Of a DNA stretch of 64,000 nt, positions 1 to 64,000 are shown piece after piece; positions within the stretch are counted from its first letter, which is position 1, and each line of letters opens with the position of its first letter. The stretch covers positions 77,660 to 141,659 of the forward strand of contig JANRLI010000016.1 of the NCBI GenBank assembly GCA_033762625.1, read 5' to 3'. The stretch is from Alphaproteobacteria bacterium. GTDB lineage: Bacteria > Pseudomonadota > Alphaproteobacteria > UBA9219 > RGZA01. A program made the position numbers and the translations under genes. The notes beneath the pieces were generated by a model. It made no database searches and was not told where the DNA came from. It was given only the letters and a program-made list of their open reading frames with translations.

Positions 1-938
1 GCAAAGACCCGCGCATCATCTGGAAAAACCATTCGCTGCTGAAAGATTTCGTGAGGATGGAACGCGTCAACCTTGTGCATGTGCGCTCGCGCGCCCCCGC
101 ATGGTCGGCTTATTTGGCAACGCGCCAATCCAACGTGCCCATGGTCACCACCATGCATTCCAGTTATGATACGCCATTTCCATGGGAAAAATTCTATAAC
201 TCCATCATGACCAAGGGGGAACGCACCATTACCCTTTCGCGCGCCATGGCCTCGTATGTGGAAAAAAATTACAATGTCCCGCCCGAACGCATCACCGTCA
301 TTCCGCGCGGCATCGATTTAAACACCTATAACCGCGATAATGTCAGCGAGGAACGCAAAGAAAAGCTTGCACAGCAAATATTGTTGCCTGAGGGCGTTCC
401 GTTCATTTTATTCCCTGGCCGTTTGATGAAAGCCAAAGGTCAGGAAATTGCGTTGCAGGCATTGGCAAAAATCCAGGAACCGTTTTTCTGCCTTATCGTC
501 GGGCCCGACCATGAACATGTCGGCTACCGCGAACATTTAAAAGCGATGAAGCAAAAACTGTTTTTGCAAGATAAAGTCACCTTCCTTGATCATGTGGATT
601 TGCCCGCTGCCTATATGCACGCGAATGTCGTCTTATGTCCTAGCCAGATTCCCGAAGCCTTCGGCCGCGTAGCAGCGGAAGCGCAAGCGATGGGCATGCC
701 GGTGATTGCCAGCAATCTGGGCGCGATGTCAGAAACCATTTTGGATGGCCAAACCGGATGGCTGGTCGAGCCGGGCAATGTCGATGAATTGGCGGACGCC
801 ATTCGCAATGCGTTGCAGCTTTCGCATTCCAACCGTCTGGCCATGGCGGAAAAAGCGATTATGCATGCCCGTGCCAATTTCAATATGGAACGCATGTGCG
901 CTACAACCCTTGCGGTTTACGCAGAATTGCTTAAATAA
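1..938 (+). CDS. Glycosyltransferase family 4 (GT4/GT1-fold), 5'-partial; reading frame is open to the window edge, GTG at 51 is only an internal codon
   Basis: N-domain motif HVRSRAPAWSAYLA...VTTMHS and C-domain EAFGRVAAEAQAMGMPVIASNLGAMSETI...GWLVEPGNVDELADAI typical of Glycos_transf_1; frame open from nt 3. Confidence 0.75.
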   Translation, partial: KDPRIIWKNHSLLKDFVRMERVNLVHVRSRAPAWSAYLATRQSNVPMVTTMHSSYDTPFPWEKFYNSIMTKGERTITLSRAMASYVEKNYNVPPERITVIPRGIDLNTYNRDNVSEERKEKLAQQILLPEGVPFILFPGRLMKAKGQEIALQALAKIQEPFFCLIVGPDHEHVGYREHLKAMKQKLFLQDKVTFLDHVDLPAAYMHANVVLCPSQIPEAFGRVAAEAQAMGMPVIASNLGAMSETILDGQTGWLVEPGNVDELADAIRNALQLSHSNRLAMAEKAIMHARANFNMERMCATTLAVYAELLK

Positions 939-1086
939 CCCTGCCCCTGCCCCACACGAAAAACCCTTTAAATAGGCGTTTTTTTGCCTTGAAACTAATT
1001 TTGCCGTTTCTCCTGCCCGCACAAAAACGGTAAAAAATGCGCCATATCACTACGCTATTTTTTAAGATTTTTTGTAAAGGTTCACC

Positions 1087-2532
1087 ATGGCCAAAGCTAT
1101 TCGACGTGACAGCAAGCCCGAGCGCACCGCTATCGTTTACACCCATTGCGTTGATGTCTTATCCGCCATGCGATTTGGCAAGGGCAGCAATACCACTCGC
1201 CTGAGCGATGCGGATATTAAAAAAACCGCGCGGCAGATTTCCCGCGCCTTTGGTCATTTTCTGGGCGATAAAGCACTAACGCGCGAAAGCGAAGTGTACC
1301 AGTTCCAGCGCAAATACGATGCATTCATTGCCGGCCTTGAAAAACGCGGCCTGAATTTTTCTCCCGAAAAAATTGTACGCATCGCAGTGCTTGCGCCAAA
1401 TCTCATCACCGGCGATCCGGAAACCACGCTTGGCAATCTATTTGGCACCCGCGACAAAAAAACCGGCTTGCGCATCAAAGGACTTATCGAACGCATTCGT
1501 GATAACGGCATCACCCTTACGAATGAAGATCTGGAACGTATTCTGGTGCGCGCGCCGCAATGGGCTTATTTAAGTCCCGATACCGTCATTGCCAAATTAT
1601 TTGGCGGTAAAGACCGTGATGGCCATACGCATATCGGCGTTTTTCCTGCACTGGAAACACAGTTTGGAAAAACCAAACTGACCGAACGGCAAAAACACGA
1701 TATGCTGGTGCGTAACCCGCAGCTTGCCTACCAAACGGGGATGATTACTAACCTCTTTGGTAAACGCAATGCCAAGGGCAGACGCACCCGGCTTGGCCTT
1801 TATGACAAGCTGGCAGCATTGGGCGCAAATCTGTCACCACAGGAAAAAGTCAAACTGCTTGCCGATTTTCCGCAGCTTGGCAGCCAGCGCCCCGAAAGCA
1901 GCATCAACCGTTTTCTTCTTAAACGTCACTTGAAATTTATCTCCGGCGTGCGCGCCCGCGCGCAAGCTCCCGTCAATGGTCAGGACATGACCAACGGCGT
2001 TGGCTATTATCTTTTCGGAATTGTTGCGTGCGAATTAATGGGAAATACCAGCAACACAATTGGCAGCGTCAATACCTATGAAGGAACGCGCAACGGTATT
2101 CTGCGCAGCTTTGGCTATCTCACTCGTGCGGGGCTTGATGCTGCGGTTGCAAAACATCTGGGGCTTGATGCAAAAACTGCAAAACGCATCCGGAATGCTG
2201 CCGCGAATGACAATCGTGAAGACAGTGTAAAAAGCAGATACGCCCTGTCTAACCGCCAACGAAACCGTCTTCTGGATGGCTTTGTACGCGCCGAGCGGCA
2301 GATCTGCGAATACAGCCGCGCCAATATCCAGCACCAATTACGTCACGGCGAAGATGCGATTTACGGCGAAGATAGACCCCATGCGGCAAAAATTATTTTT
2401 GGCGCCAGATTAGTCAACCTCGCGCAAAGCGGCGAAGACAGCGCGGCCGCACAAAAAGCGCGCGAGGAGCTGTATTACCGCATGCACATTATGATGAATA
2501 CGCGCCGCCAAACCGCGCTGAATAACGGCTAA
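1087..2532 (+). CDS. Hypothetical protein with mTERF-like repeats (repeated ...NLFG.R......L...P.LAY.. units); eukaryote-like domain, candidate effector
   Basis: Three or more ~35 aa units of form ITGDPETTLGNLFGTRD / ILVRAPQWAYLSPDTVIAKLFGG / MLVRNPQLAYQTGMITNLFGKR resembling mTERF motif L..LG.s..i..ll...P.lL; weak RBS aaagg 7 nt upstream. Confidence 0.4.
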   Translation: MAKAIRRDSKPERTAIVYTHCVDVLSAMRFGKGSNTTRLSDADIKKTARQISRAFGHFLGDKALTRESEVYQFQRKYDAFIAGLEKRGLNFSPEKIVRIAVLAPNLITGDPETTLGNLFGTRDKKTGLRIKGLIERIRDNGITLTNEDLERILVRAPQWAYLSPDTVIAKLFGGKDRDGHTHIGVFPALETQFGKTKLTERQKHDMLVRNPQLAYQTGMITNLFGKRNAKGRRTRLGLYDKLAALGANLSPQEKVKLLADFPQLGSQRPESSINRFLLKRHLKFISGVRARAQAPVNGQDMTNGVGYYLFGIVACELMGNTSNTIGSVNTYEGTRNGILRSFGYLTRAGLDAAVAKHLGLDAKTAKRIRNAAANDNREDSVKSRYALSNRQRNRLLDGFVRAERQICEYSRANIQHQLRHGEDAIYGEDRPHAAKIIFGARLVNLAQSGEDSAAAQKAREELYYRMHIMMNTRRQTALNNG

Positions 2533-2543
2533 AAAAACAACCA

Positions 2544-3128
2544 TCACGGTTTATATAAATCGGGATAGGTCAAACGCAGTTTTGCCAGCTTTGGCAGATC
2601 ATGCATGATGATGTAAGGGCTCGTCATGTTCCGCGGCAGATAATTCTGATGATAGTCTTCTGCCGGATAAAACGCCTTTAACGATTCAACCTTCGTCACA
2701 ATCTTATCCGAATATCGCTTTGCTTTTGTCAGCTCGGCAATTTTATCCTTCACGGCCTTTTCCTGTTCGGGATTGCTGGTAAATACCTGTGACCGATATT
2801 GCGTGCCACGATCTGGCCCTTGGAAATTCAATTGCGTCGGGTCATGCGCCACATTGAAATACACATCCAGCAATTGGTTTAACGATACCACCTTGGGGTC
2901 ATAGGTAATTTCAACGCTTTCGGCGTGCCCTGTATTCCCATCACTGACCTGTTCATAATTCGCTGTCTCCGCGCTACCGCCCGCATAACCAGATACTGCT
3001 TTGGAAACGCCCTTCACATGTTCAAATACAGCTTCCACACCCCAGAAACAGCCACCCGCCACGACAAGTGTTTCGGCATGCGCTGGCACAGCGAGTAACA
3101 GCGAAAAAATCAATAAAAGTTTTTTCAT
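2544..3128 (-). CDS. msrA: Peptide methionine-S-sulfoxide reductase MsrA, Sec signal peptide (periplasmic copy)
   Basis: MKKLLLIFSLLLAVPAHA signal peptide followed by GGCFWGVEA active-site motif, EDYHQNY C-terminal motif. Confidence 0.85.
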   Translation of the reverse strand: MKKLLLIFSLLLAVPAHAETLVVAGGCFWGVEAVFEHVKGVSKAVSGYAGGSAETANYEQVSDGNTGHAESVEITYDPKVVSLNQLLDVYFNVAHDPTQLNFQGPDRGTQYRSQVFTSNPEQEKAVKDKIAELTKAKRYSDKIVTKVESLKAFYPAEDYHQNYLPRNMTSPYIIMHDLPKLAKLRLTYPDLYKP

Positions 3129-3129
3129 A

Positions 3130-3609
3130 TTATGCCTGTTTGCTGCTGGGTTTGAAGGTCAGCACCGCGCCATTGCTGCAATAGCGTAATCCCGTCGGCT
3201 TTGGCCCGTCATCAAACACATGGCCATGGTGTCCGCCGCAGCGCGCACAATGATATTCGGTGCGTTTCATGAACATGGAGTTGTCTTGCTTTGTTGCAAT
3301 ATGACGTTCTATGGCAAAATAAAAACTGGGCCAGCCCGTGCCGCTATCGAACTTGGTATTCGATTCAAACAGCGGGTAATCACAACCAACGCAGTGAAAT
3401 GTTCCTTCGCGGTGTTCATCCACCAACTTGCTGGTAAAGGGCGCTTCCGTGCCTTCTTCGCGCAAAATGTGGAATTGCTCGGGCGTCAGAATTTTTTTCC
3501 ATTCATCCTTTGTCTTGGTCACCTCAAACGCATCCCCCGCCAGCAGTTTACCTGAACCTAAAAGCCCGATTGCAATCACGCTGCCCACCAAAAATTCCCG
3601 TCGTTTCAT
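3130..3609 (-). CDS. msrB: Peptide methionine-R-sulfoxide reductase MsrB with twin-arginine (Tat) signal peptide (periplasmic copy)
   Basis: N-terminus MKRREFLVGSVIAIGLLGSG (RRxFL Tat motif); HCVGC / [16 protein letters not shown] zinc and catalytic motifs of SelR/MsrB; 1 nt gap to msrA downstream. Confidence 0.85.
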   Translation of the reverse strand: MKRREFLVGSVIAIGLLGSGKLLAGDAFEVTKTKDEWKKILTPEQFHILREEGTEAPFTSKLVDEHREGTFHCVGCDYPLFESNTKFDSGTGWPSFYFAIERHIATKQDNSMFMKRTEYHCARCGGHHGHVFDDGPKPTGLRYCSNGAVLTFKPSSKQA

Positions 3610-3610
3610 A

Positions 3611-4114
3611 TTAGCTTACCTTCCAGTTTGGCCTGATATAATGGCACGTATAACCATTGGGGTGCTGCATCAGATAATCCTGATGGTAATCCTCAGCTAC
3701 ATAAAACTTCGTTGCGGCGGTAACTTCGGTTACAATCAGCCCCGGAAATTTCTGCGATGCGTTAAGTTCGTTGATCAACTGGCTCGCGGTTTTGCGTTGT
3801 TCCTCGCTCACATAAAAAATCGCAGAACGATAGGACGGGCCCACATCATTACCCTGACGGTTTTTGGTGGTGGGGTCATGAATTTGAAAAAAGAATTCCA
3901 GAATTTTGCGGTATGAAATCACATCGCTGTCAAAGGTAATTTCAATGGCTTCCGCATGGCCGGTGTTTTTCGATGTCACATCCTTATATGTCGGGTTTTC
4001 AAATGTGCCGCCGGTATATCCGACATCGGTATTGGTCACGCCCGGAAGCTTGCGGATTAAATCTTCCATGCCCCAGAAACAACCGCCTGCCAAAATTGCA
4101 CGTTCAACCGCCAT
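3611..4114 (-). CDS. msrA: Peptide methionine-S-sulfoxide reductase MsrA, cytoplasmic copy (start moved to internal ATG at 4114 after AGGAG RBS)
   Basis: [19 protein letters not shown]... GCFWG motif directly after start; ORF-track start at 4207 lacks RBS, internal ATG has aggag 8 nt upstream. Confidence 0.85.
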
Positions 4115-4122
4115 ATCCACTC

Positions 4123-4614
4123 CTAAAACAATTGTGCATATTCGCCGTATCCTTCTTTTTCCAAATCTTCCTTTGGAATGAACCGCAGCGAAGCTGAATT
4201 GATGCAATACCGAAGACCGGTCCCCACACTTTCCGCCCGAGCGGTTGCGCCATCTGGCGCAGAGCGAATGGCGCCTATGGGCCCGTCATCAAAGACATGG
4301 CCTAAATGGCTGTCGCCGTGACGCGAACGCACTTCAACGCGCACCATGCCATGGCTGGCATCGCGTTTTTCAACAATGTGCTGTTCGTTCAATGGCCGTG
4401 TAAAACTGGGCCAGCCCGTGCCGCTATCAAATTTATCGGTTGAAGAAAATAACGGTTCACCCGAAACCACATCCACATAAATCCCGGCGCGCTTTTCATT
4501 CCAGAACGCATTGCGAAAGGGGGGTTCGGTTCCGCAGGCCTGCGTGACATAGCGCTGGAGTTCATCCAACTTGGCCAGATTGGCAGGGTTCTTGGTGTAG
4601 GATTTTGGGCTCAT
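4123..4614 (-). CDS. msrB: Peptide methionine-R-sulfoxide reductase MsrB, cytoplasmic copy; first gene of msrB-msrA-msrB-msrA operon
   Basis: CGTEPPF...SGTGWPSF...[15 protein letters not shown] MsrB motifs; no signal peptide. Confidence 0.85.
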
Positions 4615-4683
4615 GGCGCACTCTATTACGTTAAAATAACAGATGAATTAATATATAAGTCTGATAGGCTATTTATCAATTCA

Positions 4684-4709
4684 TTCGACGATAAAGGCCA
4701 AATGGTTAC
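4684..4709 (-). promoter_or_regulatory. ECF sigma-F-type promoter GTAACC-N16-CGAA reading on minus strand, 70 nt upstream of msrB start; overlaps the divergent sigF start codon
   Basis: Minus-strand read gtaacc-atttggcctttatcgt-cgaa; same motif and 16 nt spacing as three other sites in this island; matches published Caulobacter sigma-F motif as recalled. Confidence 0.6.
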
Positions 4710-5271
4710 CGAACTAAATAAATATGGCGAATTTGCCGAGTTGCTACGCCGTGCGAATGACGGTGACAAGGCCTGCTACCAACGCTTTCTTGAAGGGATT
4801 GCGCCATTATTGCGCCGCCAGATTGCCGCGCGCATTCCCGTTGCAGATGTGGAAGATGTATTGCAAGAGGTACTGATTTCAGTGCACAAAGCCCGCCATA
4901 CCTATGACGGGGAACGCCCGATTATGCCTTGGCTGGCTTCCATCACCCAGTTCCGGATGATTGATTATTTACGCAAACACTATATCGCCATGCGCCACCA
5001 AACCACCGATATAACGGAGGTAGAGGATATTCTGGCAGATGTAACCCAGACCCCCGCTTCGTCCGAATCCATAGATGAGCTATTGATTGACGTGCCCGAA
5101 AAGCAGAAACGAATTTTAACCCTGATGCATGTGGAAGGGTTTACGGCAAAGCAAGTTGGGCAAAAACTTAACATGTCTGAAACGGCTGTAAAAGTTGCCG
5201 CCCATCGCGCCATGAAGAAAATACGCATCCAAAAGATGCGCACTGAACAACGAAAAGTACAATCGCAATGA
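4702..5271 (+). CDS. sigF: ECF (group sigma-70 region2/region4) RNA polymerase sigma factor, SigF-like
   Basis: Region 2 (VLQEVLISVHKARHTYDGERPIMPWLASITQFRMIDYLRK) and region 4 HTH (LTLMHVEGFTAKQVGQKLNMSETAVKVAAHRAMKKIR); 4 nt overlap with downstream anti-sigma gene. Confidence 0.8.
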   Translation: MVTELNKYGEFAELLRRANDGDKACYQRFLEGIAPLLRRQIAARIPVADVEDVLQEVLISVHKARHTYDGERPIMPWLASITQFRMIDYLRKHYIAMRHQTTDITEVEDILADVTQTPASSESIDELLIDVPEKQKRILTLMHVEGFTAKQVGQKLNMSETAVKVAAHRAMKKIRIQKMRTEQRKVQSQ

Positions 5272-5927
5272 CCGGTAAAACTGACACAACCCTTAACCTT
5301 ATTGCTCAGCTCAGCGCGGCTGCCCCTGCACATAAGCGCGCCGTCAAACCGCGCCGCCTCGCCCTATACCTATTGGCAGTTTTTACGGTCTATGCGCTAG
5401 GCGCGCAGGCCATCACGGGTCTGCGCCCTGATGTGACGGCAAAGTTAACCGATATTTGGTTTTTGGCTGAAATCACCAGCCTGCTGTGCCTTGCCTTGGC
5501 TTCGGCAGCTGCGGGCATTATGCTCATGGCGCCCGATGCATTTCAAAAACCCACGCTGCTCAAACTGCCTTATATCGTATTTGCTGTAATTATGGGGTTG
5601 ATTATATCCCAATACACCATGGCAATTGATATCACGCATCCGGTGGTTGGTATCGAAACCCAAGGGCTTGAGTGCGCGCTATGCCTTGCCGGTCTTTCCG
5701 CTATTCCATCAGCACTTATGTTTGCTGTGATAAAACACGGCGCTACGGTTCATCCCTTTCAAGCGGGTGCGTTTTCAGTCTTTACCGCTGCGGGTATTGG
5801 CTGCCTTACCCTGCGCCTTGCCGAGCAAACCGATAACATGATGCATCTTGCGCTTTGGCATTATTTGCCGACATTGCTTTTTGCCATGCTGGGCGCATTC
5901 ATCGGCAAACTTGTCTTGAAATGGTAA
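5268..5927 (+). CDS. nrsF: Membrane anti-sigma factor, NrsF/DUF1109 family (negative regulator of sigma F), about 6 TM helices with loop cysteines
   Basis: ATGA start/stop overlap with ECF sigma gene; 219 aa polytopic membrane protein with several hydrophobic spans and Cys in loops, the size and architecture of Caulobacter NrsF. Confidence 0.6.
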   Translation: MTGKTDTTLNLIAQLSAAAPAHKRAVKPRRLALYLLAVFTVYALGAQAITGLRPDVTAKLTDIWFLAEITSLLCLALASAAAGIMLMAPDAFQKPTLLKLPYIVFAVIMGLIISQYTMAIDITHPVVGIETQGLECALCLAGLSAIPSALMFAVIKHGATVHPFQAGAFSVFTAAGIGCLTLRLAEQTDNMMHLALWHYLPTLLFAMLGAFIGKLVLKW

Positions 5928-5929
5928 TA

Positions 5930-5960
5930 AAAAAAGGGAGAGGCATTGCCTCTCCCTTTT
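5930..5960. terminator. Bidirectional rho-independent terminator between convergent nrsF and bufA1-like gene
   Basis: aaaaaaa-GGGAGAGGC-att-GCCTCTCCC-tttt: perfect 9 bp stem, A-run on one side and T-run on the other. Confidence 0.75.
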
Positions 5961-5980
5961 CACACGATATGACTTACTGC

Positions 5981-6238
5981 TTATTCTTTGGAAGCGCCAG
6001 CAATTTTATCGCACGCACCCTTTGGAAGATAAATCCACACATTCGGGTCAGCATCTTTTTTGGCTGAACCAGCGCAGCTATTTTTACCATCCTTCGATGC
6101 GCAATCATTCTTTCCGGCCTTAGCCACCCCATAGCATTTTTCGCGTTCAGGGGATTTACCGCCCATCTCTTCGGCATGGGACAGGTTTGCAGCCATCAAT
6201 CCGGCAAGGACAGCAGCAGCGACAAGGGTCTTTTTCAT
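5981..6238 (-). CDS. DUF2282-family (BufA1-type bufferin) secreted Cys-containing RiPP precursor; no maturase genes adjacent
   Basis: Signal peptide MKKTLVAAAVLAGLMAANLSHA then EKCYGVAKAGKNDCAS...NSCAGS...WIYLPKGACDKIAG, the DUF2282 signature with 4 Cys. Confidence 0.7.
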   Translation of the reverse strand: MKKTLVAAAVLAGLMAANLSHAEEMGGKSPEREKCYGVAKAGKNDCASKDGKNSCAGSAKKDADPNVWIYLPKGACDKIAGASKE

Positions 6239-6319
6239 GATTTACTCCATAAGGTTAGGCAATAGATGGTAAGGCGGGAAGCCCGAGGATAGCCCAAAAA
6301 ACTGGGCTTTGCTCACTCA

Positions 6320-6345
6320 TTCGCAACCTAATGCACTTTGGTTAC
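6320..6345 (-). promoter_or_regulatory. Sigma-F-type promoter GTAACC-N16-CGAA on minus strand, ~80 nt upstream of DUF2282 gene
   Basis: Minus-strand read gtaacc-aaagtgcattaggttg-cgaa. Confidence 0.6.
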
Positions 6346-6385
6346 ATATGGAACAATTTAATAACCGGGGACTCATTTCCTACTT

Positions 6386-6411
6386 GTAACCACTTTTCAA
6401 ATGGCTGCGAA
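6386..6411 (+). promoter_or_regulatory. Sigma-F-type promoter GTAACC-N16-CGAA, 70 nt upstream of the 104 aa Cys/His-rich peptide gene
   Basis: gtaacc-acttttcaaatggctg-cgaa on plus strand. Confidence 0.6.
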
Positions 6412-6481
6412 TAAGGTGATATGGCGTCTCAATGCCACACCACCTGTGGCATGATTTAACATTCCATCCGGAGAAACCCTT

Positions 6482-6796
6482 ATGAAGACTTCAAAAAAAC
6501 TTGCTGCTGCTGCGCTTGCTGGCGCAATGGCCGTTATGACCACTGCTGCATTTGCTGGTGATGATTTCCCATCCTTGTACCCACAAGGCTACAAAGGAAA
6601 TGGCTCTTCCTACTCGGCAGAAAAAGCTTCCTGCAAAGGCGCTGGTTCATGCAAGAGCGGTGCAGGTTGCAACGCAGAAAAATCATGCGCAGCTGCAAAG
6701 CCAAAGCATCACAAGTCACACAAGAAAGCAGCTCCTGCCGCAGCACCTGCGCCAGCAGCAGCGATGAAGCCAGCTGAAAAGCCAGCCAAGCACTAA
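6482..6796 (+). CDS. Secreted Cys-rich peptide (4 Cys in SCKGAGSCKSGAGCNAEKSC) with His/Lys-rich and Ala/Pro-rich C-terminal tail; 6Cys-bufferin-like variant, stand-alone
   Basis: Signal peptide MKTSKKLAAAALAGAMAVMTTAAFA; CKG..SCK..GC spacing like BUF_6Cys half-repeat; tail KPKHHKSHKKAAPAAAPAPAAAMKPAEKPAKH; own promoter and own terminator. Confidence 0.55.
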   Translation: MKTSKKLAAAALAGAMAVMTTAAFAGDDFPSLYPQGYKGNGSSYSAEKASCKGAGSCKSGAGCNAEKSCAAAKPKHHKSHKKAAPAAAPAPAAAMKPAEKPAKH

Positions 6797-6829
6797 TTCG
6801 ATACGTCTTAGGCTTGTTAACAATTGAAA

Positions 6830-6859
6830 GTGGAGGCAGCAATGCCTCCACTTTTTTTT
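6830..6859 (+). terminator. Rho-independent terminator after 104 aa peptide gene
   Basis: GTGGAGGCAGC-aa-TGCCTCCAC followed by tttttttt. Confidence 0.75.
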
Positions 6860-6873
6860 ATGATAAATGGCAT

Positions 6874-6899
6874 GTAACCATCCATTGCAACACTGCGAA
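6874..6899 (+). promoter_or_regulatory. Sigma-F-type promoter GTAACC-N16-CGAA, 64 nt upstream of 6-Cys precursor gene
   Basis: gtaacc-atccattgcaacactg-cgaa on plus strand. Confidence 0.6.
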
Positions 6900-6963
6900 T
6901 ACACAGACATGCCACGCGGATTATCTTGCATGCGCATTCAACACTTAACATCTGGAGAATATA

Positions 6964-7221
6964 ATGTCTGGTCATTCAAAGAAACTTGCTGTCGCTGCAC
7001 TTGCCGGCCTTCTCACCATGGGCTTTTCAGTCGCCCCAGGCCAAGCGCACGCAACCACTGACAATGCGGCAGCGTCAGATACCCAAATCGAAAAGCATGC
7101 CTGCAAGGGACAAAATTCCTGCAAAGGCAATGGCGGCTGCAAAACCGAACGTAACGCCTGCAAGGGACAAAATGCCTGCAAGGGACTTGGCGGCTGCGCT
7201 ACCGACGGCAGCAAGAAATAA
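6964..7221 (+). CDS. BUF_6Cys-type (BufA2-like) bufferin precursor peptide, signal peptide plus two CKGQN.CKG.GGC repeats
   Basis: MSGHSKKLAVAALAGLLTMGFSVAPGQAHA then ACKGQNSCKGNGGCKTERNACKGQNACKGLGGCATDG (6 Cys); RBS ggagaa upstream. Confidence 0.7.
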   Translation: MSGHSKKLAVAALAGLLTMGFSVAPGQAHATTDNAAASDTQIEKHACKGQNSCKGNGGCKTERNACKGQNACKGLGGCATDGSKK

Positions 7222-7275
7222 TAATTCGATCTAGGTGACCCATTCATCCGCATAATACATGATGAAGGGCACAAA

Positions 7276-7304
7276 CCGGCGGTGGCAACGCCGCCGGTTT
7301 TTTT
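7276..7304 (+). terminator. Intra-operon hairpin/attenuator between precursor gene and maturase gene
   Basis: CCGGCGG-tggcaac-GCCGCCGG followed by ttttttt, then maturase ATG at 7318. Confidence 0.6.
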
Positions 7305-7317
7305 ATATGGTAGCGGC

Positions 7318-9000
7318 ATGTCCAACCCGTCTTCATCACCTGTTCCGTATCTTGGTTTTGGTCTTGGCCTGCGCATTCCGCATTACGCGCATATTCTGGA
7401 AACGCGCCCTGCGGTGGACTGGTTTGAAATCATCTCCGAAAATTTTATGGATACGGATGGCAGGCCAAAACGCAATCTGGCCAAATTCCGCACGCTTTAC
7501 CCCATCGTCATGCACGGCGTTGCCATGTCGATTGGCACTGCCGATCCGCTCAATTCGGAATATATGCGCAAGCTAAAAGCGCTGAAGAATGAACTGAACC
7601 CTGCATGGATATCCGACCATTTATGCTGGACGGGCATTGCGCACAAAACCACCCACGACTTGTTACCCGTCCCCTATACCGAGGAAGCGCTCAAACACAT
7701 CACGCAGCGCATCAAGGACGTACAGGATTTTCTGGAATGTCCAATTGCGCTGGAAAATCCATCCACTTACCTTGAATTCAAATCATCGCAAATGCCGGAG
7801 GCCGAATTTATCGCGCGCATGGCAACGGATTCCGGCTGCCATTTGCTGCTTGATGTGAACAATGTCTATGTAACCTGCTATAACCACCGCCTTGATGCGA
7901 AAGCATATATCGACGCACTACCCCTAAACCATGTGGCGCAGATCCATTTATCGGGCCACAGCAATATGGGCACCCATATTATCGATACGCATGACGACCA
8001 TGTGGTTGACGATGTATGGGCGCTTTACAAATACGTGATGCACAAGGCGGCGCGCCCCATCAACACCATGATTGAATGGGACGACAATATCCCCGAATTC
8101 GGCGTTGTGTTTGCCGAACTTGAAAAAGCAAAAGCCGCTGCCAAGGATGCGCAGAATTACGCCCCGCTGCCGGATTTGGCTGCGCCGCATGCCGCCTACC
8201 GCGCCAATCATGTGACGGGACTGGCACATTCCCAAACGCACATGCAGGACGCCATATTAAACGGCGCCGATGATGAACCAGCCGCGTGGATTAAAGAAAA
8301 AGAAAACTTCAGCGCCAGCGACCAGCTGGATGTCTATATCAATGGCTACCGCTACCGCCTTTATAACGTCACATCAGAAGATTATCCGGTTCTAAAATAC
8401 GCATTAGGCACAGATACCTTTGATACAATGCTTATGGATTGCATCAACAAAATCCCCGCAACCCATTTTAACATTGCGCGCTATTCCATTCATGTTCCGG
8501 AATTTCTGGCAAGCCACGAAACCGCAACACCCTTTGCACTTGAAATTGCGCAGCTGGAATCAGCAATCGCGCAATTAATGGATGCGCCCGAAACACCCCC
8601 CCTCACGCCCCAGCATTTAAGCCATCTCACCCCCGAAGCATTGATGGAAAGCACCCTTGCGCCGCGCAAAGCCTTGCAGCTTTTTGCCTTCAGCTATCCC
8701 GTTAATGATTATTTTCAGGCCGTCAAAAATGATCAGTCTCCACCGCGCCCTGAAATGCAGAACAGCTTTCTTGCGGTGTACCGCCACGAGGATGATGTCT
8801 GGCGCTTGCCACTGGAAGAGCACGAATATCATTTGCTTCGCAACATCTTTAGCGGGTTGACGATTGGCGATGCGCTGGAAAAAACCCAGAACGACATGGC
8901 CCTTGATGATGAAGCATTGCCTTTGCAACTAACCCACTGGTTTGCGCGGTGGATGCGTAACGGTTTGCTCGCATCTTACGAAGATAACCATATCCACTAA
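7318..9000 (+). CDS. Fused MNIO (DUF692, MbnB/BufB-like multinuclear non-heme iron oxidase) - DUF2063 (BufC/MbnC-like partner) protein; start reassigned to ATG after the hairpin (ORF-track start 7282 lies inside the terminator stem)
   Basis: N-half GFGLGLRIPHYAHI...DWFEIISENFMD...HGVAMSIGTADPL...ISDHLCW...LENPSTYLEF...DVNNVYV = DUF692 TIM-barrel motifs; C-half ...DVYINGYRYRLYNV... DUF2063 signature (R.DVYRNN-like); single 561 aa ORF. Confidence 0.75.
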   Translation: MSNPSSSPVPYLGFGLGLRIPHYAHILETRPAVDWFEIISENFMDTDGRPKRNLAKFRTLYPIVMHGVAMSIGTADPLNSEYMRKLKALKNELNPAWISDHLCWTGIAHKTTHDLLPVPYTEEALKHITQRIKDVQDFLECPIALENPSTYLEFKSSQMPEAEFIARMATDSGCHLLLDVNNVYVTCYNHRLDAKAYIDALPLNHVAQIHLSGHSNMGTHIIDTHDDHVVDDVWALYKYVMHKAARPINTMIEWDDNIPEFGVVFAELEKAKAAAKDAQNYAPLPDLAAPHAAYRANHVTGLAHSQTHMQDAILNGADDEPAAWIKEKENFSASDQLDVYINGYRYRLYNVTSEDYPVLKYALGTDTFDTMLMDCINKIPATHFNIARYSIHVPEFLASHETATPFALEIAQLESAIAQLMDAPETPPLTPQHLSHLTPEALMESTLAPRKALQLFAFSYPVNDYFQAVKNDQSPPRPEMQNSFLAVYRHEDDVWRLPLEEHEYHLLRNIFSGLTIGDALEKTQNDMALDDEALPLQLTHWFARWMRNGLLASYEDNHIH

Positions 9001-9014
9001 CCAAAGGACCTTTT

Positions 9015-9440
9015 ATGAACAAGGCTATACTATTCTACACGCAGCGGGTTTTGCCTGCATTGAATAATCTTTCATCCTTGCCGGTACTCGGCCTGCGGCT
9101 ATGGATTGCAGATGTTTTTTTCCAGTCGGGCCACACCAAATTACTGGATTGGCAAGGCACGGTTGCACTGTTTGCCGATGAATATAAGGTTCCGGTTTTA
9201 CCACCGGAAATTGCGGCATCACTTGGCACCGCAACGGAACTTGTTGCACCTGTCTTGCTCGCCATCGGACTAGGTGGCCGTTTTGCAGCCTGCGCTATGC
9301 TTTTCATGACCGGCGTGATCGAATTCACCTATATGCATTTTGATGTGCATGTCATCTGGGCGTTAACCCTTGCCCTGATTATCCTGCAAGGGCCTGGAAA
9401 ATTGTCGTTGGATTACCTGTTAAGAAAGCGTTTTGGCTAG
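9015..9440 (+). CDS. DoxX-family small membrane protein (BufD-like)
   Basis: 141 aa, 4 predicted TM spans, position immediately after MNIO/DUF2063 gene as in buf operons. Confidence 0.65.
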   Translation: MNKAILFYTQRVLPALNNLSSLPVLGLRLWIADVFFQSGHTKLLDWQGTVALFADEYKVPVLPPEIAASLGTATELVAPVLLAIGLGGRFAACAMLFMTGVIEFTYMHFDVHVIWALTLALIILQGPGKLSLDYLLRKRFG

Positions 9441-9600
9441 GTTTTATGACCCAAATGTACAAATCCTGAGGGCACTTCCCCTTTAATATTATTATCGTTT
9501 TACTTTCGAAACAGGCGTGCTTCTATATGCCCAGCAGGACACGCTCCGCTGTGTGCGGCCTGCATAGCGCTCAAGCCCTATTTTTCGAAAGGTGTATTTC

Positions 9601-10374
9601 ATGCGTCTTCTTGCATTAGCTGTTGTTTTATTTTTCGCGCAGCCAGCGTTATCCGCGCAGATTCAATTTTTCCCGCCGCAAGGCCCGTGCAATGCCGATA
9701 ACCCGATTTTGGCATGGAACGGAAATGGCAGCACCTATTGCACCCGTTTTCCAACCGCCGCTATTCCTGATTGCGGTGATGGCGAATTCCTTACCAAGAA
9801 AAACGGCAATCTTGCTTGCGTGAAAGTTTCCACCGGCGCTGTCTCATCCTCAACGCCTGCTGCGCCAACCGCGCCAACCACCACGACTTCATCCGGCAAC
9901 ACCACAACACCAACGCCTGCTTATAATTCAAACGGCACACCAACTGGCGCAGCGCCAAGCGTTGCAGCAAGCAATGGCAAAACCCAAACAACACCGGTAA
10001 CCATACCAAATCCGGTACAGCGCACAGGTAACAATGCCTGCCCCGACATTACCATTCCGGTTTGCGCTTCTGATTCCGTGCTCGTAAATTACGGGCTTGA
10101 TTTCAATGGCTGCCAGACATCCCCGCAATGCAAATATATGGGGTCAACCGCAGCAGCGCAGGCAGCTTACGCCAGCTATGCCAATGGCGGGTTATCGAAT
10201 AACAGCGTCGCCAGCAGCAACGGTTATGGCTACTACGACCCATACGCCAGCTATTATTCGGGATCGTCCTATTACACAACTCCAACCTATGTGGATGAAG
10301 TTTACGTCGAACCCGAGCCAGTGTATTACGAAGAACAGCCTAGCTATGCTTCTGAGCCTTATTATGAAGAATAA
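9601..10374 (+). CDS. Secreted hypothetical protein, Cys-containing N-domain then Ser/Thr/Pro-rich linker and Tyr-rich acidic C-terminus
   Basis: Signal peptide MRLLALAVVLFFAQPALSA; low-complexity TPAAPTAPTTTTSSGNTTTPTP; C-terminal YYDPYASYYSGSSYYTTPTYVDEVYVEPEPVYYEE; ATG 9601 preferred over GTG 9592 (RBS aaagg spacing). Confidence 0.5.
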   Translation: MRLLALAVVLFFAQPALSAQIQFFPPQGPCNADNPILAWNGNGSTYCTRFPTAAIPDCGDGEFLTKKNGNLACVKVSTGAVSSSTPAAPTAPTTTTSSGNTTTPTPAYNSNGTPTGAAPSVAASNGKTQTTPVTIPNPVQRTGNNACPDITIPVCASDSVLVNYGLDFNGCQTSPQCKYMGSTAAAQAAYASYANGGLSNNSVASSNGYGYYDPYASYYSGSSYYTTPTYVDEVYVEPEPVYYEEQPSYASEPYYEE

Positions 10375-10376
10375 GC

Positions 10377-12758
10377 TTAGAACGTAAACTTCAAACCTGC
10401 TGCAAAGGTTTGGTCAAAGCGGTTACCAATCGGCGCGCCAACATCATAGGTTGCAAACGCGCTGAATGTTTCATCCAGCGTCACGTCAAAGCCCATGCCA
10501 AGCGTAAGGGTGTGGCGTGCAGCGGAAACACCCTGCAAGCTTGCAGCCACCCCGATAATGGTTGCCTGCGTATTATTTGATGCGTCAAACACATCATAGC
10601 TGTATTTCACGCGCGCATTGGGTATGAATGCATATTCGCCAATCTTTTTAGCAGGTGCGGTGAAATTCAATCCCGTATAAAGGCGCAGCAAATTGTTCGC
10701 ACGCGAAGCAACGCTGATATTCGAAATGCCAGCTCCGCTTTCGCTAAATGCATCTTCATAGACATAGGCGTAATTGGCGCCTACACGCGGGGTAATACCA
10801 AATCCGTTCAGCTTCATACGCTTTGATACATGCAATCCTGTGGAAAGTTCATGCGCGGCATGATTGCTATTGGCGGCAATGGCTGGCGCAATATAACGCG
10901 CATTATCAATATCGTGATGCGCATAACCCATCTGGCCATCGAGCGCGATATCATCCCACACCTTGCTGCCATACAAAGCAAAACGCACAGTGTTGGCTTC
11001 ACCTTCGCTTCTGGTCGCGGCATATCCCGTCAGGCCCGTATGCTCATATCCGCCTGCTGCACCAAAGCGAAGACCTTTTTCAATTTTCCTATCCACACCA
11101 AACATAAATCCGCCGGTTTGCGTTTCATATCCTGCGGCGGAACTATTACTGGATACTGAACCCAAATTGCCTATTGCCTTGAACCAGCCGTTATTGCGTT
11201 TCATTACTGCTGGCAATGCCTTAGCCAGTGCGTTCATGCCTTGAATATTTTCAGAATGCGTTACAGTCGTATCACGCAAAGATGTAAAGGTGAGATCACT
11301 GCCCGCATCGCTGCTTGAGCCTGTATCACCCAAATGGTCAAACATCACATCGCTTGCGCGCGCACCTGAATCAAATGATGTACTGGTGGTCGTAGTCAGA
11401 CTGCTGGTAGCAGGAAGCTTGCTGGCATCTGGAACCGTTAGACTAATTGTAACATCGGTTGGGTTGTACATCACATTGCCAAACGTAAAACCCGTCGGCG
11501 CACTCGTTACCACGCTTGTAAATTCACCTGTAATGCTTCCTGCTTTGATGACTGTGTATTTAGATTGTGGATTATCGCTATTTAGTAAATTTAAAATCAA
11601 CCGTCCACCAAGTATTGCATTCCCCATAACCGTTAGCGCAGGCGCTGCATCGGTAAGACCGACTATCAATATAGATTGCGGCGGTGTGGGCGGTGGCGTT
11701 GGTTGGTAAATAGAGATATTTAATGTGAGTGATTTTACCGTTTGATGAAATCCCCCAAGATCAAGTGTTGAGTCTTTAGTAACATACACATCCGAGTTGG
11801 GGCTTAAGGTATTTTCTGCGCCCGCCAGTAATGCTCCGTTACCATACAGTATTTGATTAGCTTGCGGGTCAGCAGCGTAGTTTCCCGTAGCAATATATGT
11901 TGGACCGGAATAGCTGTTAGCTCCATGAAGTGTTGTTGTGGTTCCAAGAATATTTACATTAACGGCACCGCCAATCTGATTAATGGTTCCACCTACTGAA
12001 GTAATAATCCACGGACCATTGAGAATGCCATTTTGTACGGTACCGCCAAACAAACGTACAGGACCCGAGCTGTGCGTAGTGCCGCCATAATCAACAATAC
12101 CGCCACTATAAACTACCGAGCTGTAAGAAATCCAAGACGCCAGATTAGCAAGATTAAGCGTGCCGCCATTAACAGTTGCCTCGCCAGTAACTACACCCAC
12201 CAAATTGGTTGTGCCCGAGTTTACATTTAAGTTGAGGCCATAATTGGTAGAGATGTTTTCAATTGTACCGCCTGTTGAATTAACTTGCGGAAAAAAATAA
12301 ATAGAGTACCCAAACGGATCTACAAGCAATCCATTTCGAAGTGTGCCGCCATTAAGATGGATTAGATTAATTGCTTCGCTGCGCCCATCAAAATCAAGCG
12401 TTGCACCTGTACTAATAGTGGTGACTGACGTTCGACTAAATACAAAATTAGCACCTAATTTCAGTATACCATGATTCACATTCGTATCACCCGTATATGT
12501 ATTGGCACCTGATAGCGTCAGGGCACCAGAACCCGTCTTGGTAATTGCTGTACCACTTCCTGTAATCGCACCACTTTGTGTCGCTTCATCGAAATTGTTG
12601 ACCTGTAATGTCTCCGTAGTTGTAATCGGGGTTGCTCTGTTTTGTCCGTTAGTATAAACGATGGTCGCCGATGCAGGTACAGCGATGCCGCATAATAATG
12701 CGGCGCTTAATACCAATAATATGGAAGAACGATGGAACGATGTGCGCATGAAAACCAA
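10377..12758 (-). CDS. Autotransporter (type Va) adhesin-like protein with signal peptide, beta-helical passenger and C-terminal translocator barrel
   Basis: Signal peptide; Gly/Thr/Asn-rich passenger; C-terminal barrel region with alternating hydrophobic residues ending AAGLKFTF (terminal Phe). Confidence 0.75.
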   Translation of the reverse strand: MVFMRTSFHRSSILLVLSAALLCGIAVPASATIVYTNGQNRATPITTTETLQVNNFDEATQSGAITGSGTAITKTGSGALTLSGANTYTGDTNVNHGILKLGANFVFSRTSVTTISTGATLDFDGRSEAINLIHLNGGTLRNGLLVDPFGYSIYFFPQVNSTGGTIENISTNYGLNLNVNSGTTNLVGVVTGEATVNGGTLNLANLASWISYSSVVYSGGIVDYGGTTHSSGPVRLFGGTVQNGILNGPWIITSVGGTINQIGGAVNVNILGTTTTLHGANSYSGPTYIATGNYAADPQANQILYGNGALLAGAENTLSPNSDVYVTKDSTLDLGGFHQTVKSLTLNISIYQPTPPPTPPQSILIVGLTDAAPALTVMGNAILGGRLILNLLNSDNPQSKYTVIKAGSITGEFTSVVTSAPTGFTFGNVMYNPTDVTISLTVPDASKLPATSSLTTTTSTSFDSGARASDVMFDHLGDTGSSSDAGSDLTFTSLRDTTVTHSENIQGMNALAKALPAVMKRNNGWFKAIGNLGSVSSNSSAAGYETQTGGFMFGVDRKIEKGLRFGAAGGYEHTGLTGYAATRSEGEANTVRFALYGSKVWDDIALDGQMGYAHHDIDNARYIAPAIAANSNHAAHELSTGLHVSKRMKLNGFGITPRVGANYAYVYEDAFSESGAGISNISVASRANNLLRLYTGLNFTAPAKKIGEYAFIPNARVKYSYDVFDASNNTQATIIGVAASLQGVSAARHTLTLGMGFDVTLDETFSAFATYDVGAPIGNRFDQTFAAGLKFTF

Positions 12759-12834
12759 ATGAACAAGCTGGTTTCAGCAGCTTACCCAAAGATACGCTTT
12801 TCATGCAATCCTATTAAAATGTCACTTTTTAATG

Positions 12835-13254
12835 CTATTTCAAAAGCGTCTGAATTTTCTTGAAGCGTTCCATTTGAACCGTCTGGCCAAGATTGCGAGC
12901 TTTTTCCTTATCGCCTTCTTGCGCGGCGGGGATCATCTCGCCATCACGGGTCTGCACAAACTCGGCCCAGACTGACTTGAATTGCAGCAGTCTCTGCTTG
13001 GTTTCCTCTGGTGTTTTATCATCGTTGATCATGGTATCGGTACGCATATCCACTTCAATGGTTGATGCGCTAATCTCGCTGAGCAGCGTTGAACGGACAT
13101 TTTCGTCATCGGTTGACAAAAAGCCTGATACTTTGGCCCGCGAATTTTGAACCAGTTCAAGAATATCCGCCGTGGTCCCTTCCGCCAGCGCCGCAAAAGG
13201 GCTGGCAACGCACAACAGAAAACCGGCAAAAGCCAAAGCAAATTTGTTTTTCAT
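12835..13254 (-). CDS. Small periplasmic hypothetical protein (signal peptide), between the two autotransporter genes
   Basis: MKNKFALAFAGFLLCVASPFAALA signal peptide; charged helical remainder; no recognisable family. Confidence 0.45.
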   Translation of the reverse strand: MKNKFALAFAGFLLCVASPFAALAEGTTADILELVQNSRAKVSGFLSTDDENVRSTLLSEISASTIEVDMRTDTMINDDKTPEETKQRLLQFKSVWAEFVQTRDGEMIPAAQEGDKEKARNLGQTVQMERFKKIQTLLK

Positions 13255-13265
13255 GTATTCTCCTA

Positions 13266-16200
13266 TTACCAGCGATACTTCATACCGCCGAACACACCGT
13301 GGGTGGTTTCGTTGTTGCGGAAGCGGCCACTATATTTCCCGAATACCGAGAAATCGTTATTAAGTCTTAGCTGCATGCCTGCGCCGGCCTGCAATGCGCT
13401 TGGCTCGATATTGGTGCCATCCACCTTGAAGCGTGCGGTTGTGCCATCAAAGGTTTGTGTCGCATTCGCTTCGGGGCGGTATGCATCATACAGATAGGCT
13501 GCCGTCAGCTCGGGAATAAGCATCGAACCATCTGCCCTGTCGATATCAAAGCGCTTGGCCACATGCACTTGAAGGGTATTGCGCAACGCATGGGTGCTTT
13601 CGCTATCCACCGCAAGGTTGGCAGCATTCGCGCCCGTTTCAACAAACGCATCCTGATTATTGTAAAGGTAGGATACGGTATCAAAGATGCCGAGTTGAAC
13701 ATCGCCATCATCCGCCTTATAGCCGAGCGTACCCGATGCGCTGAAGGTCTGGCCTTCGGGTGAACCCTTGGCAGTTCCGGTGAATGTGCCAACGCGGATA
13801 TCGCGTTTGGTATCGCCCTTGTCAAAGCCGATACCTACCGCGCCGCCAACATAAATATTGCTATCCAGATTCTTCTGGCCATAAACGCCAAGCTGATAGC
13901 TGTTCAAGGATGCAGTATTGTTGTTCTGCTTCAGCTCCAATTCGTTATTGCCATATCCGAAGCCGATACGCAGCAGCGTGTCGCGTTCAGGCTTGAATTC
14001 CAGACCGACCATACCGCCAACCTGTGTTCCCTTAATGTCGCTGACATTGCTGTTTCCGGTCAGGGTTGCGAACTTGCCATACGCACAACCCCACGCCGCA
14101 ACATTCTGGCGCATGAAATTACGTTTGAGCTGAACCTGTTTGCGCTCGCCCTGATTAACCCGTTGGCTATCGCGCGGCAAGATAAGCGGCATTTGCTGAT
14201 AGCGCTGTTCCTTGCGTTCATAATATGGCGGTGGTTCTTGCTGCACAGGCGGCATGGATGCGTATTGTTGCGGCTGCACCTGTGGTACCACTTGTGGCAC
14301 AACTTGCGGCTGCATTTGTGGTTGCTGCATCACTTGCTGCGGCACGTATTGCTGCTGCATATATTGTTGTGGCTGCTGCGGCACGTATTGTGGCTGTACC
14401 TGTGGTGCCACTTGCGGCACCACTTGCGCCTGCTGTGTCATGACCTGTACCGGTTGCTGCGGCACAGGAATGTTGGTTTGCGAATACAAATTCTGACGCG
14501 GTGCGCCGCCATAAGGCGTGTTCATATTCGATTGCGCATAATGCTGGTAGGACGGCATCATCTGCGGGGTAGGCATTGGGCCAGGCATATAACCCGATGA
14601 TTGAACCACCATGTAATTTACAGCCGGCGGCGCAGCTTGCGCGACCATGCCTTGCGGCGCATAGATTTGTGAATATAATCCCAGCGGTCTATATCCGCTC
14701 TGAACCTGTGGCATGGCTTGCATTACGGGTTGCGGCGCAGGGATATAGCCATTTGGCATTCCATTATTGATGCCTGAACGTGCATGCATCAGTGCCTTGT
14801 AATTATCCGGCGCATAATCCATCGCAGTCAAGCCAATGGGCCGTGCCAGCATACCGCGGCGGGTTTCATAAGCAATCGGTGTATAGCGCGAATTGGGCAT
14901 AACCGTGCGCGTGGGTTGCTGCAATTGCGGCGCTACGTAATCGCTACCATCGGCGGTATCGTAATCGTAATTATACATCGTATCGCAATTACCGCTGCCG
15001 GGATTGGACAAGATTTCATCAAAGGTGAAATGGTTTTCACGCCATCCCTGCCCGATATCGGCATTCACCTGACCGGATAATGTTTCAAGCGCAGCCGCTT
15101 GACCCGTTGGCCCAACAGCACTTAATGCGTTTAACAAGGTATCCATTGAACTGCCATTCGCGGTTGTTTGCTGAATACCATCCAGCGCGCGGCCCGTTGC
15201 GGCCTGATTTTTGGTGGCGCCGGGCGCATTACCAAATAATTCAGCCTGCACAATTTTCATCTGGGTGGCGGTTGGGCTGTACAATGTTTGCAAGGCAAGC
15301 AGCGGGTTCGATGAAGCGGCAATCTCCGCATCATTTGACGCATTTACAATATTATCCGCGCCAATCGTCGCGCCGGATGATGTTGTGGTAAAGCGGCCCG
15401 TGCCGCTACCTGCTGGGCTTGAAATAATCGTATAGGTCGTGCCGCGCACATAGCGTGATGACGGCGTAAGCGGCTTGTAATGGATTTTTCCATCCAGCGA
15501 TGCAGGTGATCCCGTCACAATCAACTGGTCATGCACCGTATCGCTAAACTCCACTTCAAACGTACCGCCTGAATTTTGCGTAAATCCGGCAACGGTCAAT
15601 GTGCCGGGGCTATCGCCGGGGGCAACAGTACCGTTATTGACAATCTGGCCGGTGAACGTCCCAATACCCTTTAAGCCCGCGCCGGAATTTACAGTCACGG
15701 TGCTGCTGGCAACGCTGCCATCATTTTGCAAAGTGGATCCGCTGATAATGGTCGTTGTACCCGTATAGGTATTATTGCCGGTAACGCGCCATGTGCCGTT
15801 ACCTGTTACGATCAAGCCGCCGCCGGTTGGTGATCCATCGCCCACGCTGCCGGTAAAGGTGTTGGTACCGTTTTGTGTAATCGTACCGCCATCCAGCAAG
15901 ATGCTGCCCGACCCGCTTAAATTCGTAAGCGTCTGGCTGGTGGAGTTAACATCCAACACGCCATTAATCTCAACATCCGAACTGGTTGCAATCGCATCAT
16001 TCACAGTAAGGCTAAGGGTTGAACCCGAACCAATCGTCGTTGTGCCGGTATAGGTATTGACGCCCGATAACGTCCATGTGCCAGTACCGGTGGTTGCCAC
16101 ATTACCTGCGCCGGAAATCACGCCGCTAAAGGTGCCGGTACCGTTTTCGGTCAACGTATGGCCACTATCCGTCACAATACTTCCCGAACCTGAAAGGTTA

Positions 16201-18884
16201 CGAAGGGTTTGGTTGGTACCCGCCATGTTAATGGTGCCGTTATTGGTCACGGTGCTGCTGGTTGCAATCGTGTCATTGGTGGTCACAAGACCAAGCGTTG
16301 TGCCAGAGCTAACCGTTGTCGTTCCCGTATAGGTATTGGTGTTGGTCATGCCAACTGTGCCGCCCGAACCCGACACGGTCAGATTACCTGCACCCGAAAT
16401 CACACCGGAAAATAAATCGGTATTCGCGCCAACATTAATCGTATTGCTGCCGGTCAGCGCAATCGTCTTGCTGATGGTGGAATTACCCGTCAATTGCAAG
16501 GTGCTGCCACCCATCAAAATACCGCTGGTGCCATTGATATTGCTTTGACCCGCGATGCTTAAGGTTGTGCCGCTGCCGATTGATGTTGTGCCGGTATAAG
16601 TATTGGTGCCTGTCAGCGTCCATGTACCGGTACCGGTGGTTGCAACATTACCCGCACCGGAAATCACACCGCCCCATGATGCAGTTCCGATTTCGGTCAA
16701 GGTGTGACCTGTGTCGGTTACTACACTTCCAGAACCCGCCAGTGCATTAAAGGTCTGGTCGGTGCCTGTCATATTAATGGTGCCATTATTGGTAACGCCC
16801 GAGCTCGTCGCAATTTCATTATTGGTCGTGGAAAGCGTCAGCGTTGTACCCGACCCAACCGTTGTTGCGCCGGTGTAGGTTTGCGCGGTTGTAACAGTCC
16901 AGTTGCCGGAACCAGCAGTAGTTACATTGCCTGCGCCCGAAATTACACCGGCCCAAGTCGCCGTACCATTTTCGGTAAGCGTATTTCCTGTGCTTGTCAC
17001 CACGCTGCCTGACCCTGCAAGACTGCGCAAAGTCTGGTTGGTGCCGGTCATATTCACGGTGCCATTTACCGTTACGCCGGAACTATTGGTAATTTCATCA
17101 TTGGTCGTGGAAAGCGTCAGCGTCGTGCCAGAACCCACATTGGTTGTGCCTGTGTAAGTCTGTGCGGTTGTAACAGTCCAATTGCCCGTGCCGGTGGTTG
17201 CAACATTACCCGCACCGGAAATCACACCAGCCCAAGTCGCTGTGCCGTTTTCGGTCAAAGTATTGCCGGTAGTAACGGTCACACTACCGCTACCCGCAAG
17301 ATTACGAAGCGTCTGATTGGTGTTGTTGATGGCAAGCGTACCATTCACCGTCACAGCGCTGCTGGTTGCAATTTCATCTGCGGTGGTTGAAAGCGTAAGA
17401 GTCGAACCAGATCCGACATTGGTTGTACCCGTGTAAGTTTGCGCGGTTGTAACAGTCCAATTGCCCGTACCCGTGGTTGCAAGATTACCCGCACCGGAAA
17501 TCACGCCGCCCCAACTTGCCGTGCCGTTTTCGGTAAGCGTATTGCCTGTGCTTGTCACCACGCTGCCTGACCCTGCAAGACTGCGCAGGGTCTGATTGGT
17601 GCCAGTCATATTGACTGTACCATTTACTGTTACGCCGGAACTGGTCGCAATTTCATCATTCGTCGTTGAAAGCGTCAGCGTTGTGCCCGAACCCACATTG
17701 GTTGTGCCCGTGTAAGTTTGTGCAGCCGTCAGCGTAAGATTACCAGTGCCGCTGGTTGCAAGATTACCTGCGCCCGAAATCACGCCGCCAAAGGTTGATG
17801 TTCCAATATCGGTCAAAGTATTGCCGGTGGTAACGGTCACACTGCCGCTACCCGCCAGATTATTCAGTGTCTGGTTGGTGTTGTTAATAGCAAGCGTACC
17901 ATTCACGGTTACTGCACTGCTGGTTGCAATTTCATCTGCGGTGGTTGAAAGCGTAAGGGTTGAACCTGCGCCCACATTGGTTGTACCCGTGTAAGTTTGC
18001 GCGGTCGTAAGCGTCCAATTGCCCGTACCGGTGGTTGCAAGATTTCCCGCACCGGAAATCACACCGGCCCAAGTCGCCGTGCCGTTTTCGGTCAGTGTAT
18101 GGCCCGTATCGGTTACCACGCTTCCAGAACCCGCCAGCGCATTAAACGTCTGGTCGGTGCCCGTCATGTTCACTGTGCCGTTAACAGTCACAGCAGAACT
18201 GGTCGCAATGATATCATTGGTGGTTGAAAGCGTGAGTGTAGTACCCGACCCTACATTGGTTGTGCCAGTATAGGTCTGTGCAACGGTAATGGTCCAGTTA
18301 CCTGTGCCTGTTGTTGCAACATCACCCGCGCCAGAAATCACACCGCCCCAGCTCGATGTTCCGGAATGAGTCAAACTCCCGCCAGCGCTGGTCGTCACGG
18401 TGCCGCTGCCTGATAATGCCTGCAATGTCTGTGTGGTTGCTGCGATATTGATGCGGCCATTGTTTACAACACTGGCACTGCTGGCGATTACGTTATTCGC
18501 GCCAAACGCAAGCACTGCGCCGCTGGTAATGGTCGTGGTGCCGGTATAGGTATTCGCACCCGACAATGTCCACGCATTCACATTGGGGCTAAGGGATGTT
18601 GAGCCATCAATCGTCACATTTCCGGCACCGCTGATAACTTTGGTATAAGTGCTGCCTGCGCTAATCTGATCGGTCAGGTTGCCATCGACATTGGTGTTAT
18701 ACCCACTTGCAAAATCGACGATAACAATAAAGCCGCCCATACCATCGGGTACGGTGATCTGGCTGGTGTCATTAATATCGGTGAACGTATTATCAGCGCG
18801 CGCAGCGTTAAACGCAGAGGCTGATAAGGCAATAATGATAGCAAGCGATGCAGAAAATTTATTGAAACGATAATGGGCTGGCAT
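13266..18884 (-). CDS. Giant autotransporter (1872 aa): signal peptide, about 9 tandem ~95 aa passenger repeats, additional beta-helix, Pro/Gln-rich linker, C-terminal barrel
   Basis: Repeat unit GTGNWT.T.AQTYTGTTNVGSG.TLTLSTT.DEIATSSAVTVNGT....NQTL..LAGSGSV....NTLTENGTA.W.GVISGAGN; PQ-rich VPQVVPQVQPQQ region; barrel ending GVFGGMKYRW (terminal Trp). Confidence 0.8.
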   Translation of the reverse strand: MPAHYRFNKFSASLAIIIALSASAFNAARADNTFTDINDTSQITVPDGMGGFIVIVDFASGYNTNVDGNLTDQISAGSTYTKVISGAGNVTIDGSTSLSPNVNAWTLSGANTYTGTTTITSGAVLAFGANNVIASSASVVNNGRINIAATTQTLQALSGSGTVTTSAGGSLTHSGTSSWGGVISGAGDVATTGTGNWTITVAQTYTGTTNVGSGTTLTLSTTNDIIATSSAVTVNGTVNMTGTDQTFNALAGSGSVVTDTGHTLTENGTATWAGVISGAGNLATTGTGNWTLTTAQTYTGTTNVGAGSTLTLSTTADEIATSSAVTVNGTLAINNTNQTLNNLAGSGSVTVTTGNTLTDIGTSTFGGVISGAGNLATSGTGNLTLTAAQTYTGTTNVGSGTTLTLSTTNDEIATSSGVTVNGTVNMTGTNQTLRSLAGSGSVVTSTGNTLTENGTASWGGVISGAGNLATTGTGNWTVTTAQTYTGTTNVGSGSTLTLSTTADEIATSSAVTVNGTLAINNTNQTLRNLAGSGSVTVTTGNTLTENGTATWAGVISGAGNVATTGTGNWTVTTAQTYTGTTNVGSGTTLTLSTTNDEITNSSGVTVNGTVNMTGTNQTLRSLAGSGSVVTSTGNTLTENGTATWAGVISGAGNVTTAGSGNWTVTTAQTYTGATTVGSGTTLTLSTTNNEIATSSGVTNNGTINMTGTDQTFNALAGSGSVVTDTGHTLTEIGTASWGGVISGAGNVATTGTGTWTLTGTNTYTGTTSIGSGTTLSIAGQSNINGTSGILMGGSTLQLTGNSTISKTIALTGSNTINVGANTDLFSGVISGAGNLTVSGSGGTVGMTNTNTYTGTTTVSSGTTLGLVTTNDTIATSSTVTNNGTINMAGTNQTLRNLSGSGSIVTDSGHTLTENGTGTFSGVISGAGNVATTGTGTWTLSGVNTYTGTTTIGSGSTLSLTVNDAIATSSDVEINGVLDVNSTSQTLTNLSGSGSILLDGGTITQNGTNTFTGSVGDGSPTGGGLIVTGNGTWRVTGNNTYTGTTTIISGSTLQNDGSVASSTVTVNSGAGLKGIGTFTGQIVNNGTVAPGDSPGTLTVAGFTQNSGGTFEVEFSDTVHDQLIVTGSPASLDGKIHYKPLTPSSRYVRGTTYTIISSPAGSGTGRFTTTSSGATIGADNIVNASNDAEIAASSNPLLALQTLYSPTATQMKIVQAELFGNAPGATKNQAATGRALDGIQQTTANGSSMDTLLNALSAVGPTGQAAALETLSGQVNADIGQGWRENHFTFDEILSNPGSGNCDTMYNYDYDTADGSDYVAPQLQQPTRTVMPNSRYTPIAYETRRGMLARPIGLTAMDYAPDNYKALMHARSGINNGMPNGYIPAPQPVMQAMPQVQSGYRPLGLYSQIYAPQGMVAQAAPPAVNYMVVQSSGYMPGPMPTPQMMPSYQHYAQSNMNTPYGGAPRQNLYSQTNIPVPQQPVQVMTQQAQVVPQVAPQVQPQYVPQQPQQYMQQQYVPQQVMQQPQMQPQVVPQVVPQVQPQQYASMPPVQQEPPPYYERKEQRYQQMPLILPRDSQRVNQGERKQVQLKRNFMRQNVAAWGCAYGKFATLTGNSNVSDIKGTQVGGMVGLEFKPERDTLLRIGFGYGNNELELKQNNNTASLNSYQLGVYGQKNLDSNIYVGGAVGIGFDKGDTKRDIRVGTFTGTAKGSPEGQTFSASGTLGYKADDGDVQLGIFDTVSYLYNNQDAFVETGANAANLAVDSESTHALRNTLQVHVAKRFDIDRADGSMLIPELTAAYLYDAYRPEANATQTFDGTTARFKVDGTNIEPSALQAGAGMQLRLNNDFSVFGKYSGRFRNNETTHGVFGGMKYRW
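15880..18440. repeat. Tandem ~285 bp near-identical DNA repeats inside the giant autotransporter gene (approximate boundaries)
   Basis: Protein-level 95 aa periodicity; plus-strand ORF track shows recurring PAPEITP...VPFSV... antisense peptides every ~285 nt. Confidence 0.65.
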
Positions 18885-19134
18885 AAAGGGTCCTTTGCAT
18901 ACTGCACTAACCCTAGCCTTACCTTTTTTGTTACATCGTTAACGAAACCACATAAAAACCACGATTCGTCATTTTCTATGCTCATGATTCAAAAAAGGCA
19001 CAACTCCCATTTCATGAAAAAAATGTAATGATATTAAATGGTTAAAAGCACAGTCGGGGACACCCAACACTAGACCACATATTCAAGGCGCGCATAACGC
19101 ATCAAAAACCATGCGCAATTATTAATCCCATCCC

Positions 19135-21618
19135 CTAGCTTAATTGTTCCAGAAACACCGTCACTTCCTTATAGGACTGTGACAGATCTAGGAACAACGC
19201 CTGCTTGGTCGCACTATCGCTTTCGAACTGGTCTTCCGCTTGCTTGCATATATGCGACAGCGGCACCGCGCCGAAATTTGCTGCCGAACCTTTCAATTTA
19301 TGCGCGGCCTTTTTCCAGCGGATATTTTCGCCATCCATCATATTTCCTGCTAATGTCGCCAAGGATTCCTCGGCGCCTTTGGTGAACATATCGAATACCA
19401 TTTTGCGTTCGGCCGGGTCATCACCCACATATAAACTCAAATGCGTCAGGTCAACGGGCGGCAGACGCATTTCGGTTTCCTTTTCTTCATTCATACCTTC
19501 CTCCTGCTGTTCACCATCACGTGTTTTGTTGATTTTTGGTAAAGGCTGTACCGGCAAAGGCTCGCTACTGGTCAAATATTTCACCAATACTTCCATCAAG
19601 CGATTACTGTTAATCGGCTTGCTCACGTAATCATCCATACCTGCATCGATGCATTTTTCGCGGTCGCCAATCATGGCGTTGGCAGTCATGGCGATAACAG
19701 GCATGCGTTTGCCGGTAATAATCTCGCGCTGGCGAATGGCACGGCTTACTTCATACCCGTCCATTTCCGGCATCTGGCAATCGGTGATGACGATGTCATA
19801 CCGGCCTTTTTCGATCATCTGCAACGCGGTCTTGCCGTCTTCCGCCGTATCCACCGTGCCAAATCCGAATTTGGTCAACAATTTTTTGGCAAAGAACAAA
19901 TTCACGGGATGATCATCGACGACAATGATGCGGCGCTTGCCAAAATCCATATCCGTCATATCGCTAGATTGCGCCGCGCGGTTTTCCTGCATCAAGCGTT
20001 CGGTCTGTTCGGCATTGGCAACTTGCAATGGCAAGGTAAACCAGAAACTTGAGCCTTTCCCCAGCAAGCTTTCAACGCCAATCGTGCCGCCCATCGCTTC
20101 AACAAGCAATTTGCACACGGTCAGGCCAAGGCCGGTGCCGCCAAACCGGCGCGTGGTGGATTCATCGGCCTGTGTGAATTTCTGGAAAATCTTGCCCAGA
20201 TTTTTTTCCGAAATGCCGATGCCGGTATCATCCACACGGAACAGGAATTCGATAACACCATTTGGCATACGGCGCGATGAAACATCCAGTTTCACATAAC
20301 CCACTTCCGTGAACTTCAACGCATTCCCGACCAGATTGGTTACCACTTGGCGAATGCGCGCGGCATCACCAATGACGCAATCAGGCGTAGTCGCGTTATA
20401 AAAATGATTAAGAGCGATCCCTTTGTTCTTTGCCAAGGGGTCTAACAAGCGCACCGCTTCATGAATGGTGGCATTCAAATTGAACGGGATATCTTCCAGC
20501 GTGAGCTGCCCCGCTTCGATCTTCGATAAATCCAAAATATCATTCAAAAGGGAGAGTAAACTTTCGCCGGAATTGAAAATGGTTTGCACCAATTCGCGCT
20601 GTTCGGGCGTTAAGTGCATATCTTTCAATAACCCCGCCATACCCAGCACACCATTCATCGGCGTACGCAATTCATGGCTCATATTGGCAAGGAAATCGCT
20701 TTTTGCGCGGCTGGCAGCTTCGGCCTTCAAGGATTCTTCACGCAAGATTTCTTCGGTCTTTTTCAGTTTGGTGATGTCATAGCTATACACATTGGCAGTT
20801 TGTTCGCCGGCCAGAAAATTCGCGGTGACTACTTGCTGATAGGTAATTTTTCCGACCACCACTTCGCGGGTAACGGGCTTGCGTTCATCATAGGCCTTGC
20901 GTGCATCGCGGATGATTCCTTCCAGCAACGGATGGGCCATACCTTTTTTCAAAATATCCGAATATTTATTATAGGCAGCGGGGTTCACGAACAACAACGC
21001 TTCCTTATCGATATCGATTTTCATCAACGGGTCAGGATTGTGTAGCGGAAATTGCGCAATTTCTTCCGCCTTCTTTTGCGCTTTTTCGGCCGCGGTTTTG
21101 GCTTGCACCAACTCGGCTTCAAAATTCTTGCGCTCGGTGATATCGCGTTCAATTGCAGCAAAATGCGTAATGCGGCCATGCACATTGCGGATCGGCACAA
21201 TATTGATGTTGAGCCAGTATTCTGCCCCATTTTTGTGATAATTCAGTAGCTCGCCCTCAAAGGGCTGGCCGGCTTCCAATGCGCTGCGTATTTTGCGCAA
21301 GGTATCCTTATCCGTTTTTTCTCCTTGCAGGATGCGCGGGGTTTTGCCCACCACTTCTTCGCGGCTATACCCGCTGATACGGATAAACGCATCATTCACA
21401 TAGACAATGCTGGGACCATCGGCATCAGCGAAATTCGCCTTGGTGATGATCACGCCGTCTTTGGAATTACGTACCACTTCTTCAAACAGCACCATGCCTT
21501 CCACTTCTTGGCGCAGGATTCTTGTTTCTTCCAGACTTTGCTTCAAATCCAAAGCGAGCGCTTCGGATTTCATATGAGCCATTTTAAGGGCGATTTCGGA
21601 TGCAGATTCGTCACTCAT
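19135..21618 (-). CDS. Hybrid sensor histidine kinase: coiled-coil, PAS domains, HisKA, HATPase_c, receiver, C-terminal HPt
   Basis: H-box ANMSHELRTPMNGVLGMAGLL; G-box region GGTGLGLTVCKLLVEAMGG; REC IIVVDDHPVNLFFAKKLL...ITDCQMPEMDGYEV; HPt HKLKGSAANFG. Confidence 0.85.
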   Translation of the reverse strand: MSDESASEIALKMAHMKSEALALDLKQSLEETRILRQEVEGMVLFEEVVRNSKDGVIITKANFADADGPSIVYVNDAFIRISGYSREEVVGKTPRILQGEKTDKDTLRKIRSALEAGQPFEGELLNYHKNGAEYWLNINIVPIRNVHGRITHFAAIERDITERKNFEAELVQAKTAAEKAQKKAEEIAQFPLHNPDPLMKIDIDKEALLFVNPAAYNKYSDILKKGMAHPLLEGIIRDARKAYDERKPVTREVVVGKITYQQVVTANFLAGEQTANVYSYDITKLKKTEEILREESLKAEAASRAKSDFLANMSHELRTPMNGVLGMAGLLKDMHLTPEQRELVQTIFNSGESLLSLLNDILDLSKIEAGQLTLEDIPFNLNATIHEAVRLLDPLAKNKGIALNHFYNATTPDCVIGDAARIRQVVTNLVGNALKFTEVGYVKLDVSSRRMPNGVIEFLFRVDDTGIGISEKNLGKIFQKFTQADESTTRRFGGTGLGLTVCKLLVEAMGGTIGVESLLGKGSSFWFTLPLQVANAEQTERLMQENRAAQSSDMTDMDFGKRRIIVVDDHPVNLFFAKKLLTKFGFGTVDTAEDGKTALQMIEKGRYDIVITDCQMPEMDGYEVSRAIRQREIITGKRMPVIAMTANAMIGDREKCIDAGMDDYVSKPINSNRLMEVLVKYLTSSEPLPVQPLPKINKTRDGEQQEEGMNEEKETEMRLPPVDLTHLSLYVGDDPAERKMVFDMFTKGAEESLATLAGNMMDGENIRWKKAAHKLKGSAANFGAVPLSHICKQAEDQFESDSATKQALFLDLSQSYKEVTVFLEQLS

Positions 21619-21631
21619 ACATCCTCCATCA

Positions 21632-22006
21632 TTATCGGTTCAATACATCGGGGCGCGTGGTCTCGACGATACTCAAAGCCTCGGTGATTAATCCTGGCGG
21701 CACTCCCAGATCTTCCATGGATGTTTTCAAATGCAGCGCTACTTGGTCAAAATGCACATCGGATAATCCGCGTTCAACCAGCCGTTCATGGGCTCTGCGC
21801 ATGGTTTCACCGCTGTAGTGTGTAGGCCCGCCAAATGCCATGCTGACAAAAGCAAACTGGCTGGTACGCAACCGTTCCACATTAATGTCTTTGAAAAACG
21901 GAATCAGTAACGGGTCTGAAAGAATTTTGTCATACAGCAGTGCAACTGTGGCCTGCACCGATTGCGCCCCGCCGATCCGTTCATAAAGTGACATGACATG
22001 GTTCAT
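21632..22006 (-). CDS. Truncated (2/2) hemoglobin, group I-like, co-transcribed immediately upstream of the hybrid kinase
   Basis: 124 aa; SLYERIGG...AV..FY N-terminal trHb signature, HERL...HF region; 13 nt gap to kinase gene. Confidence 0.65.
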   Translation of the reverse strand: MNHVMSLYERIGGAQSVQATVALLYDKILSDPLLIPFFKDINVERLRTSQFAFVSMAFGGPTHYSGETMRRAHERLVERGLSDVHFDQVALHLKTSMEDLGVPPGLITEALSIVETTRPDVLNR

Positions 22007-22018
22007 GGTTTTTCCTTT

Positions 22019-22900
22019 TTAATTGGCGTGCGCGATATCCGATTTACACATATCGATATACCGGTCAAACGCGCCGCGGTTGAACGGTTTACCAATAAAC
22101 CCAACCGCCCCCGCCGCATAGGCCTTCACGCGATTATCCACATAACTATTGCTGCTGAACATGATGACCCGGCAATGCGGATCATACGCTTTTATGTAAT
22201 TCAGCAGCATAAACCCGTCACATCCCGGCATTTCAATATCCACAAATACGATATCGGGCGTGAGCAGCAAATGCTTTTCGATCGCTTCCGGAACCGATGC
22301 CGCGGTTGCCATGGGATATTCGTTTTTAAATGCCTTGGAAACAATATGCCGCGTCGTTGCATCATCATCCACCACCATCACGCAGGGCTTTGCGTTGCGC
22401 AGACGCTGTTTATGGGTTGCCATCCATGCTTTCAATAGATCACTGATGTGCGGCACCATTGCTTTGAGTGAATCGAATTCAATCGTATCGACCGTGTTCA
22501 TGCGGTCATGCGGGGTTGCATACAGGCGTGACAGCTCATCAATCGTATCCATATCGTCCAGCAGCACAAAATGGCGGAAGCTAAAAAACGGCCGCATGCC
22601 ATTCAATTCGTCAATGTCATGGCGCAGATGTTTTAAATGGTCCTTGGTCAGATGCTCGGCGATGACCACCACCATATTCGTGCCCAATTGCAAGATCACG
22701 CCGTCGCATCCGCCCAATGTCGCACGGCTCACATGGCACAGATGACTGTGGATCATGGGGTCAAGCGCGTCTTGCGGTTCCGTTGCCGCAGATATCACCA
22801 CCGCATGCCAGCCTTCCCACGATGCAGGATCGGCAGCAAGGCTGATGGAAAAATTGCCGATAAAACGGCTAACGGCATCGGGTTCGTTCAAAATCTGCAT
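22019..22900 (-). CDS. Atypical response regulator: ~150 aa N-terminal domain of unknown function plus C-terminal receiver domain
   Basis: REC at C-terminus: VMVVDDDATTRHIV...FVDIEMPGCDGFMLL...FSSNSY...GAVGFIGKPF; N-domain has no recognisable motif; paralogous to next gene. Confidence 0.7.
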   Translation of the reverse strand: MQILNEPDAVSRFIGNFSISLAADPASWEGWHAVVISAATEPQDALDPMIHSHLCHVSRATLGGCDGVILQLGTNMVVVIAEHLTKDHLKHLRHDIDELNGMRPFFSFRHFVLLDDMDTIDELSRLYATPHDRMNTVDTIEFDSLKAMVPHISDLLKAWMATHKQRLRNAKPCVMVVDDDATTRHIVSKAFKNEYPMATAASVPEAIEKHLLLTPDIVFVDIEMPGCDGFMLLNYIKAYDPHCRVIMFSSNSYVDNRVKAYAAGAVGFIGKPFNRGAFDRYIDMCKSDIAHAN

Positions 22901-22928
22901 GACGATTTCCTTTTAAAAAACAGCTAAA

Positions 22929-23792
22929 TTAAATCGTGTGATAGGTGGGCGCCTGCGCGATATATTGCAGCAGTTTCGATTTGGAGAACGGCTTGCCGAT
23001 AAATCCTTTCGCACCGATCTGCATCGCACGCATGATGTCGCTGCGTGTGCTATTCGCGCTCAGCATCACTACATAAGCAGTTGGGTCGATGACAAGAATT
23101 TTTTGTAGCACCTCGTGCCCGCTAATATCGGGAAGTCCGATATCCAAAAACACAACGTCTGGCGCATATTTTTCATACGCCTCGCATGCCTTGGTCCCGT
23201 CTTCTGCTACAAATGTCATGCAATCGGGCTCGACAGCTTTTTTGGCAATGAACACCGATAACGGATCATCTTCGACAATCAATACGCAATTGCGCGAACG
23301 CTCAAAGCGACGGGTCAAGATATCCTTGCTCACTTTGGTGTTGGCATGGTCGTGCTCGGCTGCCATGCGGATATTGCCGGTGGTTTCACGGCGGGCTTCG
23401 GCGACATTCAATTTGTCACATGCGGTTTCGAATAATTCCTGCCAGCTAAGGCCAAGATCATATAAAACACTCAGCGGTAACATCATCTTCAGACGCAATT
23501 CTTCGCTGACATGGAAATTGATTTCATGGCTGATGGCTTCGAAATCCTTGCGGGTAATGGCTTTACCCACCACGATGATGTCATCATCATTCATAAAGAA
23601 TATGGTGCCTTCATATTCGGACAATTCATTGGTGATGATTCCAAAGGCAATTTTTTGAATGTCGGTGACGCTGGTAAATTCTTTGAGAAGGGAGAAATTG
23701 AAACTCATCGCACGCCAGGATGCACGGGTGGCTTTGATCGAAGTGAGCGTCTCTTTCAGTCTTAATTCGCTCTCTGCTCTCACGGTCATCAT
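22929..23792 (-). CDS. Atypical response regulator paralog (unknown N-terminal domain + C-terminal receiver)
   Basis: REC: VLIVEDDPLSVFIAKKAV...FLDIGLPDISGHEVL...LSANS...GAKGFIGKPF; N-domain alignable to paralog (GTIFFMNDDDIIVVGKAITRKDFEAISHEI vs GVILQLGTNMVVVIAEHLTKDHLKHLRHDI). Confidence 0.7.
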   Translation of the reverse strand: MMTVRAESELRLKETLTSIKATRASWRAMSFNFSLLKEFTSVTDIQKIAFGIITNELSEYEGTIFFMNDDDIIVVGKAITRKDFEAISHEINFHVSEELRLKMMLPLSVLYDLGLSWQELFETACDKLNVAEARRETTGNIRMAAEHDHANTKVSKDILTRRFERSRNCVLIVEDDPLSVFIAKKAVEPDCMTFVAEDGTKACEAYEKYAPDVVFLDIGLPDISGHEVLQKILVIDPTAYVVMLSANSTRSDIMRAMQIGAKGFIGKPFSKSKLLQYIAQAPTYHTI

Positions 23793-24001
23793 GGCATTCT
23801 CTCCTGTTTCAGCCTTGTGATAGGCAATACATTGCAGCCACCGTGCCAGAAGATTTGAAATGCTATTTCATTGAATTTTCATAAGATTTTATTTGAATAT
23901 CAAAATAGCCTCATAATATTTCTCGATTTGGGACATTCATTTTTGGAATTTTTCTCATTTTGGTAAGGAAGATTTAATCCCCGATACCTATTATACGAAG
24001 C

Positions 24002-25393
24002 ATGAAACCTCGCATTCTGGTCGTCGAAGACAGCGAAACGCAACGCTACCTGCTGGCAAAATTACTCGGCTTTCGGCTCGGCTATGATGTGGTGGAGGCG
24101 GAAAACGGCCTGATTGCGTTGCAAAAATTAGCCGACGATAAAACGGGCAGCATCTCTGCCGTATTGCTCGATCTGGAAATGCCGGAAATGGATGGCCGCG
24201 CAGCCTTGCCCAAAATACACGCGCTGCGTCCTGAACTTCCGATTATTATTTTAACAGCCACCGAAGACATCAACGATGTGGTAGATGTGATGAAACTCGG
24301 CGCAACCGATTTTCTGATTAAACCGCCGGATGCCGACCTTTTGAAAAGCGCGCTGGATAAGGCGATTAAAATCCAAACCCTGCGGCATGAAGTGGAACGC
24401 CTCACCCGCGAACAAAAGGGCAAGCGCGCCTTTACCGATATCATCGGTCATGCGGGTGACTTGAAAACCGCGATTAAACTGGCGCGTAAAGCCGCAGCTT
24501 CCGATATTTCCGTACTCATCAGCGGGGAAAGCGGTGTGGGCAAGGAAGTCTTTGCGCGGGCCATCCACACCGAAAGCGCGCGGGCGCAAAAGCCGTTTGT
24601 TGCGGTCAATTGCGGCGCACTGCCACGCGAACTGGTAGAAAGCATTCTATTCGGCCATAAAAAAGGTGCGTTTACAGGCGCTACCAGTGACGAGATCGGT
24701 AAATTCCGCGAAGCCGAAGGCGGCACATTGTTCCTCGATGAAATCGGCGAATTACCGCTGGACGCGCAGGTAAAATTACTGCGCACATTGCAACAACGCG
24801 AAGTCGAACGTGTGGGCGGCGGCAAACCCATTCCGGTCAATATCCGCGTCATCGCCGCTAGCAACCGTTCGATTACACAAGAAGTGAAACGCGGTCATTT
24901 CCGCGAGGATTTATATTATCGTTTGAATGCGTTTCCCATCCATATTCCGGCGCTGCGCGAACGTAGGCATGATATGAATGAACTATGTGAATTCTTCCTG
25001 CGCCATTATGCAATGGTTGAACAACGCGACATTGATGGCTTTGATGCTTCGGCCAAACAATGGCTGCTGCATCATTCATGGCCAGGCAATGTGCGTGAAC
25101 TGGAAAATAAAATTTACCGTGCCGTATTGCTGTGTGAAGGGCGCACCATTCATCTTGAACATATCGTCATGGATGAAATGCAATCCGCCACAGTGCAAGG
25201 CTTATCCGCTACGCCCGCACCGGGCGCTATTCAACTGGTTGATGTCAATGGCGCAATCAAATCCATGGCCGCGATCGAACATGAAGCCATCCGCGCCGTG
25301 CTGGATATGCACGATCAAAACATCCGCGCTACCGCCGATGCGTTGCATATCGGCGCATCCACCATCTATCGTAAATTGGAAAATAAGTCGTAA
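24002..25393 (+). CDS. Sigma-54-dependent transcriptional activator (NtrC family): receiver, AAA+ sigma-54 interaction domain, Fis-type HTH
   Basis: [17 protein letters not shown]...DLEMPEMDG; Walker A GESGVGKE; GAFTGA motif; ESELFGH-like ESILFGH; C-terminal [18 protein letters not shown]. Confidence 0.85.
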
Positions 25394-25410
25394 GCTATAA
25401 TCGCAGAGAT

Positions 25411-25472
25411 AAAACCCGCCCGAACGGTTGTGCCCACATTTTTTTAATTGGGCACAGCGTAGTCGGTCTAAA
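25411..25472. repeat. Palindromic intergenic repeat, copy 1 (upstream of tpsB)
   Basis: aaaacccgcccgaacggttgtgcccacatttttttaattgggcacagcgtagtcggtctaaa with internal hairpin GTGCCCA-loop-TGGGCAC; near-identical to the 34754-34874 copy. Confidence 0.55.
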
Positions 25473-25751
25473 TAAAACTGTGGACAATATAGGGTGTCAA
25501 CCTGCGACCTGTTGATAAAGCGAACGGCCACGCACGACCTATAACGCATTTCTTCATCGCATCACAAAACCAAGCTGTTGTTTTCATTGAGTGCAAACGG
25601 GGTTCGTCGCACCAACCATGCTTTTATACACCGCGCATGTGCGTCAATCGCAGCAAGCACGCGCGGCCGTCAGATTATTTGAGTTCAATGGCTTTTTTGC
25701 TAGGCTCGCCTGCTGCCATTTCATGCCTGCACCTTATTTTATTACCGTTGA

Positions 25752-27437
25752 ATGTTCTTCAGGAATTCTGCCTTTTTGCTGCTATGTGCACTTTGCCTGT
25801 GCATGCCGCTTGGCGCGGTGGCACAGGTAGCGATACCCAATTCCGCCGATATCAGCCGCATCAAACCCGAAGAACATATTCCGTCACTATCCCACACGAA
25901 TGACGGTAAAATATCCATCCCGTCCGGCAAGGGCGCAGCGCCAGTCCCGGATGAAGCAAAACGCGTGAAGCTCACTCTGAAATCCTTGAAGATTATCGGT
26001 GCAACCGTTTATGCTCCAGCCGAACTTGATGCGCTGTATGCAACCAACATCGGTAAGGACATCACCTTGGATGCGGTTTATAAAACCGCATCCGCCATTA
26101 CCGAAAAATACCGTAATGACGGCTATTTCCTGAGCAGGGCATTCGTTCCAGAACAGGAAATCGAAGATGGCAACGTCACCATTCGCGTCGTCGAAGGTTA
26201 TGTCGGCGCAGTGGACGGCACCAGCACATTTGCGGATTCAGCAATCGTCAATGATGCGATTGAACGCCTAACGCATAAACGCCCGTTGACCTCTGATGAT
26301 ATCGAGCGATTTTTATTATTGCTGGATGATCTGCCGGGGTATGAATTTGGCGGTACATTATCACCGCTTGAAGATGCGCCCGATGGCGCGGTCAAGCTGA
26401 CGCTCACCGTCAAAGAGACCCAAGGCACCGGTTCCATCAATTTCGATAATCACTCATCGCGCTTTCTGGGGCCGAATGAAATTTCGGCATCCTATTCCAA
26501 AAGTTTTATCCCGTTTCAGCAAACAACCATCTCTGCATTGTCGGATGTTGACCGCACCAAATTGCGTTATGGCACGATTGATCATTCCATCGCGCTTAGC
26601 ACGGATATGAAGCTGAATATTGCCGGCGGCGTTACGCAAGCCATGCCCGGTTACTCGCTGGAAAGCTCGGAAATCGACAGTATTTCAATCTTTGCCAGCA
26701 TCGCGCTCAACTATCAATTGCTGCGCACTCGTCAGCAAAATCTCGGCCTAAAGGCATGCGTTGATGGACGCGATGTCAAAAGCGATATCCTTGGCGCGCC
26801 GCTGACACGAGATTATATCCGCGCATTCCGCGCCAGCGCAAATTACGATCTCGCCGATGGCTGGCATGGCTTCAATAACGCAACCATCACACTCGCCCAC
26901 GGTGTGGACTGGCTGGGCTCCAGCCATCCCAATGATCTCAACCTATCGCGCATCGGCGCATTGCCGGATTTCACCAAGGGCGAATTATCACTCTCGCGCC
27001 TGCAAAGCATTACGCAAGACTGGTCGGTTCTTATCGCTGGCGAAGGTCAATGGGCATCGGGCGTTTTATATTCATCTGAACAATTCGGATATGGCGGACA
27101 AAATTTTGGCCGTGCGTATGATTCATCCGACATCACGGGCGATCACGGCATCAAAGGTTCTGTTGAAATGCGTTACGGCGGATGGACAGGAGAACGCATG
27201 GTCAATCTGCAGCCTTATGTGTTTTACGATATCGGAAAAGTGTGGAACGAGGCGGTCGGCCAACCGTCGAATATTTCTGCATCGACAGCGGGCATTGGGC
27301 TTCGCTTCAATACGCAATGGAAACAATCGGGGAACCTGGGGGTTGCATTCCCGCTCGACCGTGATATTACCACCCCCATTTACGGGTCGGGCGAGCGCGG
27401 CCCGCGCTTCATCCTGCAAATAAGCCAACAATTCTAA
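25752..27437 (+). CDS. Two-partner secretion outer membrane transporter TpsB (ShlB/FhaC/HecB family)
   Basis: Signal peptide; POTRA-like region with YFLSRAFVPEQEIEDGNVTIRVVEGYVG; 561 aa; C-terminal barrel ending FILQISQQF (terminal Phe). Confidence 0.8.
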   Translation: MFFRNSAFLLLCALCLCMPLGAVAQVAIPNSADISRIKPEEHIPSLSHTNDGKISIPSGKGAAPVPDEAKRVKLTLKSLKIIGATVYAPAELDALYATNIGKDITLDAVYKTASAITEKYRNDGYFLSRAFVPEQEIEDGNVTIRVVEGYVGAVDGTSTFADSAIVNDAIERLTHKRPLTSDDIERFLLLLDDLPGYEFGGTLSPLEDAPDGAVKLTLTVKETQGTGSINFDNHSSRFLGPNEISASYSKSFIPFQQTTISALSDVDRTKLRYGTIDHSIALSTDMKLNIAGGVTQAMPGYSLESSEIDSISIFASIALNYQLLRTRQQNLGLKACVDGRDVKSDILGAPLTRDYIRAFRASANYDLADGWHGFNNATITLAHGVDWLGSSHPNDLNLSRIGALPDFTKGELSLSRLQSITQDWSVLIAGEGQWASGVLYSSEQFGYGGQNFGRAYDSSDITGDHGIKGSVEMRYGGWTGERMVNLQPYVFYDIGKVWNEAVGQPSNISASTAGIGLRFNTQWKQSGNLGVAFPLDRDITTPIYGSGERGPRFILQISQQF

Positions 27438-27604
27438 AGCCTTATATAAAGGCGACGGTGCACGTGAATAGTGTTACCAAAAATTAATCAATAAAAATAA
27501 CGACTTATACATTTTTTAATGGCTTTTGACGCAAATTATACGCGTATAGCCCGTATATAGAGTATGCGCTTTAAAAAAAAGGCGCATACGAAACACGTTC
27601 AGCG

Positions 27605-30600
27605 ATGACCGATTTTCGTTTGAGATCACTGCCAAAAACTGAATTCGCCCGTATGTTGCGCACGGGCAAAAAGGCATTGTGCTGTCTCGTGTCGTTTGCA
27701 TTCTTTGCCATGCAGACAATGCCATTGCTCGCCAATCCGGTTAATGGAACGGTAAGTGCGGGCAGCGCCAATATCAGCTCTGCTGGAAATACCCTCACAG
27801 TCACCCAAACAACCGATAAAGCCGTCATCGACTGGCGCGGCTTTGATATCGCGAAGGGTGAAACCACGCGCTTTGTTCAGCCATCCTCTTCGTCCATGAC
27901 ATTGAACCGCGTGAGCAGTAACGCGCCGAGCTTCATCGACGGCAATCTGACTGCGAATGGTAATCTGGTTGTTGTAAATCCGAATGGCGTGTGGTTCGGA
28001 CCCAATGCACGCGTCGATGTCAACGGCCTCATCGCCAGTACGGCGAATATCAGCAATAACGCGTTCATGAACAATACCGGCATCCTAAATTTCGATGAAG
28101 CCGGAAACCCTGATGCAGCGATTATAAATGATGGCCTTATCACCGCCAAAGATGCAGGACTTGTCGGGCTTGTTGCACCAAATGTCATCAATCGTGGCAT
28201 CATTTATGCTCGCCTTGGCCGTGTAGCACTCGCATCCGGCGATACGGCGACGGTGGATTTATACGGCGATGATCTGATCAAGGTTGCGGTTTCGGACAAA
28301 GTCAAATCACAACTCGTCAGCAATAGCGGTGTGATTGCTGCCCCTGGCGGAACCATCGCGCTGACCGCCGCCGCCGGAAAAGACATCGTCAACAGTTTGA
28401 TAACCGTGCATGGCGAACTGGCTGCGCCCAGCATCCGCGAACATAATGGCAAGATTATCATCGCAGCCCAAGGCAGCAACAAGACAACCAAACAAGGCCA
28501 TAGCACTGTCCTCGTCTCTGGCATTCTCGACGCATCGGGCCGCAATGCAAGTGAACATGGCGGCAGCATTCAGGTAACGGGTGATAATATCGGCTTATTG
28601 GCTGGCACCCGCATCGATGCATCGGGCAGCGATGGATTATCCGGAACAACACTTGGCAAAGCAATTTCTTCCATGCGCATCGGTGCAGCCGGCGGGGATA
28701 TCCGCATCGGCGGTGATTATCTGGGCGGCGGTCATACACCCACCGCGCTGAACCTTTACGTCGATAAGGATGTGTTGGTGTTGAATGATGCCCTGAATAG
28801 CGGCGATGCAGGCCGAACCATCTTCTGGTCGGATGGCACGACACAATTCTACGGCAATGTCTATGCGCGTGCACTGGGCGGCAAAGGCATTCATGCCACC
28901 ACATGGAATGCGATTGCGGGCGGCAATGCCGGTGATGGCGGCTTCATCGAAACATCCGGCCACGGACATCTGGACGCTGGCGGCTATGTTGATCTCACCA
29001 GCAGCAACGGTTCACGGGGCACCTATTTCCTTGACCCGACCAACATCACCATCTACGGGAACTTCGCACCGAACTACGCAACGGTCATCACAGGTTCAAC
29101 CGGCGCGCTTTCCGCCAGCTTGAAACTATGGGTGGATTCAAGCGATACCGCCAATGTCAATCTCACCTACAGCGCACTGACCACAGCAGGCGCGAATAGC
29201 TGTGCAAGTTCATGCCTAACCGCGAACGGCACATCCGGCGCAACAACCATCACCACAAGCGCTAACATCGCTTCTACACTTCAGGTCGGCCAACGCCTTC
29301 GCCTTGGCGCTGCCGGCAGCGTAACAGCCGCCTCCACGCTTGGCACAGACACCTACACCATCAGCTCCATTTCCGGCACCACTATCACATTCTCCAGCGC
29401 ACTCACCGCGACATACACAAACGCAGTGGTCTATGCCGGCTACGTATCACAAATGACTGATAAAAGCGGTCTGGGTAATAACGCGACGCAGGCAACGGCC
29501 GCGAACATGCCGCTATGGATAAGCAATGGGTTTAATTCAATCGGGACCACGAATTACTCTGGCAGCTCCTACCTCAATCTCCCGAACCTCATGTCAGGCG
29601 CAACAGCGGGCAGCGGTTTTTTCAGCGCGATCAATGCGGCCGATCCGCCGGGTACCGGAAGCCAGACAGGTATGCCTTTTGGTAATTGGGGCACCGGCAT
29701 TCAATCCCACTATGTCTGGACGGACGGCGTTGTATACGATTCATTCGGCTCCAATCTCAGAAAGACCGCTGCAAATCCTGTTCCGGCATTGACGACAGCC
29801 AATGTGTATGGGGTCATCTCTGCGGCGAATGACTGGCGCGACTATATCAACGGACAAGCTCTTTTCTCGACCACGACGAACACCGTCGCATGGGGCACAA
29901 CGCCGACGATTGGTAATAATGTTGGCTCGTATTTCTTTACAGGAAAACTTGGTGATGTTTTTGCCTATAACAAAGCTGTATCCGCGAACGAACAGACGCT
30001 GTTGAACCAGTACATATCCGGAAAATGGAATGTTGCACTTCTTCCTCCGGGTAGTGGCGCAACTGAAGTTGCGCAGGCAACCGCAAGCGTGCAGAAAGGC
30101 GATGCGGTTGATGGGTACAGCGTCTTTACAACCCGTTATTTACAACGCTTATCGCAATCCGCAAATATCAGCTTGCAATCGTCGAATAACATCACCCTTG
30201 ATTTTCAGGGCGATAATATGAATTTCACGACGGCAGGTCGCACCCTCACCCTGACAGCAGGAAATCAGATTACAACAGCATCTACCGGAACCATCACGAC
30301 CAATGCGGGGGCGATCACCTTGAATGCCACCAACGGCATTTTAATCAATAATGCCTTCACGATTAATTCTGCAAATGGCGCGGTCAATATCAATAACGCT
30401 GTTACGCTTGCCGCGAATTTGAGTGTGACATCCGGTTCAGGCACACTAACCTTCGCCAGCACCATCGATGGCGCAGGTGGTTTGACCACAAGCTCTACCA
30501 ATGGTGCAACAATCTTCAACGGGGCTGTTGGTGGCACAACGCCGATTACCAGCTATACCGGAACAGGCCGCGACCTTACCATCAATCAAAACATCACCAG

Positions 30601-33600
30601 TAGCGGCAATATCAGTGCTGCATTCACGCGTGACATCACCCTTGCCGCAACGAAAACGATTACAACGGGCGCCGCAGGCGCGCTCACACTCACCGCTGCC
30701 GGTAACAGCGTAAACGGCACAGGAAATCTGAACCTCAATGGTAATCTCAGTGTTGGCACCGGCGCTTTAACACTATTATCTGGTGTGAATGGCACGCGGC
30801 CAAGCTGGACCGCGACGACAAGCAACCTTGTCCGTCAAGGCGCAACTTTTGGCACAGTGTCCATTCAGGGTTTTCTCGATACCACGATCTCGCGCGACAT
30901 TAACAGCAGCGGCAACATCACACTTCTTTCAAATCGCGATCTGACCTTAAGCCCCGCAAACACCCTGACAACCAGCGCCACAGGCGCCCTCAGCATGACC
31001 GCTGCAAACGGTTCAACAGCTGGCACGGGCAACCTTACGATCAATGGCAACCTTAGCGTGGGTACAGGCGCGCTCACTTTCCTGTCGGGAATTAATGGCA
31101 CACGGCCAAGCTTAACGGTCACAACCACAAATCTTGTGCGTCAAGGCGCGACATTCGGCGCGGTCAGTATCCAAGGATTCAATGCCTTCACACTCAATCG
31201 CATTTTGAATTCAACGTCATCTGTGCTCTTTGCCAATAACACAACAACGACACTACAGAACAACGTAACAAGCACGGCATCAACCATCACATTCAGCAAT
31301 CCGGTCATTATCGCGGAAGCTACGAGCATCAATGTTTCCACAACCAATCAGGCAATCACGTTTGGCAGCACCATCACCGATACGGCAGGCGGCGTTACCG
31401 AAACCCTTACGGTCAATCCTGGCACATCTAGCGCGACCTTCACTGGCGCCGTGAACGGTGTGGCCATAACGGTCAGCGCAGGGTCTGCAACGCTTTCATC
31501 GGCATGGGGCGCAACCTCGGCGCTGGGCGCAACCAGCATCACCACCACAAGCTCTCTCACATTACCTGCGATTACCGCTGCATCGCTTAGCGTCAACACA
31601 TCTGGCGCAAGTTCAAGTTTGCAAGTCAGCGGCAGTCTTTCAACAACGCTCAGCGGCGGCGCGCTGAGCCTGACCAGCGGCGCATTCATCGTCAGCAATG
31701 CTGCATCCACAATTTCCAGCACCAATGGTGCCATCACGTTCAATGCAGGAAGTTCGCTGTATCTTGCAACCGCATCGGCCGCGATCAACAGCACGGGCGG
31801 CGCGATTACCTTTACGGGTACCAATGGCATAATTGTTGGCGCGGACACTTCGGTGAATAGTGGCGGCGGCAATATTAATTTTAATCAGGCTGTCACCATG
31901 GCAGCTCCGCTCAGTCTGACGCTTGGAACCGGCACACTCACTTTTGCGAGCACGATTGACGGATCCGCACCATCCTATAGCACCTTCAGCGTTCTGGCAG
32001 TTGGCGCGGGCGGTGGTGGTGGTGGCATGGATGCTGCAACACGAGGCTCTGGCGGCGGCAGCGGCGCTGCAGTTGATGCGGTCGTGAATGTGTCGGCTGG
32101 CGCTGTTTATACCGTTGCGGTTGGCGGCGGCGGCGCTGGTGGTACAAATTCGCTTTCATCAGCTGCAGGTGGTGCAGGCGGTGTGAATGGCGGCGGCTCT
32201 GGCGGTGCAGCGGGTGCATCGGGTACCAGTGGTGGCGGTGGCGGCGGTGGCGGATTCTCAGGAATTTATATCGGCGGAACCTATTACGTGGTCGCTGGCG
32301 GTGGCGCGGGCGGTGGCGGCGGTAATGAAGGCTTTGCAAAAAGTGTTGGCGGCGCAGGTGGCGGAACGCAAACCTCCAATACTGGCACGACATCGGGCGG
32401 CGTTGGACAAAGCTATTCGGGTGATGGTGGCGGTGGTGGCGGTGGCGGTGGTGGCTTCTTGGGCGGCGCCGGACAAACCGGTATTGCCGTATCGACACCG
32501 GCAGCCTTCAGCAATGGCGGCAGCAATTATTCGAATCCCGGCAATGTCTCCGCCACGATCACGCTGGGTAATGCGGGTTCCGCCAACGCGGTAAGCACCG
32601 GCGGCGGCGCAGCGACCATCGCAGCAGGCAGAGCGACATTCTATAGCTATGGCAACAATCTAGGGGTGGGTGGTACTGCCGTAGGTAGCGGAACGGCAGG
32701 CACAAATGGTGCTGTCATCATCCGTTACACAGGCACGACTGCGCAAGCATTGGTGGTGGGCGGAACCATCACAACATCGGGCGGCGATGTCATCGTGACC
32801 TATGCCAACACCGGTACAAATAGTTCATTCAGTCCGATCGCCGGATGTTCGGGAAATTGTAATCTGACCATCAATGCCGGCACCGTGAATTTCGGCGGGA
32901 ATGTGGGAAGCACACAGGCGCTCGATGCCGTATCTGTAACAACCACCAACGGCTTGACACTACCAAACATCACCGCCTCCAGCGTGATAGCCCGCACAAC
33001 AGGTGTCGCAGCAGATCTAACCATTGCCGCAGCGAAAGTCATCACCGCAAGCGGCAGCGGCGACGCAATCAAATTGGCGGCGGGCAGGAACTTCATCAAT
33101 AATGCGGGATCAGGTGCGCTTGTCACTCCATCCGGCAGATGGCTGGTATATTCAACCAATCCTTCAAATGATACGATTGGCGGCCTCAGCAATTCATTCC
33201 GCCGCTTCAGCTGCACCTATGGCGGTTCATGCCCATCTTTCCCTGGAACAGGTAACGGTCTTCTCTATACCACCACACCTCTACTGACGATCACCCCGAA
33301 TGCGCTCAGCAGTATCGTCTATGGCGCAGCAGCACCGAATTTGAGCGGCTATGCGTACACAGCAACGGGATATCTGGGTTCGGATTCCAGCGCCGATACG
33401 TTGACAGGATCATTGACCGGCAGCAGCAGTTATATAGCGGGTTCGAATATCGGCACCTATAATATCAACTACGGTCTTGGCTCGCTTTCATCGGTATTGG
33501 GTTATGGTTTTAGCTATGCGAATAACGCAAGCGCATTCACCGTCACACCGCGTCCTATCACCATTACCGCTGATGCAAAAACCAAAACCTATGGCGCAGC

Positions 33601-34735
33601 CGATCCAAGCCTGACCTATCAATTAACAAGCGGCTCGCTCTATGGCAGCGATAGCTTGACAGGTACGATTGCGCGCACGGCTGGTGAAAGCGTGGCAGGT
33701 GGTCCATACTCCATCAACCAGAACACACTTTCAGCTGGCAGCAATTATACGATTACCTATGTATCCGATAATCTGTCCATCACACCTGCAGCCCTGACAG
33801 TGACGGCTGCTGCAAAAACCAAGACCTATGGCGCGGCTGATCCTGCACTCACTTACACCTATTCCGGCTTGACGAACGGCGATACCGCATCGGTATTCAC
33901 TGGTGCATTATCGCGCGCGGCTGGTGAAACCGTGACAGGTGGACCATATGCCATCAACCAGAACACACTTACAGCTGGCAGCAATTATACGATCACCTAT
34001 ACCGGAAATAATCTATCCATCACACCGGCAACACTGAACATCACCGCCAATGCGCTGAGCAAAGTATATGGCACCAATGATCCAACACTTACCTACACCA
34101 TGTCGGGTGGAACGAATATCGCATTCACCGGGGCACTCTCCCGCGCGATCGGTGAAGCCGTGAACAGCTATGCTGTCTCCCAAGGCACGCTGAGTGCAGG
34201 CAACAACTATCACCTCAACTTTGTAAGCAGCACATTCGCTATCACACCGGCGACGCTCTATGTCGCGGCCAACAGCATCACCAAGGTTTACGGCGCGGTT
34301 GATCCTGCGCTCACCTATTCGGTATCGGGTCTGGCAAATGGCGACATCCTAGGCAACGTATTAACGGGTGCATTATCACGCGAAAGCGGAACCATGGTCG
34401 GCTCCTACCGTATCACCAAACATACACTAGCCTCTAACAGCGCTAACTATACGCTCGATTACACTTCTGCATTATTCAATATCATCAGCAATGACATCCC
34501 CGTAACCGTGACGCGCGTATCGCAAGACCCGACCTTGAACATGCCAACAGCCGTGCATACAACCGAGCCAAACAGTCCGACGACAACGACAACCCAAAGC
34601 CAAACCAGCACAACAAGCAATAACCCGAATGTCTCTGCGTCTGAAGTACCAACAGATTCACAAGGCGCATGGCTGCGCATTTCACCTGCACTGGCTGCTG
34701 CACTTGGCGAAGCACCCGTTTTCATCAAATACTAA
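27605..34735 (+). CDS. Two-partner secretion exoprotein TpsA (filamentous-hemagglutinin-like, 2376 aa) with N-terminal TPS domain, Gly-rich segment and C-terminal MBG-type repeats
   Basis: TPS domain NPVNGTVSAGSANISSAGNTLTVTQTTDKAVIDWRGFDIAKGETTRFVQPSSSSMTLNRVSS...GNLVVVNPNGVWFGPNARVDVNGLIASTANI; Gly block GAGGGGGGMDAATRGSGGGSGAA...GGGGGGGGF; >=5 repeats of ...KTYGAADP.LTY...GALSR.AGE.V.GGPY.I.QNTL.AGSNYTITY...NLSITPA.L. Confidence 0.85.
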   Translation: MTDFRLRSLPKTEFARMLRTGKKALCCLVSFAFFAMQTMPLLANPVNGTVSAGSANISSAGNTLTVTQTTDKAVIDWRGFDIAKGETTRFVQPSSSSMTLNRVSSNAPSFIDGNLTANGNLVVVNPNGVWFGPNARVDVNGLIASTANISNNAFMNNTGILNFDEAGNPDAAIINDGLITAKDAGLVGLVAPNVINRGIIYARLGRVALASGDTATVDLYGDDLIKVAVSDKVKSQLVSNSGVIAAPGGTIALTAAAGKDIVNSLITVHGELAAPSIREHNGKIIIAAQGSNKTTKQGHSTVLVSGILDASGRNASEHGGSIQVTGDNIGLLAGTRIDASGSDGLSGTTLGKAISSMRIGAAGGDIRIGGDYLGGGHTPTALNLYVDKDVLVLNDALNSGDAGRTIFWSDGTTQFYGNVYARALGGKGIHATTWNAIAGGNAGDGGFIETSGHGHLDAGGYVDLTSSNGSRGTYFLDPTNITIYGNFAPNYATVITGSTGALSASLKLWVDSSDTANVNLTYSALTTAGANSCASSCLTANGTSGATTITTSANIASTLQVGQRLRLGAAGSVTAASTLGTDTYTISSISGTTITFSSALTATYTNAVVYAGYVSQMTDKSGLGNNATQATAANMPLWISNGFNSIGTTNYSGSSYLNLPNLMSGATAGSGFFSAINAADPPGTGSQTGMPFGNWGTGIQSHYVWTDGVVYDSFGSNLRKTAANPVPALTTANVYGVISAANDWRDYINGQALFSTTTNTVAWGTTPTIGNNVGSYFFTGKLGDVFAYNKAVSANEQTLLNQYISGKWNVALLPPGSGATEVAQATASVQKGDAVDGYSVFTTRYLQRLSQSANISLQSSNNITLDFQGDNMNFTTAGRTLTLTAGNQITTASTGTITTNAGAITLNATNGILINNAFTINSANGAVNINNAVTLAANLSVTSGSGTLTFASTIDGAGGLTTSSTNGATIFNGAVGGTTPITSYTGTGRDLTINQNITSSGNISAAFTRDITLAATKTITTGAAGALTLTAAGNSVNGTGNLNLNGNLSVGTGALTLLSGVNGTRPSWTATTSNLVRQGATFGTVSIQGFLDTTISRDINSSGNITLLSNRDLTLSPANTLTTSATGALSMTAANGSTAGTGNLTINGNLSVGTGALTFLSGINGTRPSLTVTTTNLVRQGATFGAVSIQGFNAFTLNRILNSTSSVLFANNTTTTLQNNVTSTASTITFSNPVIIAEATSINVSTTNQAITFGSTITDTAGGVTETLTVNPGTSSATFTGAVNGVAITVSAGSATLSSAWGATSALGATSITTTSSLTLPAITAASLSVNTSGASSSLQVSGSLSTTLSGGALSLTSGAFIVSNAASTISSTNGAITFNAGSSLYLATASAAINSTGGAITFTGTNGIIVGADTSVNSGGGNINFNQAVTMAAPLSLTLGTGTLTFASTIDGSAPSYSTFSVLAVGAGGGGGGMDAATRGSGGGSGAAVDAVVNVSAGAVYTVAVGGGGAGGTNSLSSAAGGAGGVNGGGSGGAAGASGTSGGGGGGGGFSGIYIGGTYYVVAGGGAGGGGGNEGFAKSVGGAGGGTQTSNTGTTSGGVGQSYSGDGGGGGGGGGGFLGGAGQTGIAVSTPAAFSNGGSNYSNPGNVSATITLGNAGSANAVSTGGGAATIAAGRATFYSYGNNLGVGGTAVGSGTAGTNGAVIIRYTGTTAQALVVGGTITTSGGDVIVTYANTGTNSSFSPIAGCSGNCNLTINAGTVNFGGNVGSTQALDAVSVTTTNGLTLPNITASSVIARTTGVAADLTIAAAKVITASGSGDAIKLAAGRNFINNAGSGALVTPSGRWLVYSTNPSNDTIGGLSNSFRRFSCTYGGSCPSFPGTGNGLLYTTTPLLTITPNALSSIVYGAAAPNLSGYAYTATGYLGSDSSADTLTGSLTGSSSYIAGSNIGTYNINYGLGSLSSVLGYGFSYANNASAFTVTPRPITITADAKTKTYGAADPSLTYQLTSGSLYGSDSLTGTIARTAGESVAGGPYSINQNTLSAGSNYTITYVSDNLSITPAALTVTAAAKTKTYGAADPALTYTYSGLTNGDTASVFTGALSRAAGETVTGGPYAINQNTLTAGSNYTITYTGNNLSITPATLNITANALSKVYGTNDPTLTYTMSGGTNIAFTGALSRAIGEAVNSYAVSQGTLSAGNNYHLNFVSSTFAITPATLYVAANSITKVYGAVDPALTYSVSGLANGDILGNVLTGALSRESGTMVGSYRITKHTLASNSANYTLDYTSALFNIISNDIPVTVTRVSQDPTLNMPTAVHTTEPNSPTTTTTQSQTSTTSNNPNVSASEVPTDSQGAWLRISPALAAALGEAPVFIKY

Positions 34736-34753
34736 ATTTTAGTGGTCGGTCTT

Positions 34754-34890
34754 AAAACCCGCCCGAACGGTTGCGCCACCCGCGAAGCGGCAAGCGCAGA
34801 GTGAATGGCGGAAAATGGTGCAGTCACGGTTGTGACCACATTTTTAAATTGGGCACAGAGTAGTCAGTCTAAAAGCAGGGCGGGTTGCGG
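34754..34890. repeat. Palindromic intergenic repeat, copy 2 (downstream of tpsA) with ~60 bp internal insertion and terminal inverted arms AACCCGCCC/GGGCGGGTT
   Basis: aaaacccgcccgaacggttgcgcc[...60 nt...]cacatttttaaattgggcacagagtagtcagtctaaaagcagggcgggttgcgg; flanking short direct repeats gtRgtcRgtcttaaa. Confidence 0.55.
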
Positions 34891-34916
34891 GAACCGCAGA
34901 CGCATCGCGTCGATAT

Positions 34917-35070
34917 AATGGTGGGCGATGGTGGATTCGAACCCCGTTTGCGAAGCAAACAAAACAATGCCGTAGGTTCGATGAAGATTTGAGAATGGTG
35001 GGCGATGGTGGATTCGAACCCCGTTTGCGAAGCAAACAAAACAATGCTGTAGGTTCGATGAAGATTTGAG
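34917..35070. repeat. Two tandem 77 bp units each containing a copy of the tRNA-Lys 3' end (T-arm+acceptor+CCA); att-site scar-like
   Basis: Unit aatggtgggcgatggtggattcgaaccccgtttgcgaagcaaacaaaacaatgcYgtaggttcgatgaagatttgag x2 (1 mismatch), third copy of the first 27 nt is the genuine tRNA 3' end at 35071. Confidence 0.7.
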
Positions 35071-35072
35071 AA

Positions 35073-35148
35073 TGGTGGGCGATGTAGGATTCGAACCTAC
35101 GACCTATTGATTAAGAGTCAACTGCTCTACCAACTGAGCTAATCGCCC
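35073..35148 (-). tRNA. tRNA-Lys (anticodon CTT), 76 nt, CCA encoded
   Basis: GGGCGATTAGCTCAGTTGGTAGAGCAGTTGACTCTTAATCAATAGGTCGTAGGTTCGAATCCTACATCGCCCACCA; 7 bp acceptor stem perfect, D-arm GCTC/GAGC, anticodon stem GTTGA/TCAAT, loop CTCTTAA, T-arm GTAGG-TTCGAAT-CCTAC. Confidence 0.85.
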
Positions 35149-35282
35149 GCACCATGGGTAAAACATGAAGCCAGGTTTCAGCGCCATGTTTTTCGAAGGC
35201 AGTGATTTAGCAAGGTACAGTATGAATGTCTAGCCATCATTCTGGGCCACAACAGATGCTAAAACCGCGTTTTTATTATGGG

Positions 35283-37523
35283 TTAATTGCTGCCACTACC
35301 TGGATGCGGGTCTGCGGGCTTTGCGACATGCCCATTACCGTTCCCGTTTGTTTTCGGACGCGTTGCCGATCCCCATATACTAGTTGGTTCGCCATCATTG
35401 GCTGCACGCTGGGTCAACCCCGCCATCCAGCCTTGGCTTCGGGCGCGCATCAATTCAGCATGGGCCTCGGGAGCTTTTCTCGCCAAGTCCGACAAGCTAC
35501 GCACTTTATATTTTTCTGCCTGTACGCGGGCAGCTTCAAGCCAACGGCGCTGCGCCCCTGAGAACATGGTTACATCAAGACTATCAAGGTATTCATAAGG
35601 ATGTGTGGTGCGCGGCGTGCACATCATACGCACCGCATCGGTCGTGGGTCTGCCCATGCCCAAATTACCGCTGATGAGGGTTGCAAACACTGCTTCCTCT
35701 TCACTTACGGTTACGCCTTCAACCGATTTCACAGCGCTGCGCGCTACTGCCAATAATGGCTTCTTGGCGAGATCGCGGCGGGCTTCGGCTTTACCGATAT
35801 GCGCTTCAACAAAGGCTTCGATTTTATCAGCCGGAACTTTTGCGCGGCGAAGGAATGCGCGTGCTTTGCTTTTATCGGCCGGGTCGCTGAGCAAATGACG
35901 GCGCACCGCAAGGTAGGAGCGCTCTGGAACCACATCTTTTAATGCGCTTTGCGCATAGGCTTCAGGCAACAAGCCCGACAGATAGTTATAACAAATATGC
36001 TTTAGTAATCGGGGGTCCACTTCCTGCGGCATTTGTCCGCGGAAATAGGCCGTTGGTCGTTTATCCGGCATATCCCGCAAGGCATCATAATAATCGCGGA
36101 TATCATCCAGCAATCCGGTCAATAAGCCGTGCTGTGAAAAACGCTTGGTCAGATCAAGTCCCATGGATTTCATGCGCTTGAAGAAGCCACGTTCCAACAT
36201 CGCTTCGATAACCACTTTCGAACAAAGGGTCAGATAGAGTGCGCCAGGCGTGACCGAGCTGGCATTACCAAAATCAATCGACAGCCGACGGTTCACATCA
36301 AGAAATGCGCGCGCCGCCATCATCATTGCTGCACTTTCGGTTTCGGCCAGCCCCTTAGCCATGAAACTTTGGGCAAGCGGGTTAATTGCATACACCATCG
36401 CCGATGGCACCGCGCCGCCCGGCAAGCGCGCATAGCGCAATTCTTCGCCAGTAAAAATATTGCTATCCGCGCGGTAGGCACGCTCCAGCTTGGCAATTAC
36501 ACCTTCCATACGATCAAGAATTTCCAGCTGCGCTTCGCTTGGCATGGCGCCATAGCCGAATTTCGCAGCCTGCACCATCAATGCCTTGGTATCGGCAAAT
36601 CCGCGTCCACCTGGAATACTATCCAAAGTTAAACGGCTGATCGCAGCTTCACGGCCTTCATTATGCTTGATATGGCTAACAGCCGCAGCAGCAGCCATGG
36701 TATTCGCGCCCAGCGCGTCATCGGTCTGGTGAGTGTGAATGCCAATTTCCAAAACGCGGTTATATTTTTCTTTGAACTGTTCGGCGATCATCAACAACAC
36801 GTTGGTCACCGAATAGGCGTTGCCGTCCTTCACTTCGCCGGGCTTGTCATTCAATTGGCCGATCATATCCTTGATACTGATACGGCTGATCACATCGGGG
36901 TCAACGGCTTGTGCGATCAATGCGCGTTCGAACAGATGGCGATAATGTTCTGAGGTAAAACTGTCATCTGCCGTATAGCAAATAGCTAGCTCGCAGCTGA
37001 CATTATATCCCTTAGCGCGCATCGCGGTTAAAATCCGCAAGGTGGCGGCGTATTCTTCGGGGTTATTTTGTGCTTCGAATAAACGGAACACCACTGGGCG
37101 GCCCTTAACATCACCCTTATTCTGTGCGCCGGCTTTTTGCGCCATGGTTTCCAGAACATAGGTCAGATCATCTTCGTGCAAAGCTTCCAAACCCACGGCA
37201 AACGGGCCGCGCACCAACAAACGCATTTCCACATCGGGTGGTAATTTCTTATCCATATGCACAATCGATTCCAACGGTGGACGGCCAAGCATCACATCGC
37301 GTTGTGGCTGTGCGCCGCTTGGACCCTCGATCGCAGTGATTTTTGCAGGGCCGGCTTGGTTGAATTGACCCACTAAATCATAAAACAAATCCAGCTTTTC
37401 ATGGTTTAGCGGGATGCGATTTCCATAGGATGACTGGCTCCAGTCACGAATGACGAGCACATGGCCAAGCGAAAACGCACTTTCATCGGAAACGGACACA
37501 GCAGAAGAAACAGTATCAACCAT
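35283..37523 (-). CDS. Pyruvate-carboxylase/oxaloacetate-decarboxylase-type carboxyltransferase (HMGL-like TIM barrel + PYC_OADA conserved region) domain protein, no biotin-carrier domain, 746 aa with long unique N- and C-terminal extensions
   Basis: VVFRLFEAQNNPEEYAATLRILTAMRAKGYNVSCELAICYT (FRxFDxxND-like), SIKDMIGQL (IKDMAG-like), IGIHTHQTDDALGANTMAAAAAV (HxHNxxGxAxAxxLAAxxAG-like), RLPGGAVPS (QIPGGMLSN-like); no AMKM biotin motif. Confidence 0.5.
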   Translation of the reverse strand: MVDTVSSAVSVSDESAFSLGHVLVIRDWSQSSYGNRIPLNHEKLDLFYDLVGQFNQAGPAKITAIEGPSGAQPQRDVMLGRPPLESIVHMDKKLPPDVEMRLLVRGPFAVGLEALHEDDLTYVLETMAQKAGAQNKGDVKGRPVVFRLFEAQNNPEEYAATLRILTAMRAKGYNVSCELAICYTADDSFTSEHYRHLFERALIAQAVDPDVISRISIKDMIGQLNDKPGEVKDGNAYSVTNVLLMIAEQFKEKYNRVLEIGIHTHQTDDALGANTMAAAAAVSHIKHNEGREAAISRLTLDSIPGGRGFADTKALMVQAAKFGYGAMPSEAQLEILDRMEGVIAKLERAYRADSNIFTGEELRYARLPGGAVPSAMVYAINPLAQSFMAKGLAETESAAMMMAARAFLDVNRRLSIDFGNASSVTPGALYLTLCSKVVIEAMLERGFFKRMKSMGLDLTKRFSQHGLLTGLLDDIRDYYDALRDMPDKRPTAYFRGQMPQEVDPRLLKHICYNYLSGLLPEAYAQSALKDVVPERSYLAVRRHLLSDPADKSKARAFLRRAKVPADKIEAFVEAHIGKAEARRDLAKKPLLAVARSAVKSVEGVTVSEEEAVFATLISGNLGMGRPTTDAVRMMCTPRTTHPYEYLDSLDVTMFSGAQRRWLEAARVQAEKYKVRSLSDLARKAPEAHAELMRARSQGWMAGLTQRAANDGEPTSIWGSATRPKTNGNGNGHVAKPADPHPGSGSN

Positions 37524-37732
37524 AATGAAATTTCCTAAATGAATAGATCAGTTTGAAATACGTCGTGAACCTTATGGAACAAAGCTAATCATAAATGAGG
37601 AGGGCAAAAAAGCGTTTTTTTATCCATAAGGGTATCAGTATGCCCTTTAAGCCTAAACAACACCTTTATGTGCGTAAAATTGCGCCAATACCCTGATATT
37701 ACGGGCATTTCTTAACGCCCCTTAATACAATA

Positions 37733-40700
37733 TTATGCTGCCGCCAATGCAGGCGCCCAATGCTCGCGCTGCGCACGTTTTTCAACGCGGCGCACACCCA
37801 TGGAGTGGTCGGATGCGCCATCATAAATCTGATGTCCTGAAAGCCCGCGCGCAATACCCGCCAAGCGGAACATATATTCCGCATCCTTGCTATACGGCTG
37901 GTCCGGCGTTTCCATCGCCTTGATATACAGCGTTTCCCGCGCGATGCGCGAAAAGTCCTGCATGCGTGCGCCCATGCCCATTTGTTCATCGATATGCTGC
38001 ATGGTGATCTTGCGGATAAGGAAAGATAACTTGCTGCATGTTTCGGGGTTTGGGTTTGCTAATTCATCCTTGCTGATGAAGCCTTCGGGAATTTCAACGC
38101 CCTTGGCCTGCAAATACGGAACGGCCGCGCCCACAATATCCAACGGCAAACTCTTGGTGAAGTAATCCATCGTCTCAATGCTTACCTTTGGCGCGCCGCG
38201 CTCCTCGCGTTGCTTCAATAAATCGACAGTGAACTGCACATTGCTGATCGCCACACCAAACGCGGGGAAATCGGCAACCGCCGCGCGGTAAATAGGCGAT
38301 ACTTTATACAATGTTTGCAGGCCTTTTGGCGTTAAGGCATCGTTCTCGAAGATCACCACATCATCGCCAAATGCCTGCTGCGCATCACGCAATAATTCAG
38401 CGCGCAGATCAGGGCGCGTGCCATATAGCTGGTTGATGTATTTCGCCATATTGCGCATTGGCAATACGGCAAAGCCAACCCCCATATCCAATCCCGTCGT
38501 CGTAAAGCCAATCGTGCGCATATCGCCGGGCGCAACCGGTTTGGTGTTCGGATAAACGGCTTTGATACCGCCGGTTTCACTACGGCCTTGGCGTGAACCG
38601 GGATTATTCAACGTATGGTTCACATCATAAAAGCCAACTTCGCCCATGGCTTTGCCCAATTGGTTTTGTGCGCCATAATGGTTTTCCAGATAATCCTCAA
38701 TGGAATTGTCGATCGCATCATTCAATGCGTGTTCGCGCCCGTAATTCCACGATGCGCCATTGCCCTTCGATTTTTTAACCAGCTCCAACGCGTTGCGCGC
38801 CACCAATGTTGTCTGCAAACGCTGGAAGCGTTCGCATAGACGCAATTCGGGATTATCGCCGCCTTGATGCGTGTCCTCCATCCAATCGGCCAAGTTCGCG
38901 TCCTTGTTGAATGCGGTCGTGGAACGCACGCCGCCACGCGCCGTATCGCTTTTGCTGCCGCCATGGAACTGGCGCACATGATAGGCGGTTGGGCGTTCGT
39001 TCATTTGTTTTAAAATACCCGAAACATCCTTGGCTTGAATACGCCCATCGCGCACATAAGCTTGCAGAATTTTGGGGAATAATTCCTTCATACCCGGCAC
39101 CAGCAAATTGGCCTGGTCATAAATATTGCTGCGTGCGCGGGGCAAACCGCCACGGCGCATGCAATCGCTGTGCGCGAACTGGATTTTCAGCAGATTCACG
39201 ATGCGGGTTGGGTCACCTTGCGCCATTTCCCACATATGGTCACGCCATGCGCGCTGCTTGAACACATCTTCGAAAATGGGCACCGCCTGTGTCAGCGTTT
39301 CAATATCTTCGAGCAACGGTACAATAACCATATTCACGCCGGTCATTTTGGAAACCAACAATGTCTCCATCATTTGCAATGCGCCCTGGCATTCTGCCAA
39401 TACGTGGTCGGTGATCAGCCCATCCTGCATCCCCCCTACTTCAAAGCGTTGCAGCGTGTGCAGCGTGATGACATCTGCGTCGTGTTTGCTGTAATTGCGC
39501 ATCGTATCTGCGGTCTTACCTTCGCTCTTCAACCGCGCAAAGAAATCGGTTTTCAGTTTACCCAGTACATCACCGCCCTTGCCCAGCGCACTATTCAGCA
39601 AGGCAAGTTTTTGCGCATCTTCCAAACCGGCATAATCCTCGATTTTGTAACCGAACAGTGTTTCATTGCCATTCAACAAGGTGGCCATCACCGGCTCATA
39701 CACTTCTGCGGTTTCGCGCAAATGGAAATTCAAAAGCCCAAGGCCTAGCATTTTCGATTTACGGATAAGCGATAGCGCGGCTTTTTGCTGTGCGCCTTGG
39801 GTTGTGTGATACGCGGCAGTAAGCGATTGTTGGAACTTCGCATTCACTTCGTTGATATTGCCGCCATCAAATGCATAGACATTTTTAATTGCAGTCAACG
39901 CGCCTTCATATTCTTCGCGTGATAAGGGCAGATCAACGCCATTACCTGCACCTGCAATGCGCTTTAACAATGGCTCGATGATATCGGCCATTTCTGCGTT
40001 TTTAGCGGCCAGATAATCATTCCATGTACCGCCATCTGGCGCGCCATCCACCACCAAACCACTGTCATTTAATTGCTGCGCATACAATTCCGAAGCCTTA
40101 TGACGGAACAGCGCCGTGGCAAGCAATAAATGCTCGGAACGAATGTTGTTGTTGCCATCCTTATCGCCCATCACCCATGTGGCGAAACGCAAACTAAGCT
40201 CGGTCAGCAGGCGTTCCTGCGCGTCATATTCATAGGGCAGTATTTTCGCATCCGATAAACGCTGCATCGCGTTATCGTTCTTGCGATAGATCTCGTCGAT
40301 GTTACGGGTGAAGTCATCGGTAATATCCGCAAGCGACGCCATAATCTCCCCAAGCGGCGTCAAATTCGCCAGATTGCCGTCGTCATCCTTGAACGTCAGA
40401 TCGGCTTCCTTCATGCGCTGCAACGCTTCGAACGCTTCGCCGCGTCCGTTCATGTAATCAAGCAGCAAATGGGTTTCACCCGCATTCACGCGGCGGGTCA
40501 TTTCGCGCTGCGCCAAGGCGAACACACGGCGCGCATCGGTGAATGCGCTGGTCGTGTACCGTGTGGGGTGCGATGTGGAAACGGATGTGATCACGGGCGT
40601 CGCCAGTGCCGCGCGCATTTCCGCGCCGTTGGTGATCTCGCCAATACGGATGATTTCGCTTAGATAATGCTCCAATCCTTCAGGGATGATGGTTGAAAAA

Positions 40701-41152
40701 TCGGCCGTGCCGCGTCCATGCTGCACAATAAAATCAAATGCGCGGTCACGTTCTGGGCGGGCATCTTCCACCACATTGTCATGGCTGTGGGGCGCGGCGA
40801 CTTTGATAACCTGCCCGATGAATACCACATGTTCCATCACGCGGCGCAGGCGCGCGGGTTCGTTCTTGTATTTCTGGAATACACTGTCGAACACACCGTG
40901 GCGGCGTGCTTCCACGGCTTTTTCCATGCCGTAGAGTGTATTCAGAAAATTCGCATCGGCGAATTCATGCGCGCTATAGACACTGCTGTCGATGACCGGT
41001 GTGATCAATTCATCCGCGATCACTTCAAGATCAGGGATAAGATCGGCATCTTCTTCTGGAACCAGATGCTGCAAGATAGGGGCAATGAATGCCTTGGCGG
41101 TGCGCGCTTGGTAATAGGAGCGCAGATCTTCATTACTAATTCCGTCGAGCAC
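37733..41152 (-). CDS. Highly divergent phosphoenolpyruvate carboxylase-like protein (1139 aa)
   Basis: VSTSHPTRYTT (cf. PEPC VLTAHPTE), WVMGDKDGNNN (cf. WMGGDRDGNP), MRNYSKHDADV (cf. MIGYSDSGKDAG), FHGGSKSDTARGG (cf. FHGRGGSVGRGG) in the canonical order; lacks C-terminal QNTG. Confidence 0.45.
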   Translation of the reverse strand: MLDGISNEDLRSYYQARTAKAFIAPILQHLVPEEDADLIPDLEVIADELITPVIDSSVYSAHEFADANFLNTLYGMEKAVEARRHGVFDSVFQKYKNEPARLRRVMEHVVFIGQVIKVAAPHSHDNVVEDARPERDRAFDFIVQHGRGTADFSTIIPEGLEHYLSEIIRIGEITNGAEMRAALATPVITSVSTSHPTRYTTSAFTDARRVFALAQREMTRRVNAGETHLLLDYMNGRGEAFEALQRMKEADLTFKDDDGNLANLTPLGEIMASLADITDDFTRNIDEIYRKNDNAMQRLSDAKILPYEYDAQERLLTELSLRFATWVMGDKDGNNNIRSEHLLLATALFRHKASELYAQQLNDSGLVVDGAPDGGTWNDYLAAKNAEMADIIEPLLKRIAGAGNGVDLPLSREEYEGALTAIKNVYAFDGGNINEVNAKFQQSLTAAYHTTQGAQQKAALSLIRKSKMLGLGLLNFHLRETAEVYEPVMATLLNGNETLFGYKIEDYAGLEDAQKLALLNSALGKGGDVLGKLKTDFFARLKSEGKTADTMRNYSKHDADVITLHTLQRFEVGGMQDGLITDHVLAECQGALQMMETLLVSKMTGVNMVIVPLLEDIETLTQAVPIFEDVFKQRAWRDHMWEMAQGDPTRIVNLLKIQFAHSDCMRRGGLPRARSNIYDQANLLVPGMKELFPKILQAYVRDGRIQAKDVSGILKQMNERPTAYHVRQFHGGSKSDTARGGVRSTTAFNKDANLADWMEDTHQGGDNPELRLCERFQRLQTTLVARNALELVKKSKGNGASWNYGREHALNDAIDNSIEDYLENHYGAQNQLGKAMGEVGFYDVNHTLNNPGSRQGRSETGGIKAVYPNTKPVAPGDMRTIGFTTTGLDMGVGFAVLPMRNMAKYINQLYGTRPDLRAELLRDAQQAFGDDVVIFENDALTPKGLQTLYKVSPIYRAAVADFPAFGVAISNVQFTVDLLKQREERGAPKVSIETMDYFTKSLPLDIVGAAVPYLQAKGVEIPEGFISKDELANPNPETCSKLSFLIRKITMQHIDEQMGMGARMQDFSRIARETLYIKAMETPDQPYSKDAEYMFRLAGIARGLSGHQIYDGASDHSMGVRRVEKRAQREHWAPALAAA

Positions 41153-41321
41153 GATGGGTTATTCCTTTAAAAAATCAGACACTGAATTTGGCGTTAAAAA
41201 ATGCTTCCACTTCAAACCGGCCAACCTTATTGCCCGGAAAGCTTAACGGCTAAACCTTGCAACTAAAGAGCGTTATTTTGCAGTTGCAAAATATGGGGAA
41301 TTCGCCCAAAAACTTGACTAA

Positions 41322-41789
41322 ATGAGTATGAATTCAATTCGCCCCTCCATTGCCTTGTATCAGCCCGATATGCCGCAGAATTGCGGGGCAATCATGCGGC
41401 TTTGCGCATGTTTTGGCGTGCCGTTGCACCTTATCGAACCCTTTGGCTTTGTATGGGATGACGCAAAGGTTAAACGCGTGGCGATGGATTATATTAATTT
41501 TGTGAACATGACCCGCCACAAGGATTGGGACGCGTTTCTTAACGCCAGCAAAGGCCAACGCTTGGTGCTCCTGACTACAAAATCCTCCGCGCCCTATACC
41601 GAGTTTAAATTCGAACCATCGGACATCCTGCTTCTGGGCCGCGAAAGCGCAGGTGTGCCTGATGACGTGCATGCCATCGCCGATGCCCGCGTGGTTATCC
41701 CGTTGCAAAAAGGCCTGCGTTCTTTAAATGTAGGCATGTCCGCCGCGATTGTACTTAGCGAAGCCTTACGACAAACGAGAAATATGTAA
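41322..41789 (+). CDS. trmL: tRNA (cytidine34/uridine34-2'-O)-methyltransferase TrmL (SPOUT/SpoU family)
   Basis: 155 aa; PQNCGAIMRLCACFG...LLGRESAGVP...SLNVGMSAAIVLSEALRQ SPOUT knot motifs. Confidence 0.8.
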   Translation: MSMNSIRPSIALYQPDMPQNCGAIMRLCACFGVPLHLIEPFGFVWDDAKVKRVAMDYINFVNMTRHKDWDAFLNASKGQRLVLLTTKSSAPYTEFKFEPSDILLLGRESAGVPDDVHAIADARVVIPLQKGLRSLNVGMSAAIVLSEALRQTRNM

Positions 41790-42730
41790 TGGAAACGTCC
41801 CGCATCCAACCCATCACCGCTGCTGTGCATACCTTCCCAACACAGGAACAAAAAGAACGCGCCGCCGCATGGTTTAAAGAATTGCGTGATAGGATCTGCG
41901 CTGAATTAGAAAAGATTGAAGCAGAATATGCTTCTTCCGCCCGAGCGGTTGTTCCATCGCCAGATGGAACAGAGCGAATGGCGAATGAACCAGCGCGCTT
42001 TATTAAAAAATCATGGGAACGTGAAACGCCTGATAATCTTCCGGGCGGCGGCGGGGTTATGGGTCAATTACGTGGCCGCGTCTTTGAAAAGGGCGGCGTG
42101 AATATTTCCACAACCTATGGGCATTTCTCGCCGGAATTCCGCAAACAAATTCCAGGCGCCGCCGAAACCGGCGCATTCTGGGCCAGTGGCATCAGCCTTG
42201 TGCTGCATCCCACCAACCCGCATGTGCCGCCCGTGCATATGAATACCCGCCACATCGTCACCACACGCGGCTGGTTTGGCGGCGGCTCCGATTTAAATCC
42301 GAACATCCCGAATGATGCGGATACCACGGCGTTCCATGCACGGCTGAAACACGCATGCGATGCACATTCACCCGATTATTATGAAAAATATAAAGCATGG
42401 GCGGATGAATATTTCTTCAACAAACACCGCAACGAACCGCGCGGCGTGGGCGGCATTTTCTACGATTATCACGATAGCGGCAATTGGGATGCGGATTTCA
42501 AATTCACGCAGGATGTAGGGTTGGCGTTTCTGGATATTTATCCAAAACTGGTGCGCCGCCACATGTATGATGCGTTTACACCCGAAGATAAACAGCAGCA
42601 AAGCATCCGGCGCGGAAGGTATGTGGAATTTAATCTGGTTTATGACCGCGGCACAAAATTTGGCCTGATGACCGGCGGTAACACCGAAGCCATTTTGATG
42701 AGCCTGCCGCCCGACGCGAAGTGGATTTAA
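41789..42730 (+). CDS. hemF: Oxygen-dependent coproporphyrinogen III oxidase HemF
   Basis: GGGVMGQLRGRVFEKGGVN..., RGVGGIFYDYH, full-length 313 aa; start overlaps trmL stop (TAATGG). Confidence 0.9.
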   Translation: METSRIQPITAAVHTFPTQEQKERAAAWFKELRDRICAELEKIEAEYASSARAVVPSPDGTERMANEPARFIKKSWERETPDNLPGGGGVMGQLRGRVFEKGGVNISTTYGHFSPEFRKQIPGAAETGAFWASGISLVLHPTNPHVPPVHMNTRHIVTTRGWFGGGSDLNPNIPNDADTTAFHARLKHACDAHSPDYYEKYKAWADEYFFNKHRNEPRGVGGIFYDYHDSGNWDADFKFTQDVGLAFLDIYPKLVRRHMYDAFTPEDKQQQSIRRGRYVEFNLVYDRGTKFGLMTGGNTEAILMSLPPDAKWI

Positions 42731-43585
42731 TTACTTAAAACTTTTTTCGTATAAATCCGTGCGGCGATCGCGGAAAAAACCCCAATCCGCGCGGTAGCTT
42801 TCAATCAACTTCAAATCGAATTCCTGAACCAGAACACCGGTTTCGGTCTTGCCGAATTCCTTCACCAGAGTTCCTGCGTTATCAGCAATGAATGAATGCC
42901 CGTAAAAGTGTTGTTTTACGCCATCATTATCTTCAAGGCCAATGCGGTTGGATGCAATGACCGGTACGGCATTGCTCACTGCGTGGCCCTGCATCGCGCG
43001 TTGCCATGGCGCATGCGTATCCAATGCTGCATCATAGGGTTCTGAACCGATGGCGGTTGGATAGAATAATAATTCTGCGCCCTGCACCATCATCGCGCGT
43101 GCGCATTCGGGGTACCATTGGTCCCAGCAAATGCCAACGCCAATGGTAGCGAATTTTGTTTTCCATGCTTTAAATCCGGTATCGCCCGGGCGGAAATAAT
43201 ATTTCTCCATATATCCGGGGCCATCGGGGATATGGCTTTTGCGGTAAACACCCAAAATGCTGCCATCCGCATCGGCGATTGCCACGCTGTTGTAATAACG
43301 CGGGCCATCTTTTTCGAAGAATGAAATAGGAATAACGACTTTTAATTCTGCTGCCAATTTTGCCAGCGCGACGACGCATGGATGTTCGTTTGCGGCGAAT
43401 GCCGTTTCAAACCATTTGGGATTTTGCTGCGTGCAGAAATAAATTCCCTGAAACAGCTCAGATGGCAAAATAATCTGCGCGCCTTGTTTGGCAGCTTCAC
43501 GTACCAGTTTTTCAGTGGCCGCGATATTGGCGCGCATATCATTGCCATACTGCGTTTGCAATGCTGCGACAGTTACCTTGCTCAT
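42731..43585 (-). CDS. aguB: N-carbamoylputrescine amidohydrolase (CN-hydrolase/nitrilase superfamily) AguB
   Basis: E-K-C triad context: PSELF, YRKSHIP, GVGICWDQWYPE; start set at MSKVTVAALQ to give 2 nt overlap with aguA stop. Confidence 0.8.
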   Translation of the reverse strand: MSKVTVAALQTQYGNDMRANIAATEKLVREAAKQGAQIILPSELFQGIYFCTQQNPKWFETAFAANEHPCVVALAKLAAELKVVIPISFFEKDGPRYYNSVAIADADGSILGVYRKSHIPDGPGYMEKYYFRPGDTGFKAWKTKFATIGVGICWDQWYPECARAMMVQGAELLFYPTAIGSEPYDAALDTHAPWQRAMQGHAVSNAVPVIASNRIGLEDNDGVKQHFYGHSFIADNAGTLVKEFGKTETGVLVQEFDLKLIESYRADWGFFRDRRTDLYEKSFK

Positions 43586-44607
43586 AACGGCTCCTGCTGG
43601 GTGATGCAATGGAACGAACCACCGCCCGACCCATCGCTGCCCAATAATCCCTTGGACGATACGCCAATCACTTTACGGGTTGGGAACATTTTTTGCAATT
43701 CTTGAAGCGCTGCTGCTTCAGTCTGCGTACCATAAACAGGTACAACCACCACGCCATTGCCGATGATGAAGTTCATATGGGATGCAGGTGAAATTTCGCC
43801 CAGCTTATCGTAATAAAGCCCGGGGCTTGGAATGCGGATCACCTCCAGCTTCTTGCCCAACGCATCGGTTGCGTTCTCCAATGTTCTGGCAATATGGTTC
43901 AATGTTTCGGCATTGGGGTCATTATCGCCAACTGGCGCTTGGCATACTACGCGCCCCGGCGCAACAAACCGCGCAATATTATCGATATGCCCATCGGTAT
44001 GGTCGTTCAATAACCCCTCATCAATCCAGATGATTTTTTTTGCGCCAAGCGCACGCGCCAATTCGGTTTCTGCTTGCTGTTTGGTCCAGCCATTGCGGTT
44101 GGGGTTCAAAATCGTTTGCGCGGTGGTAAGCACGGTGCCCTGCCCGTCGTGATCGACTGCGCCGCCTTCCAATACAAAATCAAAATGCGCCGCTGGTTTA
44201 TTGGCTAATTCTGCAATACGATCACCTACTGTTGCATCATCGGGCAAATCATATTTACCGCCCCAGCTATTGGTTTTAAAGCGCAATGCAATTTGCCCAG
44301 CGCCGCTTTGTGCAAAAATTGGCCCCGTATCACGCAACCATATATCGCCATATTTGGCTGGAATTAATTCCGCAACATCGCCAATTTTTTCGCGCGCGCT
44401 GTTCATCGCGTCTTCACCGCCCATGGATGTATTCACCAGCACACGCACCTTGTTCGTGGGCGCAAGCGCATGAACCATCGCAGCAACGTCTGCGCGCGGC
44501 GACGCTAAATCACCGTTCCATTCATCATGGTTTGCTGGCCATGCGGTCCATATGGCGCGCTGCGGCGCCCATTCGGCAGGGATGAGTGGTAGTGGCTTCA
44601 TCATCAT
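43582..44607 (-). CDS. aguA: Agmatine deiminase AguA (porphyromonas-type peptidylarginine deiminase fold)
   Basis: EWAPQRAIWTAWP, WLRDTGP, GGAVDHDGQG, DGHIDNIARF, SFHCITQQ (catalytic Cys) motifs. Confidence 0.85.
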   Translation of the reverse strand: MMMKPLPLIPAEWAPQRAIWTAWPANHDEWNGDLASPRADVAAMVHALAPTNKVRVLVNTSMGGEDAMNSAREKIGDVAELIPAKYGDIWLRDTGPIFAQSGAGQIALRFKTNSWGGKYDLPDDATVGDRIAELANKPAAHFDFVLEGGAVDHDGQGTVLTTAQTILNPNRNGWTKQQAETELARALGAKKIIWIDEGLLNDHTDGHIDNIARFVAPGRVVCQAPVGDNDPNAETLNHIARTLENATDALGKKLEVIRIPSPGLYYDKLGEISPASHMNFIIGNGVVVVPVYGTQTEAAALQELQKMFPTRKVIGVSSKGLLGSDGSGGGSFHCITQQEPL

Positions 44608-44669
44608 TCAAATGCTTAGATGGTTAACGAATGCCGGAAAACTAGAAGGTAATTAGTTGCTGTGCAATC

Positions 44670-45935
44670 GTGTATTTTATACCTATGACACAAGGATTTC
44701 CTAAACATATCAGGGAACTGGCACAGCGCTGCGCAGGCCGCGTTAACGAGGTGGATGTATTCAATCATCCGGAAGGTGACACGCTTTTTACCGATGCCGC
44801 TGGCAAAACCCACGCCATCACCTTGCACACCAAAAACGTGTTATGTATCGAAGAAGCGTTTAACGAAGTCATGGCCGCATCATGGGCCAGTATTATCGGC
44901 GCGCCGCTGGCGCCTGTTATGTTCGATTACCGCAAAAGCGATGACAAACTGCGCCGCGATAAAAACGGCTATGGCAGCTTCATTACATCAGTGCAGGTTC
45001 ACAAGCACGCGCTACGCGCTGAAACCGTTCTGGAATATGCGCAGGCGCGCGAAAAAGGTAAGCCATACAAAATACATTCATATGATGGCACGATGTGGCG
45101 ATCACTGGCGCATGAAGAGGAAATTCCGCCTCTTTTGGATATGGAACGCGCCATCTTCCACCACGCCATTACGCCGATTAGCGAAGCAGTGACCATTATG
45201 GAGTGGCTGGGCAGCGGCGATTTAAATCCCAGCAACCAGATGATGGATATCCGCAAAGTCCTGCAGATGATACGCGATGATACCTTCAACCCGTACAACA
45301 ATCTTGGATTTTATATCTGTGATTTTGCCAATGGTGTCATGGATGTCGAGGATGTGCGAAAAGGAATTCCATCGCATATCGACCCGTGCATGCCGTCCTA
45401 TGCACTTATCAGCGTTGTTGAAACCTATCCCAGCTTGAAGGCCGCCGAACGAAAACTGGTGCGCATCACGGGTAAAAAGGATTGGTCAGACATTAATGAA
45501 GATTATCCCGAAACGCTCTTATCCCATGTCTTTGCTCCGCATCTTGATTTCAAGGCCATGCATAAAATCATGGCGCATATCGGGGCACTCGATGATGCAA
45601 CCATCCGCGCGGAAATGACGCGACTTGCAGATACGATGGCAAAGGTTATTACCGATGAAGATGTTGTGGGGCGCCTGAAAGCCTATGCAAGGTACATGGC
45701 GGATGCGCTTATCCTGCGCCGCGATATTCTGCCGCAAATCCTTGAGAGCCAGCTGGTGCATGAAGAGGCGCCGCATGCGCGCACCAATAACCCCTTTGAA
45801 GTCTTTCAGGATTTAGTGGGCGAAGAAGCGGCACGTCTGCGCGAAGAAAAGCGCATGAAGAACATACCCAAAGCCAAGCGCCCAAAACCCGCACAAAAGC
45901 CCAAGCCAAAACAAGGCCGCCGCAATGAAACGTAA
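44670..45935 (+). CDS. Hypothetical protein (421 aa) with C-terminal Lys/Pro-rich basic tail resembling a nuclear localisation signal
   Basis: No recognisable domain; tail KRMKNIPKAKRPKPAQKPKPKQGRRNET. Confidence 0.45.
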   Translation: MYFIPMTQGFPKHIRELAQRCAGRVNEVDVFNHPEGDTLFTDAAGKTHAITLHTKNVLCIEEAFNEVMAASWASIIGAPLAPVMFDYRKSDDKLRRDKNGYGSFITSVQVHKHALRAETVLEYAQAREKGKPYKIHSYDGTMWRSLAHEEEIPPLLDMERAIFHHAITPISEAVTIMEWLGSGDLNPSNQMMDIRKVLQMIRDDTFNPYNNLGFYICDFANGVMDVEDVRKGIPSHIDPCMPSYALISVVETYPSLKAAERKLVRITGKKDWSDINEDYPETLLSHVFAPHLDFKAMHKIMAHIGALDDATIRAEMTRLADTMAKVITDEDVVGRLKAYARYMADALILRRDILPQILESQLVHEEAPHARTNNPFEVFQDLVGEEAARLREEKRMKNIPKAKRPKPAQKPKPKQGRRNET

Positions 45936-45970
45936 TGTGCGATTTAAAGTTGTGCCTAGGCTCGAGAGGC

Positions 45971-47407
45971 TTAGAATGCCACCAGCGTTGCGGGAATTTC
46001 CGCTGTTTCATCGCCTGACTGTGAGGCAGCATCGTCCTGCCAGAAGCCCGGTGTCTGTAACATCGGCATATCGCGCACCACAACGGGTTTGGCGTCTGCG
46101 CCAAATCCATTGAAGCCCGATTGCAGCGCGGCGGCATACCCACCGGTCTGACCGAATTCCAGATAATCGCCTTCTTCAATATCCGCAGGCAGAACCAATT
46201 GCGTTTTCAGCACATCAATGCTGTCGCAGGTTGGGCCAAACACGGTGAAGCGTGCGGTCTTGTGGCTGAGCGACCCATTGGCGCTTTCAGCGGTGCGGTG
46301 GACGCGAACCGGATAGGCCAGTTTGCTATAACCGGCATCGAACAACGCGCCATAGAACCCGTCATTGATGTACAACCGATTACCCTTGCGCAGCTCAACC
46401 TTCACCAGCAATGAACCGGATTCTTGAACCAGCGCGCGGCCGGGTTCGCACCATAATTTGGTCTTCTTGGGAAGGTTCAGGCTTTCAAACGCTTCTTTAA
46501 TGCTGTGCATATAGCCGTGCATATCTGGCGGCACAAGGCCGGGGAATGCCACAGGGAAGCCGCCGCCCACATCGATGATGTCGGGGTTTACTTTTGCCAT
46601 GCGGATCACTTCACCCACTTGCGCCATGGCTGCAGCATACGCTTTGCTATGCATGGTTTGCTGGCCGACATGGAATGCGATGCCCAAACGCTGCGAAACC
46701 TTGCGCGCCTGCTGCAATAATTCTGCGGCTAAACGATTATCCGCGCCGAACTTGCCATCAAGGCTGTGAAAGGCATGGCCGTTCGACACAGCAAGACGCA
46801 CCACAATACCCAGATCCTTGGCGCCTTGTGTTTCTTCTAAAAGCTTGAACAATTCCTGCGCGCTATCCACCACGAAATCGCGCACACCGTAATTGAAATA
46901 CGATTTGCGGATCGCCTCGCGCGATTTGACGGGATGCATGAAGTGCAGCTTCGCTTTCGGGCATAGGCTGGCAACCAGCTCCACTTCCGCCAAGCTTGCA
47001 ACGTCAAAATGGCGAATGCCCGATGCCCACAATTCTTTGATGACCGCAGGGGATGGGTTGGCTTTTACCGCATATAAAACGGTACCTGGGAAATTGCGGA
47101 TAAACCATTGTGCCGCGCCGCGCAGAACATGCGTGCGCAAAAAGTGCACAGGGTTCGATGGGCGGGTTTCTGCAATATAATGCGCAGCATCGCTGTAAAC
47201 CTGCGGGCGGTTTGCCGAAGGGCGTGCTTTAAGCGCAAGGTTTTTGGATGCACTGCGTGGACGCGCGTGGTGGCTTACCGCCTGCGCGCTGTCTTGGGTT
47301 TCGAGATCTGAAAGTGCATACGCGTTTTGAGCCGGGCCCGAAGACCCCGGAGGTTCTTGTACTTCTTCAATCAATGACGGGGTGTTCTTGCCCATACATC
47401 TCTCCAT
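45971..47407 (-). CDS. Type III PLP-dependent decarboxylase (Orn/DAP/Arg decarboxylase family 2), likely ornithine decarboxylase, with ~90 aa low-complexity N-terminal extension
   Basis: YAVKANPSPAVIKELWASGIRHFDVASLAEVE (PLP-Lys region), GGGFPV, CDSID; true start may be internal. Confidence 0.7.
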   Translation of the reverse strand: MERCMGKNTPSLIEEVQEPPGSSGPAQNAYALSDLETQDSAQAVSHHARPRSASKNLALKARPSANRPQVYSDAAHYIAETRPSNPVHFLRTHVLRGAAQWFIRNFPGTVLYAVKANPSPAVIKELWASGIRHFDVASLAEVELVASLCPKAKLHFMHPVKSREAIRKSYFNYGVRDFVVDSAQELFKLLEETQGAKDLGIVVRLAVSNGHAFHSLDGKFGADNRLAAELLQQARKVSQRLGIAFHVGQQTMHSKAYAAAMAQVGEVIRMAKVNPDIIDVGGGFPVAFPGLVPPDMHGYMHSIKEAFESLNLPKKTKLWCEPGRALVQESGSLLVKVELRKGNRLYINDGFYGALFDAGYSKLAYPVRVHRTAESANGSLSHKTARFTVFGPTCDSIDVLKTQLVLPADIEEGDYLEFGQTGGYAAALQSGFNGFGADAKPVVVRDMPMLQTPGFWQDDAASQSGDETAEIPATLVAF

Positions 47408-47810
47408 TAATCAGATATCTGGGATAAGGCTCCAGACCACCAACCAACAATGAGACGCGTCGTTACATAAACACCGATGGGCCAGGGGTTCGTGCGCGTT
47501 CACGTGACATGTATCACGATGATGGAAAGATTCAATAAGTTTTTTAGTTTGCAGCCCAAAAACTGTGGGAAATTTCCAGCAGTGTTGCGTTGCTGATACT
47601 AAGCGACGCTGCGAATCTTAACGCTGCGCTTACGCAAGCATGCGCGCCGCGCGCCGAAGTACGCGCGCGCACAAAAACAAAAAATGCAGATTCATTGGCA
47701 TTTGCGTAATTTTTTTGTTGGCCAGCCCGCGCAAAGCAACGCAAAACTGCCGCGCATAAATCTTAAAATCGCCGGCAGCCGTTAAGCATCCGGCAAACGA
47801 CGGCGAAAAA

Positions 47811-47848
47811 GAAAAAACCCGCCTCAGCAGGAGCCAAGGCGGGTTTTG
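47811..47848. terminator. Bidirectional rho-independent terminator downstream of maeB
   Basis: aaaaaa-CCCGCC-tcagcaggagccaa-GGCGGG-tttt. Confidence 0.6.
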
Positions 47849-47868
47849 AAACGTCAAACCGTTAAGGG

Positions 47869-50223
47869 TTAGGCAGCTTTACCGCCTTTGACCACTGTTG
47901 GCTTCGCCTTCTTGTCGGCTTCGGCATTGCCAATCGCTTCATGGGCAGCAAGCGCCGCCATGGTCACGATTTCCGACACGGTTGCGCCCATGCCCACGAT
48001 TTGTGCGGGGCGCTTCAGGCCTTGCAGCAATGGGCCAATCATATTGCCATCGCGGCTATTGACCATTTTCTGCATCAGCTTGGTTGCGATATTGGCAGCT
48101 TGCAAGCTTGGCATAATCAGCACGTTCGCAGGGCCAGTTAAACGGCAGAACGGATAGAGGCGCTTCATCAAATCATGATCCAGCGCAACGTCCGGTGCCA
48201 TTTCACCTTCATACTCAAAGCTCACTTCATGGTCATCCAGTTTGGCCACAACTTCACGCATGAAGTTGGCGCGTTCATCATTCATCTGCTGACCAAAGGT
48301 CGAATAGGAAATGAGCGCCACGCGTGGCTGATGGCCCATTTGTTCCGCGAACTCTGCTGCGCGGATTGCAATTTCCGCATGACGGTCAGGATTGGTGGAT
48401 GGGTTCACGGCAGTGTCCGCGAGGAAAATGGTGCGGCCAGCCGAAATGCTCATCGACAAACCGAATGCGCTGTATTGCGTGCGCGCATCAATCGCCTTGC
48501 GGATATCTTCATAGCACACATTAAAGTTACGCGACAAACCGGTCACCATGGCATCGGCTTCACCGTGGGCAACCATGCAGGCTGCGAACACGTTGCGTTG
48601 CTGGTTCACCATGCGCTGGCAATCGCGTTCCAGCAAGCCGCGGCGCTGCAAGCGCTTGAACAGATATTCGGTGAACCGCTTATTGTGCTGCGATACACGG
48701 GAATTGTGAATCTCAATTCCCTTCATATCGGCAAGGCCAAGCATGCCGATTTTTTCTTTCACCACTTCTTCACGCGCAATCAAAATCGGCGTGCCGTAAC
48801 CGGCATCGCGGAATGAAATCGCTGCGCGGATCATGCGTTCTTCTTCACCTTCGGCAAAGACAACACGCTGCGGATTATTGCGAACTCTTGTAAAGATGAG
48901 CTCCATGGTATCCGCTGTGGGGTCAAGGCGGGCGCGCAATGCCGAACGGAATGCTTTTTCATCGGTAATGGGTTTACGGGCAACGCCGCTTTCCACCGCT
49001 GCCTTGGCAACTGCGGTTGGAATTTCCACAATCAAACGCGGATCGAAGGGCACAGGAATGATATAGTCAGGGCCATAACGCAGACGGCGACCATAGGCTG
49101 CATCCACTTCATCGGGCACGTCTTCACGGGCGAGTGCCGCAAGTGCTTTTGCCGCTGCAATCTTCATTTGATCATTGATGGTGCGCGCACGAACATCCAA
49201 TGCGCCGCGGAAGATATAAGGGAAGCCCAAGACGTTATTAATCTGGTTCGGGTAATCCGAACGGCCAGTAGCGATGATCGCATCGGGGCGAACTTCACGT
49301 GCCAGCTCAGGGCGGATTTCAGGGTTGGGGTTGGCCATCGCGAAAATCGCGGGGTTCTTGGCCATCGCCTTGACCATTTCCGGTGTCACGCAATTCGCAA
49401 CCGATAACCCCCAGAATACGTCAGCGCCGCGCAACGCATCAGCCAAGGTTCTGTCCTTGGTATTTGCAGCATGGGCCGATTTCCACTGGTTCATATCTTC
49501 GGTGCGGCCTTTGTAAATCACGCCTTTGGTATCGCACATAATCACGTTGTCATGCGGCAAGCCCATGGTCTTGATCAGCTCAACGCAGGCAATCGCCGCC
49601 GCGCCCGCACCGTTGACAACCAGCTTAATGTCTTTGATGTTTTTACCGGTGATATCCAGCGCGCTCACCAAACCCGCTGCTGAAATAATCGCCGTGCCAT
49701 GTTGGTCATCGTGGAATACGGGAATGTCCATCAGCTCGCGCAAACGCTGCTCGATCATGAAGCATTCGGGCGATTTGATATCTTCCAGATTGATACCGCC
49801 AAAAGATGGACCAAGGTATTTTACTGCATTGATAAATTCTTCGGGATCTTCGGTGTTGATTTCCAAATCGATACTGTCCACATCGGCAAAGCGTTTGAAC
49901 AATACGCTTTTGCCTTCCATCACAGGCTTACTCGCCAGCGCGCCAAGGTTACCCAGACCCAGAACAGCCGTACCATTCGAAATAACCGCAACCATGTTGC
50001 CCCGCGCCGTATAGTCATAGGCCTTATCGGGATTCTTGTGAATTTCAAGGCACGGCGCCGCGACACCCGGCGAATAGGCCAGCGACAAATCGCGCTGGGT
50101 TTTCATTGGCTTGGTTGGCACGATTTCCAGTTTTCCCGGACGGCCCGACGCGTGCATGATGAGCGCTTCTTCATCAAGGCTGTGGTTGGACTGTTCGGGG
50201 TTGATGTCGTTGTTCTTAGCCAT
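47869..50223 (-). CDS. maeB: NADP-dependent malic enzyme MaeB (malic enzyme domain + C-terminal phosphotransacetylase-like domain)
   Basis: 784 aa; LAYSPGVAAPCLEI, NGAGAAAIACVEL Rossmann, C-terminal PTA-like domain GLSRNFNV... Confidence 0.9.
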   Translation of the reverse strand: MAKNNDINPEQSNHSLDEEALIMHASGRPGKLEIVPTKPMKTQRDLSLAYSPGVAAPCLEIHKNPDKAYDYTARGNMVAVISNGTAVLGLGNLGALASKPVMEGKSVLFKRFADVDSIDLEINTEDPEEFINAVKYLGPSFGGINLEDIKSPECFMIEQRLRELMDIPVFHDDQHGTAIISAAGLVSALDITGKNIKDIKLVVNGAGAAAIACVELIKTMGLPHDNVIMCDTKGVIYKGRTEDMNQWKSAHAANTKDRTLADALRGADVFWGLSVANCVTPEMVKAMAKNPAIFAMANPNPEIRPELAREVRPDAIIATGRSDYPNQINNVLGFPYIFRGALDVRARTINDQMKIAAAKALAALAREDVPDEVDAAYGRRLRYGPDYIIPVPFDPRLIVEIPTAVAKAAVESGVARKPITDEKAFRSALRARLDPTADTMELIFTRVRNNPQRVVFAEGEEERMIRAAISFRDAGYGTPILIAREEVVKEKIGMLGLADMKGIEIHNSRVSQHNKRFTEYLFKRLQRRGLLERDCQRMVNQQRNVFAACMVAHGEADAMVTGLSRNFNVCYEDIRKAIDARTQYSAFGLSMSISAGRTIFLADTAVNPSTNPDRHAEIAIRAAEFAEQMGHQPRVALISYSTFGQQMNDERANFMREVVAKLDDHEVSFEYEGEMAPDVALDHDLMKRLYPFCRLTGPANVLIMPSLQAANIATKLMQKMVNSRDGNMIGPLLQGLKRPAQIVGMGATVSEIVTMAALAAHEAIGNAEADKKAKPTVVKGGKAA

Positions 50224-50395
50224 GGGTTTTTCCTACTAATTTGGGGTGATATGTTTTCCACGATTAGCGCACGGAATCCAAGTGTTTTATTAGGATTACG
50301 GCGAAATTATTTCTTGCGGTGCAATAAGCATGCAGCCCTATTGGGTTATTTCAGCCATACGAAAACAGAAGTGACCATGATTGCGCCCTTAAAAC

Positions 50396-51952
50396 CTATG
50401 CGGCGAGTTTTAAAATGCTGCGCAAATGTGCTTCCACGCGCGGGCGTAAATCCGGCGCTGGCGGCGTTGCAGTATCATTTAATGTCTTGAGCGATGCATC
50501 TTCGGTTGATGTTTTAAGCCACCATGCCCATTCGCGGATGTTTTGCGCAAGCCAGTTTGAATTGCTCATGATGTCAATCTTGTGCAGCTTATGCATCTCC
50601 GGCGTCAAATCGGCAACCGTATCAAGTCCGATGAGCGCATCCAGCGCGCCCGATGTTTCCAGCTTGGCGATATTCAGCATCTTGGTATCGGGGTTCACCG
50701 CCGATACCACATGGGTCACAAAGCCGATAACCGTTTTTACGCCTGCGACCTTGGCTGCTTCGGCTGCGCCCTTGAATGTGCCACCGCTATCAGTCATGTC
50801 ATCGACAAAGAACATGATTTTACCGGGCAAGATATCCTTATGGCTGATATCTTTTACTTCGCTGGTGCCATTTGGGTCACGGCGCTTATCCACGGTTGGA
50901 ATATCCGGGCTGATATCAATGCCGTAATTTTCTTTAAGTTGCCGGCGCAATTGTGTGGCACGGCCAATCGCACCTCTGTCCACTGCGCCAATCAGAATAT
51001 CCGCAGGATTGACCTTATTATCCTTCACCAGTTTGGCGATTTTCGCCGCGATCAACGCGGTTGAATAAATCGGGTCCACATGGGTTTCACGGCCCAATCC
51101 TTGAATGGCGGCTTGGTGTAAATCCTGCGTTAAAATGCAATTCGGGCGAAAGACGTTTAATAATTTGCCGATCAACGCCGCCGAAATCGGCACGCGGCGG
51201 TTATCGGTGCGTTCCTGACGCGCATAATGCCAAAGCGGCAATACCACATTGATAAAGGCTGCGCCGCGCTGGCGTAAATTGTAAATCATCGCGGCTGTTT
51301 CCAGCACCGCTTGGTTCGGGTTACCTGCGCTGGATGCCAGCGCAATCACGTTTGTGCCAGCAAGACTGCTCTTGCGGCGCCAATCCACCACCTGCATACC
51401 ATCCAGCTCGGCAGAAATTTCGCCTGCCAGCTTTTTGGCGGAATGACCACGCGCAATCACGTTGCGCTCCCCTGGCTCCAATGGAATTTTTGGAAATTTG
51501 ATACGCTCGAAATTTACTTTTTGTCCTTTATGATCACGAATGGTTGTCACTTCATGGAACATCTTGATGAAGAACGCAAACATCGCTTCGGTAATCGGGC
51601 TATCCTTGATAGCCTTGCTATTGAATTTGATCAGTTCATCCGGCAGGAATACGGCGATTTTCTTTGCGCCATGGCGGTGCAGCGCATCAAGGGTGATCAG
51701 CGTTTCCATCATGTCATCATAGATATTGCCGCTGTTGGGCGCGAAATAGGTGATGTCACGGCCACGGATGTTCTGTTTGATTTCCAGCTTGATCTCGCCG
51801 TTGGAGAATTTGCCAACATCACGATGTTCTATCAGCTCAAGGCGGTGGCTGGCCGCAAACGCTCTGCCAACTTCTTCTACACCTTTTGAACCGAAAAATA
51901 CCGCTGCGGCGCGAAATTCGGAAACGATATCGCTTGAACTAATATCACTCAT
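50396..51952 (-). CDS. prs: Ribose-phosphate pyrophosphokinase (PRPP synthetase) family protein, atypical long form (518 aa) with internal insertion and C-terminal extension
   Basis: KFSNGEIKLEI..RGRD (cf. RFSDGEV.V.I.E.VRG.D), YARQER, PRTase motif FFVDDMTDSGGTF; ~200 aa beyond canonical 315 aa Prs. Confidence 0.6.
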   Translation of the reverse strand: MSDISSSDIVSEFRAAAVFFGSKGVEEVGRAFAASHRLELIEHRDVGKFSNGEIKLEIKQNIRGRDITYFAPNSGNIYDDMMETLITLDALHRHGAKKIAVFLPDELIKFNSKAIKDSPITEAMFAFFIKMFHEVTTIRDHKGQKVNFERIKFPKIPLEPGERNVIARGHSAKKLAGEISAELDGMQVVDWRRKSSLAGTNVIALASSAGNPNQAVLETAAMIYNLRQRGAAFINVVLPLWHYARQERTDNRRVPISAALIGKLLNVFRPNCILTQDLHQAAIQGLGRETHVDPIYSTALIAAKIAKLVKDNKVNPADILIGAVDRGAIGRATQLRRQLKENYGIDISPDIPTVDKRRDPNGTSEVKDISHKDILPGKIMFFVDDMTDSGGTFKGAAEAAKVAGVKTVIGFVTHVVSAVNPDTKMLNIAKLETSGALDALIGLDTVADLTPEMHKLHKIDIMSNSNWLAQNIREWAWWLKTSTEDASLKTLNDTATPPAPDLRPRVEAHLRSILKLAA

Positions 51953-52085
51953 CCTAATGACCTGAAAACCTTGCTTTAATTCTTAAAAAATGTGCTCTGT
52001 TCTAACATGCGGCGCTTGAAAGCAAAATGCCTTTATCGCCACGATTTCACGGCATTTACAGCATTAACCATACTTTTAAATACCC

Positions 52086-53015
52086 CTATTGCGGTTGTGG
52101 GCGCAGACCCTTTATGCCAACTGCCAACCCATCCAATCCCATCATACGCGAAATTTCAAGCCCGCTATGATCCTGCTTGGTGTCAAAGATAAACAATTTC
52201 GCCGGCGATTTATCATAGGATACCGCCGTTGATAGCCCTTGCTTTGCTGCCTTATCTTCCAGTTCCCCGACATTAATTCCACCCGTCACGCCAAGTGCGA
52301 TGAAGCGCGAAAAAATCTGCATGGCATCGTGGCGGTTTTTCAACGCTTCCTTGAAGCGGTCATTGAATAAATTGTCATTCTGATAGGTGTGTTGTAATGC
52401 CATCAGCATTTCAGTTCTAACCGAAAACCCGTCTGGCGAATGATCACGTATTGCTCCTGTATCAACAATCACAACCTTGCCCTTATGAACACCCACATTA
52501 TCCGCGCGCACTTCTTCCCAGTAATACCGGCCTTGCGCATATAAAATAAGCCCCGCCAATACAGCGTTTTCAATAGGGTCATGCACATAATCAAATTCAG
52601 GCTCGCCGACAATTGCAGCGCGCGGCAGCATTTCATACACACCGCCAATGCGGGCATCGATATTCCCGCTTGCTTCGACAGGTAGGAATAATGGATTATT
52701 TTTTACGTCATCCACAGTGACCATGTAGTGCTCAATATCCATGAAGCTGAGCCGCACCACTTTTGCCGGATGGTCATCGCCAACTTTATCGCCGCGCACA
52801 ACCAATGTGTAGTTACCGGCACCCTGCCGTCCCCAATTGGTCAGGCCCAGATGCGCCAGTGATTGTTCAAGAATGGTGATCGGGTGACGTTCATCGCCAT
52901 CGGGGATGCCGGTAATTTCCGCTGCTGCCATTTTCGCATTCAGATGCGAAACATATTGGCACAGCGTATAATTCATATTGGAATGTATGTTTTTGAAAAT
53001 ATCTGCAAACGCCAT
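52086..53015 (-). CDS. Hypothetical protein (309 aa), no signal peptide
   Basis: Long ORF with coding-like composition; no recognisable motif. Confidence 0.4.
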   Translation of the reverse strand: MAFADIFKNIHSNMNYTLCQYVSHLNAKMAAAEITGIPDGDERHPITILEQSLAHLGLTNWGRQGAGNYTLVVRGDKVGDDHPAKVVRLSFMDIEHYMVTVDDVKNNPLFLPVEASGNIDARIGGVYEMLPRAAIVGEPEFDYVHDPIENAVLAGLILYAQGRYYWEEVRADNVGVHKGKVVIVDTGAIRDHSPDGFSVRTEMLMALQHTYQNDNLFNDRFKEALKNRHDAMQIFSRFIALGVTGGINVGELEDKAAKQGLSTAVSYDKSPAKLFIFDTKQDHSGLEISRMMGLDGLAVGIKGLRPQPQ

Positions 53016-53108
53016 TCACTAACCCTTGAAATACCGGGTTATTTTAACATGCTTTCGTGAAACTAAAGCCGATTGGAAGCTGGCTTATTAACCATAGAAC
53101 CGCCACAG

Positions 53109-54203
53109 CTACTGCATCGTATTCGCTTTGGGGTTCGTTTTATTGGGCGGCTTTGCGCTGGCTGCTGCTGCATCGGGCGCTGGCGCGGCGGCGGGCGCGG
53201 CATCGGCGGCAGGTTCGGTTGGGGTTACTTCCGCCGCGGGTTCATTTATTTTTTGCCCTTCGCAGCTATCCTTGATCAAGCTGCGGGTCGTGGTTCCTTT
53301 GGGGCACATGGTCTTTTCATACATAATCACATCGCCGGCAGTGCCTGCGGGGTAGCCCATCATCTCGCACGGATAGGCGCGGTTGTTTTCATATGGCACA
53401 CAAAAATTCTGCAAGGTCACGGGTGTCCATTGCTCATGCGTGCAATTCACCGTGAAGCTGACATACAGCACATCGCCATTGCTGGCGGGGTTTTCATCGC
53501 CTTCGGCCACGGGCGTTGGGGTTGCGGCGGTGGGTTCATCGTTCGAACACATCCAGCGCGCAGAAAAATCCTTGATGCCGTCAACCGTAAAAGCTGTGTT
53601 GTCATCATCGCGGGAAATCGGCAAGCTTAAGGGCGCGCCATTGCTGCTCAGCATCGCATCGCCGCCGCCAATTTTCATTTTCTCATCAATAATCTGTTCG
53701 GCGGGGTTGGCGCCTTGGCCAAGGCTGGCGGTTGAAACCACTTGCTGCAACGTCCATCTGCCTACGCAGGGCGATGTGGGTTCCGGAATATCACGAACGG
53801 TCAGCGTGCGCGGCACACAGCATCCCGCAACCTTCATAATCCCCGGCACCAGCTTGTTAAAGGTAAGCCATTCATCTTCGGTGCCAAACGGCACCAGCAC
53901 ATCTTGCGAAGGCGAACGGTTATCGACATAACGGCAAACATTGTGCACCCAAATCGGTTGCTTGCTTTTAATCGTGCCGCGATCAATTCGGGCAATCATG
54001 AAGCCCTTCATCAGCAGCGCATTATTTTCCGGCGCGGCATCGCAGGATTGAAAGGTCTGCCCATCCACCGCCTTGGTTTTATCAACGATGCAAATTCGGG
54101 TATTCAGCGGCGGGCCGGGCTGCACAGCAAATTGCGGGTCTTGCGCCAAAGCGGGAGACACACCAAACAGCAAGGTCAGGAAAAAAATACCGGTAAACCG
54201 CAT
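53109..54203 (-). CDS. Secreted hypothetical protein (364 aa) with Ala/Pro-rich C-terminal tail
   Basis: Signal peptide MRFTGIFFLTLLFGVSPALA; multiple Cys; tail AAEVTPTEPAADAAPAAAPAPDAAAASAKPP. Confidence 0.5.
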   Translation of the reverse strand: MRFTGIFFLTLLFGVSPALAQDPQFAVQPGPPLNTRICIVDKTKAVDGQTFQSCDAAPENNALLMKGFMIARIDRGTIKSKQPIWVHNVCRYVDNRSPSQDVLVPFGTEDEWLTFNKLVPGIMKVAGCCVPRTLTVRDIPEPTSPCVGRWTLQQVVSTASLGQGANPAEQIIDEKMKIGGGDAMLSSNGAPLSLPISRDDDNTAFTVDGIKDFSARWMCSNDEPTAATPTPVAEGDENPASNGDVLYVSFTVNCTHEQWTPVTLQNFCVPYENNRAYPCEMMGYPAGTAGDVIMYEKTMCPKGTTTRSLIKDSCEGQKINEPAAEVTPTEPAADAAPAAAPAPDAAAASAKPPNKTNPKANTMQ

Positions 54204-54253
54204 AAGCTCACAAAGCAGGAGTGAAAGATTAGCCCAAAGACTAACCTACTCAC

Positions 54254-55720
54254 CTACTTCTTGCAATTCTGTTGGTCGAAGTTGAAATCGCGGTCGGTTT
54301 CAATTACCTGATTGATGAAGGTTTGCTTGCCGGTGCAGTAATCAACGACCGCATCATAGGTACCGCGCTTTACCTTCACGGTCTGACCCGCAAGGATGGT
54401 GTAAAGCTCGCTGCCCGTGGTCTGGCCGGGTTTATACAAACGCAAGGTCGGCTTGCAGGAATTTTCGGTTACGTTCTTGACGATGCTTTCCATCGCAGCC
54501 GTAATCTGGTCTTGCGAATTGGCTGGCGAGAAGCTGTTCATCGCCTTGAAGAAGGCTTCGGCTTCCGCATCCTGGCCTTCGCCGTAACGGATACCATACA
54601 CTTCGATACCCTTGGCGCGCAGCTGCTGCACGGCAAAGGCCGCATTACCAAAACAGGTTTCATAGCCATCCGACAACACCAGCATCACGCGGCGCTTGCT
54701 CTTGTCCTGGAAGAAATCGGCGGTGTAACGCAGCGTCGTATCCAGCGGCGTGTTGTTGGTTGCAAAGGTGGAGCTGACGGCTGCGTTGATTTGCGTTGCA
54801 TTAGCAGCCAGAGGTCCATACAGCTTGCCATAGGTGCAATTTTCCTTCGATGGATCGTTCAGCACATTGGAATAGCCATCGCCGCCAATCACCGTAACCG
54901 TCACAGGAATATCGCTGCGCGGAACAAGATATTTGCCAACCAATGAACGCAATGCGTTTTGCGCGCCGCCCAGCAATTGATCCATCGATCCCGAAGCATC
55001 CAGCACAATCGCCAATTCAACGCTCTTGCTTTGCTGGGTGCAAATCGCGCCGTTGAAGGTAAGGCCGGCGGATTCAATGCAGCTTCCGGTTTCTTTCACC
55101 TGCCATGCGCCGCAATTCACCACCGGCTGTGTGGTTTCAATACCGGTTTGCTTATTGGTGACTTTGATTGTTGCTGGGCACGAAAACTCAACCGAATAAT
55201 CGCCGCTGGTTGCAAAGTTATATACATCTTTCGGGTCATCGGAAACGCGCACATCGGGCAGCGTGTATTCATTGCCGCAAGGGTCTTGCTTGATGCCGCC
55301 TTCGCAGCCCACAATAATCCGCACATCCGGCGGGGTGTTGTTGGTATCAGCAAATGCGAGCCATTCGGTCGCGGTGTTCATCGGTACAAAGTAACCCTGA
55401 TCACCGTCATTATCGAGATAGGCGCAAACCTTCAACCCGTTCTTATAGGTTGCTTTCAGCATATCCTTGCCTGCGCCATGGCATGACCATGTCGAAACAC
55501 ACAAATCGGTGCCAAGTACTTTTCCTTGCGGGCAAAGTGATGGAATAACGCCGGTTGGAAAATTGCATCTACCTTGCACGTGGAAATAATCACTGGCCTT
55601 GCCCGAGAACTGCAAGCTGTCATCGGCAACAGGCGCTGCGAAAGCTGGAGCGCTCATGATAAAAAACGCTGCCAAAATTGCAGCAACCCAATTTCTAATC
55701 GCCAATTTTTTTACCAGCAT
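54254..55720 (-). CDS. Secreted von Willebrand factor A (VWA) domain protein
   Basis: Signal peptide MLVKKLAIRNWVAAILAAFFIMSAPAFA; MIDAS-like motif LDASGSM and downstream S.DG..T; Cys-rich N-domain. Confidence 0.65.
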   Translation of the reverse strand: MLVKKLAIRNWVAAILAAFFIMSAPAFAAPVADDSLQFSGKASDYFHVQGRCNFPTGVIPSLCPQGKVLGTDLCVSTWSCHGAGKDMLKATYKNGLKVCAYLDNDGDQGYFVPMNTATEWLAFADTNNTPPDVRIIVGCEGGIKQDPCGNEYTLPDVRVSDDPKDVYNFATSGDYSVEFSCPATIKVTNKQTGIETTQPVVNCGAWQVKETGSCIESAGLTFNGAICTQQSKSVELAIVLDASGSMDQLLGGAQNALRSLVGKYLVPRSDIPVTVTVIGGDGYSNVLNDPSKENCTYGKLYGPLAANATQINAAVSSTFATNNTPLDTTLRYTADFFQDKSKRRVMLVLSDGYETCFGNAAFAVQQLRAKGIEVYGIRYGEGQDAEAEAFFKAMNSFSPANSQDQITAAMESIVKNVTENSCKPTLRLYKPGQTTGSELYTILAGQTVKVKRGTYDAVVDYCTGKQTFINQVIETDRDFNFDQQNCKK

Positions 55721-55917
55721 ATGAGGCCTATCCGGATTCGTAATTAATTCAGGCTAGTGTAATTGATATGCAGGATAAAGGTCAAACTACGTAATCATTT
55801 CAGCGTAGCGATTTTGCCCCTGATTTGTGGCATTTATGCGTAGCATTGCAGTAACAAACCATTAATGAATCTTAATTCAAAACTCGGAAGCTGGCATTTT
55901 CACAGCGTTCTAGAAAC

Positions 55918-56481
55918 TTAAAGCTTCTCGACCGTCACATTTTTATTAGTGTAAATGCAAATATCGGCTGCGATATCGAGCGCTTTGCGCGCAATCGCCT
56001 CGGCGTTCATGTCCTTGTTGTCAATCAATGCACGCGCAGCCGCCAATGCAAACGACCCACCCGACCCAATGCCAATAATCCCGTCTTGCGGCTCCAGTAC
56101 ATCGCCCATGCCTGTCAAAATCAGTGACACGTCTTTATCCGCCACCGCCATCATCGCTTCAAGGCGGCGCAAATATCGGTCAGTGCGCCAGTCCTTGGCC
56201 ATCTCAACGCATGCTCTGGTCAATTGCCCCGGATGTTTTTCCAATTTGCCTTCAAGCCGTTCGAACAACGCAAATGCATCGGCGGTTGCGCCGGCAAAGC
56301 CGGCAATCACATCGCCCTTTGCACCAAGGCGGCGCACTTTGCGTGCATTACTTTTCATCACGGTGGCACCAACGGTGACTTGTCCGTCTCCGGCGATCAC
56401 CACGTCACCACCTTTGCGGATGGCGATGATGGTTGTGCCATGCCAATTGGGATTATGTGCGGGGTTCTTATCTTCACTCAT
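55918..56481 (-). CDS. hslV: ATP-dependent protease subunit HslV
   Basis: N-terminal Thr after processing: [22 protein letters not shown]; [14 protein letters not shown] motif. Confidence 0.9.
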
Positions 56482-56548
56482 GGATATACAAATAGTGCGT
56501 CTTGCAGCGTTTGGCTAGATATCACTTCACCGAATTGCTGTTTCTTTT

Positions 56549-57919
56549 TTGGCTGTTTTTTCCTATCATCACGCAATGAAACTGAATATCTGGAAGCTCG
56601 AAACCCTATCACCATCTGAAAAAGCGCGTTTATTACGGCGCAGTGAAACCGCTATTGAACACGTGATGGATGCCGTCAAACCCATCATCGAAGATGTGCG
56701 CGTGCGCGGGGATGCGGCGCTCATCGACTATGCCAAAAAATTCGATAAAGCCGAACTTAAAGGCAGCCTCAAAGCCACCGATGCCGATTTTGAACGCGCC
56801 TATCAATCCCTTCCCGCAGAACTGATTAGCGCCATCAAAACCTGCGCGGGAAATGTGACAAAGCATCACCAGCAGCAAATGGCGCGGGTTGAAAAGGAAT
56901 GGATGGAAGAAGTTGCGCCCGGCGTTTATGGCGGCGAAAAAGTTACCGCCATTGACAGTGTTGGCATTTACGTGCCGCGCGGTAAGGGCGCTTTTCCGTC
57001 CATGATGTACATGCTGTGCGCCCCTGCAAAAATTGCGGGCGTTAAGACCATTGCGGTGGTCACGCCGCCAACGCCAAACGGCGATTTTGATGCAGCATCG
57101 CTTGTTGCTGCTGATGTTTGCGGTGTACGCGATATTTATAAAGCGGGCGGCGCGCAGGCCATAGCCGCGCTTGCCTATGGTACCGCCACCATCCCCAAAG
57201 TTGCCAAGGTCGAAGGGCCCGGAAGCCCTTATGTGGCAGCGGCCAAACGTCTTTTATCTTCGGTCATCGATCCCGGCATGCCCGCAGGTCCATCCGAAGC
57301 GATTGTGCTGGCCGATGACACCGCCAATGCGTGGAACACCGCATTGGATATGATGAATGAAGCCGAACATGGCGATGACAGCGCATGCCTGCTGGTCACC
57401 GATTCCGAAAAATTTGCCGCTGATGTTGCAGCATGTTTGCCAAAAGTTTTGGAAGCGCTTCCCGAACAACGCCGGAAATATTGCGAGACCGGTTTTTCAA
57501 CATTCGGCGGCATCATGATTTGCAAGGACATGGATGCAGCGATTGATTTCTGCAATGAATATGCGGTTGAACATTTGCTGATTAAGACGAAAAACCCGGA
57601 ACAGATTTTACCGCGCATCACCAATGCGGGTGAAATCCTGCTCGGCGAAACCACGCCATCCGTTCTTGGCAATTTTGGCATCGGCATCAATGCGGTATTA
57701 CCAACGGGCGGCGCAGCGCGCACCCATTCCTGCACATCGGTCTGGTCATTTTTAAAACGCTCCAGCCTTTCTTATGTGACCGCAGCGGGCTACCAATCCT
57801 TGAAAAAGCCGGTTGAGATTTTGGCGGAATATGAAGGCTTTGTTGGCCATGCGCATGTCACGCAAAAACGCGATGAAACGGCGTTTAAGCCTGTAACCAT
57901 TGCGCTTAACAAGAAATAA
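56549..57919 (+). CDS. hisD: Histidinol dehydrogenase HisD (true start possibly MKLNIW at 56576)
   Basis: Full-length HisD with conserved ...ICKDMDAAIDFCNEYAVEHLLI... and Zn/NAD-binding region. Confidence 0.9.
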   Translation: MAVFSYHHAMKLNIWKLETLSPSEKARLLRRSETAIEHVMDAVKPIIEDVRVRGDAALIDYAKKFDKAELKGSLKATDADFERAYQSLPAELISAIKTCAGNVTKHHQQQMARVEKEWMEEVAPGVYGGEKVTAIDSVGIYVPRGKGAFPSMMYMLCAPAKIAGVKTIAVVTPPTPNGDFDAASLVAADVCGVRDIYKAGGAQAIAALAYGTATIPKVAKVEGPGSPYVAAAKRLLSSVIDPGMPAGPSEAIVLADDTANAWNTALDMMNEAEHGDDSACLLVTDSEKFAADVAACLPKVLEALPEQRRKYCETGFSTFGGIMICKDMDAAIDFCNEYAVEHLLIKTKNPEQILPRITNAGEILLGETTPSVLGNFGIGINAVLPTGGAARTHSCTSVWSFLKRSSLSYVTAAGYQSLKKPVEILAEYEGFVGHAHVTQKRDETAFKPVTIALNKK

Positions 57920-58023
57920 CCGCGCTCTATTACAATCTGAAATATCAAATTCATTGCGTGCATAGTGATGTTCCTTTAATTTCATCACTTATTATCAAAG
58001 ATTATGAATAAATAGTAACAAAA

Positions 58024-58109
58024 CGTCATTGCGAGCCCCTTTAGGGGCGTGGCAATCCAGCAAACACAACACTGGATTGCTTCGTCGGCCTAGCCTCCTC
58101 GCAATGACG
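58024..58109. repeat. Nested palindromic element in hisD-hisCB intergenic region
   Basis: Outer 12 bp inverted repeat CGTCATTGCGAG...CTCGCAATGACG enclosing CCCCTTTAGGGG and GCAATCCAG-(11)-CTGGATTGC hairpins. Confidence 0.5.
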
Positions 58110-58137
58110 AAGCAGACACAAAGTTTCTGGAGTTTTT

Positions 58138-59808
58138 ATGAAGTGGTTTGAGAAATTAGTCCGTCCCGATTTATTGTCCATTCCCGTCTATTCCTCGGCG
58201 ATTGTGGAAGCGGGCGGCTATGTTCCGCCCATTAAAATCGATGCGAATGAAAGCCCGTGGCCACCCTTTGGCGCGGTAAGCAAGCTTGTCAAATCCAACC
58301 GTTATATCGAAGACCAGCAACCCCCCGAACTCTTGCAACGCCTTGCGGTGCAATGGAACGTAACGCCCGATGAAATCATGCTCGGCCGTGGCAGCGATGA
58401 AGGGATTGATTTGCTCATCCGCCTTTTGTGCAATCAGGGCAAGGATAGCATTATCATCTGCCCGCCAACTTTTGCGATGTATGAGCATTCGGCAAAACTG
58501 CAAGGCGCGGAAGTCATCAAGGTCCCTCTTAATACCAAATGGCAACTTGATGTAGCGGGAATTACCAAAGCTATTCAACCAACCACCAAACTGGTTTTCT
58601 TCCCGTCGCCCCATGCGCCGATGGGTCATTTGATGAACCGCGCGGATATTCTGGCTCTGCTTAAGGCCACAGCCGAAAAAGTTCTAGTGGTGGTGGATGA
58701 AGCCTATATCGCCTTTTCCGATGACCCGTCAGGCTTGATTGCGGAATTAAAAAATCACAGCAATCTTGTTATCCTGCGCACACTTTCAAAAGCCTATGCG
58801 CTGGCGGGCGAACGCATTGGCGGTGTGCTTGCGCATCCTGATATTATTGCAAAGCTACGCAGCATTCTTGCGCCCTACCCCTTGCCGCAATCTTCCGTTC
58901 GTGCGGCACTGGATGCGTTAAGTCCCAACGGTTTGGTCGATGGCGCGGAGCACCGCCGGATCTTGGTTGCCGAACGCAAGCGGCTCGAAAAACTGCTGCC
59001 CAAATCGAAATTTGTCGAAAGCATTTTCCCGAGCGATGCGAATTTCCTGCTGGTCAAGGTGAACGATCCAGCGGAAGTTTTAAATACATTAAAACGCGCG
59101 GGTATTCTTGCGCGTAACCGCTCCAGCGCCATTCCCAATACCATCCGTTTCTCGGTTTCAACGCCGGAAGAAAATGATCTGGTCTTGCGCGCCATGGGCG
59201 TTGAGCTAACACCGCAAACCAAAGGCGCGATGCCACGCCTTTATTCATCATCGCGCGGTACCAAAGAAACGCAGATTGATGTAACCGTGAATCTGGATAA
59301 GCCGGATTTTCTTTCCATCCATACCGGCATCGGCTTTTTCGACCACATGCTCTCGCAGCTCGCATCGCATGGCGGGTTTGGCCTTGCGCTGCACTGCAAT
59401 GGCGATTTGCATATCGACCAGCATCACACCATCGAGGATTGCGCATTGGCATTGGGCGAAGCACTTAAGCAAGCGCTGGGCGATAAGCGCGGCATTGCGC
59501 GCTTTGGCTTTACCGCCCCGCTGGATGAAGCGCTGGCCCAGGCAACCGTTGATTTATCGGGCCGTCCATTCGCAATGTTTAACGGCAAGTTTCCTGCCGA
59601 ACAAATCGGCGGGATGAGCGCGGAAATGATCCCGCATTTTTTCCAATCCTTGGCGGTTGCCATGGCCTGCGCTATTCACATTACGGTGACTGGCGATAAC
59701 GCGCATCACATGGCGGAAGCTTCGTTCAAAGCAACGGGCAGAGCACTGCGTCAGGCATTCCAGCCCAGCGGTAGCGCCGCCATCCCATCAACCAAGGGCG
59801 TATTGTAA
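58138..59808 (+). CDS. hisCB: Fusion protein: histidinol-phosphate aminotransferase (HisC, N-terminal ~360 aa) + imidazoleglycerol-phosphate dehydratase (HisB, C-terminal ~190 aa)
   Basis: HisC: NESPWPP, PLP-Lys region ILRTLSKAYALAGERIG; HisB/IGPD: two Mn-binding DxHHxxE motifs (IDQHHTIEDCALALGEAL... and GDNAHHMAEASFKATGRAL). Confidence 0.8.
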   Translation: MKWFEKLVRPDLLSIPVYSSAIVEAGGYVPPIKIDANESPWPPFGAVSKLVKSNRYIEDQQPPELLQRLAVQWNVTPDEIMLGRGSDEGIDLLIRLLCNQGKDSIIICPPTFAMYEHSAKLQGAEVIKVPLNTKWQLDVAGITKAIQPTTKLVFFPSPHAPMGHLMNRADILALLKATAEKVLVVVDEAYIAFSDDPSGLIAELKNHSNLVILRTLSKAYALAGERIGGVLAHPDIIAKLRSILAPYPLPQSSVRAALDALSPNGLVDGAEHRRILVAERKRLEKLLPKSKFVESIFPSDANFLLVKVNDPAEVLNTLKRAGILARNRSSAIPNTIRFSVSTPEENDLVLRAMGVELTPQTKGAMPRLYSSSRGTKETQIDVTVNLDKPDFLSIHTGIGFFDHMLSQLASHGGFGLALHCNGDLHIDQHHTIEDCALALGEALKQALGDKRGIARFGFTAPLDEALAQATVDLSGRPFAMFNGKFPAEQIGGMSAEMIPHFFQSLAVAMACAIHITVTGDNAHHMAEASFKATGRALRQAFQPSGSAAIPSTKGVL

Positions 59809-59825
59809 AAACTGTTTGGATTGGC

Positions 59826-60116
59826 TTATTTGGGTGCGGCGGGCTTATAAATTTTACTTACATCCGTCTCTGGCAACGAGCCACGGTTCAAGATTACAGA
59901 GCCAGCATCTTTAATCCCGCCCACAACGGTCATGACCGTGCCTATGACTGCCGAACCGACCGCGCGACCATAGCTGGATTCAAGACTCTCATTTGTTATA
60001 CGTTTTCCAATATCATATCCCACCGCCGTACTCGAAACCCGCGGGTTAGTCAGCGTCCGGAAGTATTGCAAAAACGCTTCACTCGGATTTGGTAATTCAT
60101 TCGATGAACCAGCCAT
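59826..60116 (-). CDS. Small hypothetical protein (96 aa), possible membrane-associated
   Basis: ORF with hydrophobic segment AVGSAVIGTVMTVVGGI; weak support. Confidence 0.3.
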   Translation of the reverse strand: MAGSSNELPNPSEAFLQYFRTLTNPRVSSTAVGYDIGKRITNESLESSYGRAVGSAVIGTVMTVVGGIKDAGSVILNRGSLPETDVSKIYKPAAPK

Positions 60117-60312
60117 GCACCATCCTTAAAAAATGCCCAGAGCCTAATTTAGCCTCGAGCTTTTGATATACAGTTAAAGAACATGGTTAAGGTTGGTTTA
60201 CTGTTGTAAAAATCGCTCTGAAAACCGCTTTTTTATACTCGAAACTATTGTTTTGATTGCTGACCTCCTCTGCCATGTTAAATTTCATTATGTATTTTTT
60301 AAGAGGAATTTA

Positions 60313-61068
60313 ATGGACGACTTTTTTAAACGTGCCGCAGAGCAATTTCATCTTCGCGCCCACTCCCTTGATAACATAGAGGTTTTCGGGGACAATCTTC
60401 TAAAGCATCTACGCACGGGTCAATCTTCGCCGGCTTTTGAAAGTCAATTAGGGTCTTTTTTTCCAGATCATTATGGCCCGCATGCAACCCAACGCGGTTT
60501 CGCACCGGACGCAAAAATGGGAATTTTATTGACGATTGCAGCATATCGTCTTGCCCATGACACGCGCCCGGATGCCGCACCAACTGGTTTTGCGATTAAT
60601 GTTCTCAAAAACTCTGTATCCTATTTTGCCGATTGCGGTGATATCCGCCAAATCGAAATATGGGGTAAACTCCATTCCGCACTCTCACGCATTCCGGATA
60701 TGAGTGATAGCGCACGCACCCTTGCATTCAATGCCGCAATTCCGCAACGCATCACCGAACGTAACATGCCTTTTTTGAAAGAAGCGGCTGAACGCTGGGG
60801 CGAAGCCCTAGACCGCTGGATACATGGCGGCGATCAAGAAGGATATGAAACCCGCCTGAAAACGGGTGGTCCAAATGCCGCTCGTCGTGCACTTGGTCAT
60901 CTCGATCAACTTAATGCGCCTGCTGATTTTCCATTACGCATCGTGGCAGCCAACCGCATTGCATCTTATAAAGCTGGCGAAATTCCAACTCCTCCGGTCG
61001 AACGCCCCGGCTATTTAGCTGCGTTCGTTGGCCTACTTAAAAGAGCTGCTTCACTTGGGCGCGCTTAA
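60313..61068 (+). CDS. Hypothetical protein (251 aa) inserted between his genes; start reassigned to ATG with AAGAGGA RBS
   Basis: aagaggaatttaATG; no recognisable domain. Confidence 0.5.
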   Translation: MDDFFKRAAEQFHLRAHSLDNIEVFGDNLLKHLRTGQSSPAFESQLGSFFPDHYGPHATQRGFAPDAKMGILLTIAAYRLAHDTRPDAAPTGFAINVLKNSVSYFADCGDIRQIEIWGKLHSALSRIPDMSDSARTLAFNAAIPQRITERNMPFLKEAAERWGEALDRWIHGGDQEGYETRLKTGGPNAARRALGHLDQLNAPADFPLRIVAANRIASYKAGEIPTPPVERPGYLAAFVGLLKRAASLGRA

Positions 61069-61112
61069 CGGCTAGCAATACGGTTTGAAATAAATTTCTT
61101 CCCAGAGGGTTT

Positions 61113-61766
61113 ATGCTCATTACCGTTATCGACTATGGCTCCGGCAATTTGCGTTCGGCGACCAAGGCGTTTGAAAAAGCCGCGGCGGACGCATCTGATA
61201 TTCGGGGCAATGTTCGCGTCATCCTCACCAATAAAGCAGAAGATGTTTTAAAAGCCGACCGCATTGTATTACCGGGCCAAGGCGCATTTGCCGATTGCAT
61301 GAAGGGGTTATCATCCGTTCCCGGCATGATCGAAGCCTTGAACGAAGCGGTGATTAAAAAAGCCAAACCGTTTTTCGGCATTTGCGTGGGCATGCAATTA
61401 TTGGCAACGCGTGGGTTGGAACATGGTACGCATGCGGGGCTGAACTGGCTTTCGGGTGAAGTGCGCAAATTACCCATCAACAATCCGGATTTAAAAATCC
61501 CGCATATGGGCTGGAACACCATCACCCCATCCAAACCAAACCACCCGCTACTCAAAGATCTGCCCACAAACCCTTACGTCTATTTCGTGCATTCTTATGC
61601 GTTATTTTTAGAAGATAAAAATCACGAACTTGCCGCGTGTAACTACGGCGGCAGTTTCACCGCCGCCGTTGTCAAAAACAATATTGCCGGCACACAATTC
61701 CACCCTGAAAAGAGCCAGAAAATCGGCCAGCAATTGGTACGCAATTTTATTAACTGGTCGCCCTAA
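61113..61766 (+). CDS. hisH: Imidazole glycerol phosphate synthase glutaminase subunit HisH
   Basis: ITVIDYGSGNLRS, GICVGMQLL (catalytic Cys), HMGWN, FHPEKS motifs. Confidence 0.9.
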   Translation: MLITVIDYGSGNLRSATKAFEKAAADASDIRGNVRVILTNKAEDVLKADRIVLPGQGAFADCMKGLSSVPGMIEALNEAVIKKAKPFFGICVGMQLLATRGLEHGTHAGLNWLSGEVRKLPINNPDLKIPHMGWNTITPSKPNHPLLKDLPTNPYVYFVHSYALFLEDKNHELAACNYGGSFTAAVVKNNIAGTQFHPEKSQKIGQQLVRNFINWSP

Positions 61767-61999
61767 ATTAGAAAAAAGTAAAAAAAAGAGTTACTAGTTT
61801 TTTTGTAACCTTTTATTTGTACTTCGTTTTTTGCATTGCGAGATAATGCACATCCTTGAAAGTAATTATGGGACTTCACCATCTAGGCAAGGCCTTTTTG
61901 GCTTGTTAGCGTCAAGCCTCTTTCAAACCAACGCTGCCGGATTTTTGTAATAATTTTTTATTCAAAGTTTAAAGCAGATATTTAATACGGAGTATTACT

Positions 62000-62602
62000 A
62001 TGAGCGCACGCCCCGATAATGATGACGATGTAGAACCACAATCCTACGCTCCTTCAAAATCACAAATTGATCCAACCATCGCGGAGGTTGCCGCACAAAA
62101 CGAAGCGGTAAGAACATCACTCATCGGGTTCAATACGCTGGGTCATTTTCCATCAACTGGCGTGAACGCTTTCGCTAAAATGGAAGGCCGCATTCTGCAT
62201 GCAATCGCCAATGCATCACGCGAAGATGTGATCATTCAAATTGCGCCGCCCGTCAACGACATCGCCAATACTAACAAAGTGCTGCTACGTCGTGGCAATT
62301 ATAATTCGCTGGAAGTCTATGCAGTGGTTTCAGAAAACATCAATCTGGTACGCGCATTCAAAGAACAGGTGCTGCCAGCAGTTGCCGAAAGCTTCCCGGG
62401 CGTGACCCATATTTCGATCACGGGTTACAACACCGGCGCATTCAACTTCCTTGCCAAACATCTGGCTGCCGATGTTGACAGCGTTCCAGCAGCTGATGGT
62501 CTTATCCGTTCCTTTGGTATTCCAGTACCCGGCGCGCAACCGCTTGCGCCAAAACCCCAAGCCAAAGGCATAGAAGCCCCTGCACTTACTGGCGCAAAAT
62601 AA
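62000..62602 (+). CDS. Hypothetical protein (200 aa) inserted between hisH and hisA
   Basis: RBS-like taatacggag upstream; no recognisable domain; followed by strong terminator. Confidence 0.5.
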   Translation: MSARPDNDDDVEPQSYAPSKSQIDPTIAEVAAQNEAVRTSLIGFNTLGHFPSTGVNAFAKMEGRILHAIANASREDVIIQIAPPVNDIANTNKVLLRRGNYNSLEVYAVVSENINLVRAFKEQVLPAVAESFPGVTHISITGYNTGAFNFLAKHLAADVDSVPAADGLIRSFGIPVPGAQPLAPKPQAKGIEAPALTGAK

Positions 62603-62635
62603 TACCGCTTATTTAAGGTATTAATCGCATTACTA

Positions 62636-62670
62636 AACCGCCCTGGGCTCAATCCTTGGGCGGTTTTTTA
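62636..62670 (+). terminator. Rho-independent terminator after 62000-62602 gene
   Basis: ACCGCCC-tgggctcaatccttg-GGCGGT followed by tttttt. Confidence 0.65.
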
Positions 62671-62742
62671 TTTTTTAATTGGCGAAAACAGCGGAAAATG
62701 CTCTAACCCTCCAACGAAACACCTTTTTTAAAAGTCTGTGCC

Positions 62743-63474
62743 ATGATTTTATTCCCAGCGATTGATTTAAAAGACGGCGAATGCGTTCGCCTTGTACGCG
62801 GCGACATGCAACAAGCCGTTGTATTCAACGCAGATCCGGCAGCGCAGGCGAAGGAATTCGAAAGTCTGGGCTTTGAATGGCTCCACCTTGTTGATTTAAA
62901 CGGGGCGTTTGAAGGCAAGCCGATTAACGCCAGCGCGGTTGAAGCGGTGTTGAAAACCGTGAACATGCCGGTGCAGCTGGGCGGCGGTATCCGTAACATG
63001 GATACGATCGAGCTGTGGTTGAGCAAAGGCGTGACCCGCGTGATTTTGGGAACCGCCGCCTTGCAAAATCCTGACCTCGTGAAGGACGCCTGCAAAAAAT
63101 TCCCCGGCAAAATCGCGGTGGGCATCGATGCACGCGAAGGGTATGTCGCGGTGCAGGGCTGGGCGGAAGCAACCCGCGTCAAGGCATTAGACCTTGCATT
63201 GAAATTCGAAGATTGCGGCGTTGCCGCCATTATCTATACCGACATCAACCGCGATGGCGCGCTGCAAGGCGTGAATGTGGAAGGCACCGCGAATTTAGCG
63301 CAACACCTTACCACCCCCGTCATTGCATCGGGCGGCGTTTCAACCATGCAGGATTTGATCGAGTTGAAGGAAGAAGAAGAAACCGGCATTTGCGGCGTTA
63401 TTGCCGGCCGCGCGATTTACGATGGCCGCATTCAAATTGCTGAAGCGCTGGCATTATTGAAAAAAGCCGCTTAA
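62743..63474 (+). CDS. hisA: Phosphoribosylformimino-5-aminoimidazole carboxamide ribotide isomerase HisA
   Basis: [37 protein letters not shown] motifs. Confidence 0.9.
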
Positions 63475-63476
63475 AA

Positions 63477-63833
63477 TTACGGTCGAAGTGATGGTGCTGT
63501 ATTAAAACGCTTTAATGCTTCGCTAATCGCATCAACCATATCGGTTCTATTTTCGTCTCTATATATCTGCATAATATCGCTGAGCGCGCCGCGCATATTT
63601 ATTCCTGGCGCGGTAACAAGTCCCATCGATTTACCTTTCCCATCAAATTCATAAACCTGAGCGCCACCATATATCTCACGCATCTGAGTTTGTATTGATC
63701 TAAATTCTGGATTATTGCGGTCAGGATAAAATGCAATATCGGCGGGTGATTTTGTACTGCCATCAGGGTTAGTTTCTGTGCGGTCTTCATCAATACGATA
63801 AAGCGGTTTATGTGGTGTGATTGTGTTTAACAC
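63477..63833 (-). CDS. Hypothetical protein (118 aa)
   Basis: ORF only; convergent with hisA. Confidence 0.4.
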   Translation of the reverse strand: MLNTITPHKPLYRIDEDRTETNPDGSTKSPADIAFYPDRNNPEFRSIQTQMREIYGGAQVYEFDGKGKSMGLVTAPGINMRGALSDIMQIYRDENRTDMVDAISEALKRFNTAPSLRP

Positions 63834-64000
63834 AGCAGGTTTAAGCCCCCATCATCGGCGTGCGCGGCAAAGGGCGTTTGCTTGACTGAAGGCTGGACAG
63901 TTCCATGCATGATGCTTGCGTAAAACTACTGGTGATATTATTCACCGCTCTCAGTGATAAGCTCATGGGCGGGTTGCCCGCTTCACGGTCTTCAATGTTT

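Follow-up and report, generated by a model that had tools for sequence, protein, structure and literature searches.

A conserved alphaproteobacterial gene encodes an mTERF-like repeat protein with predicted beta-hairpin inserts

The window (the whole 64-kb stretch of alphaproteobacterial DNA that was analysed) contains, at 1087..2532 on the plus strand, a complete open reading frame (ORF) of 481 aa, with an ATG start codon and an AAGG ribosome-binding site ~8 nt 5' of that ATG. The original prediction for this locus had placed a 481-aa ORF at exactly this position, and all of the peptide strings that it quoted are found in the translation. The product is highly basic (pI 10.16), and all regions contribute to its net charge of +31. 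Its N-terminus (MAKAIRRDSKPERTAIVYTH...) shows no hydrophobic, signal-like stretch when read by eye, in agreement with the predicted absence of a signal peptide. NCBI lists an identical protein under the title 'hypothetical protein SFW65_08080 [Alphaproteobacteria bacterium]'. No HTH domain is recognisable in the protein, and no paralogue is encoded within the 64-kb window.

Comparison with two orthologues, from genomes labelled 'uncultured Rhodospirillales bacterium' and 'Alphaproteobacteria bacterium', gave a whole-protein dN/dS of 0.10–0.16; ORF 1087..2532 is a real gene under strong purifying selection. Its sequence conservation is on par with that of neighbouring housekeeping genes, and its position, between a GT4 glycosyltransferase gene and msrA/msrB, is kept in three MAGs. 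The gene is restricted to one small clade. Its base composition (GC 0.518, GC3 0.533; window GC 0.509) is native and matches the genome; of the composition checks suggested by the original prediction, the GC comparison yielded a genome-like rather than a foreign signature.

The intergenic region upstream of the gene is unusually conserved: it is 79% and 70% identical to the two orthologous loci, while other intergenic regions of at least 50 nt show 18–62% identity. Rfam returned no credible match upstream of or inside the gene, and no SigF-type promoter was seen by eye before it. The features of the locus are as follows.

939..1086, plus strand: upstream intergenic region, unusually conserved by comparison with two orthologous loci
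~959-983, within 939..1086: terminator-like hairpin
~1021-1075: A-run/T-run inverted repeat, directly before the ribosome-binding site
1198..1329, plus strand: N-terminal cap (N-cap; residues ~38-81), two helices ending in 'ESEVYQFQRK'
1330..1488, plus strand: repeat 1 (residues 82-134), predicted mTERF-type three-helix core plus hairpin
1444..1479, plus strand: predicted beta-hairpin insert 1 (residues 120-131), GTRDKKTGLRIK
1489..1650, plus strand: repeat 2 (residues 135-188), predicted mTERF-type core plus hairpin
1603..1638, plus strand: predicted beta-hairpin insert 2 (residues 173-184), GGKDRDGHTHIG
1651..1803, plus strand: repeat 3 (residues 189-239), predicted core plus hairpin
1759..1794, plus strand: predicted beta-hairpin insert 3 (residues 225-236), GKRNAKGRRTRL
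1804..1956, plus strand: repeat 4 (residues 240-290), predicted core without hairpin, like the fourth unit of the metagenomic relative P0005 (see below)
1957..2529, plus strand: C-terminal all-helical region (residues 291-481), lineage-specific

The four repeat units are co-linear, and each is anchored by a proline (P104, P157, P211 and P262) that is invariant across units and orthologues and is flanked by conserved hydrophobic positions. Smith-Waterman comparisons between units, scored against 2000 shuffles, gave z-scores of 10.3 (R1-R2), 9.7 (R2-R3) and 7.0 (R1-R4), with 0/2000 in each case; the remaining unit pairs reached z-scores of 2.2–2.9. The repeats noted in the original prediction are real, but its unit length of ~35 aa needs revision: the period is 52–54 aa, and the mTERF-type core occupies 36–39 aa of this. 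Units 1–3 each carry an extra 12–15-aa segment, 'LFG-x-[RK]D-x-x-G-x-x-x-x-G', for which AF2 predicts a beta-hairpin. The 14-aa spans around hairpin 1 (residues 119–132, FGTRDKKTGLRIKG) and hairpin 3 (residues 224–237, FGKRNAKGRRTRLG) have net charges of +4 and +6, respectively, and hairpin 1 is the most variable of the hairpins between orthologues. Units are ~93% identical between orthologues and only 15–31% identical among themselves, the pattern expected were each unit to read its own portion of a single target that is fixed and asymmetric. The C-terminal region (dN/dS 0.11–0.21) is modelled by AF2 with a pLDDT below 50 over most of its length; it has no match in Pfam, NCBIfam or the PDB.

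An AF2 model of residues 71–288, built from an input alignment of only three sequences, shows repeated helix triplets (pLDDT 85.4, pTM 0.79). When this model was compared with the PDB using Foldseek, the top 16 matches were all members of the mTERF family. The best match is MTERF3 (3m66; E 2.3e-3, prob 1.00, TMq 0.52), which superposes with an rmsd of 4.4 Å over 216 columns, followed in second place by mS93 from the Tetrahymena mitoribosome (6z1p_BY). MTERF1-DNA complexes, with scores nearly as good, and MTERF4 (including 4fp9, with NSUN4) are also among the 16. The E-values are modest (2e-3 to 0.3), with TM values of ~0.5; the first match after the mTERFs drops to a prob of 0.30, and the full-length AF2 model gives the same ranking. 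In addition, mS93 is the sole PDB sequence match of the unit profile that is not inflated by repeats (E 5.3e-4). As modelled, the four repeats belong to the mTERF fold class.

The Pfam check proposed by the original prediction produced no match to PF02536 at E<=10 (gathering threshold 23.1 bits), either with the protein itself or after its three hairpins had been deleted from the sequence. Searches of Pfam, NCBIfam, PADLOC, PHROGs and PDB sequences returned nothing beyond DRE2_N (E 0.16), which we dismissed as noise. The proposed mTERF-like identity is thus upheld by the structural matches, and by the chain of sequence matches described below, but not by a Pfam match.

An exhaustive phmmer search over 1.84 billion representatives recovered prokaryotic relatives and no eukaryotic ones. 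The key link in the chain is P0005, a metagenomic protein encoded on a Logan SRR28148174 contig (L004), which is matched by phmmer in a single stretch (E 2e-9) and by pairwise BLASTP over the N-cap and two hairpin repeats (9e-19). This bridge consists of one 1.7-kb metagenomic contig in which the gene is split by a frameshift, and a repaired version (P5m) was used. The repaired protein is co-linear with the 481-aa protein over 261 residues, carries hairpins in the same three units, and matches a prokaryotic family with a period of 36–40 aa at E-values down to 5e-45 (single domains at most 50 bits). Within that family, P0004 matches PF02536 at 3.3e-21 (75.9 bits; cutoff 23.1). A search around P0004 gave at least 54 prokaryotic clusters, among which a Pacearchaeota archaeon and a Micavibrio sp. 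are represented; PF02536 matches most of these clusters, and fusions to HTH domains (Sigma70_r4, XRE, excisionase and HTH_8) occur in many. Alignment at the unit level with hhalign gave P 3.7e-5 for the query-family units alone, and 3.6e-9 with the P0005 units added. Repeat 2 is the unit closest to the 39-aa prokaryotic units (LIERIRDNGITLTNEDLERILVRAPQWAYLSPDTV). An N-cap signature, S-x-[FLV]-[WYF]-x-F-x-x-K, is common to the aligned 481-aa and prokaryotic mTERF-like proteins (P5m GSSLYEFYKK, P0054 HSGFWDFRGK, P0042 DSSFWNFRSK; also P0043 and P0039).

The 481-aa protein also matches P0004 directly (E 2.3e-10, summed over 7 weak stretches) and P0033 (53 bits, again summed over stretches). The direct P0004 match weighs little alone, because summed-repeat E-values can be spurious, as seen for P0006 (4e-6) and TALE (8e-6). 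The former is a 1700-aa beta-solenoid matched over 8 stretches, which we discarded because its score is an artefact of summing a short repeated motif ('FLGDK…'); TALE membership was rejected in that the total is a sum over 12 repeats with single i-Evalues above 1000. When aligned with P0004 by BLASTP, a 12-aa gap opens exactly at hairpin 1. An HMM of 195 independent prokaryotic units gave only 6.3 bits for the 481-aa protein. A search of a 5.8-billion-protein database with the unit profile collected 67 candidates and zero matches; pattern scans of JGI metagenomes, including one with the degenerate DNA pattern for P-x-L-x3-D-P-x-T-x3-N-L-F-G, found none, and an IMG/VR scan gave five chance matches, 0/5 of which encode a relative. 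Taken on sequence, the P0005 chain places the protein in a sparse prokaryotic mTERF-like radiation, and not in the eukaryotic organellar clade.

Members of the P0004/P0042/P0054 family share several properties with the 481-aa protein: (i) the core G-L-T/S-x-x-x-x-[hydrophobic]-x-x-x-[hydrophobic]-K/R-x-P-x-L-[FWY]-x-x-[SD]-P-[DE]-T-I, (ii) the N-cap signature, (iii) a tandem layout, and (iv) prokaryotic chromosomal genes. They differ in that 53/53 P0004 relatives have a period of 36–40 aa and no 'xLFG' insert, whereas the query has four units only, with a period lengthened by its hairpins. HTH fusions are common in the family, while the query has none and lies below Pfam detection. Finally, the family ends in a short C-cap (…L-x-L-R…, L-L-R-A-L-I-x-A-G-x-I); in the query, 190 C-terminal residues replace or expand this cap, which they resemble only loosely (GILRSFG, RLLDGFVRAE). 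The architecture of P0005 is that of the query (an N-cap and then four units, the first three of which are each followed by an 'NLFG + hairpin' insert), with 28% identity. P0005 differs in carrying ~105 additional N-terminal residues, in its less basic hairpins (DGxxEVxGxxRKG), and in a C-terminus that retains the family C-cap (LLRALMHGGLI).

The usual account of mTERF proteins is that eukaryotes invented them to control organelle genomes. The original prediction, which called the domain family almost exclusively eukaryotic, reflects the literature in this respect (a 2026 survey holds mTERF to be absent from bacteria; PMC12977773), but is out of date in view of the 54 prokaryotic clusters above and of the prokaryotic mTERF-like 'pTERF' proteins, described in one paper only (Hu et al., NAR 2024; PMC11417379). 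pTERF1 and pTERF2 have been characterised experimentally and bind dsDNA, pTERF1 (MBQ3414883.1) binding ACTNNNAGTC with a Kd of 1.9 nM (PMC11417379); they set the precedent for sequence-specific recognition of dsDNA by proteins of this kind. Like the query, these are prokaryote-encoded proteins of tandem three-helix mTERF-like units (3–11), with an AF2 resemblance to MTERF1 (PMC11417379). Compared by description only, pTERFs differ from the query in coming mostly from Bacillota MAGs, in their 35-aa period, in reportedly having neither the conserved proline nor the hydrophobic heptads (the query keeps both), and in that no hairpin insert is described for them (the query has three; PMC11417379).

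Eukaryotic mTERFs (PF02536; human MTERF1, MTERF3 and MTERF4, and Tetrahymena mS93) are the sole significant structural matches of the query. They, too, are basic nucleic-acid binders with three-helix motifs and a conserved proline. Yet they contain 5–9 interspersed motifs of ~30 aa and no beta-hairpins, their aligned identity to the query is 10–14%, and they are nuclear-encoded and organelle-targeted, while the query is a bacterial chromosomal gene in bacterial synteny. TAL effector and mTERF-type repeats are both superhelical DNA-reading repeat proteins, and the repeats of Hax3/dHax3 have a 'G-L-T-P-E/Q-Q-V-V-A-I'-like start that resembles positions 9–19 of the unit profile. Each such match covers ~10/39 positions, the 34-aa repeat is not matched at full length, and no TALE structure is among the Foldseek matches; we take the resemblance to be a short motif in common and do not count the protein among the TAL effectors. 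Overall, we regard the hairpin-bearing form as new, within a group of prokaryotic mTERF-like proteins that is known but rare.

We propose, with a probability of roughly 0.6, that the 481-aa protein belongs to the mTERF superfamily and is a native, cytoplasmic binder of nucleic acid, most likely specific for dsDNA, and that it regulates transcription or forms a roadblock to it. Judging from solved mTERF structures, the N-cap and four repeats would stack into a curved solenoid that binds a specific double-stranded DNA site along its length; the Lys/Arg-rich hairpins of repeats 1–3 may add groove or backbone contacts, and the bound protein would then regulate or block transcription. A DNA-binding, regulatory role is proposed because of MTERF1, the characterised pTERF1/2, and the HTH fusions that are common in relatives. 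The high pI and net charge and the K/R-rich hairpins make nucleic-acid binding probable. DNA is the presumptive target only, since ribosomes or RNA are the substrates of MTERF3 (the best structural match), MTERF4 and mS93.

Were the solenoid instead to sit on rRNA or another structured RNA, the protein would bind RNA or associate with ribosomes, and would serve in the maturation of RNA or the biogenesis of ribosomes. Such a role would fit the identity of the top two Foldseek matches (MTERF3 and mS93), the high rank of MTERF4, which occurs in pre-ribosome complexes, and the mS93 match of the unit profile, as well as a protein that has no HTH, is highly basic, and is conserved like the adjoining housekeeping genes. 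We nonetheless consider it unlikely: MTERF1-DNA complexes score almost equally in Foldseek, dsDNA is what those prokaryotic homologues that have been characterised bind (PMC11417379), the HTH domains of relatives are of the DNA type, the genes adjoining 1087..2532 include none for rRNA modification or the ribosome, and a distribution limited to one small clade is odd for a ribosome-biogenesis factor. An alpha-solenoid could also serve as a scaffold, binding a peptide or protein partner with no nucleic-acid contact. Helical solenoids serve generically as platforms for binding, MTERF4 acts through NSUN4, a protein partner, and the C-terminal 190 residues are uncharacterised; but the net charge of +31 over all regions and the K/R-rich hairpins are typical of polyanion binders, and relatives combine the repeats with HTH domains. 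We also know of no characterised mTERF-superfamily member that does not bind nucleic acid, and a pure scaffold seems very unlikely.

The original prediction saw in this gene an effector of a host-associated bacterium. Such an effector would be a secreted mimic of a eukaryotic protein, translocated to a host and disturbing mitochondrial or plastid nucleic acids. In favour of the idea are the overwhelmingly organellar character of the mTERF fold in the literature (PMC12977773), the missing signal peptide (compatible with type III/IV-style export), a phyletically patchy family, and two named relatives from cell-dependent organisms, Micavibrio and Pacearchaeota. Both of these live on prokaryotes, which have no organelles, and the taxonomic distribution of homologues runs against the idea: the nearest relatives are bacterial and archaeal, and no eukaryotic relative emerged from the exhaustive search. 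The native GC and GC3, the strong purifying selection and the stable chromosomal position speak against it as well. Secretion systems in the window are of type V only (autotransporters and two-partner secretion), which require signal peptides; no type III, IV or VI secretion genes are present in the 64 kb. Genes for making histidine, haem and polyamines, for PAS histidine kinases and for a sigma-54 activator also lie in the window, and because of them we do not take the organism to be a reduced symbiont. We judge the effector hypothesis very unlikely indeed; the host-manipulation story is not supported.

The bolder proposition, that the protein is an mTERF-type factor native to Alphaproteobacteria whose basic beta-hairpins, added to each repeat, are extra nucleic-acid readers, is in our estimation rather improbable. 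If true, it would (i) reveal an unprecedented way for an mTERF solenoid to gain specificity, and perhaps a new scaffold for programmable binding of DNA or RNA, (ii) be evidence that the mTERF fold predates eukaryotes and was present in the bacterial class ancestral to mitochondria, and (iii) run against the prevailing view of mTERF as a host invention. Beyond this proposition, the work indicates that tandem repeats of the mTERF type have a thin distribution over bacteria and archaea, often in fusion with HTH domains, and that one alphaproteobacterial clade conserves, as a chromosomal gene, a form that bears hairpins and has no HTH. The finding bears on the origin of organellar mTERFs. Natural repeat scaffolds that read the sequence of nucleic acids form a small set, to which the protein adds a candidate of distinct structure.

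The query, a basic 481-aa repeat protein, is encoded by an ATG-initiated ORF with an AAGG ribosome-binding site ~8 nt 5' of the start codon. The gene, the region 5' of it and the protein contain the following features:

1087-2532, + strand: ORF encoding the query
~959-983: terminator-like hairpin, with compensatory changes
~1021-1075: A-run/T-run inverted repeat, adjoining the ribosome-binding site just 5' of it
residues 82-134: repeat R1, anchor P104
residues 135-188: repeat R2, anchor P157
residues 189-239: repeat R3, anchor P211
residues 240-290: repeat R4, anchor P262

An identical protein has been deposited from an alphaproteobacterial MAG, annotated as hypothetical, and two orthologues share 84% identity with the query; among GTDB species-representative genomes, exactly two loci carry one (genome titles 'uncultured Rhodospirillales bacterium' and 'Alphaproteobacteria bacterium'). 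In all three genomes the gene is flanked by a GT4 glycosyltransferase gene and a convergent msrA-msrB-msrA-msrB block. At the DNA level the gene shares 82% and 79% identity with the two orthologous loci, no less than the neighbouring msr genes do, and Nei-Gojobori dN/dS (0.10-0.16 for the whole gene; dS 0.8-1.1) stays low in each of the three regions. GC (0.518) and GC3 (0.533) lie inside the range of the window's other genes. Given its native composition, conserved position, low dN/dS and DNA identity, the gene is native and constrained, and no recent import.

The upstream intergenic region (939-1086, 148 nt) is 79% and 70% identical to the two orthologous loci, compared with 18-62% for other intergenic regions of at least 50 nt; synonymous sites are near saturation across these three genomes. 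Rfam returned no match in this region. The A-run/T-run inverted repeat may serve as an operator or form a leader hairpin.

R1-R4 are co-linear, and each is anchored on a proline. Local alignment of R1-R2, R2-R3 and R1-R4 gave z = 10.3, 9.7 and 7.0, with none of 2000 shuffles scoring as high as the observed sequence; the other pairs gave z = 2.2-2.9 (again 2000 shuffles). All peptides quoted in the original prediction occur in the translation, while the repeats recur every 52-54 aa, not every ~35 aa as proposed there. Each unit has a core of 36-39 aa (l..l...G..Ls.e....ilvr.PqLay.sPdTvi..LF), which in R1-R3 runs on into G-x-[KR]-[DN]-x-x-G-x-x-x-x-G, a beta-hairpin as predicted by AlphaFold2. 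Units are ~93% identical between orthologues and 15-31% identical to each other, a pattern consistent with non-equivalent units that jointly recognise one invariant, asymmetric target.

Pfam returned nothing beyond a sub-threshold DRE2_N match (E 0.16), and no match was obtained in NCBIfam, PADLOC, PHROGs or, with phmmer, PDB sequences. The query was originally described as mTERF-like; it does not match the Pfam mTERF profile (PF02536), either intact or after in-silico removal of the three hairpins, so by Pfam's own sequence criterion it falls outside the mTERF family. The full-length AlphaFold2 model is poor overall (pLDDT 57) and confident across the repeats; residues 71-288 modelled alone (pLDDT 85.4, pTM 0.79) form four helix triplets, with hairpins after triplets 1-3. 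Foldseek comparison of this model with the PDB placed mTERF proteins at ranks 1-16, led by MTERF3 (3m66; E 2.3e-3, prob 1.00, TMq 0.52, rmsd 4.4 A, 216 columns) and including Tetrahymena mitoribosomal mS93, several MTERF1-DNA complexes and MTERF4. The match right after this set is a designed toroid (prob 0.30), and the order was unchanged with the full-length model. As modelled, the structural match is confined to one fold family, with modest E-values.

When 1.84 billion cluster representatives were searched exhaustively with phmmer, no more than four proteins came back: P0004, P0005, P0006 and the orthologue cluster. P0006, a 1700-aa beta-solenoid protein, was discarded, having matched via a short motif repeated eight times; it shows that E-values summed over repeats can mislead. 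P0005, a metagenomic protein and the only non-orthologous hairpin-type relative, shares a single stretch of 53 bits with the query; in pairwise BLASTP (9e-19) the alignment takes in the N-terminal cap together with two units that have hairpins. It is split by a frameshift near 951-966 of its 1.7-kb contig (L004, Logan SRR28148174), and its repeats carry on in the downstream ORF; joined, the two ORFs (97-1616) give a ~507-aa protein with the query's architecture. Once repaired, this protein (P5m) aligns co-linearly with the query across 261 residues, and has 'NLFG + hairpin' after units 1-3 and not after unit 4. No further hairpin-type genes turned up when JGI metagenomes and IMG/VR were scanned.

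P5m in turn matches a prokaryotic mTERF-like tandem-repeat family of 36-40-aa period (E down to 5e-45 at a database size of 1.84e9; single domains at most 50 bits). P0004, a member, matches Pfam mTERF at 3.3e-21 (75.9 bits; cutoff 23.1), and a search seeded with it gave 54 clusters, most with precomputed PF02536 matches and many bearing Sigma70_r4, XRE, excisionase or HTH_8 domains; two are named (Pacearchaeota archaeon, Micavibrio sp.). Both family members examined have ordinary chromosomal surroundings. Unit-level hhalign of query-family units against 195 independent units gave P 3.7e-5, and 3.6e-9 with P0005 units added. Taken alone, an HMM of those 195 units gives the query only 6.3 bits, and the query is therefore a distant member. 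Before unit 1 the query, P5m and family members P0054 and P0042 share a cap signature (ESEVYQFQRK, GSSLYEFYKK, HSGFWDFRGK and DSSFWNFRSK, respectively); the family's C-terminal cap is clear in P5m and only loosely recognisable in the query.

The family (L003 and the P0004-search clusters) is sizeable and uncharacterised, combining an N-terminal HTH (Sigma70_r4, XRE, excisionase), 4-10 strictly tandem, PF02536-positive repeats of 36-40 aa and a conserved C-cap; among its sources are low-GC contigs (29-35% GC) besides the Pacearchaeota archaeon and Micavibrio sp. Separately, A2, a profile built from mTERF-like units, matches 'GLTPEQVVAI' at the start of every TALE repeat in Hax3/dHax3 structures, each match insignificant singly (sum E 8e-6). 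This likeness may have arisen by convergence on a short motif, or TALE and mTERF-type repeats may be very remotely related.

mTERF has been reported absent from bacteria (PMC12977773), and the literature still largely regards it so, the exception being the pTERF family of 2024. Its members derive largely from Bacillota MAGs, repeat every 35 aa and reportedly lack the conserved proline (PMC11417379); by this published description the query, with its 52-54-aa period and retained proline, is set apart. On our analysis, the query is distant kin of the prokaryotic mTERF-like tandem-repeat proteins and would work like them. Unlike them, it has hairpin inserts (present in 0/53 relatives of P0004), a small fixed unit number, no HTH and a lineage-specific C-terminal region.

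Beyond the query gene, the window contains:

2544-9000 (and L001 9452-16367): stress island, directly 3' of the query gene
6482-6796, 6964-7221: two small Cys-rich secreted ORFs in the stress island
10377-18884 and 25752-34735: autotransporters and a two-partner secretion pair
37733-41152 and 35283-37523: two adjacent ORFs, 1139 aa and 746 aa
44670-45935: 421-aa ORF
58138-59808: 556-aa single ORF

The stress island comprises tandem msrA-msrB-msrA-msrB (minus strand), an ECF sigma factor with NrsF-type anti-sigma, and a BufA1 bufferin precursor; its orthologous locus has an MbnB/HvfC-type fusion, then DoxX. In the L006 genome the sigF-nrsF stretch and the 6964-7221 equivalent are unaligned (identity 0.00), which suggests that they are missing at the matching position. 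The autotransporters (793 and 1872 aa) have PATR repeats; the two-partner pair consists of a ShlB/FhaC-type transporter and a 2376-aa TpsA with MBG domains, whose gene contains one 1-kb bin of 61% GC (32001-33000). The 1139-aa ORF has only a weak, partial PEP-carboxylase match (profile positions 377-590 of 919), and its 746-aa neighbour no Pfam family. The 556-aa ORF joins a class I/II aminotransferase (HisC-like) to an imidazoleglycerol-phosphate dehydratase (HisB-like), an uncommon fusion in a his cluster. The 421-aa ORF, originally termed NLS-tailed, ends in a Lys/Pro-rich basic tail (…KAKRPKPAQKPKPKQGRRNET) and has no Pfam match.

The original prediction suggested that the query is an effector of a host-associated bacterium, and nothing in favour of this was found. 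Searches with the query recovered no eukaryotic homologue; the check for foreign origin returned native composition and purifying selection; and secretion in the window is type V only. PAS histidine kinases, a sigma-54 activator, malic enzyme, hslV, and histidine, haem and polyamine biosynthesis genes are also encoded, features of a metabolically complete bacterium. Judged from these 64 kb, an effector role is unlikely.

The query has a pI of 10.16 and a net charge of +31 distributed across all regions, with 14-aa windows at hairpins 1 and 3 reaching +4 and +6. To our knowledge, all characterised proteins of the mTERF fold bind nucleic acids (MTERF1-4; PDB entries among the Foldseek matches). 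Among prokaryotic examples, only pTERF1 and pTERF2 have been characterised; both recognise specific dsDNA motifs with nanomolar affinity (PMC11417379), and the relatives' HTH fusions likewise point towards DNA. Binding to RNA or the ribosome instead deserves serious consideration, given that MTERF3, mS93 and MTERF4 rank among the best structural matches. Based on charge, fold precedents, pTERF1/2, HTH fusions and the pattern of unit divergence, we favour the reading that the query is a cytoplasmic, sequence-specific DNA-binding solenoid. It would serve as regulator or roadblock, and its basic hairpins would make additional contacts.

Follow-up and report, generated by a model that had tools for sequence, protein, structure and literature searches.

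The cluster at 2544 to 9440 of the 64,000-nucleotide stretch of DNA analysed here (the window) is a sigma-F/NrsF stress-response regulon of a well-known type from an uncultured alphaproteobacterium, and its targets are methionine-repair enzymes and copper-binding bufferin peptides. The kind of system is known; it is the feedback wiring, as read from the sequence, that is a variant, in that sigma-F probably feeds back onto nrsF alone, via a promoter embedded in sigF. We regard the whole reading, of a local regulon of an ECF16-type SigF and a six-helix membrane anti-sigma factor NrsF, including the circuit proposed below, as very likely.

A sequence-only reading of this DNA had placed the unit at 4123-9440. 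Its end holds, but the start moves to 2544, since the msr operon is four genes long (Table 1). The same reading had called the cluster an island, a label that we drop: its GC content is the same as that of its flanks, whose genes are syntenic with those of the relative L001, and it is therefore a conserved chromosomal cluster, neither compositionally distinct nor demonstrably mobile. At its centre, the ECF sigma gene and the overlapping polytopic anti-sigma gene were confirmed by Pfam, including an end-to-end NrsF match, and by the ATGA through which the nrsF start overlaps the sigF stop; NrsF hydropathy shows several TM-like segments.

Table 1. Features of the sigF-nrsF cluster, in window coordinates; the functions of the sites are predicted
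Feature	Position	Strand	Description
msrA2	2544..3128	-	periplasmic methionine-S-sulfoxide reductase; NCBIfam TIGR00401 msrA, E 8.7e-54
msrB2	3130..3609	-	periplasmic methionine-R-sulfoxide reductase; Pfam SelR PF01641, E 2e-48
msrA1	3611..4114	-	cytoplasmic methionine-S-sulfoxide reductase; Pfam PMSR PF01625, E 1.5e-65
P5	3708..3733	-	exact GTAACC-N16-CGAA towards the 3' end of msrA1; msrB2 starts 99 nt downstream
msrB1	4123..4614 (ATG 4614)	-	cytoplasmic methionine-R-sulfoxide reductase; Pfam SelR, E 4.7e-43
sigma-70-like promoter	4650..4679	-	TTGATA-N18-TATATT, 10/12 matches; just downstream of P1
P1	4684..4709	-	exact GTAACC-N16-CGAA; 69 nt to msrB1 ATG; msr operon promoter
sigF	4702..5271	+	ECF (group 4) sigma factor, ECF16/SigF type; Pfam Sigma70_r2, Sigma70_r4_2, Sigma70_ECF; paired with NrsF
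P6	5041..5067	+	GTAACC-N17-CGAA in the sigF codons for the sigma2-sigma4 linker; nrsF lies about 195 nt downstream
nrsF	5268..5927	+	polytopic anti-sigma factor (DUF1109); Pfam PF06532, E 2.3e-30, profile 1-204 of 204
bidirectional terminator-like hairpin	5929..5960		GGGAGAGGC-ATT-GCCTCTCCC, flanked by A and T runs
bufA1	5981..6238 (ATG 6238)	-	DUF2282/Buf1-type bufferin precursor; Pfam PF10048, E 1.3e-23
P2	6320..6345	-	exact GTAACC-N16-CGAA; about 81-82 nt to bufA1 ATG
P3	6386..6411	+	exact GTAACC-N16-CGAA; 70 nt to pep104 ATG; back to back with P2
pep104	6482..6796 (ATG 6482)	+	104-aa secreted 4-Cys peptide; His/Lys/Pro/Ala-rich tail
intrinsic terminator	6826..6855	+	13-bp stem, then T run; after pep104
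P4	6874..6899	+	exact GTAACC-N16-CGAA; 64 nt to bufA2 ATG; promoter of bufA2-bufBC-doxX
bufA2	6964..7221 (ATG 6964)	+	six-Cys Buf2-type bufferin precursor; NCBIfam NF050166 BufA2, E 1.7e-13, 50.6 bits against a curated cut-off of 60
strong terminator or attenuator hairpin	7273..7300	+	12-bp stem, 8 GC pairs, then T7
bufBC	7318..9000	+	one ORF: MNIO maturase (BufB) fused to DUF2063/RRE partner (BufC)
P7	8957..8982	+	GTAACG-N16-CGAA, one mismatch; in the final bufBC codons; doxX lies 32 nt downstream
doxX	9015..9440	+	DoxX-family membrane protein (BufD-like); PF07681, E 1.3e-15

A promoter motif confined to the cluster

Five exact matches to GTAACC-N16-CGAA occur in the window against 0.06 expected by chance, a number reached in 0/100 shuffled windows, and an exact pattern search found none in the remaining ~57 kb, so that within the window the exact motif is confined to the cluster. 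When one mismatch is allowed there are 12 matches against 2.65 expected; the six beyond the cluster all fall within coding regions and are at roughly chance level. The four intergenic sites described earlier (P1-P4) were recovered by exact search in the correct orientation and with the same 16-nt spacer, but the earlier list was incomplete: it missed a fifth exact copy on the minus strand (P5), an N17 site inside sigF (P6) and a one-mismatch site inside bufBC (P7). Counted from the last base of CGAA up to the start codon, P1, P3 and P4 fit the 60-80 nt that had been claimed, and P2 lies just beyond it. The extended consensus tGTAACCa...gCGAAt is true of P2-P4 and not, as had been thought, of all four, since P1 reads gGTAACCa...tCGAAt.

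Exact copies of the motif cluster around sigF homologues in 34 related loci, where sigF identity runs from 72% down to 29-36% (lowest in L022-L035). The window and the 34 loci together (543 kb) hold 32 exact sites, and all those from the related loci (27/27) lie within about 3 kb of sigF; the base before the motif is T in 29/32 and the base after it is T or C in 31/32. The motif is letter-for-letter the Caulobacter sigma-F binding sequence, established by 5'-RACE and lacZ fusions as GTAACC-N16-CGAA (PMC3511200), and it agrees with the ECF16 consensus (T/C)GTAAC-N17-CGAA (PMC8315932). P1-P4 are almost certainly sigma-F-type promoters, and by their placement the four intergenic promoters serve four units. 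It is highly improbable that the sites are read by another regulator or sigma factor encoded elsewhere, the proximity of sigF-nrsF being coincidental, or that they are chance matches. The former would have to accommodate identity to an experimentally defined sigma-F/ECF16 promoter, co-occurrence with sigF in 34 loci of different lineages, and decay of the motif where sigF-nrsF is deleted; the latter faces the low chance expectation given above.

The decay is seen in L081/L082, which are without sigF-nrsF at this locus and act as a natural control. In L081 the -10 element of P2 is mutated (GGAA), P3 has two mismatches and likewise a -10 mutation, P5 has been erased by changes that are all synonymous, and the region of P7 is divergent. 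The close relatives L083 and L085 retain all seven sites. P2 is exact in both, P3 is exact in L083 with one mismatch in L085, and P4 is exact in L085 with one mismatch (GTAACT) in L083 and L001. N17 spacing occurs at intergenic promoters too, as for P1 in L083 and L085 and for P2 in L001.

Target genes

Pfam and NCBIfam matches uphold the earlier description of the targets as msrBABA, a DUF2282 peptide, a 104 aa peptide and a 6-Cys precursor-MNIO-DoxX operon. The msr operon runs msrB1-msrA1-msrB2-msrA2, with gaps of 1 nt on either side of msrB2; msrB2 has a Tat-like N-terminus (MKRREFLVG...), msrA2 has a Sec-type signal peptide (N-terminus MKKLLLIFSLLLAVPAHA), and the start of msrA1 was placed at M32 of the listed ORF. 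The sigma-70-like site downstream of P1, with equivalents (TTGATA-N16-18-TATAxx) in L001, L083 and L085, probably supplies basal msr transcription.

BufA1 has a signal peptide and four Cys, and its gene has its own promoter and no neighbouring maturase; the hairpin between the convergent nrsF and bufA1 has an equivalent in L001 at 9252-9280. The 104-aa peptide has no match in Pfam or NCBIfam, aligns with BufA2 by BLASTP (E 1e-5) across its first three Cys, and has only five homologues, each at least 81% identical, among 5.8 billion proteins; on sequence grounds it is a lineage-restricted, divergent BufA2-like paralogue. BufA2 itself carries a signal peptide and a six-Cys CKG repeat pattern. 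Between the precursor and maturase genes lies the hairpin at 7273..7300 (folding z = -3.5; equivalent in L001 at 10097-10126). The bufBC product, for which a GTG at 7282 is an alternative start, matches PF05114 (E 4.9e-104, residues 26-287), PF09836 (E 7.7e-9, 318-409) and NGO1945_C (E 0.003), and scores 354 bits against NF050167 MNIO_BufB (cut-off 310). The same fusion is found in L001-L010, L015, L016, L081, L083 and L085. DoxX matches the HvfX family NF050144 at E 1e-16, under the curated cut-off.

The gene content had been likened to that of the Caulobacter sigma-F regulon, a comparison that needs correcting for the msr genes: the regulon described in 2012 has yedY/msrP as its Msr-type member, and homologues of msrA gave no response (PMC3511200). 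What ties ECF16 to msrA/B is Bradyrhizobium EcfF and a remark in the Brucella paper (PMC8315932). Three Msr genes and a protein of cytochrome c biogenesis belong to the EcfF regulon, which is paralleled by the targets in relatives; these are similar in function to the targets here (MsrA/B, a DsbD-thioredoxin fusion, a thioredoxin-like protein, DoxX and bufferin precursors).

Candidate promoters inside genes

Codon-level conservation strongly suggests that P5, P6 and P7 are further promoters, situated inside genes. P5 is likely to be an internal sigma-F promoter from which the periplasmic pair msrB2-msrA2 is transcribed: it is retained in L083 and L085 (N16) and in L001 (N17) despite amino-acid changes, and is held by synonymous-codon choice in every relative with sigF.

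P6, the sole N17 match in the window, is retained at the nucleotide level in 20/21 members of a clade that spans 33-59% GC (exact in 17/21, one mismatch in 3/21). Its columns read GTA in 19/19 and GAA in 19/19, and the base before GAA is C in 18/18 even though the residue whose codon it ends may be S, N, D, Y, G, T or R. The motif codons rank top for synonymous conservation among 55 conserved-residue and 47 variable-residue columns, and the five codons between the motif halves are hypervariable, their number fixed. In L011, the single copy without P6, nrsF is truncated and P1 mutated as well, and none of the outgroup ECF16 sigF genes compared has the site. We consider P6 a fairly likely sigma-F-dependent promoter for nrsF alone.

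P7 is the weakest site and perhaps an internal promoter for doxX. Its GTAACG...CGAA form recurs in L001, L002, L005, L008-L010, L083 and L085, all with a downstream DoxX gene, and is missing in L004, L081, L014 and L017, none of which has doxX there. It is missing also in L015 and L016 although doxX is present, its mismatch falls at the sixth base, the usual T before the -35 is absent, and its carriers amount to just two or three independent lineages.

A rather unlikely alternative is that only the four intergenic sites are promoters, and that P5, P6 and P7 are conserved for another reason, such as codon preference acting together with a need for certain residues, a roadblock or decoy site for sigma-F-RNA polymerase, or an RNA-level element. 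In its favour, each of the three falls within a stretch of coding sequence whose conserved residues (IVTE in MsrA, RNGLL in BufC) account for part of the motif, P6 has a non-canonical 17-nt spacer as against the 16 nt of P1-P5, and nrsF has no obvious Shine-Dalgarno sequence for independent translation, which may instead depend on the translation of sigF that a P6 transcript would lack. However, codon preference cannot account for the invariance of GTA and GAA in P6 across 33% to 59% GC, nor for its invariant third-position C. Codon choice for the IVT(E/K) peptide is free in the paralogue msrA2, where, unlike in the P5 region of msrA1, the IVT codons vary, and in the sigF-less L081, where the same peptide is coded ATC GTG ACG GAA with no CGAA; and the Val-Thr pair of P6 stands in an otherwise hypervariable linker and is missing from outgroup SigF proteins. 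P6 may act as a roadblock or decoy, but that too would amount to sigma-F-dependent feedback.

Probable feedback onto nrsF and a proposed circuit

The earlier statement that no motif lies upstream of sigF is true of the window (none with up to 2 mismatches at N16 or up to 1 at N15/N17) and common to the whole clade. Across the 350 nt upstream of sigF in 20 clade members (the window and L001-L019, with the near-duplicate L013 left out), the best plus-strand matches have 2-4 mismatches, which is background, and the sole one-mismatch match (window, N17) falls inside sigF. The distribution is complementary: clade members carry the site inside sigF and lack one upstream, whereas several outgroup ECF16 loci have upstream sites with 0-1 mismatch and no outgroup locus has the internal one. 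The intergenic region before sigF is only 87 bp, mostly P1 and the msr 5' leader, and P1 reaches with its -35 box into the start codon of sigF on the opposite strand (ATGGTTACC), as had been noticed before, the shared base being G4704 of ATG 4702-4704. This overlap occurs in 10/21 clade members and one decayed copy, with differing downstream genes.

We think it quite improbable that sigF is nevertheless autoregulated through a degenerate or distant sigma-F-type promoter. The precedent is uniform, since 4/4 characterised ECF16 systems are autoregulated, and no alternative promoter for sigF was found: a sigma-70 scan gave none on the plus strand, and a hand-picked candidate was lost to a 13-nt gap in L001. 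Against this stand the background-level matches of the 350-nt scan, the upstream sites that several outgroup loci do show, and the little room left in the intergenic region. The earlier proposal that control acts through the anti-sigma factor and not by autoregulation keeps its premise but was incomplete, as feedback from P6 onto nrsF is probable.

From the lack of a sigma-F promoter before sigF, together with the position of the P1 -35 box on the sigF start, we infer the following circuit. By analogy with Caulobacter, Bradyrhizobium, Azospira and Brucella, NrsF would hold SigF at the membrane until an envelope oxidant or metal signal frees it, whereupon SigF-RNA polymerase would fire at TGTAACC-N16/17-CGAA promoters. 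P1 would drive msrB1-msrA1-msrB2-msrA2, a cytoplasmic and a periplasmic pair, with P5 boosting the latter; P2 would drive the orphan Buf1 (DUF2282) precursor and P3 the lineage-specific BufA2-like peptide; and P4 would drive bufA2 and, beyond the terminator, the fused bufBC maturase and doxX, the last also served by P7. P6 would transcribe nrsF without sigF. With sigF made from a sigma-F-independent promoter, active SigF would raise only its inhibitor NrsF; SigF sitting on P1 may in addition hinder sigF transcription, an effect that we hold to be somewhat unlikely. If true, such a circuit would provide negative feedback without the positive autoregulation of the four studied ECF16 systems.

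NrsF C136 is invariant (33/33 homologues), but at the position aligned with the second sensor cysteine of characterised NrsF/OsrA proteins this clade has Glu; the signal and the release mechanism may therefore differ here.

A sigma-F motif confined to one gene cluster

The motif GTAACC-N16-CGAA occurs five times without mismatch in the 64-kb window, where 0.06 matches were expected and none of 100 shuffled sequences reached five. The four sites proposed by the sequence-only reading (P1 to P4) are among them and, as had been claimed, are oriented toward start codons, at distances of 69, 81, 70 and 64 nt; the fifth (P5) had not been listed before. All five fall at 3.7-6.9 kb and none in the other ~57 kb, so that the suspected confinement of the motif to the cluster holds across the window. 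When up to one mismatch was tolerated, the matches numbered 12, against 2.65 +/- 1.6 expected (maximum 8), the additions including an extra site within the cluster (P7). Those at 935, 24650, 51299, 52198, 54447 and 59281 were rejected as further regulon members, as their number is about that of chance and a motif base is mismatched in each of the five that lie inside coding regions. The intergenic one, ATAACC-N16-CGAA at 935, is correctly oriented 127 nt 5' of a 481-aa ORF and is probably also a chance occurrence. This ORF has no Pfam match; it is kept in two related loci (L081, L083) and missing from two others (L001, L085).

The same motif is the sigma-F binding sequence of Caulobacter, defined there by 5'-RACE and promoter fusions (PMC3511200). 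It also agrees with the ECF16 consensus (T/C)GTAAC-N17-CGAA given for Brucella BcrS (PMC8315932), which is equivalent to GTAACC-N16-CGAA. A scan with the SigF protein, limited to one genome per species, returned 80 loci. The nearest relatives, which belong with the window to the clade discussed below, come from uncultured Alphaproteobacteria and 'Rickettsiales' MAGs (L001 at 72% identity, L002-L019 at 49-61%), and ECF16 outgroups from Pseudomonas, Paraburkholderia, Hyphomicrobium and others share ~30-36% identity with SigF. Two loci with the same gene order as the window (L083/L084 and L085) were found through homologues of pep104, and all seven sites P1-P7 are kept in both. Across the window and 34 loci (543 kb) there are 32 exact sites, and the 27 that belong to the loci all lie within ~3 kb of sigF. 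The base before the motif is T in 29 of the 32, and the base after it is T or C in 31. In relatives, the genes 3' of the motif encode MsrA/B, a DsbD-thioredoxin fusion, a periplasmic thioredoxin-like protein, DoxX and bufferin-type peptides.

Features of the sigF cluster and its surroundings
Feature	Position	Strand	Description
One-mismatch motif	935-960	+	see text
481-aa ORF	1087-2532	+
msrA2	2544-3128	-	Sec signal
msrB2	3130-3609	-	N-terminus Tat-like
msrA1	3611-4114	-	no signal peptide
P5	3708-3733	-	sigma-F-type site inside msrA1
msrB1	4123-4614	-	no signal peptide
Sigma-70-like site	4650-4679	-	TTGATA-N18-TATATT, directly 3' of P1
P1	4684-4709	-	sigma-F-type site for the msr operon
sigF	4702-5271	+	ECF sigma; sigma2 and sigma4 domains
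P6	5041-5067	+	GTAACC-N17-CGAA inside sigF
nrsF	5268-5927	+	NrsF/DUF1109 anti-sigma; PF06532, E 2.3e-30, 1-204/204; ATGA overlap with sigma stop
bufA1	5981-6238	-	DUF2282/Buf1 bufferin precursor; PF10048, E 1.3e-23
P2	6320-6345	-	sigma-F-type site for bufA1
P3	6386-6411	+	sigma-F-type site for pep104
pep104 leader hairpin	6431-6452	+	see text
pep104	6482-6796	+	104-aa secreted Cys peptide
Terminator-like hairpin	6826-6855		3' of pep104
P4	6874-6899	+	sigma-F-type site for bufA2-bufBC-doxX
bufA2	6964-7221	+	six-Cys BufA2-like precursor; NF050166, E 1.7e-13, 50.6 bits (below cut-off 60)
Terminator-like hairpin	7273-7300		between bufA2 and bufBC; folding z = -3.5
bufBC	7318-9000	+	MNIO maturase and DUF2063/RRE partner in one ORF; PF05114, E 4.9e-104
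P7	8957-8982		GTAACG-N16-CGAA inside bufBC
doxX	9015-9440	+	PF07681, E 1.3e-15
260-aa protein gene	9592-10374	+	secreted, Thr/Ser/Pro-rich; no family match
Autotransporter gene	10377-12758	-
Large ORF	13266-18884	-	1872 aa
Large ORF	27605-34735	+	2376 aa
tRNA-Lys	35073-35148
Large ORF	37733-41152	-	1139 aa

Gene content of the cluster

The sigF product matches Sigma70_r2 (residues 47-93), Sigma70_r4_2 (122-174) and Sigma70_ECF in Pfam, which places it in group 4. Its overlapping partner had been taken for an NrsF-type anti-sigma, and a PF06532 scan agrees, with a match over the full profile length; the protein is polytopic, with several hydrophobic segments. Its score against the NCBIfam equivalog NF042994 (27.9 bits) is far below the cut-off of 300, and the window NrsF is therefore a distant member. 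The four msr genes are spaced by only 1-8 nt. MsrB1 has an additional stretch of ~17 residues between a conserved 10-residue motif and GLRYCINS, and its length is 145-165 aa across close relatives.

Judged by profile matches, the remaining genes make up a bufferin cluster: precursors, an MNIO and its DUF2063-RRE partner (here fused) and a DoxX, which is frequent in such clusters and not essential. The bufA2 product has six cysteines in CKG repeats. BufBC scores 354 bits against NF050167 MNIO_BufB (cut-off 310), and the partner part of the same ORF matches PF09836 (E 7.7e-9) and an HvfC-type RRE (E 6e-10). Maturase and partner form a single polypeptide in the window and most of the clade; in L014 and L017 they fall on two separate tblastn segments and are therefore probably separate genes.

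Placing pep104 in a known family was rejected, as it had no match in Pfam or NCBIfam and its similarity to BufA2 is weak. The two align across the first three cysteines (E 1e-5), and of the Buf2 pattern pep104 has just the initial portion. Five homologues were found among 5.8 billion proteins, each at least 81% identical, and we read pep104, from these comparisons, as a young and divergent BufA2 paralogue.

Terminator-like hairpins lie 3' of pep104, between bufA2 and bufBC, and between nrsF and bufA1; the order precursor, terminator, maturase also occurs in L001. Rfam had no match in the cluster region, and hairpins in the 5' leaders after P1-P4 folded no better than shuffles (z -0.01 to -1.75); the bufA2-bufBC terminator alone stood out, with z = -3.5. 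The pep104 leader hairpin, AUGCCACA...UGUGGCAU, has z = -1.75, which alone is not significant; in L081, L083 and L085 the stem persists around a variable loop.

The region upstream of sigF

The sequence-only reading had noted that sigF itself lacks the motif, and this absence extends to its relatives: in the window and L001-L019 no sigma-F site with zero or one mismatch lies within 350 nt 5' of sigF, and the best matches, with 2-4 mismatches, are at background level. Among the outgroups, L022, L024-L029 and L031 have a site with at most one mismatch 42-255 nt 5' of sigF. The sigma operons of Caulobacter, Bradyrhizobium (where ecfF-osrA is strongly autoregulated), Azospira and Brucella likewise have their own sigma-F-type promoter, whereas none was found in the window; autoregulation is typical of the four studied ECF16 members rather than strictly defining.

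As had also been reported from sequence, the -35 box of P1 overlaps the start of sigF, having one base in common with its ATG (ATGGTTAC). This overlap recurs in 10 of the 21 clade members and in one decayed copy, irrespective of whether the downstream gene is msrB, a DsbD fusion, a thioredoxin-like gene or doxX. The ribosome-binding site of sigF lies within the P1 spacer, so that any sigF promoter must overlap or face P1, which makes mutual interference between the two plausible. A sigma-70 scan of the + strand of 4615-4701 found no sigF promoter, and a hand-picked candidate, TTAAAA-N17-TATAAG, was rejected because it falls within a 13-nt stretch missing from L001.

Directly 3' of P1 on its own strand is a sigma-70-like site that is kept in L001, L083 and L085, with TTGATA-N16-18-TATAxx common to the four genomes. 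Basal expression of the msr operon probably comes from this site, housekeeping and stress promoters then being in tandem.

A candidate nrsF promoter in the codons of sigF

The sole N17 match in the window, P6, lies in the codons of the sigma2-sigma4 linker, is oriented toward nrsF and ends 201 nt before its ATG. It is exact in 17 of the 21 clade members, which span 33-59% GC; three others carry a single mismatch, in the last position of the Thr codon. When 19 genes were aligned by codon, GTA and GAA proved conserved in all 19 and ACC in 16, and a C precedes the GAA in 18/18 although its codon stands for differing residues (S, N, D, Y, G, T, R). The P6 columns rank first both among 55 conserved-residue and among 47 variable-residue columns, and the five codons between the elements are hypervariable in sequence and constant in number. 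Outgroup sigF genes have nothing comparable, so that the internal site of the clade and the upstream site of the outgroups are complementary in distribution. Spacers of 17 nt also occur at intergenic clade promoters (P1 in L083 and L085, P2 in L001). A conserved sigma4-only ORF starting after P6 was considered and rejected, as in-frame start codons are not kept across the clade. We infer that P6 is a candidate sigma-F promoter for nrsF, constrained within the codons of sigF.

A comparable arrangement exists in Escherichia coli, where the ECF sigma's own promoter rseA P3 lies inside rpoE, ~200 nt 5' of the anti-sigma gene (228 nt from its start, as against ~195 nt for P6), and gives an anti-sigma transcript without the sigma gene (PMC8595263). 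However, rseA P3 belongs to RpoE/RseA, another ECF group, and is experimentally mapped, whereas P6 is predicted. In E. coli, rpoE moreover has a sigma-E-dependent promoter besides rseA P3, which has been termed potentially redundant, whereas P6 would be the sole sigma-F-dependent input to the sigF-nrsF operon. A promoter within sigF is not reported for Caulobacter, and a term search of the available literature returned no paper that connects an internal promoter with either nrsF or osrA, a result that leaves absence unproven.

Sites within msrA1 and bufBC

At P5, the peptide IVTE is encoded as ATT GTA ACC GAA in all four genomes with sigF, with CGAA 16 or 17 nt on, and the CGAA is kept though its source residues differ (ACG AAG, TCG AAG, CGC GAA). 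In L081, from a close relative without sigF-nrsF at the locus, the identical peptide is encoded as ATC GTG ACG GAA and the CGAA is missing. In the msrA2 paralogue, which has no gene 3' of it, the IVT codons vary freely. In our reading, P5 is a sigma-F promoter and would raise expression of the periplasmic msrB2-msrA2 pair. P7, 32 nt 5' of doxX, recurs in eight relatives with a DoxX gene there; it is missing from four relatives without one and also from two with one. A promoter at P7 is only a possibility.

A locus without sigF and a copy in apparent decay

L081/L082 (GCA_021732145.1, locus 3451-8081) has lost sigF-nrsF, bufA2 and doxX by deletion, with synteny otherwise kept, and retains msrB-A-B-A, bufA1, a pep104 homologue and bufBC. 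All sigma-F motifs at this locus are mutated or absent: P2 reads GGAA and not CGAA, P3 has two mismatches, and deletions have removed the regions of P1 and P4. The motifs therefore persist with sigF and decay without it, and in this comparison of sequences the locus serves as a natural knockout control for motif retention.

Within the clade, P6 is absent from L011 only (~8001-8970). Five linker codons of sigF, and with them the internal motif, are deleted in this copy; its nrsF is truncated to an ORF of just 151 aa, and P1, the divergent promoter, is mutated, with CAAA in place of CGAA. It looks like a copy in decay.

Cysteines of NrsF

C136 is invariant in all 33 aligned NrsF homologues, an alignment whose outgroups were Pseudomonas, Paraburkholderia, Hyphomicrobium and others and which was made without the Caulobacter and OsrA sequences. 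The second-Cys column (residue 186) is Glu in the window and clade and Cys in nine outgroup proteins; the second conserved NrsF cysteine of Caulobacter would, by this alignment, correspond to the Glu. The window NrsF has further cysteines at 139 and 179, and a CxxC at 136-139 occurs in 13/33 homologues, mostly clade members. The two conserved NrsF cysteines are C131/C181 in Caulobacter and C129/C179 in OsrA. OsrA has exactly these two cysteines, and its H2O2 response needs C179 (PMC3420878). The window NrsF may therefore sense its signal by a chemistry other than that in Caulobacter or Bradyrhizobium.

Comparison with described systems

The window system belongs to the ECF16 SigF/NrsF family and carries a bufferin cluster, both already described, and its core annotation (SigF/NrsF, msr genes, bufferin cluster, promoter motif) is ordinary and known from model organisms. 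It resembles Caulobacter crescentus/vibrioides SigF-NrsF in having an ECF sigma gene followed by an overlapping DUF1109/NrsF gene and an identical motif (PMC3511200), leaders of ~60-80 nt, and DUF2282, six-Cys precursor, MNIO, DUF2063 and DoxX genes adjoining sigF-nrsF (PMC3511200; PMC11626156); the Caulobacter ECF16 regulon takes in both the buf1 and buf2 bufferin operons. However, the Msr-type target in the 2012 Caulobacter study is yedY/msrP rather than msrA/B, BufB and BufC are separate there and fused in the window, and the window differs in having three individually promoted precursor genes that would share one maturase.

Bradyrhizobium japonicum EcfF-OsrA is likewise an ECF16 pair, with a regulon of mainly peptide methionine sulfoxide reductases and a DsbD-like protein (three Msr genes and a cytochrome c biogenesis protein) and a promoter, GTAAC(g/a)-N14-15-(t/c)CG(t/a), whose spacer is flexible by one base (PMC3420878); unlike in the window, no bufferin genes are reported for it. 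In theme, this regulon matches the genes found 3' of the motif in relatives of the window. The hypochlorite-responsive ECF16 systems of Azospira suillum (SigF-NrsF) and Brucella melitensis (BcrS-AbcS) also have a target operon divergent from sigF across a short common intergenic region, -35 TGTAAC and -10 GCGAA(T/A) elements, and a role in repairing periplasmic methionine oxidation. Their targets, unlike those of the window, are yedYZ/msrPQ and a methionine-rich peptide, and an overlap of -35 box and sigma start codon is not described for either.

The cluster shares with bufferin clusters (MNIO RiPPs) its Sec-signal Cys precursors, MNIO, DUF2063-RRE partner and DoxX, and both orphan precursors and multi-precursor clusters are known (PMC12452194). 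That 2025 survey of MNIOs places sigma/NrsF genes with Buf1 and not Buf2 clusters, whereas sigF-nrsF of the window adjoins an orphan Buf1 precursor together with a Buf2-type cluster. A term search of the survey found no mention of an MNIO-partner fusion, which may still be reported.

A proposed rewiring of the ECF16 module

Set against the described systems, the traits that appear to differ are the lack of an autoregulatory promoter, the codon-embedded nrsF promoter and the overlap of a -35 box with the sigF start codon, to which may be added intragenic promoters that subdivide two operons and a BufB-BufC fusion serving three separately promoted precursors. In ECF16 systems NrsF sequesters SigF at the membrane until an oxidant or metal signal leads to its release. 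Released SigF would then drive P1-P4, and probably P5 and P7, and so raise the repair of methionine sulfoxide in cytoplasm and periplasm alike, together with three secreted peptides rich in Cys, their maturase and DoxX. Through P6 it would raise NrsF but not itself, making the response self-limiting.

We tentatively propose, at somewhat less than even odds, that an ECF16 module has been rewired in four ways throughout this clade of uncultured, Rickettsiales-like alphaproteobacteria. First, positive autoregulation of sigF would have been lost. Second, a promoter held in the linker codons by synonymous-site selection would have active SigF transcribe only nrsF. Third, the -35 box of the divergent target would have become fused to the sigF start codon, where binding of SigF-polymerase may hinder sigF. 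Fourth, intragenic promoters would subdivide the msr operon and the bufferin operon, so that parts of each could be raised independently. A single MNIO-partner fusion would, moreover, mature three separately transcribed precursors of two bufferin classes.

The usual description of ECF sigma/anti-sigma pairs is that of autoregulated switches, in which the sigma factor is under positive feedback and the anti-sigma, transcribed along with it, provides the negative one. This natural lineage seems to have retained the negative arm alone, by means of a promoter in the codons of the sigma gene, for which the signature at nucleotide level is clear. If confirmed, this would be a compact case of feedback topology evolving within one ECF group, an example of an embedded promoter constraining coding sequence, and an instance of one sigma factor coordinating methionine repair in cytoplasm and periplasm with peptides that buffer copper, a coordination that may bear on survival in protist hosts. 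The seven sites lend themselves directly to reporter and recoding experiments.

Genes around the cluster

A compositional or mobile island was considered and rejected, as GC over 1-11 kb (0.48-0.52) resembles that of the flanks and the flanking glycosyltransferase and 260-aa protein genes are syntenic in L001. The 260-aa gene is also syntenic in L081, L083 and L085, and is followed in the window by an autotransporter gene. Further out lie three very large ORFs and a single tRNA-Lys gene.

Follow-up and report, generated by a model that had tools for sequence, protein, structure and literature searches.

Three differing secreted cysteine peptides beside one fused maturase in a SigF/NrsF-associated gene island of an uncultured alphaproteobacterium

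Gene content and expression signals of the island

The 64-kb stretch of DNA analysed here as a whole (the window) holds a stress-switched gene island of an uncultured alphaproteobacterium, in which three differing secreted Cys peptides of the copper-binding "bufferin" kind lie beside a single fused maturase. On the minus strand, four methionine-sulfoxide reductase genes (2544..4614) were recognised as ORFs and by PMSR and SelR Pfam matches on the syntenic genes of the related loci L001 and L004: msrA (2544-3128) with a Sec signal peptide and msrB (3130-3609) with a Tat-like RREFL signal, both signals having been judged by eye, followed by second copies of msrA (3611-4207) and msrB (4123-4614). 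The plus strand encodes an ECF sigma factor of the SigF type (4702..5271; Pfam Sigma70_r2, r4_2 and ECF, with NCBIfam TIGR02937 above its cutoff) and the NrsF anti-sigma factor (nrsF, 5268..5927; PF06532, 106 bits versus a cutoff of 27), with which the minus-strand gene of a DUF2282/BufA1-type precursor (5981..6238) is convergent; this precursor is 85 aa long, has a signal peptide and four conserved Cys, and matches PF10048 with 83 bits versus a cutoff of 22 (E=1.3e-23). All on the plus strand, there follow the genes of a secreted 104-aa peptide (6482..6796), a BufA2-like precursor of the Cys-Lys class with six Cys (6964..7221), a natural BufB-BufC fusion (7318..9000) and a DoxX membrane protein (9015..9440; Pfam DoxX, 58 bits versus a cutoff of 24). 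The three signal-peptide ORFs, the fused MNIO-DUF2063 gene and doxX all lie where the initial annotation had placed them, and its claim that three distinct secreted Cys peptides adjoin a single fused MNIO-DUF2063 and DoxX is borne out by the ORFs and the profile matches; curated Pfam/NCBIfam cutoffs are exceeded by MNIO_BufB, DUF2063, DoxX, DUF2282, NrsF and the ECF sigma factor. Its "only one MNIO" likewise holds within the 64-kb window, as phmmer over all ORFs of the window yielded one MNIO gene and one DUF2282 gene.

GTAACC-N16-CGAA boxes (sigmaF consensus taken from PMC3511200) occur six times in the window, where 0.18 would be expected, and every one of them falls within 3.7-6.9 kb; four of the six sit 58-75 nt 5' of start codons, namely those of msrB and of the three peptide genes, each of which has an exact box of its own in front. 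The box of the DUF2282 gene (6320..6345, minus strand) has its GGTTAC element kept in L001, L004, L077 and L078; that of the 104-aa peptide gene (6386..6411, plus strand) is exact in L004, has one mismatch (GGAA at -10) in L001 and is degenerate upstream of the homologues in L077 and L078; that of the bufA2-like/bufBC/doxX operon (6874..6899, plus strand) has a counterpart in many related loci, 60-150 nt 5' of their BufA2-like gene. No sigmaF box directly precedes the BufA2-like gene of L004, so transcription of the operon there would start at the 99-aa peptide gene's promoter. The box of the msr operon (4684..4709, minus strand) has its -35 element overlapping the sigF start codon, and a further sigmaF-type box (3708..3733, minus strand), with counterparts in L004, L008 and L077, lies within msrA, 5' of the distal msrB-msrA pair; with these boxes upstream, the four msr genes are members of the sigmaF regulon common to the island. 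A sigmaF-like box with an N17 spacer (5041..5067, plus strand) is internal to sigF, ~230 nt 5' of nrsF, and at the DNA level is exact in 15 of 26 related sigF genes, with one change in eight more.

The terminator hairpins, whose z-scores upon folding span -4.4 to -7.7, comprise a bidirectional intrinsic terminator between nrsF and the DUF2282 gene (5932..5960; -21.9 kcal/mol, z=-7.7), an intrinsic terminator 3' of the 104-aa peptide gene (6826..6855, plus strand; -21.7 kcal/mol, z=-6.2), kept in L004 and, with compensatory stem changes, in L001, and a hairpin with a U-run between the precursor and enzyme genes (7273..7300, plus strand; -23.0 kcal/mol, z=-4.4), which is kept in L004 and is likely an attenuator setting the precursor:enzyme ratio. 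Because the alternative GTG at 7282 falls within this last hairpin, the ATG at 7318, which the initial annotation had assumed as the maturase start, is likely the correct one.

The fused maturase and its precursor

The fusion protein, assigned by Pfam/NCBIfam matches and structure comparison, consists of an MNIO TIM barrel (residues ~1-276) and a DUF2063 plus RRE-type partner (~300-560); its predicted structure is a single compact two-domain unit matching 3BWW plus 3DEE, and the catalytic motif EWDDNIP of the MNIO aligns to ERDFNFP of 3BWW. The Asp-Asp dyad after the metal-ligand Glu in this motif is as reported for Cys-Lys MNIOs (PMC13097082), and among the relatives it does not discriminate between the Cys-Lys type and the DUF2282 type. 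Treating the fusion as a peculiarity of this locus turned out to be mistaken: at least 120 protein clusters have it, as do ~55 genome loci, and cultured Methylophilus is among the carriers; the fused enzymes form one large clade that the fusion defines. Among the ~50 non-redundant fused loci, almost every one has a Cys-Lys peptide whose end lies 0-130 nt ahead of the MNIO (there is no such peptide ahead of the MNIO in fused loci L001 and L024), and DUF2282 occupies the corresponding upstream position in the sister non-fused MNIOs; judged by these sequence comparisons, the cognate substrate of the fused clade appears to be the BufA2-like Cys-Lys peptide directly upstream. L024 shows that precursors and maturase can be unlinked within the clade, and the maturase of L001 is intact and under purifying selection (dN/dS 0.11).

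The BufA2-like peptide of the island is 85 aa long, with six Cys spaced C-x5-C-x5-C-x6-C-x5-C-x5-C. Together with the MNIO and DUF2063/RRE, directly 5' of which this Sec-signal, CKG-repeat precursor lies, and with SigF control, it resembles Caulobacter vibrioides buf2ABC (bufferin 2, BUF_6/12Cys; Cys-Lys captophorins); both buf1 and buf2 of Caulobacter are SigF-controlled. Unlike Caulobacter buf2, however, the island has B and C joined in a single polypeptide and a DoxX gene after it, and the precursor remains below the NCBIfam BufA2 cutoff (E=1.7e-13; 50.6 versus 60 bits), as do all of its relatives adjoining fused maturases; sigF-nrsF also adjoin here, whereas sigma/NrsF genes are placed with Buf1, not Buf2, clusters in PMC12452194. 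No description of natural BufB-BufC fusions was found in the literature searched. An engineered HvfB-HvfC fusion from the oxazolin system of H. influenzae has the same order of an N-terminal MNIO and a C-terminal DUF2063 partner, and is highly active, outperforming the co-expressed pair (bioRxiv 10.64898/2026.07.17.739211); that artificial fusion, however, works on EGKCG (Lys-Cys) repeats, whereas the one described here occurs naturally, is widespread and goes with Cys-Lys peptides.

The DUF2282 and 104-aa peptides

The DUF2282 gene shows dN/dS of 0.05-0.2 versus its relatives, and its divergent arrangement recurs in eight related non-redundant loci, with a tandem arrangement in L023. As had been proposed, it has no maturase of its own at the locus, the single MNIO there being the fused one. 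The adjoining DoxX has 51-54% identity to the DoxX of split DUF2282-type loci and 25-27% to that of fused loci without DUF2282, its type following the presence of DUF2282, not the MNIO tree. Judged by sequence, the locus looks like a Buf1/Buf2 mosaic without a Buf1 maturase, and the best explanation is that the Buf1-type DoxX and the DUF2282 gene together make up a remnant of, or an import from, a Buf1 cluster, a module with no maturase of its own here; the DUF2282 peptide is therefore probably processed by the fused enzyme. The 4-Cys precursor, the DoxX type, the adjacent sigF-nrsF and the msr genes in the regulon are shared with the Caulobacter buf1ABCD/Neisseria gonorrhoeae NGO1944-1948 type (DUF2282, sigF-nrsF, MNIO, DUF2063, DoxX), but the DUF2282 gene is inverted and monocistronic here, and a Buf2-type precursor plus the fused maturase occupy the position of the separate MNIO/DUF2063 pair. 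FonBC, an MNIO of another class, refuses peptides with a foreign Cys context (PMC13097082), so a Cys-Lys-type enzyme need not accept DUF2282 across classes. Modification of both the DUF2282 and 104-aa peptides in trans would be plausible. The premise that each precursor type comes with its own MNIO/DUF2063/DoxX set was too strong, since sizeable shares of Buf1 and Buf2 precursors are already reported to be unlinked to an MNIO gene, and tandem precursor genes to occur (PMC12452194). What is new in the mixed-precursor locus is how the parts of a known system are arranged, not the system itself.

The 104-aa ORF is a real gene, with a GGAG ribosome-binding site, dN/dS of 0.10-0.25 and all indels in frame, and its seven known homologues all occupy one syntenic slot. 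Its product, which has no match in Pfam or NCBIfam, carries four Cys (C51, C57, C63 and C69; C-x5-C-x5-C-x5-C), the KPKHHKSHKK block and an Ala/Pro tail, and has a signal peptide, an NPYPQGY motif and an EK(A/H)xC anchor in common with the BufA2-like peptide. By this homology it is a lineage-specific, diverged tandem paralogue of the BufA2-like precursor, with the signal peptide and first Cys triad/tetrad kept and the C-terminal Cys half replaced by the His/Lys block and Ala/Pro tail. The suggestion of a new precursor type stands insofar as neither the DUF2282 nor the BufA2 model captures the peptide, and falls insofar as a diverged BufA2-like duplicate is no independent class. Loss of Cys among homologues, named beforehand as speaking against the initial annotation, is seen in part: the seven homologues have 4, 4, 3, 3, 3, 3 and 1 Cys, one of them invariant. 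As this sole invariant Cys aligns with CysI of BufA2, which is left unmodified in Caulobacter Buf2, and the homologue P0127 has a single Cys, modification in this family may be marginal or absent. In L001, a 98-aa homologue is the sole plus-strand peptide ahead of the intact, selected maturase. Most likely, the 104-aa peptide serves as an additional, minor substrate or is becoming an unmodified His/Cys metal-binding peptide.

Proposed working of the island and competing readings

Considering the observed gene content, promoters, terminators, homology, purifying selection and synteny as a whole, the region is, with moderate confidence, best explained as a SigF/NrsF-controlled envelope-stress island with a bufferin (captophorin) RiPP cluster of the Cys-Lys/Buf2 kind at its core; its chemistry, and who modifies whom, we infer. 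NrsF would release SigF, leading to transcription from the GTAACC-N16-CGAA promoters of four units (msrB/A, the bufA2-like/bufBC/doxX operon and, separately, the genes of the DUF2282 and 104-aa peptides), and the strong hairpins 3' of both plus-strand peptide genes would keep peptide mRNA above enzyme mRNA. In the cytoplasm, the fused MNIO-DUF2063/RRE would, going by family membership, oxidise central Cys residues of the BufA2-like precursor with its six Cys to 5-thiooxazoles. Export via Sec, with removal of the signal peptides, would then bring the peptides into the periplasm to chelate copper.

It is possible, if rather doubtful, that the BufA2-like peptide is the sole substrate, with the DUF2282 and 104-aa peptides being unmodified, SigF-induced periplasmic Cys/His peptides that bind metal or scavenge oxidants. 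Such a reading could draw on the separate transcription units of the two genes (own promoter and terminator each), on stand-alone Buf1 and Buf2 precursor genes being common (PMC12452194), and on the 104-aa family, where Cys number varies and decays (1-4) against a conserved His/Lys block and Ala/Pro tail, and the invariant Cys is the counterpart of the unmodified Buf2 CysI. It also has a precedent in the Azospira SigF regulon, whose Met-rich MrpX is secreted without modification and acts as a sacrificial peptide (PMC4436054). The 104-aa peptide is like MrpX in being small, Sec-exported, of low complexity, under a SigF promoter and encoded near sigF-nrsF and methionine-sulfoxide-reducing enzymes; its mature form, however, is not Met-rich, and it is a homologue of bufferin precursors and adjoins a maturase. 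A peptide with the DUF2282 fold and these four Cys, moreover, is known to undergo modification in Caulobacter; DUF2282 is kept beside the maturase in 8-9 lineages, and L001, having lost the BufA2-like gene, yet retains its maturase under selection, the 98-aa peptide taking the precursor's place there.

That the 104-aa ORF is a functionless, pseudogene-like remnant of a duplicated precursor is very improbable and already disfavoured: its second Cys half is lost, 6-aa indels occur in the Cys region and the family is tiny, but the dN/dS and in-frame indels, the conserved ribosome-binding site, the exact sigmaF box and the gene's own conserved terminator argue against decay, and the gene is kept across relatives whose maturases share only 73-85% identity. 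Modification of the DUF2282 peptide by a dedicated, canonical non-fused BufB1/BufC1 pair elsewhere in the genome, which would reduce the local layout to a shared SigF promoter region, is unlikely. It would agree with the separate buf1 and buf2 clusters of Caulobacter and with the at least two MNIO loci in the related genomes CAZFKP01 (L014, L023) and JAGWIK01 (L061, L063); in the closest relatives (JAKFVN01, CAZMQI01 and JAYRWY01), a scan by exact peptide words of the query, a weak one that would miss divergent MNIOs, recovered no second locus. The Buf1-type DoxX beside the fused enzyme also speaks against such a pair, suggesting that the Buf1 module resides here and not elsewhere.

Gene content and predicted SigF-type transcription units

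All of the elements named in the initial annotation were borne out by the ORF list and the profile scans. An ECF sigma factor gene (sigF; 4702–5271, plus strand; Pfam/NCBIfam profile scan) and nrsF (5268–5927, plus strand; profile scan) make up the sigma factor and NrsF anti-sigma pair of a SigF/NrsF regulon, with four msrA/msrB genes (2544–4614, minus strand) lying upstream of the cluster. Three precursor genes follow, encoding an 85-aa DUF2282/BufA1 peptide (5981–6238, minus strand; PF10048, E = 1.3e-23) with four Cys in the pattern C..NDC..NSC..C and a Sec signal peptide read by eye, a 104-aa peptide (6482–6796, plus strand) without a family match, and an 85-aa BufA2-like peptide (6964–7221, plus strand; NCBIfam BufA2 model NF050166, E = 1.7e-13) with a signal peptide and six Cys within two ACKGQNxCKGxGGC repeats. 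In the fused maturase (7318–9000, plus strand), an MNIO of the BufB/HvfB subfamily (DUF692; PF05114, 348 bits; NCBIfam MNIO_BufB, 354 bits against a cutoff of 310) is joined to a partner with DUF2063 and an RRE-type domain (DUF2063/HvfC; PF09836, 36 bits against a cutoff of 27), and it is followed by DoxX (9015–9440, plus strand; PF07681, 58.2 bits, above the 23.6 cutoff), whose gene is common, although not universal, in bufferin clusters. On every sequence-testable feature the locus belongs to the bufferin/captophorin kind, which is among the largest RiPP families, and the basic picture of bufferin biology is left unchanged; what is novel here is the natural B-C fusion, a single maturase amid mixed Buf1 and Buf2 precursors, the Buf1-type DoxX and a lineage-specific His/Lys-tailed paralogue.

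Six sigmaF boxes were found in the 64-kb window against 0.18 expected (the sigmaF-binding sequence of Caulobacter being GTAACC-N16-CGAA; PMC3511200), a count reached by none of 100 shuffles, and all six are confined to 3.7–6.9 kb. Four of them lie 58–75 nt upstream of a start codon, namely those of msrB (4684–4709, minus strand), the DUF2282 gene (6320–6345, minus strand), the 104-aa gene (6386–6411, plus strand) and the BufA2-like gene (6874–6899, plus strand); another is found upstream of the distal msrB-msrA pair, and a sigmaF-like box, GTAACC-N17-CGAA, lies inside sigF itself (5041–5067, plus strand), within the codons of the sigma2-sigma4 linker and ~230 nt before nrsF. Of 26 related sigF genes, 15 have this last box exactly and 8 others have it with a single change. 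It is constrained at the DNA level, since the residue before Glu varies but the third position of its codon is invariably C, and Val is encoded by GTA throughout; it is probably an internal promoter for nrsF alone, giving negative feedback. Each of the three peptide genes is preceded by a GGAG ribosome-binding site, a strong hairpin with a U-run follows both the 104-aa gene (−21.7 kcal/mol, z = −6.2; kept via compensatory stem changes in L001, one of the related loci from the genome scan for the maturase) and the BufA2-like gene (−23.0 kcal/mol, z = −4.4), and a bidirectional hairpin lies between nrsF and the DUF2282 gene, so that the three peptides are predicted to form three separate SigF-type transcription units, in agreement with Caulobacter, where SigF is known to control both buf1 and buf2 (PMC11626156). 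Transcription of the fused enzyme and DoxX would then have to pass an attenuator located after the BufA2-like gene.

Sigma/NrsF genes have been described as going with Buf1 clusters and not with Buf2 ones (PMC12452194), a generalisation that is qualified by the linkage seen here, as sigF-nrsF are direct neighbours of the cluster in no fewer than 24 non-redundant fused loci of the Buf2-like kind, in which a sigmaF box frequently precedes the precursor gene. As to the layout of the promoters, the −35 element of the msrB box (4684–4709, minus strand) overlaps the sigF start codon (4702), the divergent msr and sigF units having a common 87-nt intergenic region. For L001, which is without a local sigF-nrsF, both divergent promoter boxes (L001:7805-8003) read GTAACC-N16-GGAA, i.e., an identical C-to-G change at −10 on both strands, which hints either at decay or at another sigma factor with which the boxes co-vary.

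The fused maturase clade and its putative cognate substrate

The fusion of MNIO and DUF2063 turned out to be the property of a whole clade, the fused proteins forming a single clade in an NJ tree. At least 120 clusters of ~560-aa proteins with both Pfam domains (at least 63% identity) were recovered by the protein search, and the genome scan, keyed on exact query words, yielded 70 loci, which come from MAGs resembling Rickettsiales and Rhodospirillales, from cultured Methylophilus species (55–57% identity) and from others; cultivable carriers of the fusion include Methylophilus methylotrophus DSM 46235 and M. glucosoxydans. No description of natural BufB-BufC fusions was found among the papers searched; an engineered HvfB-HvfC fusion, the domain order of which is matched by the natural one, is reported to be more active than the co-expressed proteins (bioRxiv 10.64898/2026.07.17.739211). 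The natural fusion offers a ready-made stoichiometric enzyme for biochemistry, like the recently engineered HvfBC. Within the fused clade, the MNIO and DUF2063 parts of one member (L056:6944-8697; 78% identity) are two overlapping ORFs, which would stem from a frameshift or a secondary split, or else be a sequencing error, and contig CAZFKP010000001.1 (L014 and L023) carries two fused-maturase clusters ~12 kb apart, one with a BufA2-like peptide only, the other with DUF2282 and BufA2-like genes in tandem.

In nearly all members of the clade, the gene of a Cys-Lys peptide (6-Cys 'EKHACKGxNSCKGxGGCKT..NACKGxNxCKGxGGC' or 4-Cys variants) ends 0–130 nt ahead of the enzyme gene, and in the nearest non-fused MNIO and DUF2063 pairs (L058-L063) the precursor position is occupied by a DUF2282 gene; judged by this gene order, the cognate substrate of the fused maturase would be the BufA2-like peptide. 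The latter fails the NF050166 equivalog cutoff (50.6 vs. 60 bits), seven of its relatives score 30–56 bits, and all tested BufA2-like peptides of the fused clade stay under that cutoff; they form a sister subfamily of BufA2 and are not strict BufA2. The EWDDNIP motif of the fused enzyme aligns with ERDFNFP of 3BWW; the aligned site is reported to hold Phe in MNIOs of the Lys-Cys (EGKCG) class and Asp in those of the Cys-Lys class (PMC13097082). This dyad (EWDD vs. ERDF) was tried and rejected as a predictor of substrate class, as it sets apart EGKCG enzymes such as 3BWW, but not Cys-Lys enzymes from their DUF2282-associated relatives, which are also Asp-Asp at the site; the site rules out the EGKCG class, being indecisive between Buf1 and Buf2.

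The 104-aa peptide as a probable Buf2 paralogue

Judged by its homologues, in-frame indels, dN/dS and synteny, the 104-aa ORF, for which the initial annotation had raised the possibility that it is not translated, is a real gene. A word-index search, together with a full HMMER profile scan against 1.84 billion representatives, gave seven distinct homologues; the profile had only 3 matches and therefore no wider family. All of the homologues occupy one slot, between the divergent DUF2282 and BufA2-like genes. The indels of the five closest are all in-frame, and pairwise dN/dS values (0.10–0.25) are comparable to those of neighbouring genes.

The peptide had been proposed as a possible new precursor type. 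It does fit neither the DUF2282 nor the BufA2 model (no Pfam or NCBIfam match even at E ≤ 10), and it has four Cys (1–4 in homologues) versus the six or twelve of Buf2. Nevertheless, it is homologous to the BufA2-like peptides (phmmer E down to 1.8e-8), being alignable with its own neighbour (BLASTP E = 1e-5, 'EKASCKGAGSCKSGAGC' against 'EKHACKGQNSCKGNGGC'), KLAxAALAG is common to the signal peptides of both, and the NPYPQGY(K/R) of the 104-aa family also occurs in the BufA2-like peptide of L078, all of which points to a diverged tandem duplicate of a BufA2-like precursor gene. While the family conserves the signal peptide, NPYPQGY, EKASC, a KHH-rich block and an Ala/Pro tail, its Cys counts are 4, 4, 3, 3, 3, 3 and 1, and the only invariant one, C51, aligns with CysI of the BufA2-like peptides, which in Caulobacter Buf2 is unmodified and in a disulfide with CysVI, a residue missing from the 104-aa peptide. 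The Cys motif is under weak constraint, and the peptide is better described as a truncated, neofunctionalising Buf2 paralogue.

Two related arrangements tie this family, as far as gene order can tell, to the maturase. In the L001 arrangement, which three independent assemblies share (L001, L002 and L003), the BufA2-like gene, sigF-nrsF and DoxX are all absent, and the gene of the 98-aa homologue, together with its hairpin, stands directly before an intact maturase (dN/dS 0.11), making the locus a natural knock-out of the Buf2-type precursor with the enzyme kept. In L004, the operon would use the promoter of the 99-aa homologue's gene because the BufA2-like gene is without its own sigmaF box.

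The DUF2282 precursor, two DoxX types and a proposed mosaic locus

A divergent DUF2282 gene is found in the same place in the window, L001, L004, L008, L016, L017, L020 and L040, while L023 has it in tandem orientation; it is under purifying selection (dN/dS) and is not a chance neighbour. It is not co-operonic with its own MNIO/DUF2063 pair: in the window the gene is divergent, has a predicted promoter and a terminator to itself and is monocistronic. The single MNIO of the initial annotation was upheld, a second one not being found within the 64-kb window. A Buf1 precursor co-operonic with its own pair is typical, but not universal, and stand-alone precursors are common (PMC12452194), so the earlier statement that each precursor type has its own MNIO/DUF2063/DoxX set was too strong. 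The signal peptide common to the DUF2282 and BufA2-like peptides made their iterated HMMs collapse into a single profile, and first-round phmmer and core motifs were used in their place.

The DoxX proteins encoded after fused maturases are of two sequence types, 25–27% identical to each other (examples: window, 9015–9440; L025:8662-9135; L042:8642-9094). Within the set of fused loci that carry DUF2282, with L024 added, the window type (type I) shows 60–77% identity, and it is 51–54% identical to DoxX of the split DUF2282-type loci L058, L061 and L063; in fused loci without DUF2282, DoxX is 25–27% identical to the window type, their maturases being ~64% identical to that of the window. DoxX type, therefore, correlates with DUF2282 gene presence, and in 100 NJ bootstraps of the maturase tree the DUF2282/type-I loci were never monophyletic, with the window/L001/L004/L008 group having 100% support. 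An association of DoxX presence as such with DUF2282 (Fisher p = 2e-4) was discarded as an artefact, as phmmer with the window DoxX missed the divergent type that Pfam detects downstream of most fused maturases.

The simplest reading of this organisation is a mosaic, in which a Buf2-type precursor and the fused maturase would have replaced BufB1/BufC1 in a sigF-nrsF-bufA1-...-doxX(Buf1-type) cluster, for which L061 is the comparison locus. Because DUF2282 and its DoxX were retained without a Buf1 maturase, the organisation suggests that the fused enzyme may also serve DUF2282; against such sharing speak the dependence of FonBC, an MNIO, on substrate context (PMC13097082), the aforementioned commonness of stand-alone precursors, and L024, a locus of the same clade in which precursors are unlinked from the maturase. 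That one BufB-BufC fusion puts thiooxazoles on DUF2282, the Cys-Lys precursors and the truncated His/Lys-tailed paralogue, with a DoxX suited to the DUF2282 product rather than to the enzyme, is put forward as a tentative and rather doubtful proposal. Were the shared enzyme and the DUF2282-matched DoxX true, they would offer a first handle on the role of DoxX in bufferin systems, and the locus with its ~8 relatives, as natural test cases of one maturase between Buf1-type and Buf2-type precursors, touches upon two questions of the family: how an MNIO picks its Cys targets, and what DoxX does.

Several observations on related and flanking regions may be added. L024:5600-9165 comprises a fused maturase and a type-I DoxX with a 252-aa hydrolase-like ORF upstream and no nearby Cys-rich precursor gene, and the substrates of its maturase must be encoded elsewhere. 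Two loci (L010:14366-14644 and L023:14761-15036) have, ~7.5 kb downstream of their fused maturases, a second, divergent DUF2282-like gene with 3 Cys and with KHSC at the NSC site; in L010 it is followed by a membrane adenylate/guanylate-cyclase-like ORF and no MNIO. Just downstream of the window cluster, a 260-aa secreted protein (9592–10374, plus strand; no Pfam/NCBIfam match and no sigmaF box upstream) has Cys in its N-terminal part, followed by a Thr/Pro-rich linker and an acidic tail rich in Tyr and Ser, and is conserved at this position in L001 and L008. Very large ORFs flank the island at 10377–18884 (minus strand) and 27605–34735 (plus strand), the large flanking ORFs encoding a 793-aa autotransporter-like protein as well as proteins of 1872 aa and 2376 aa.
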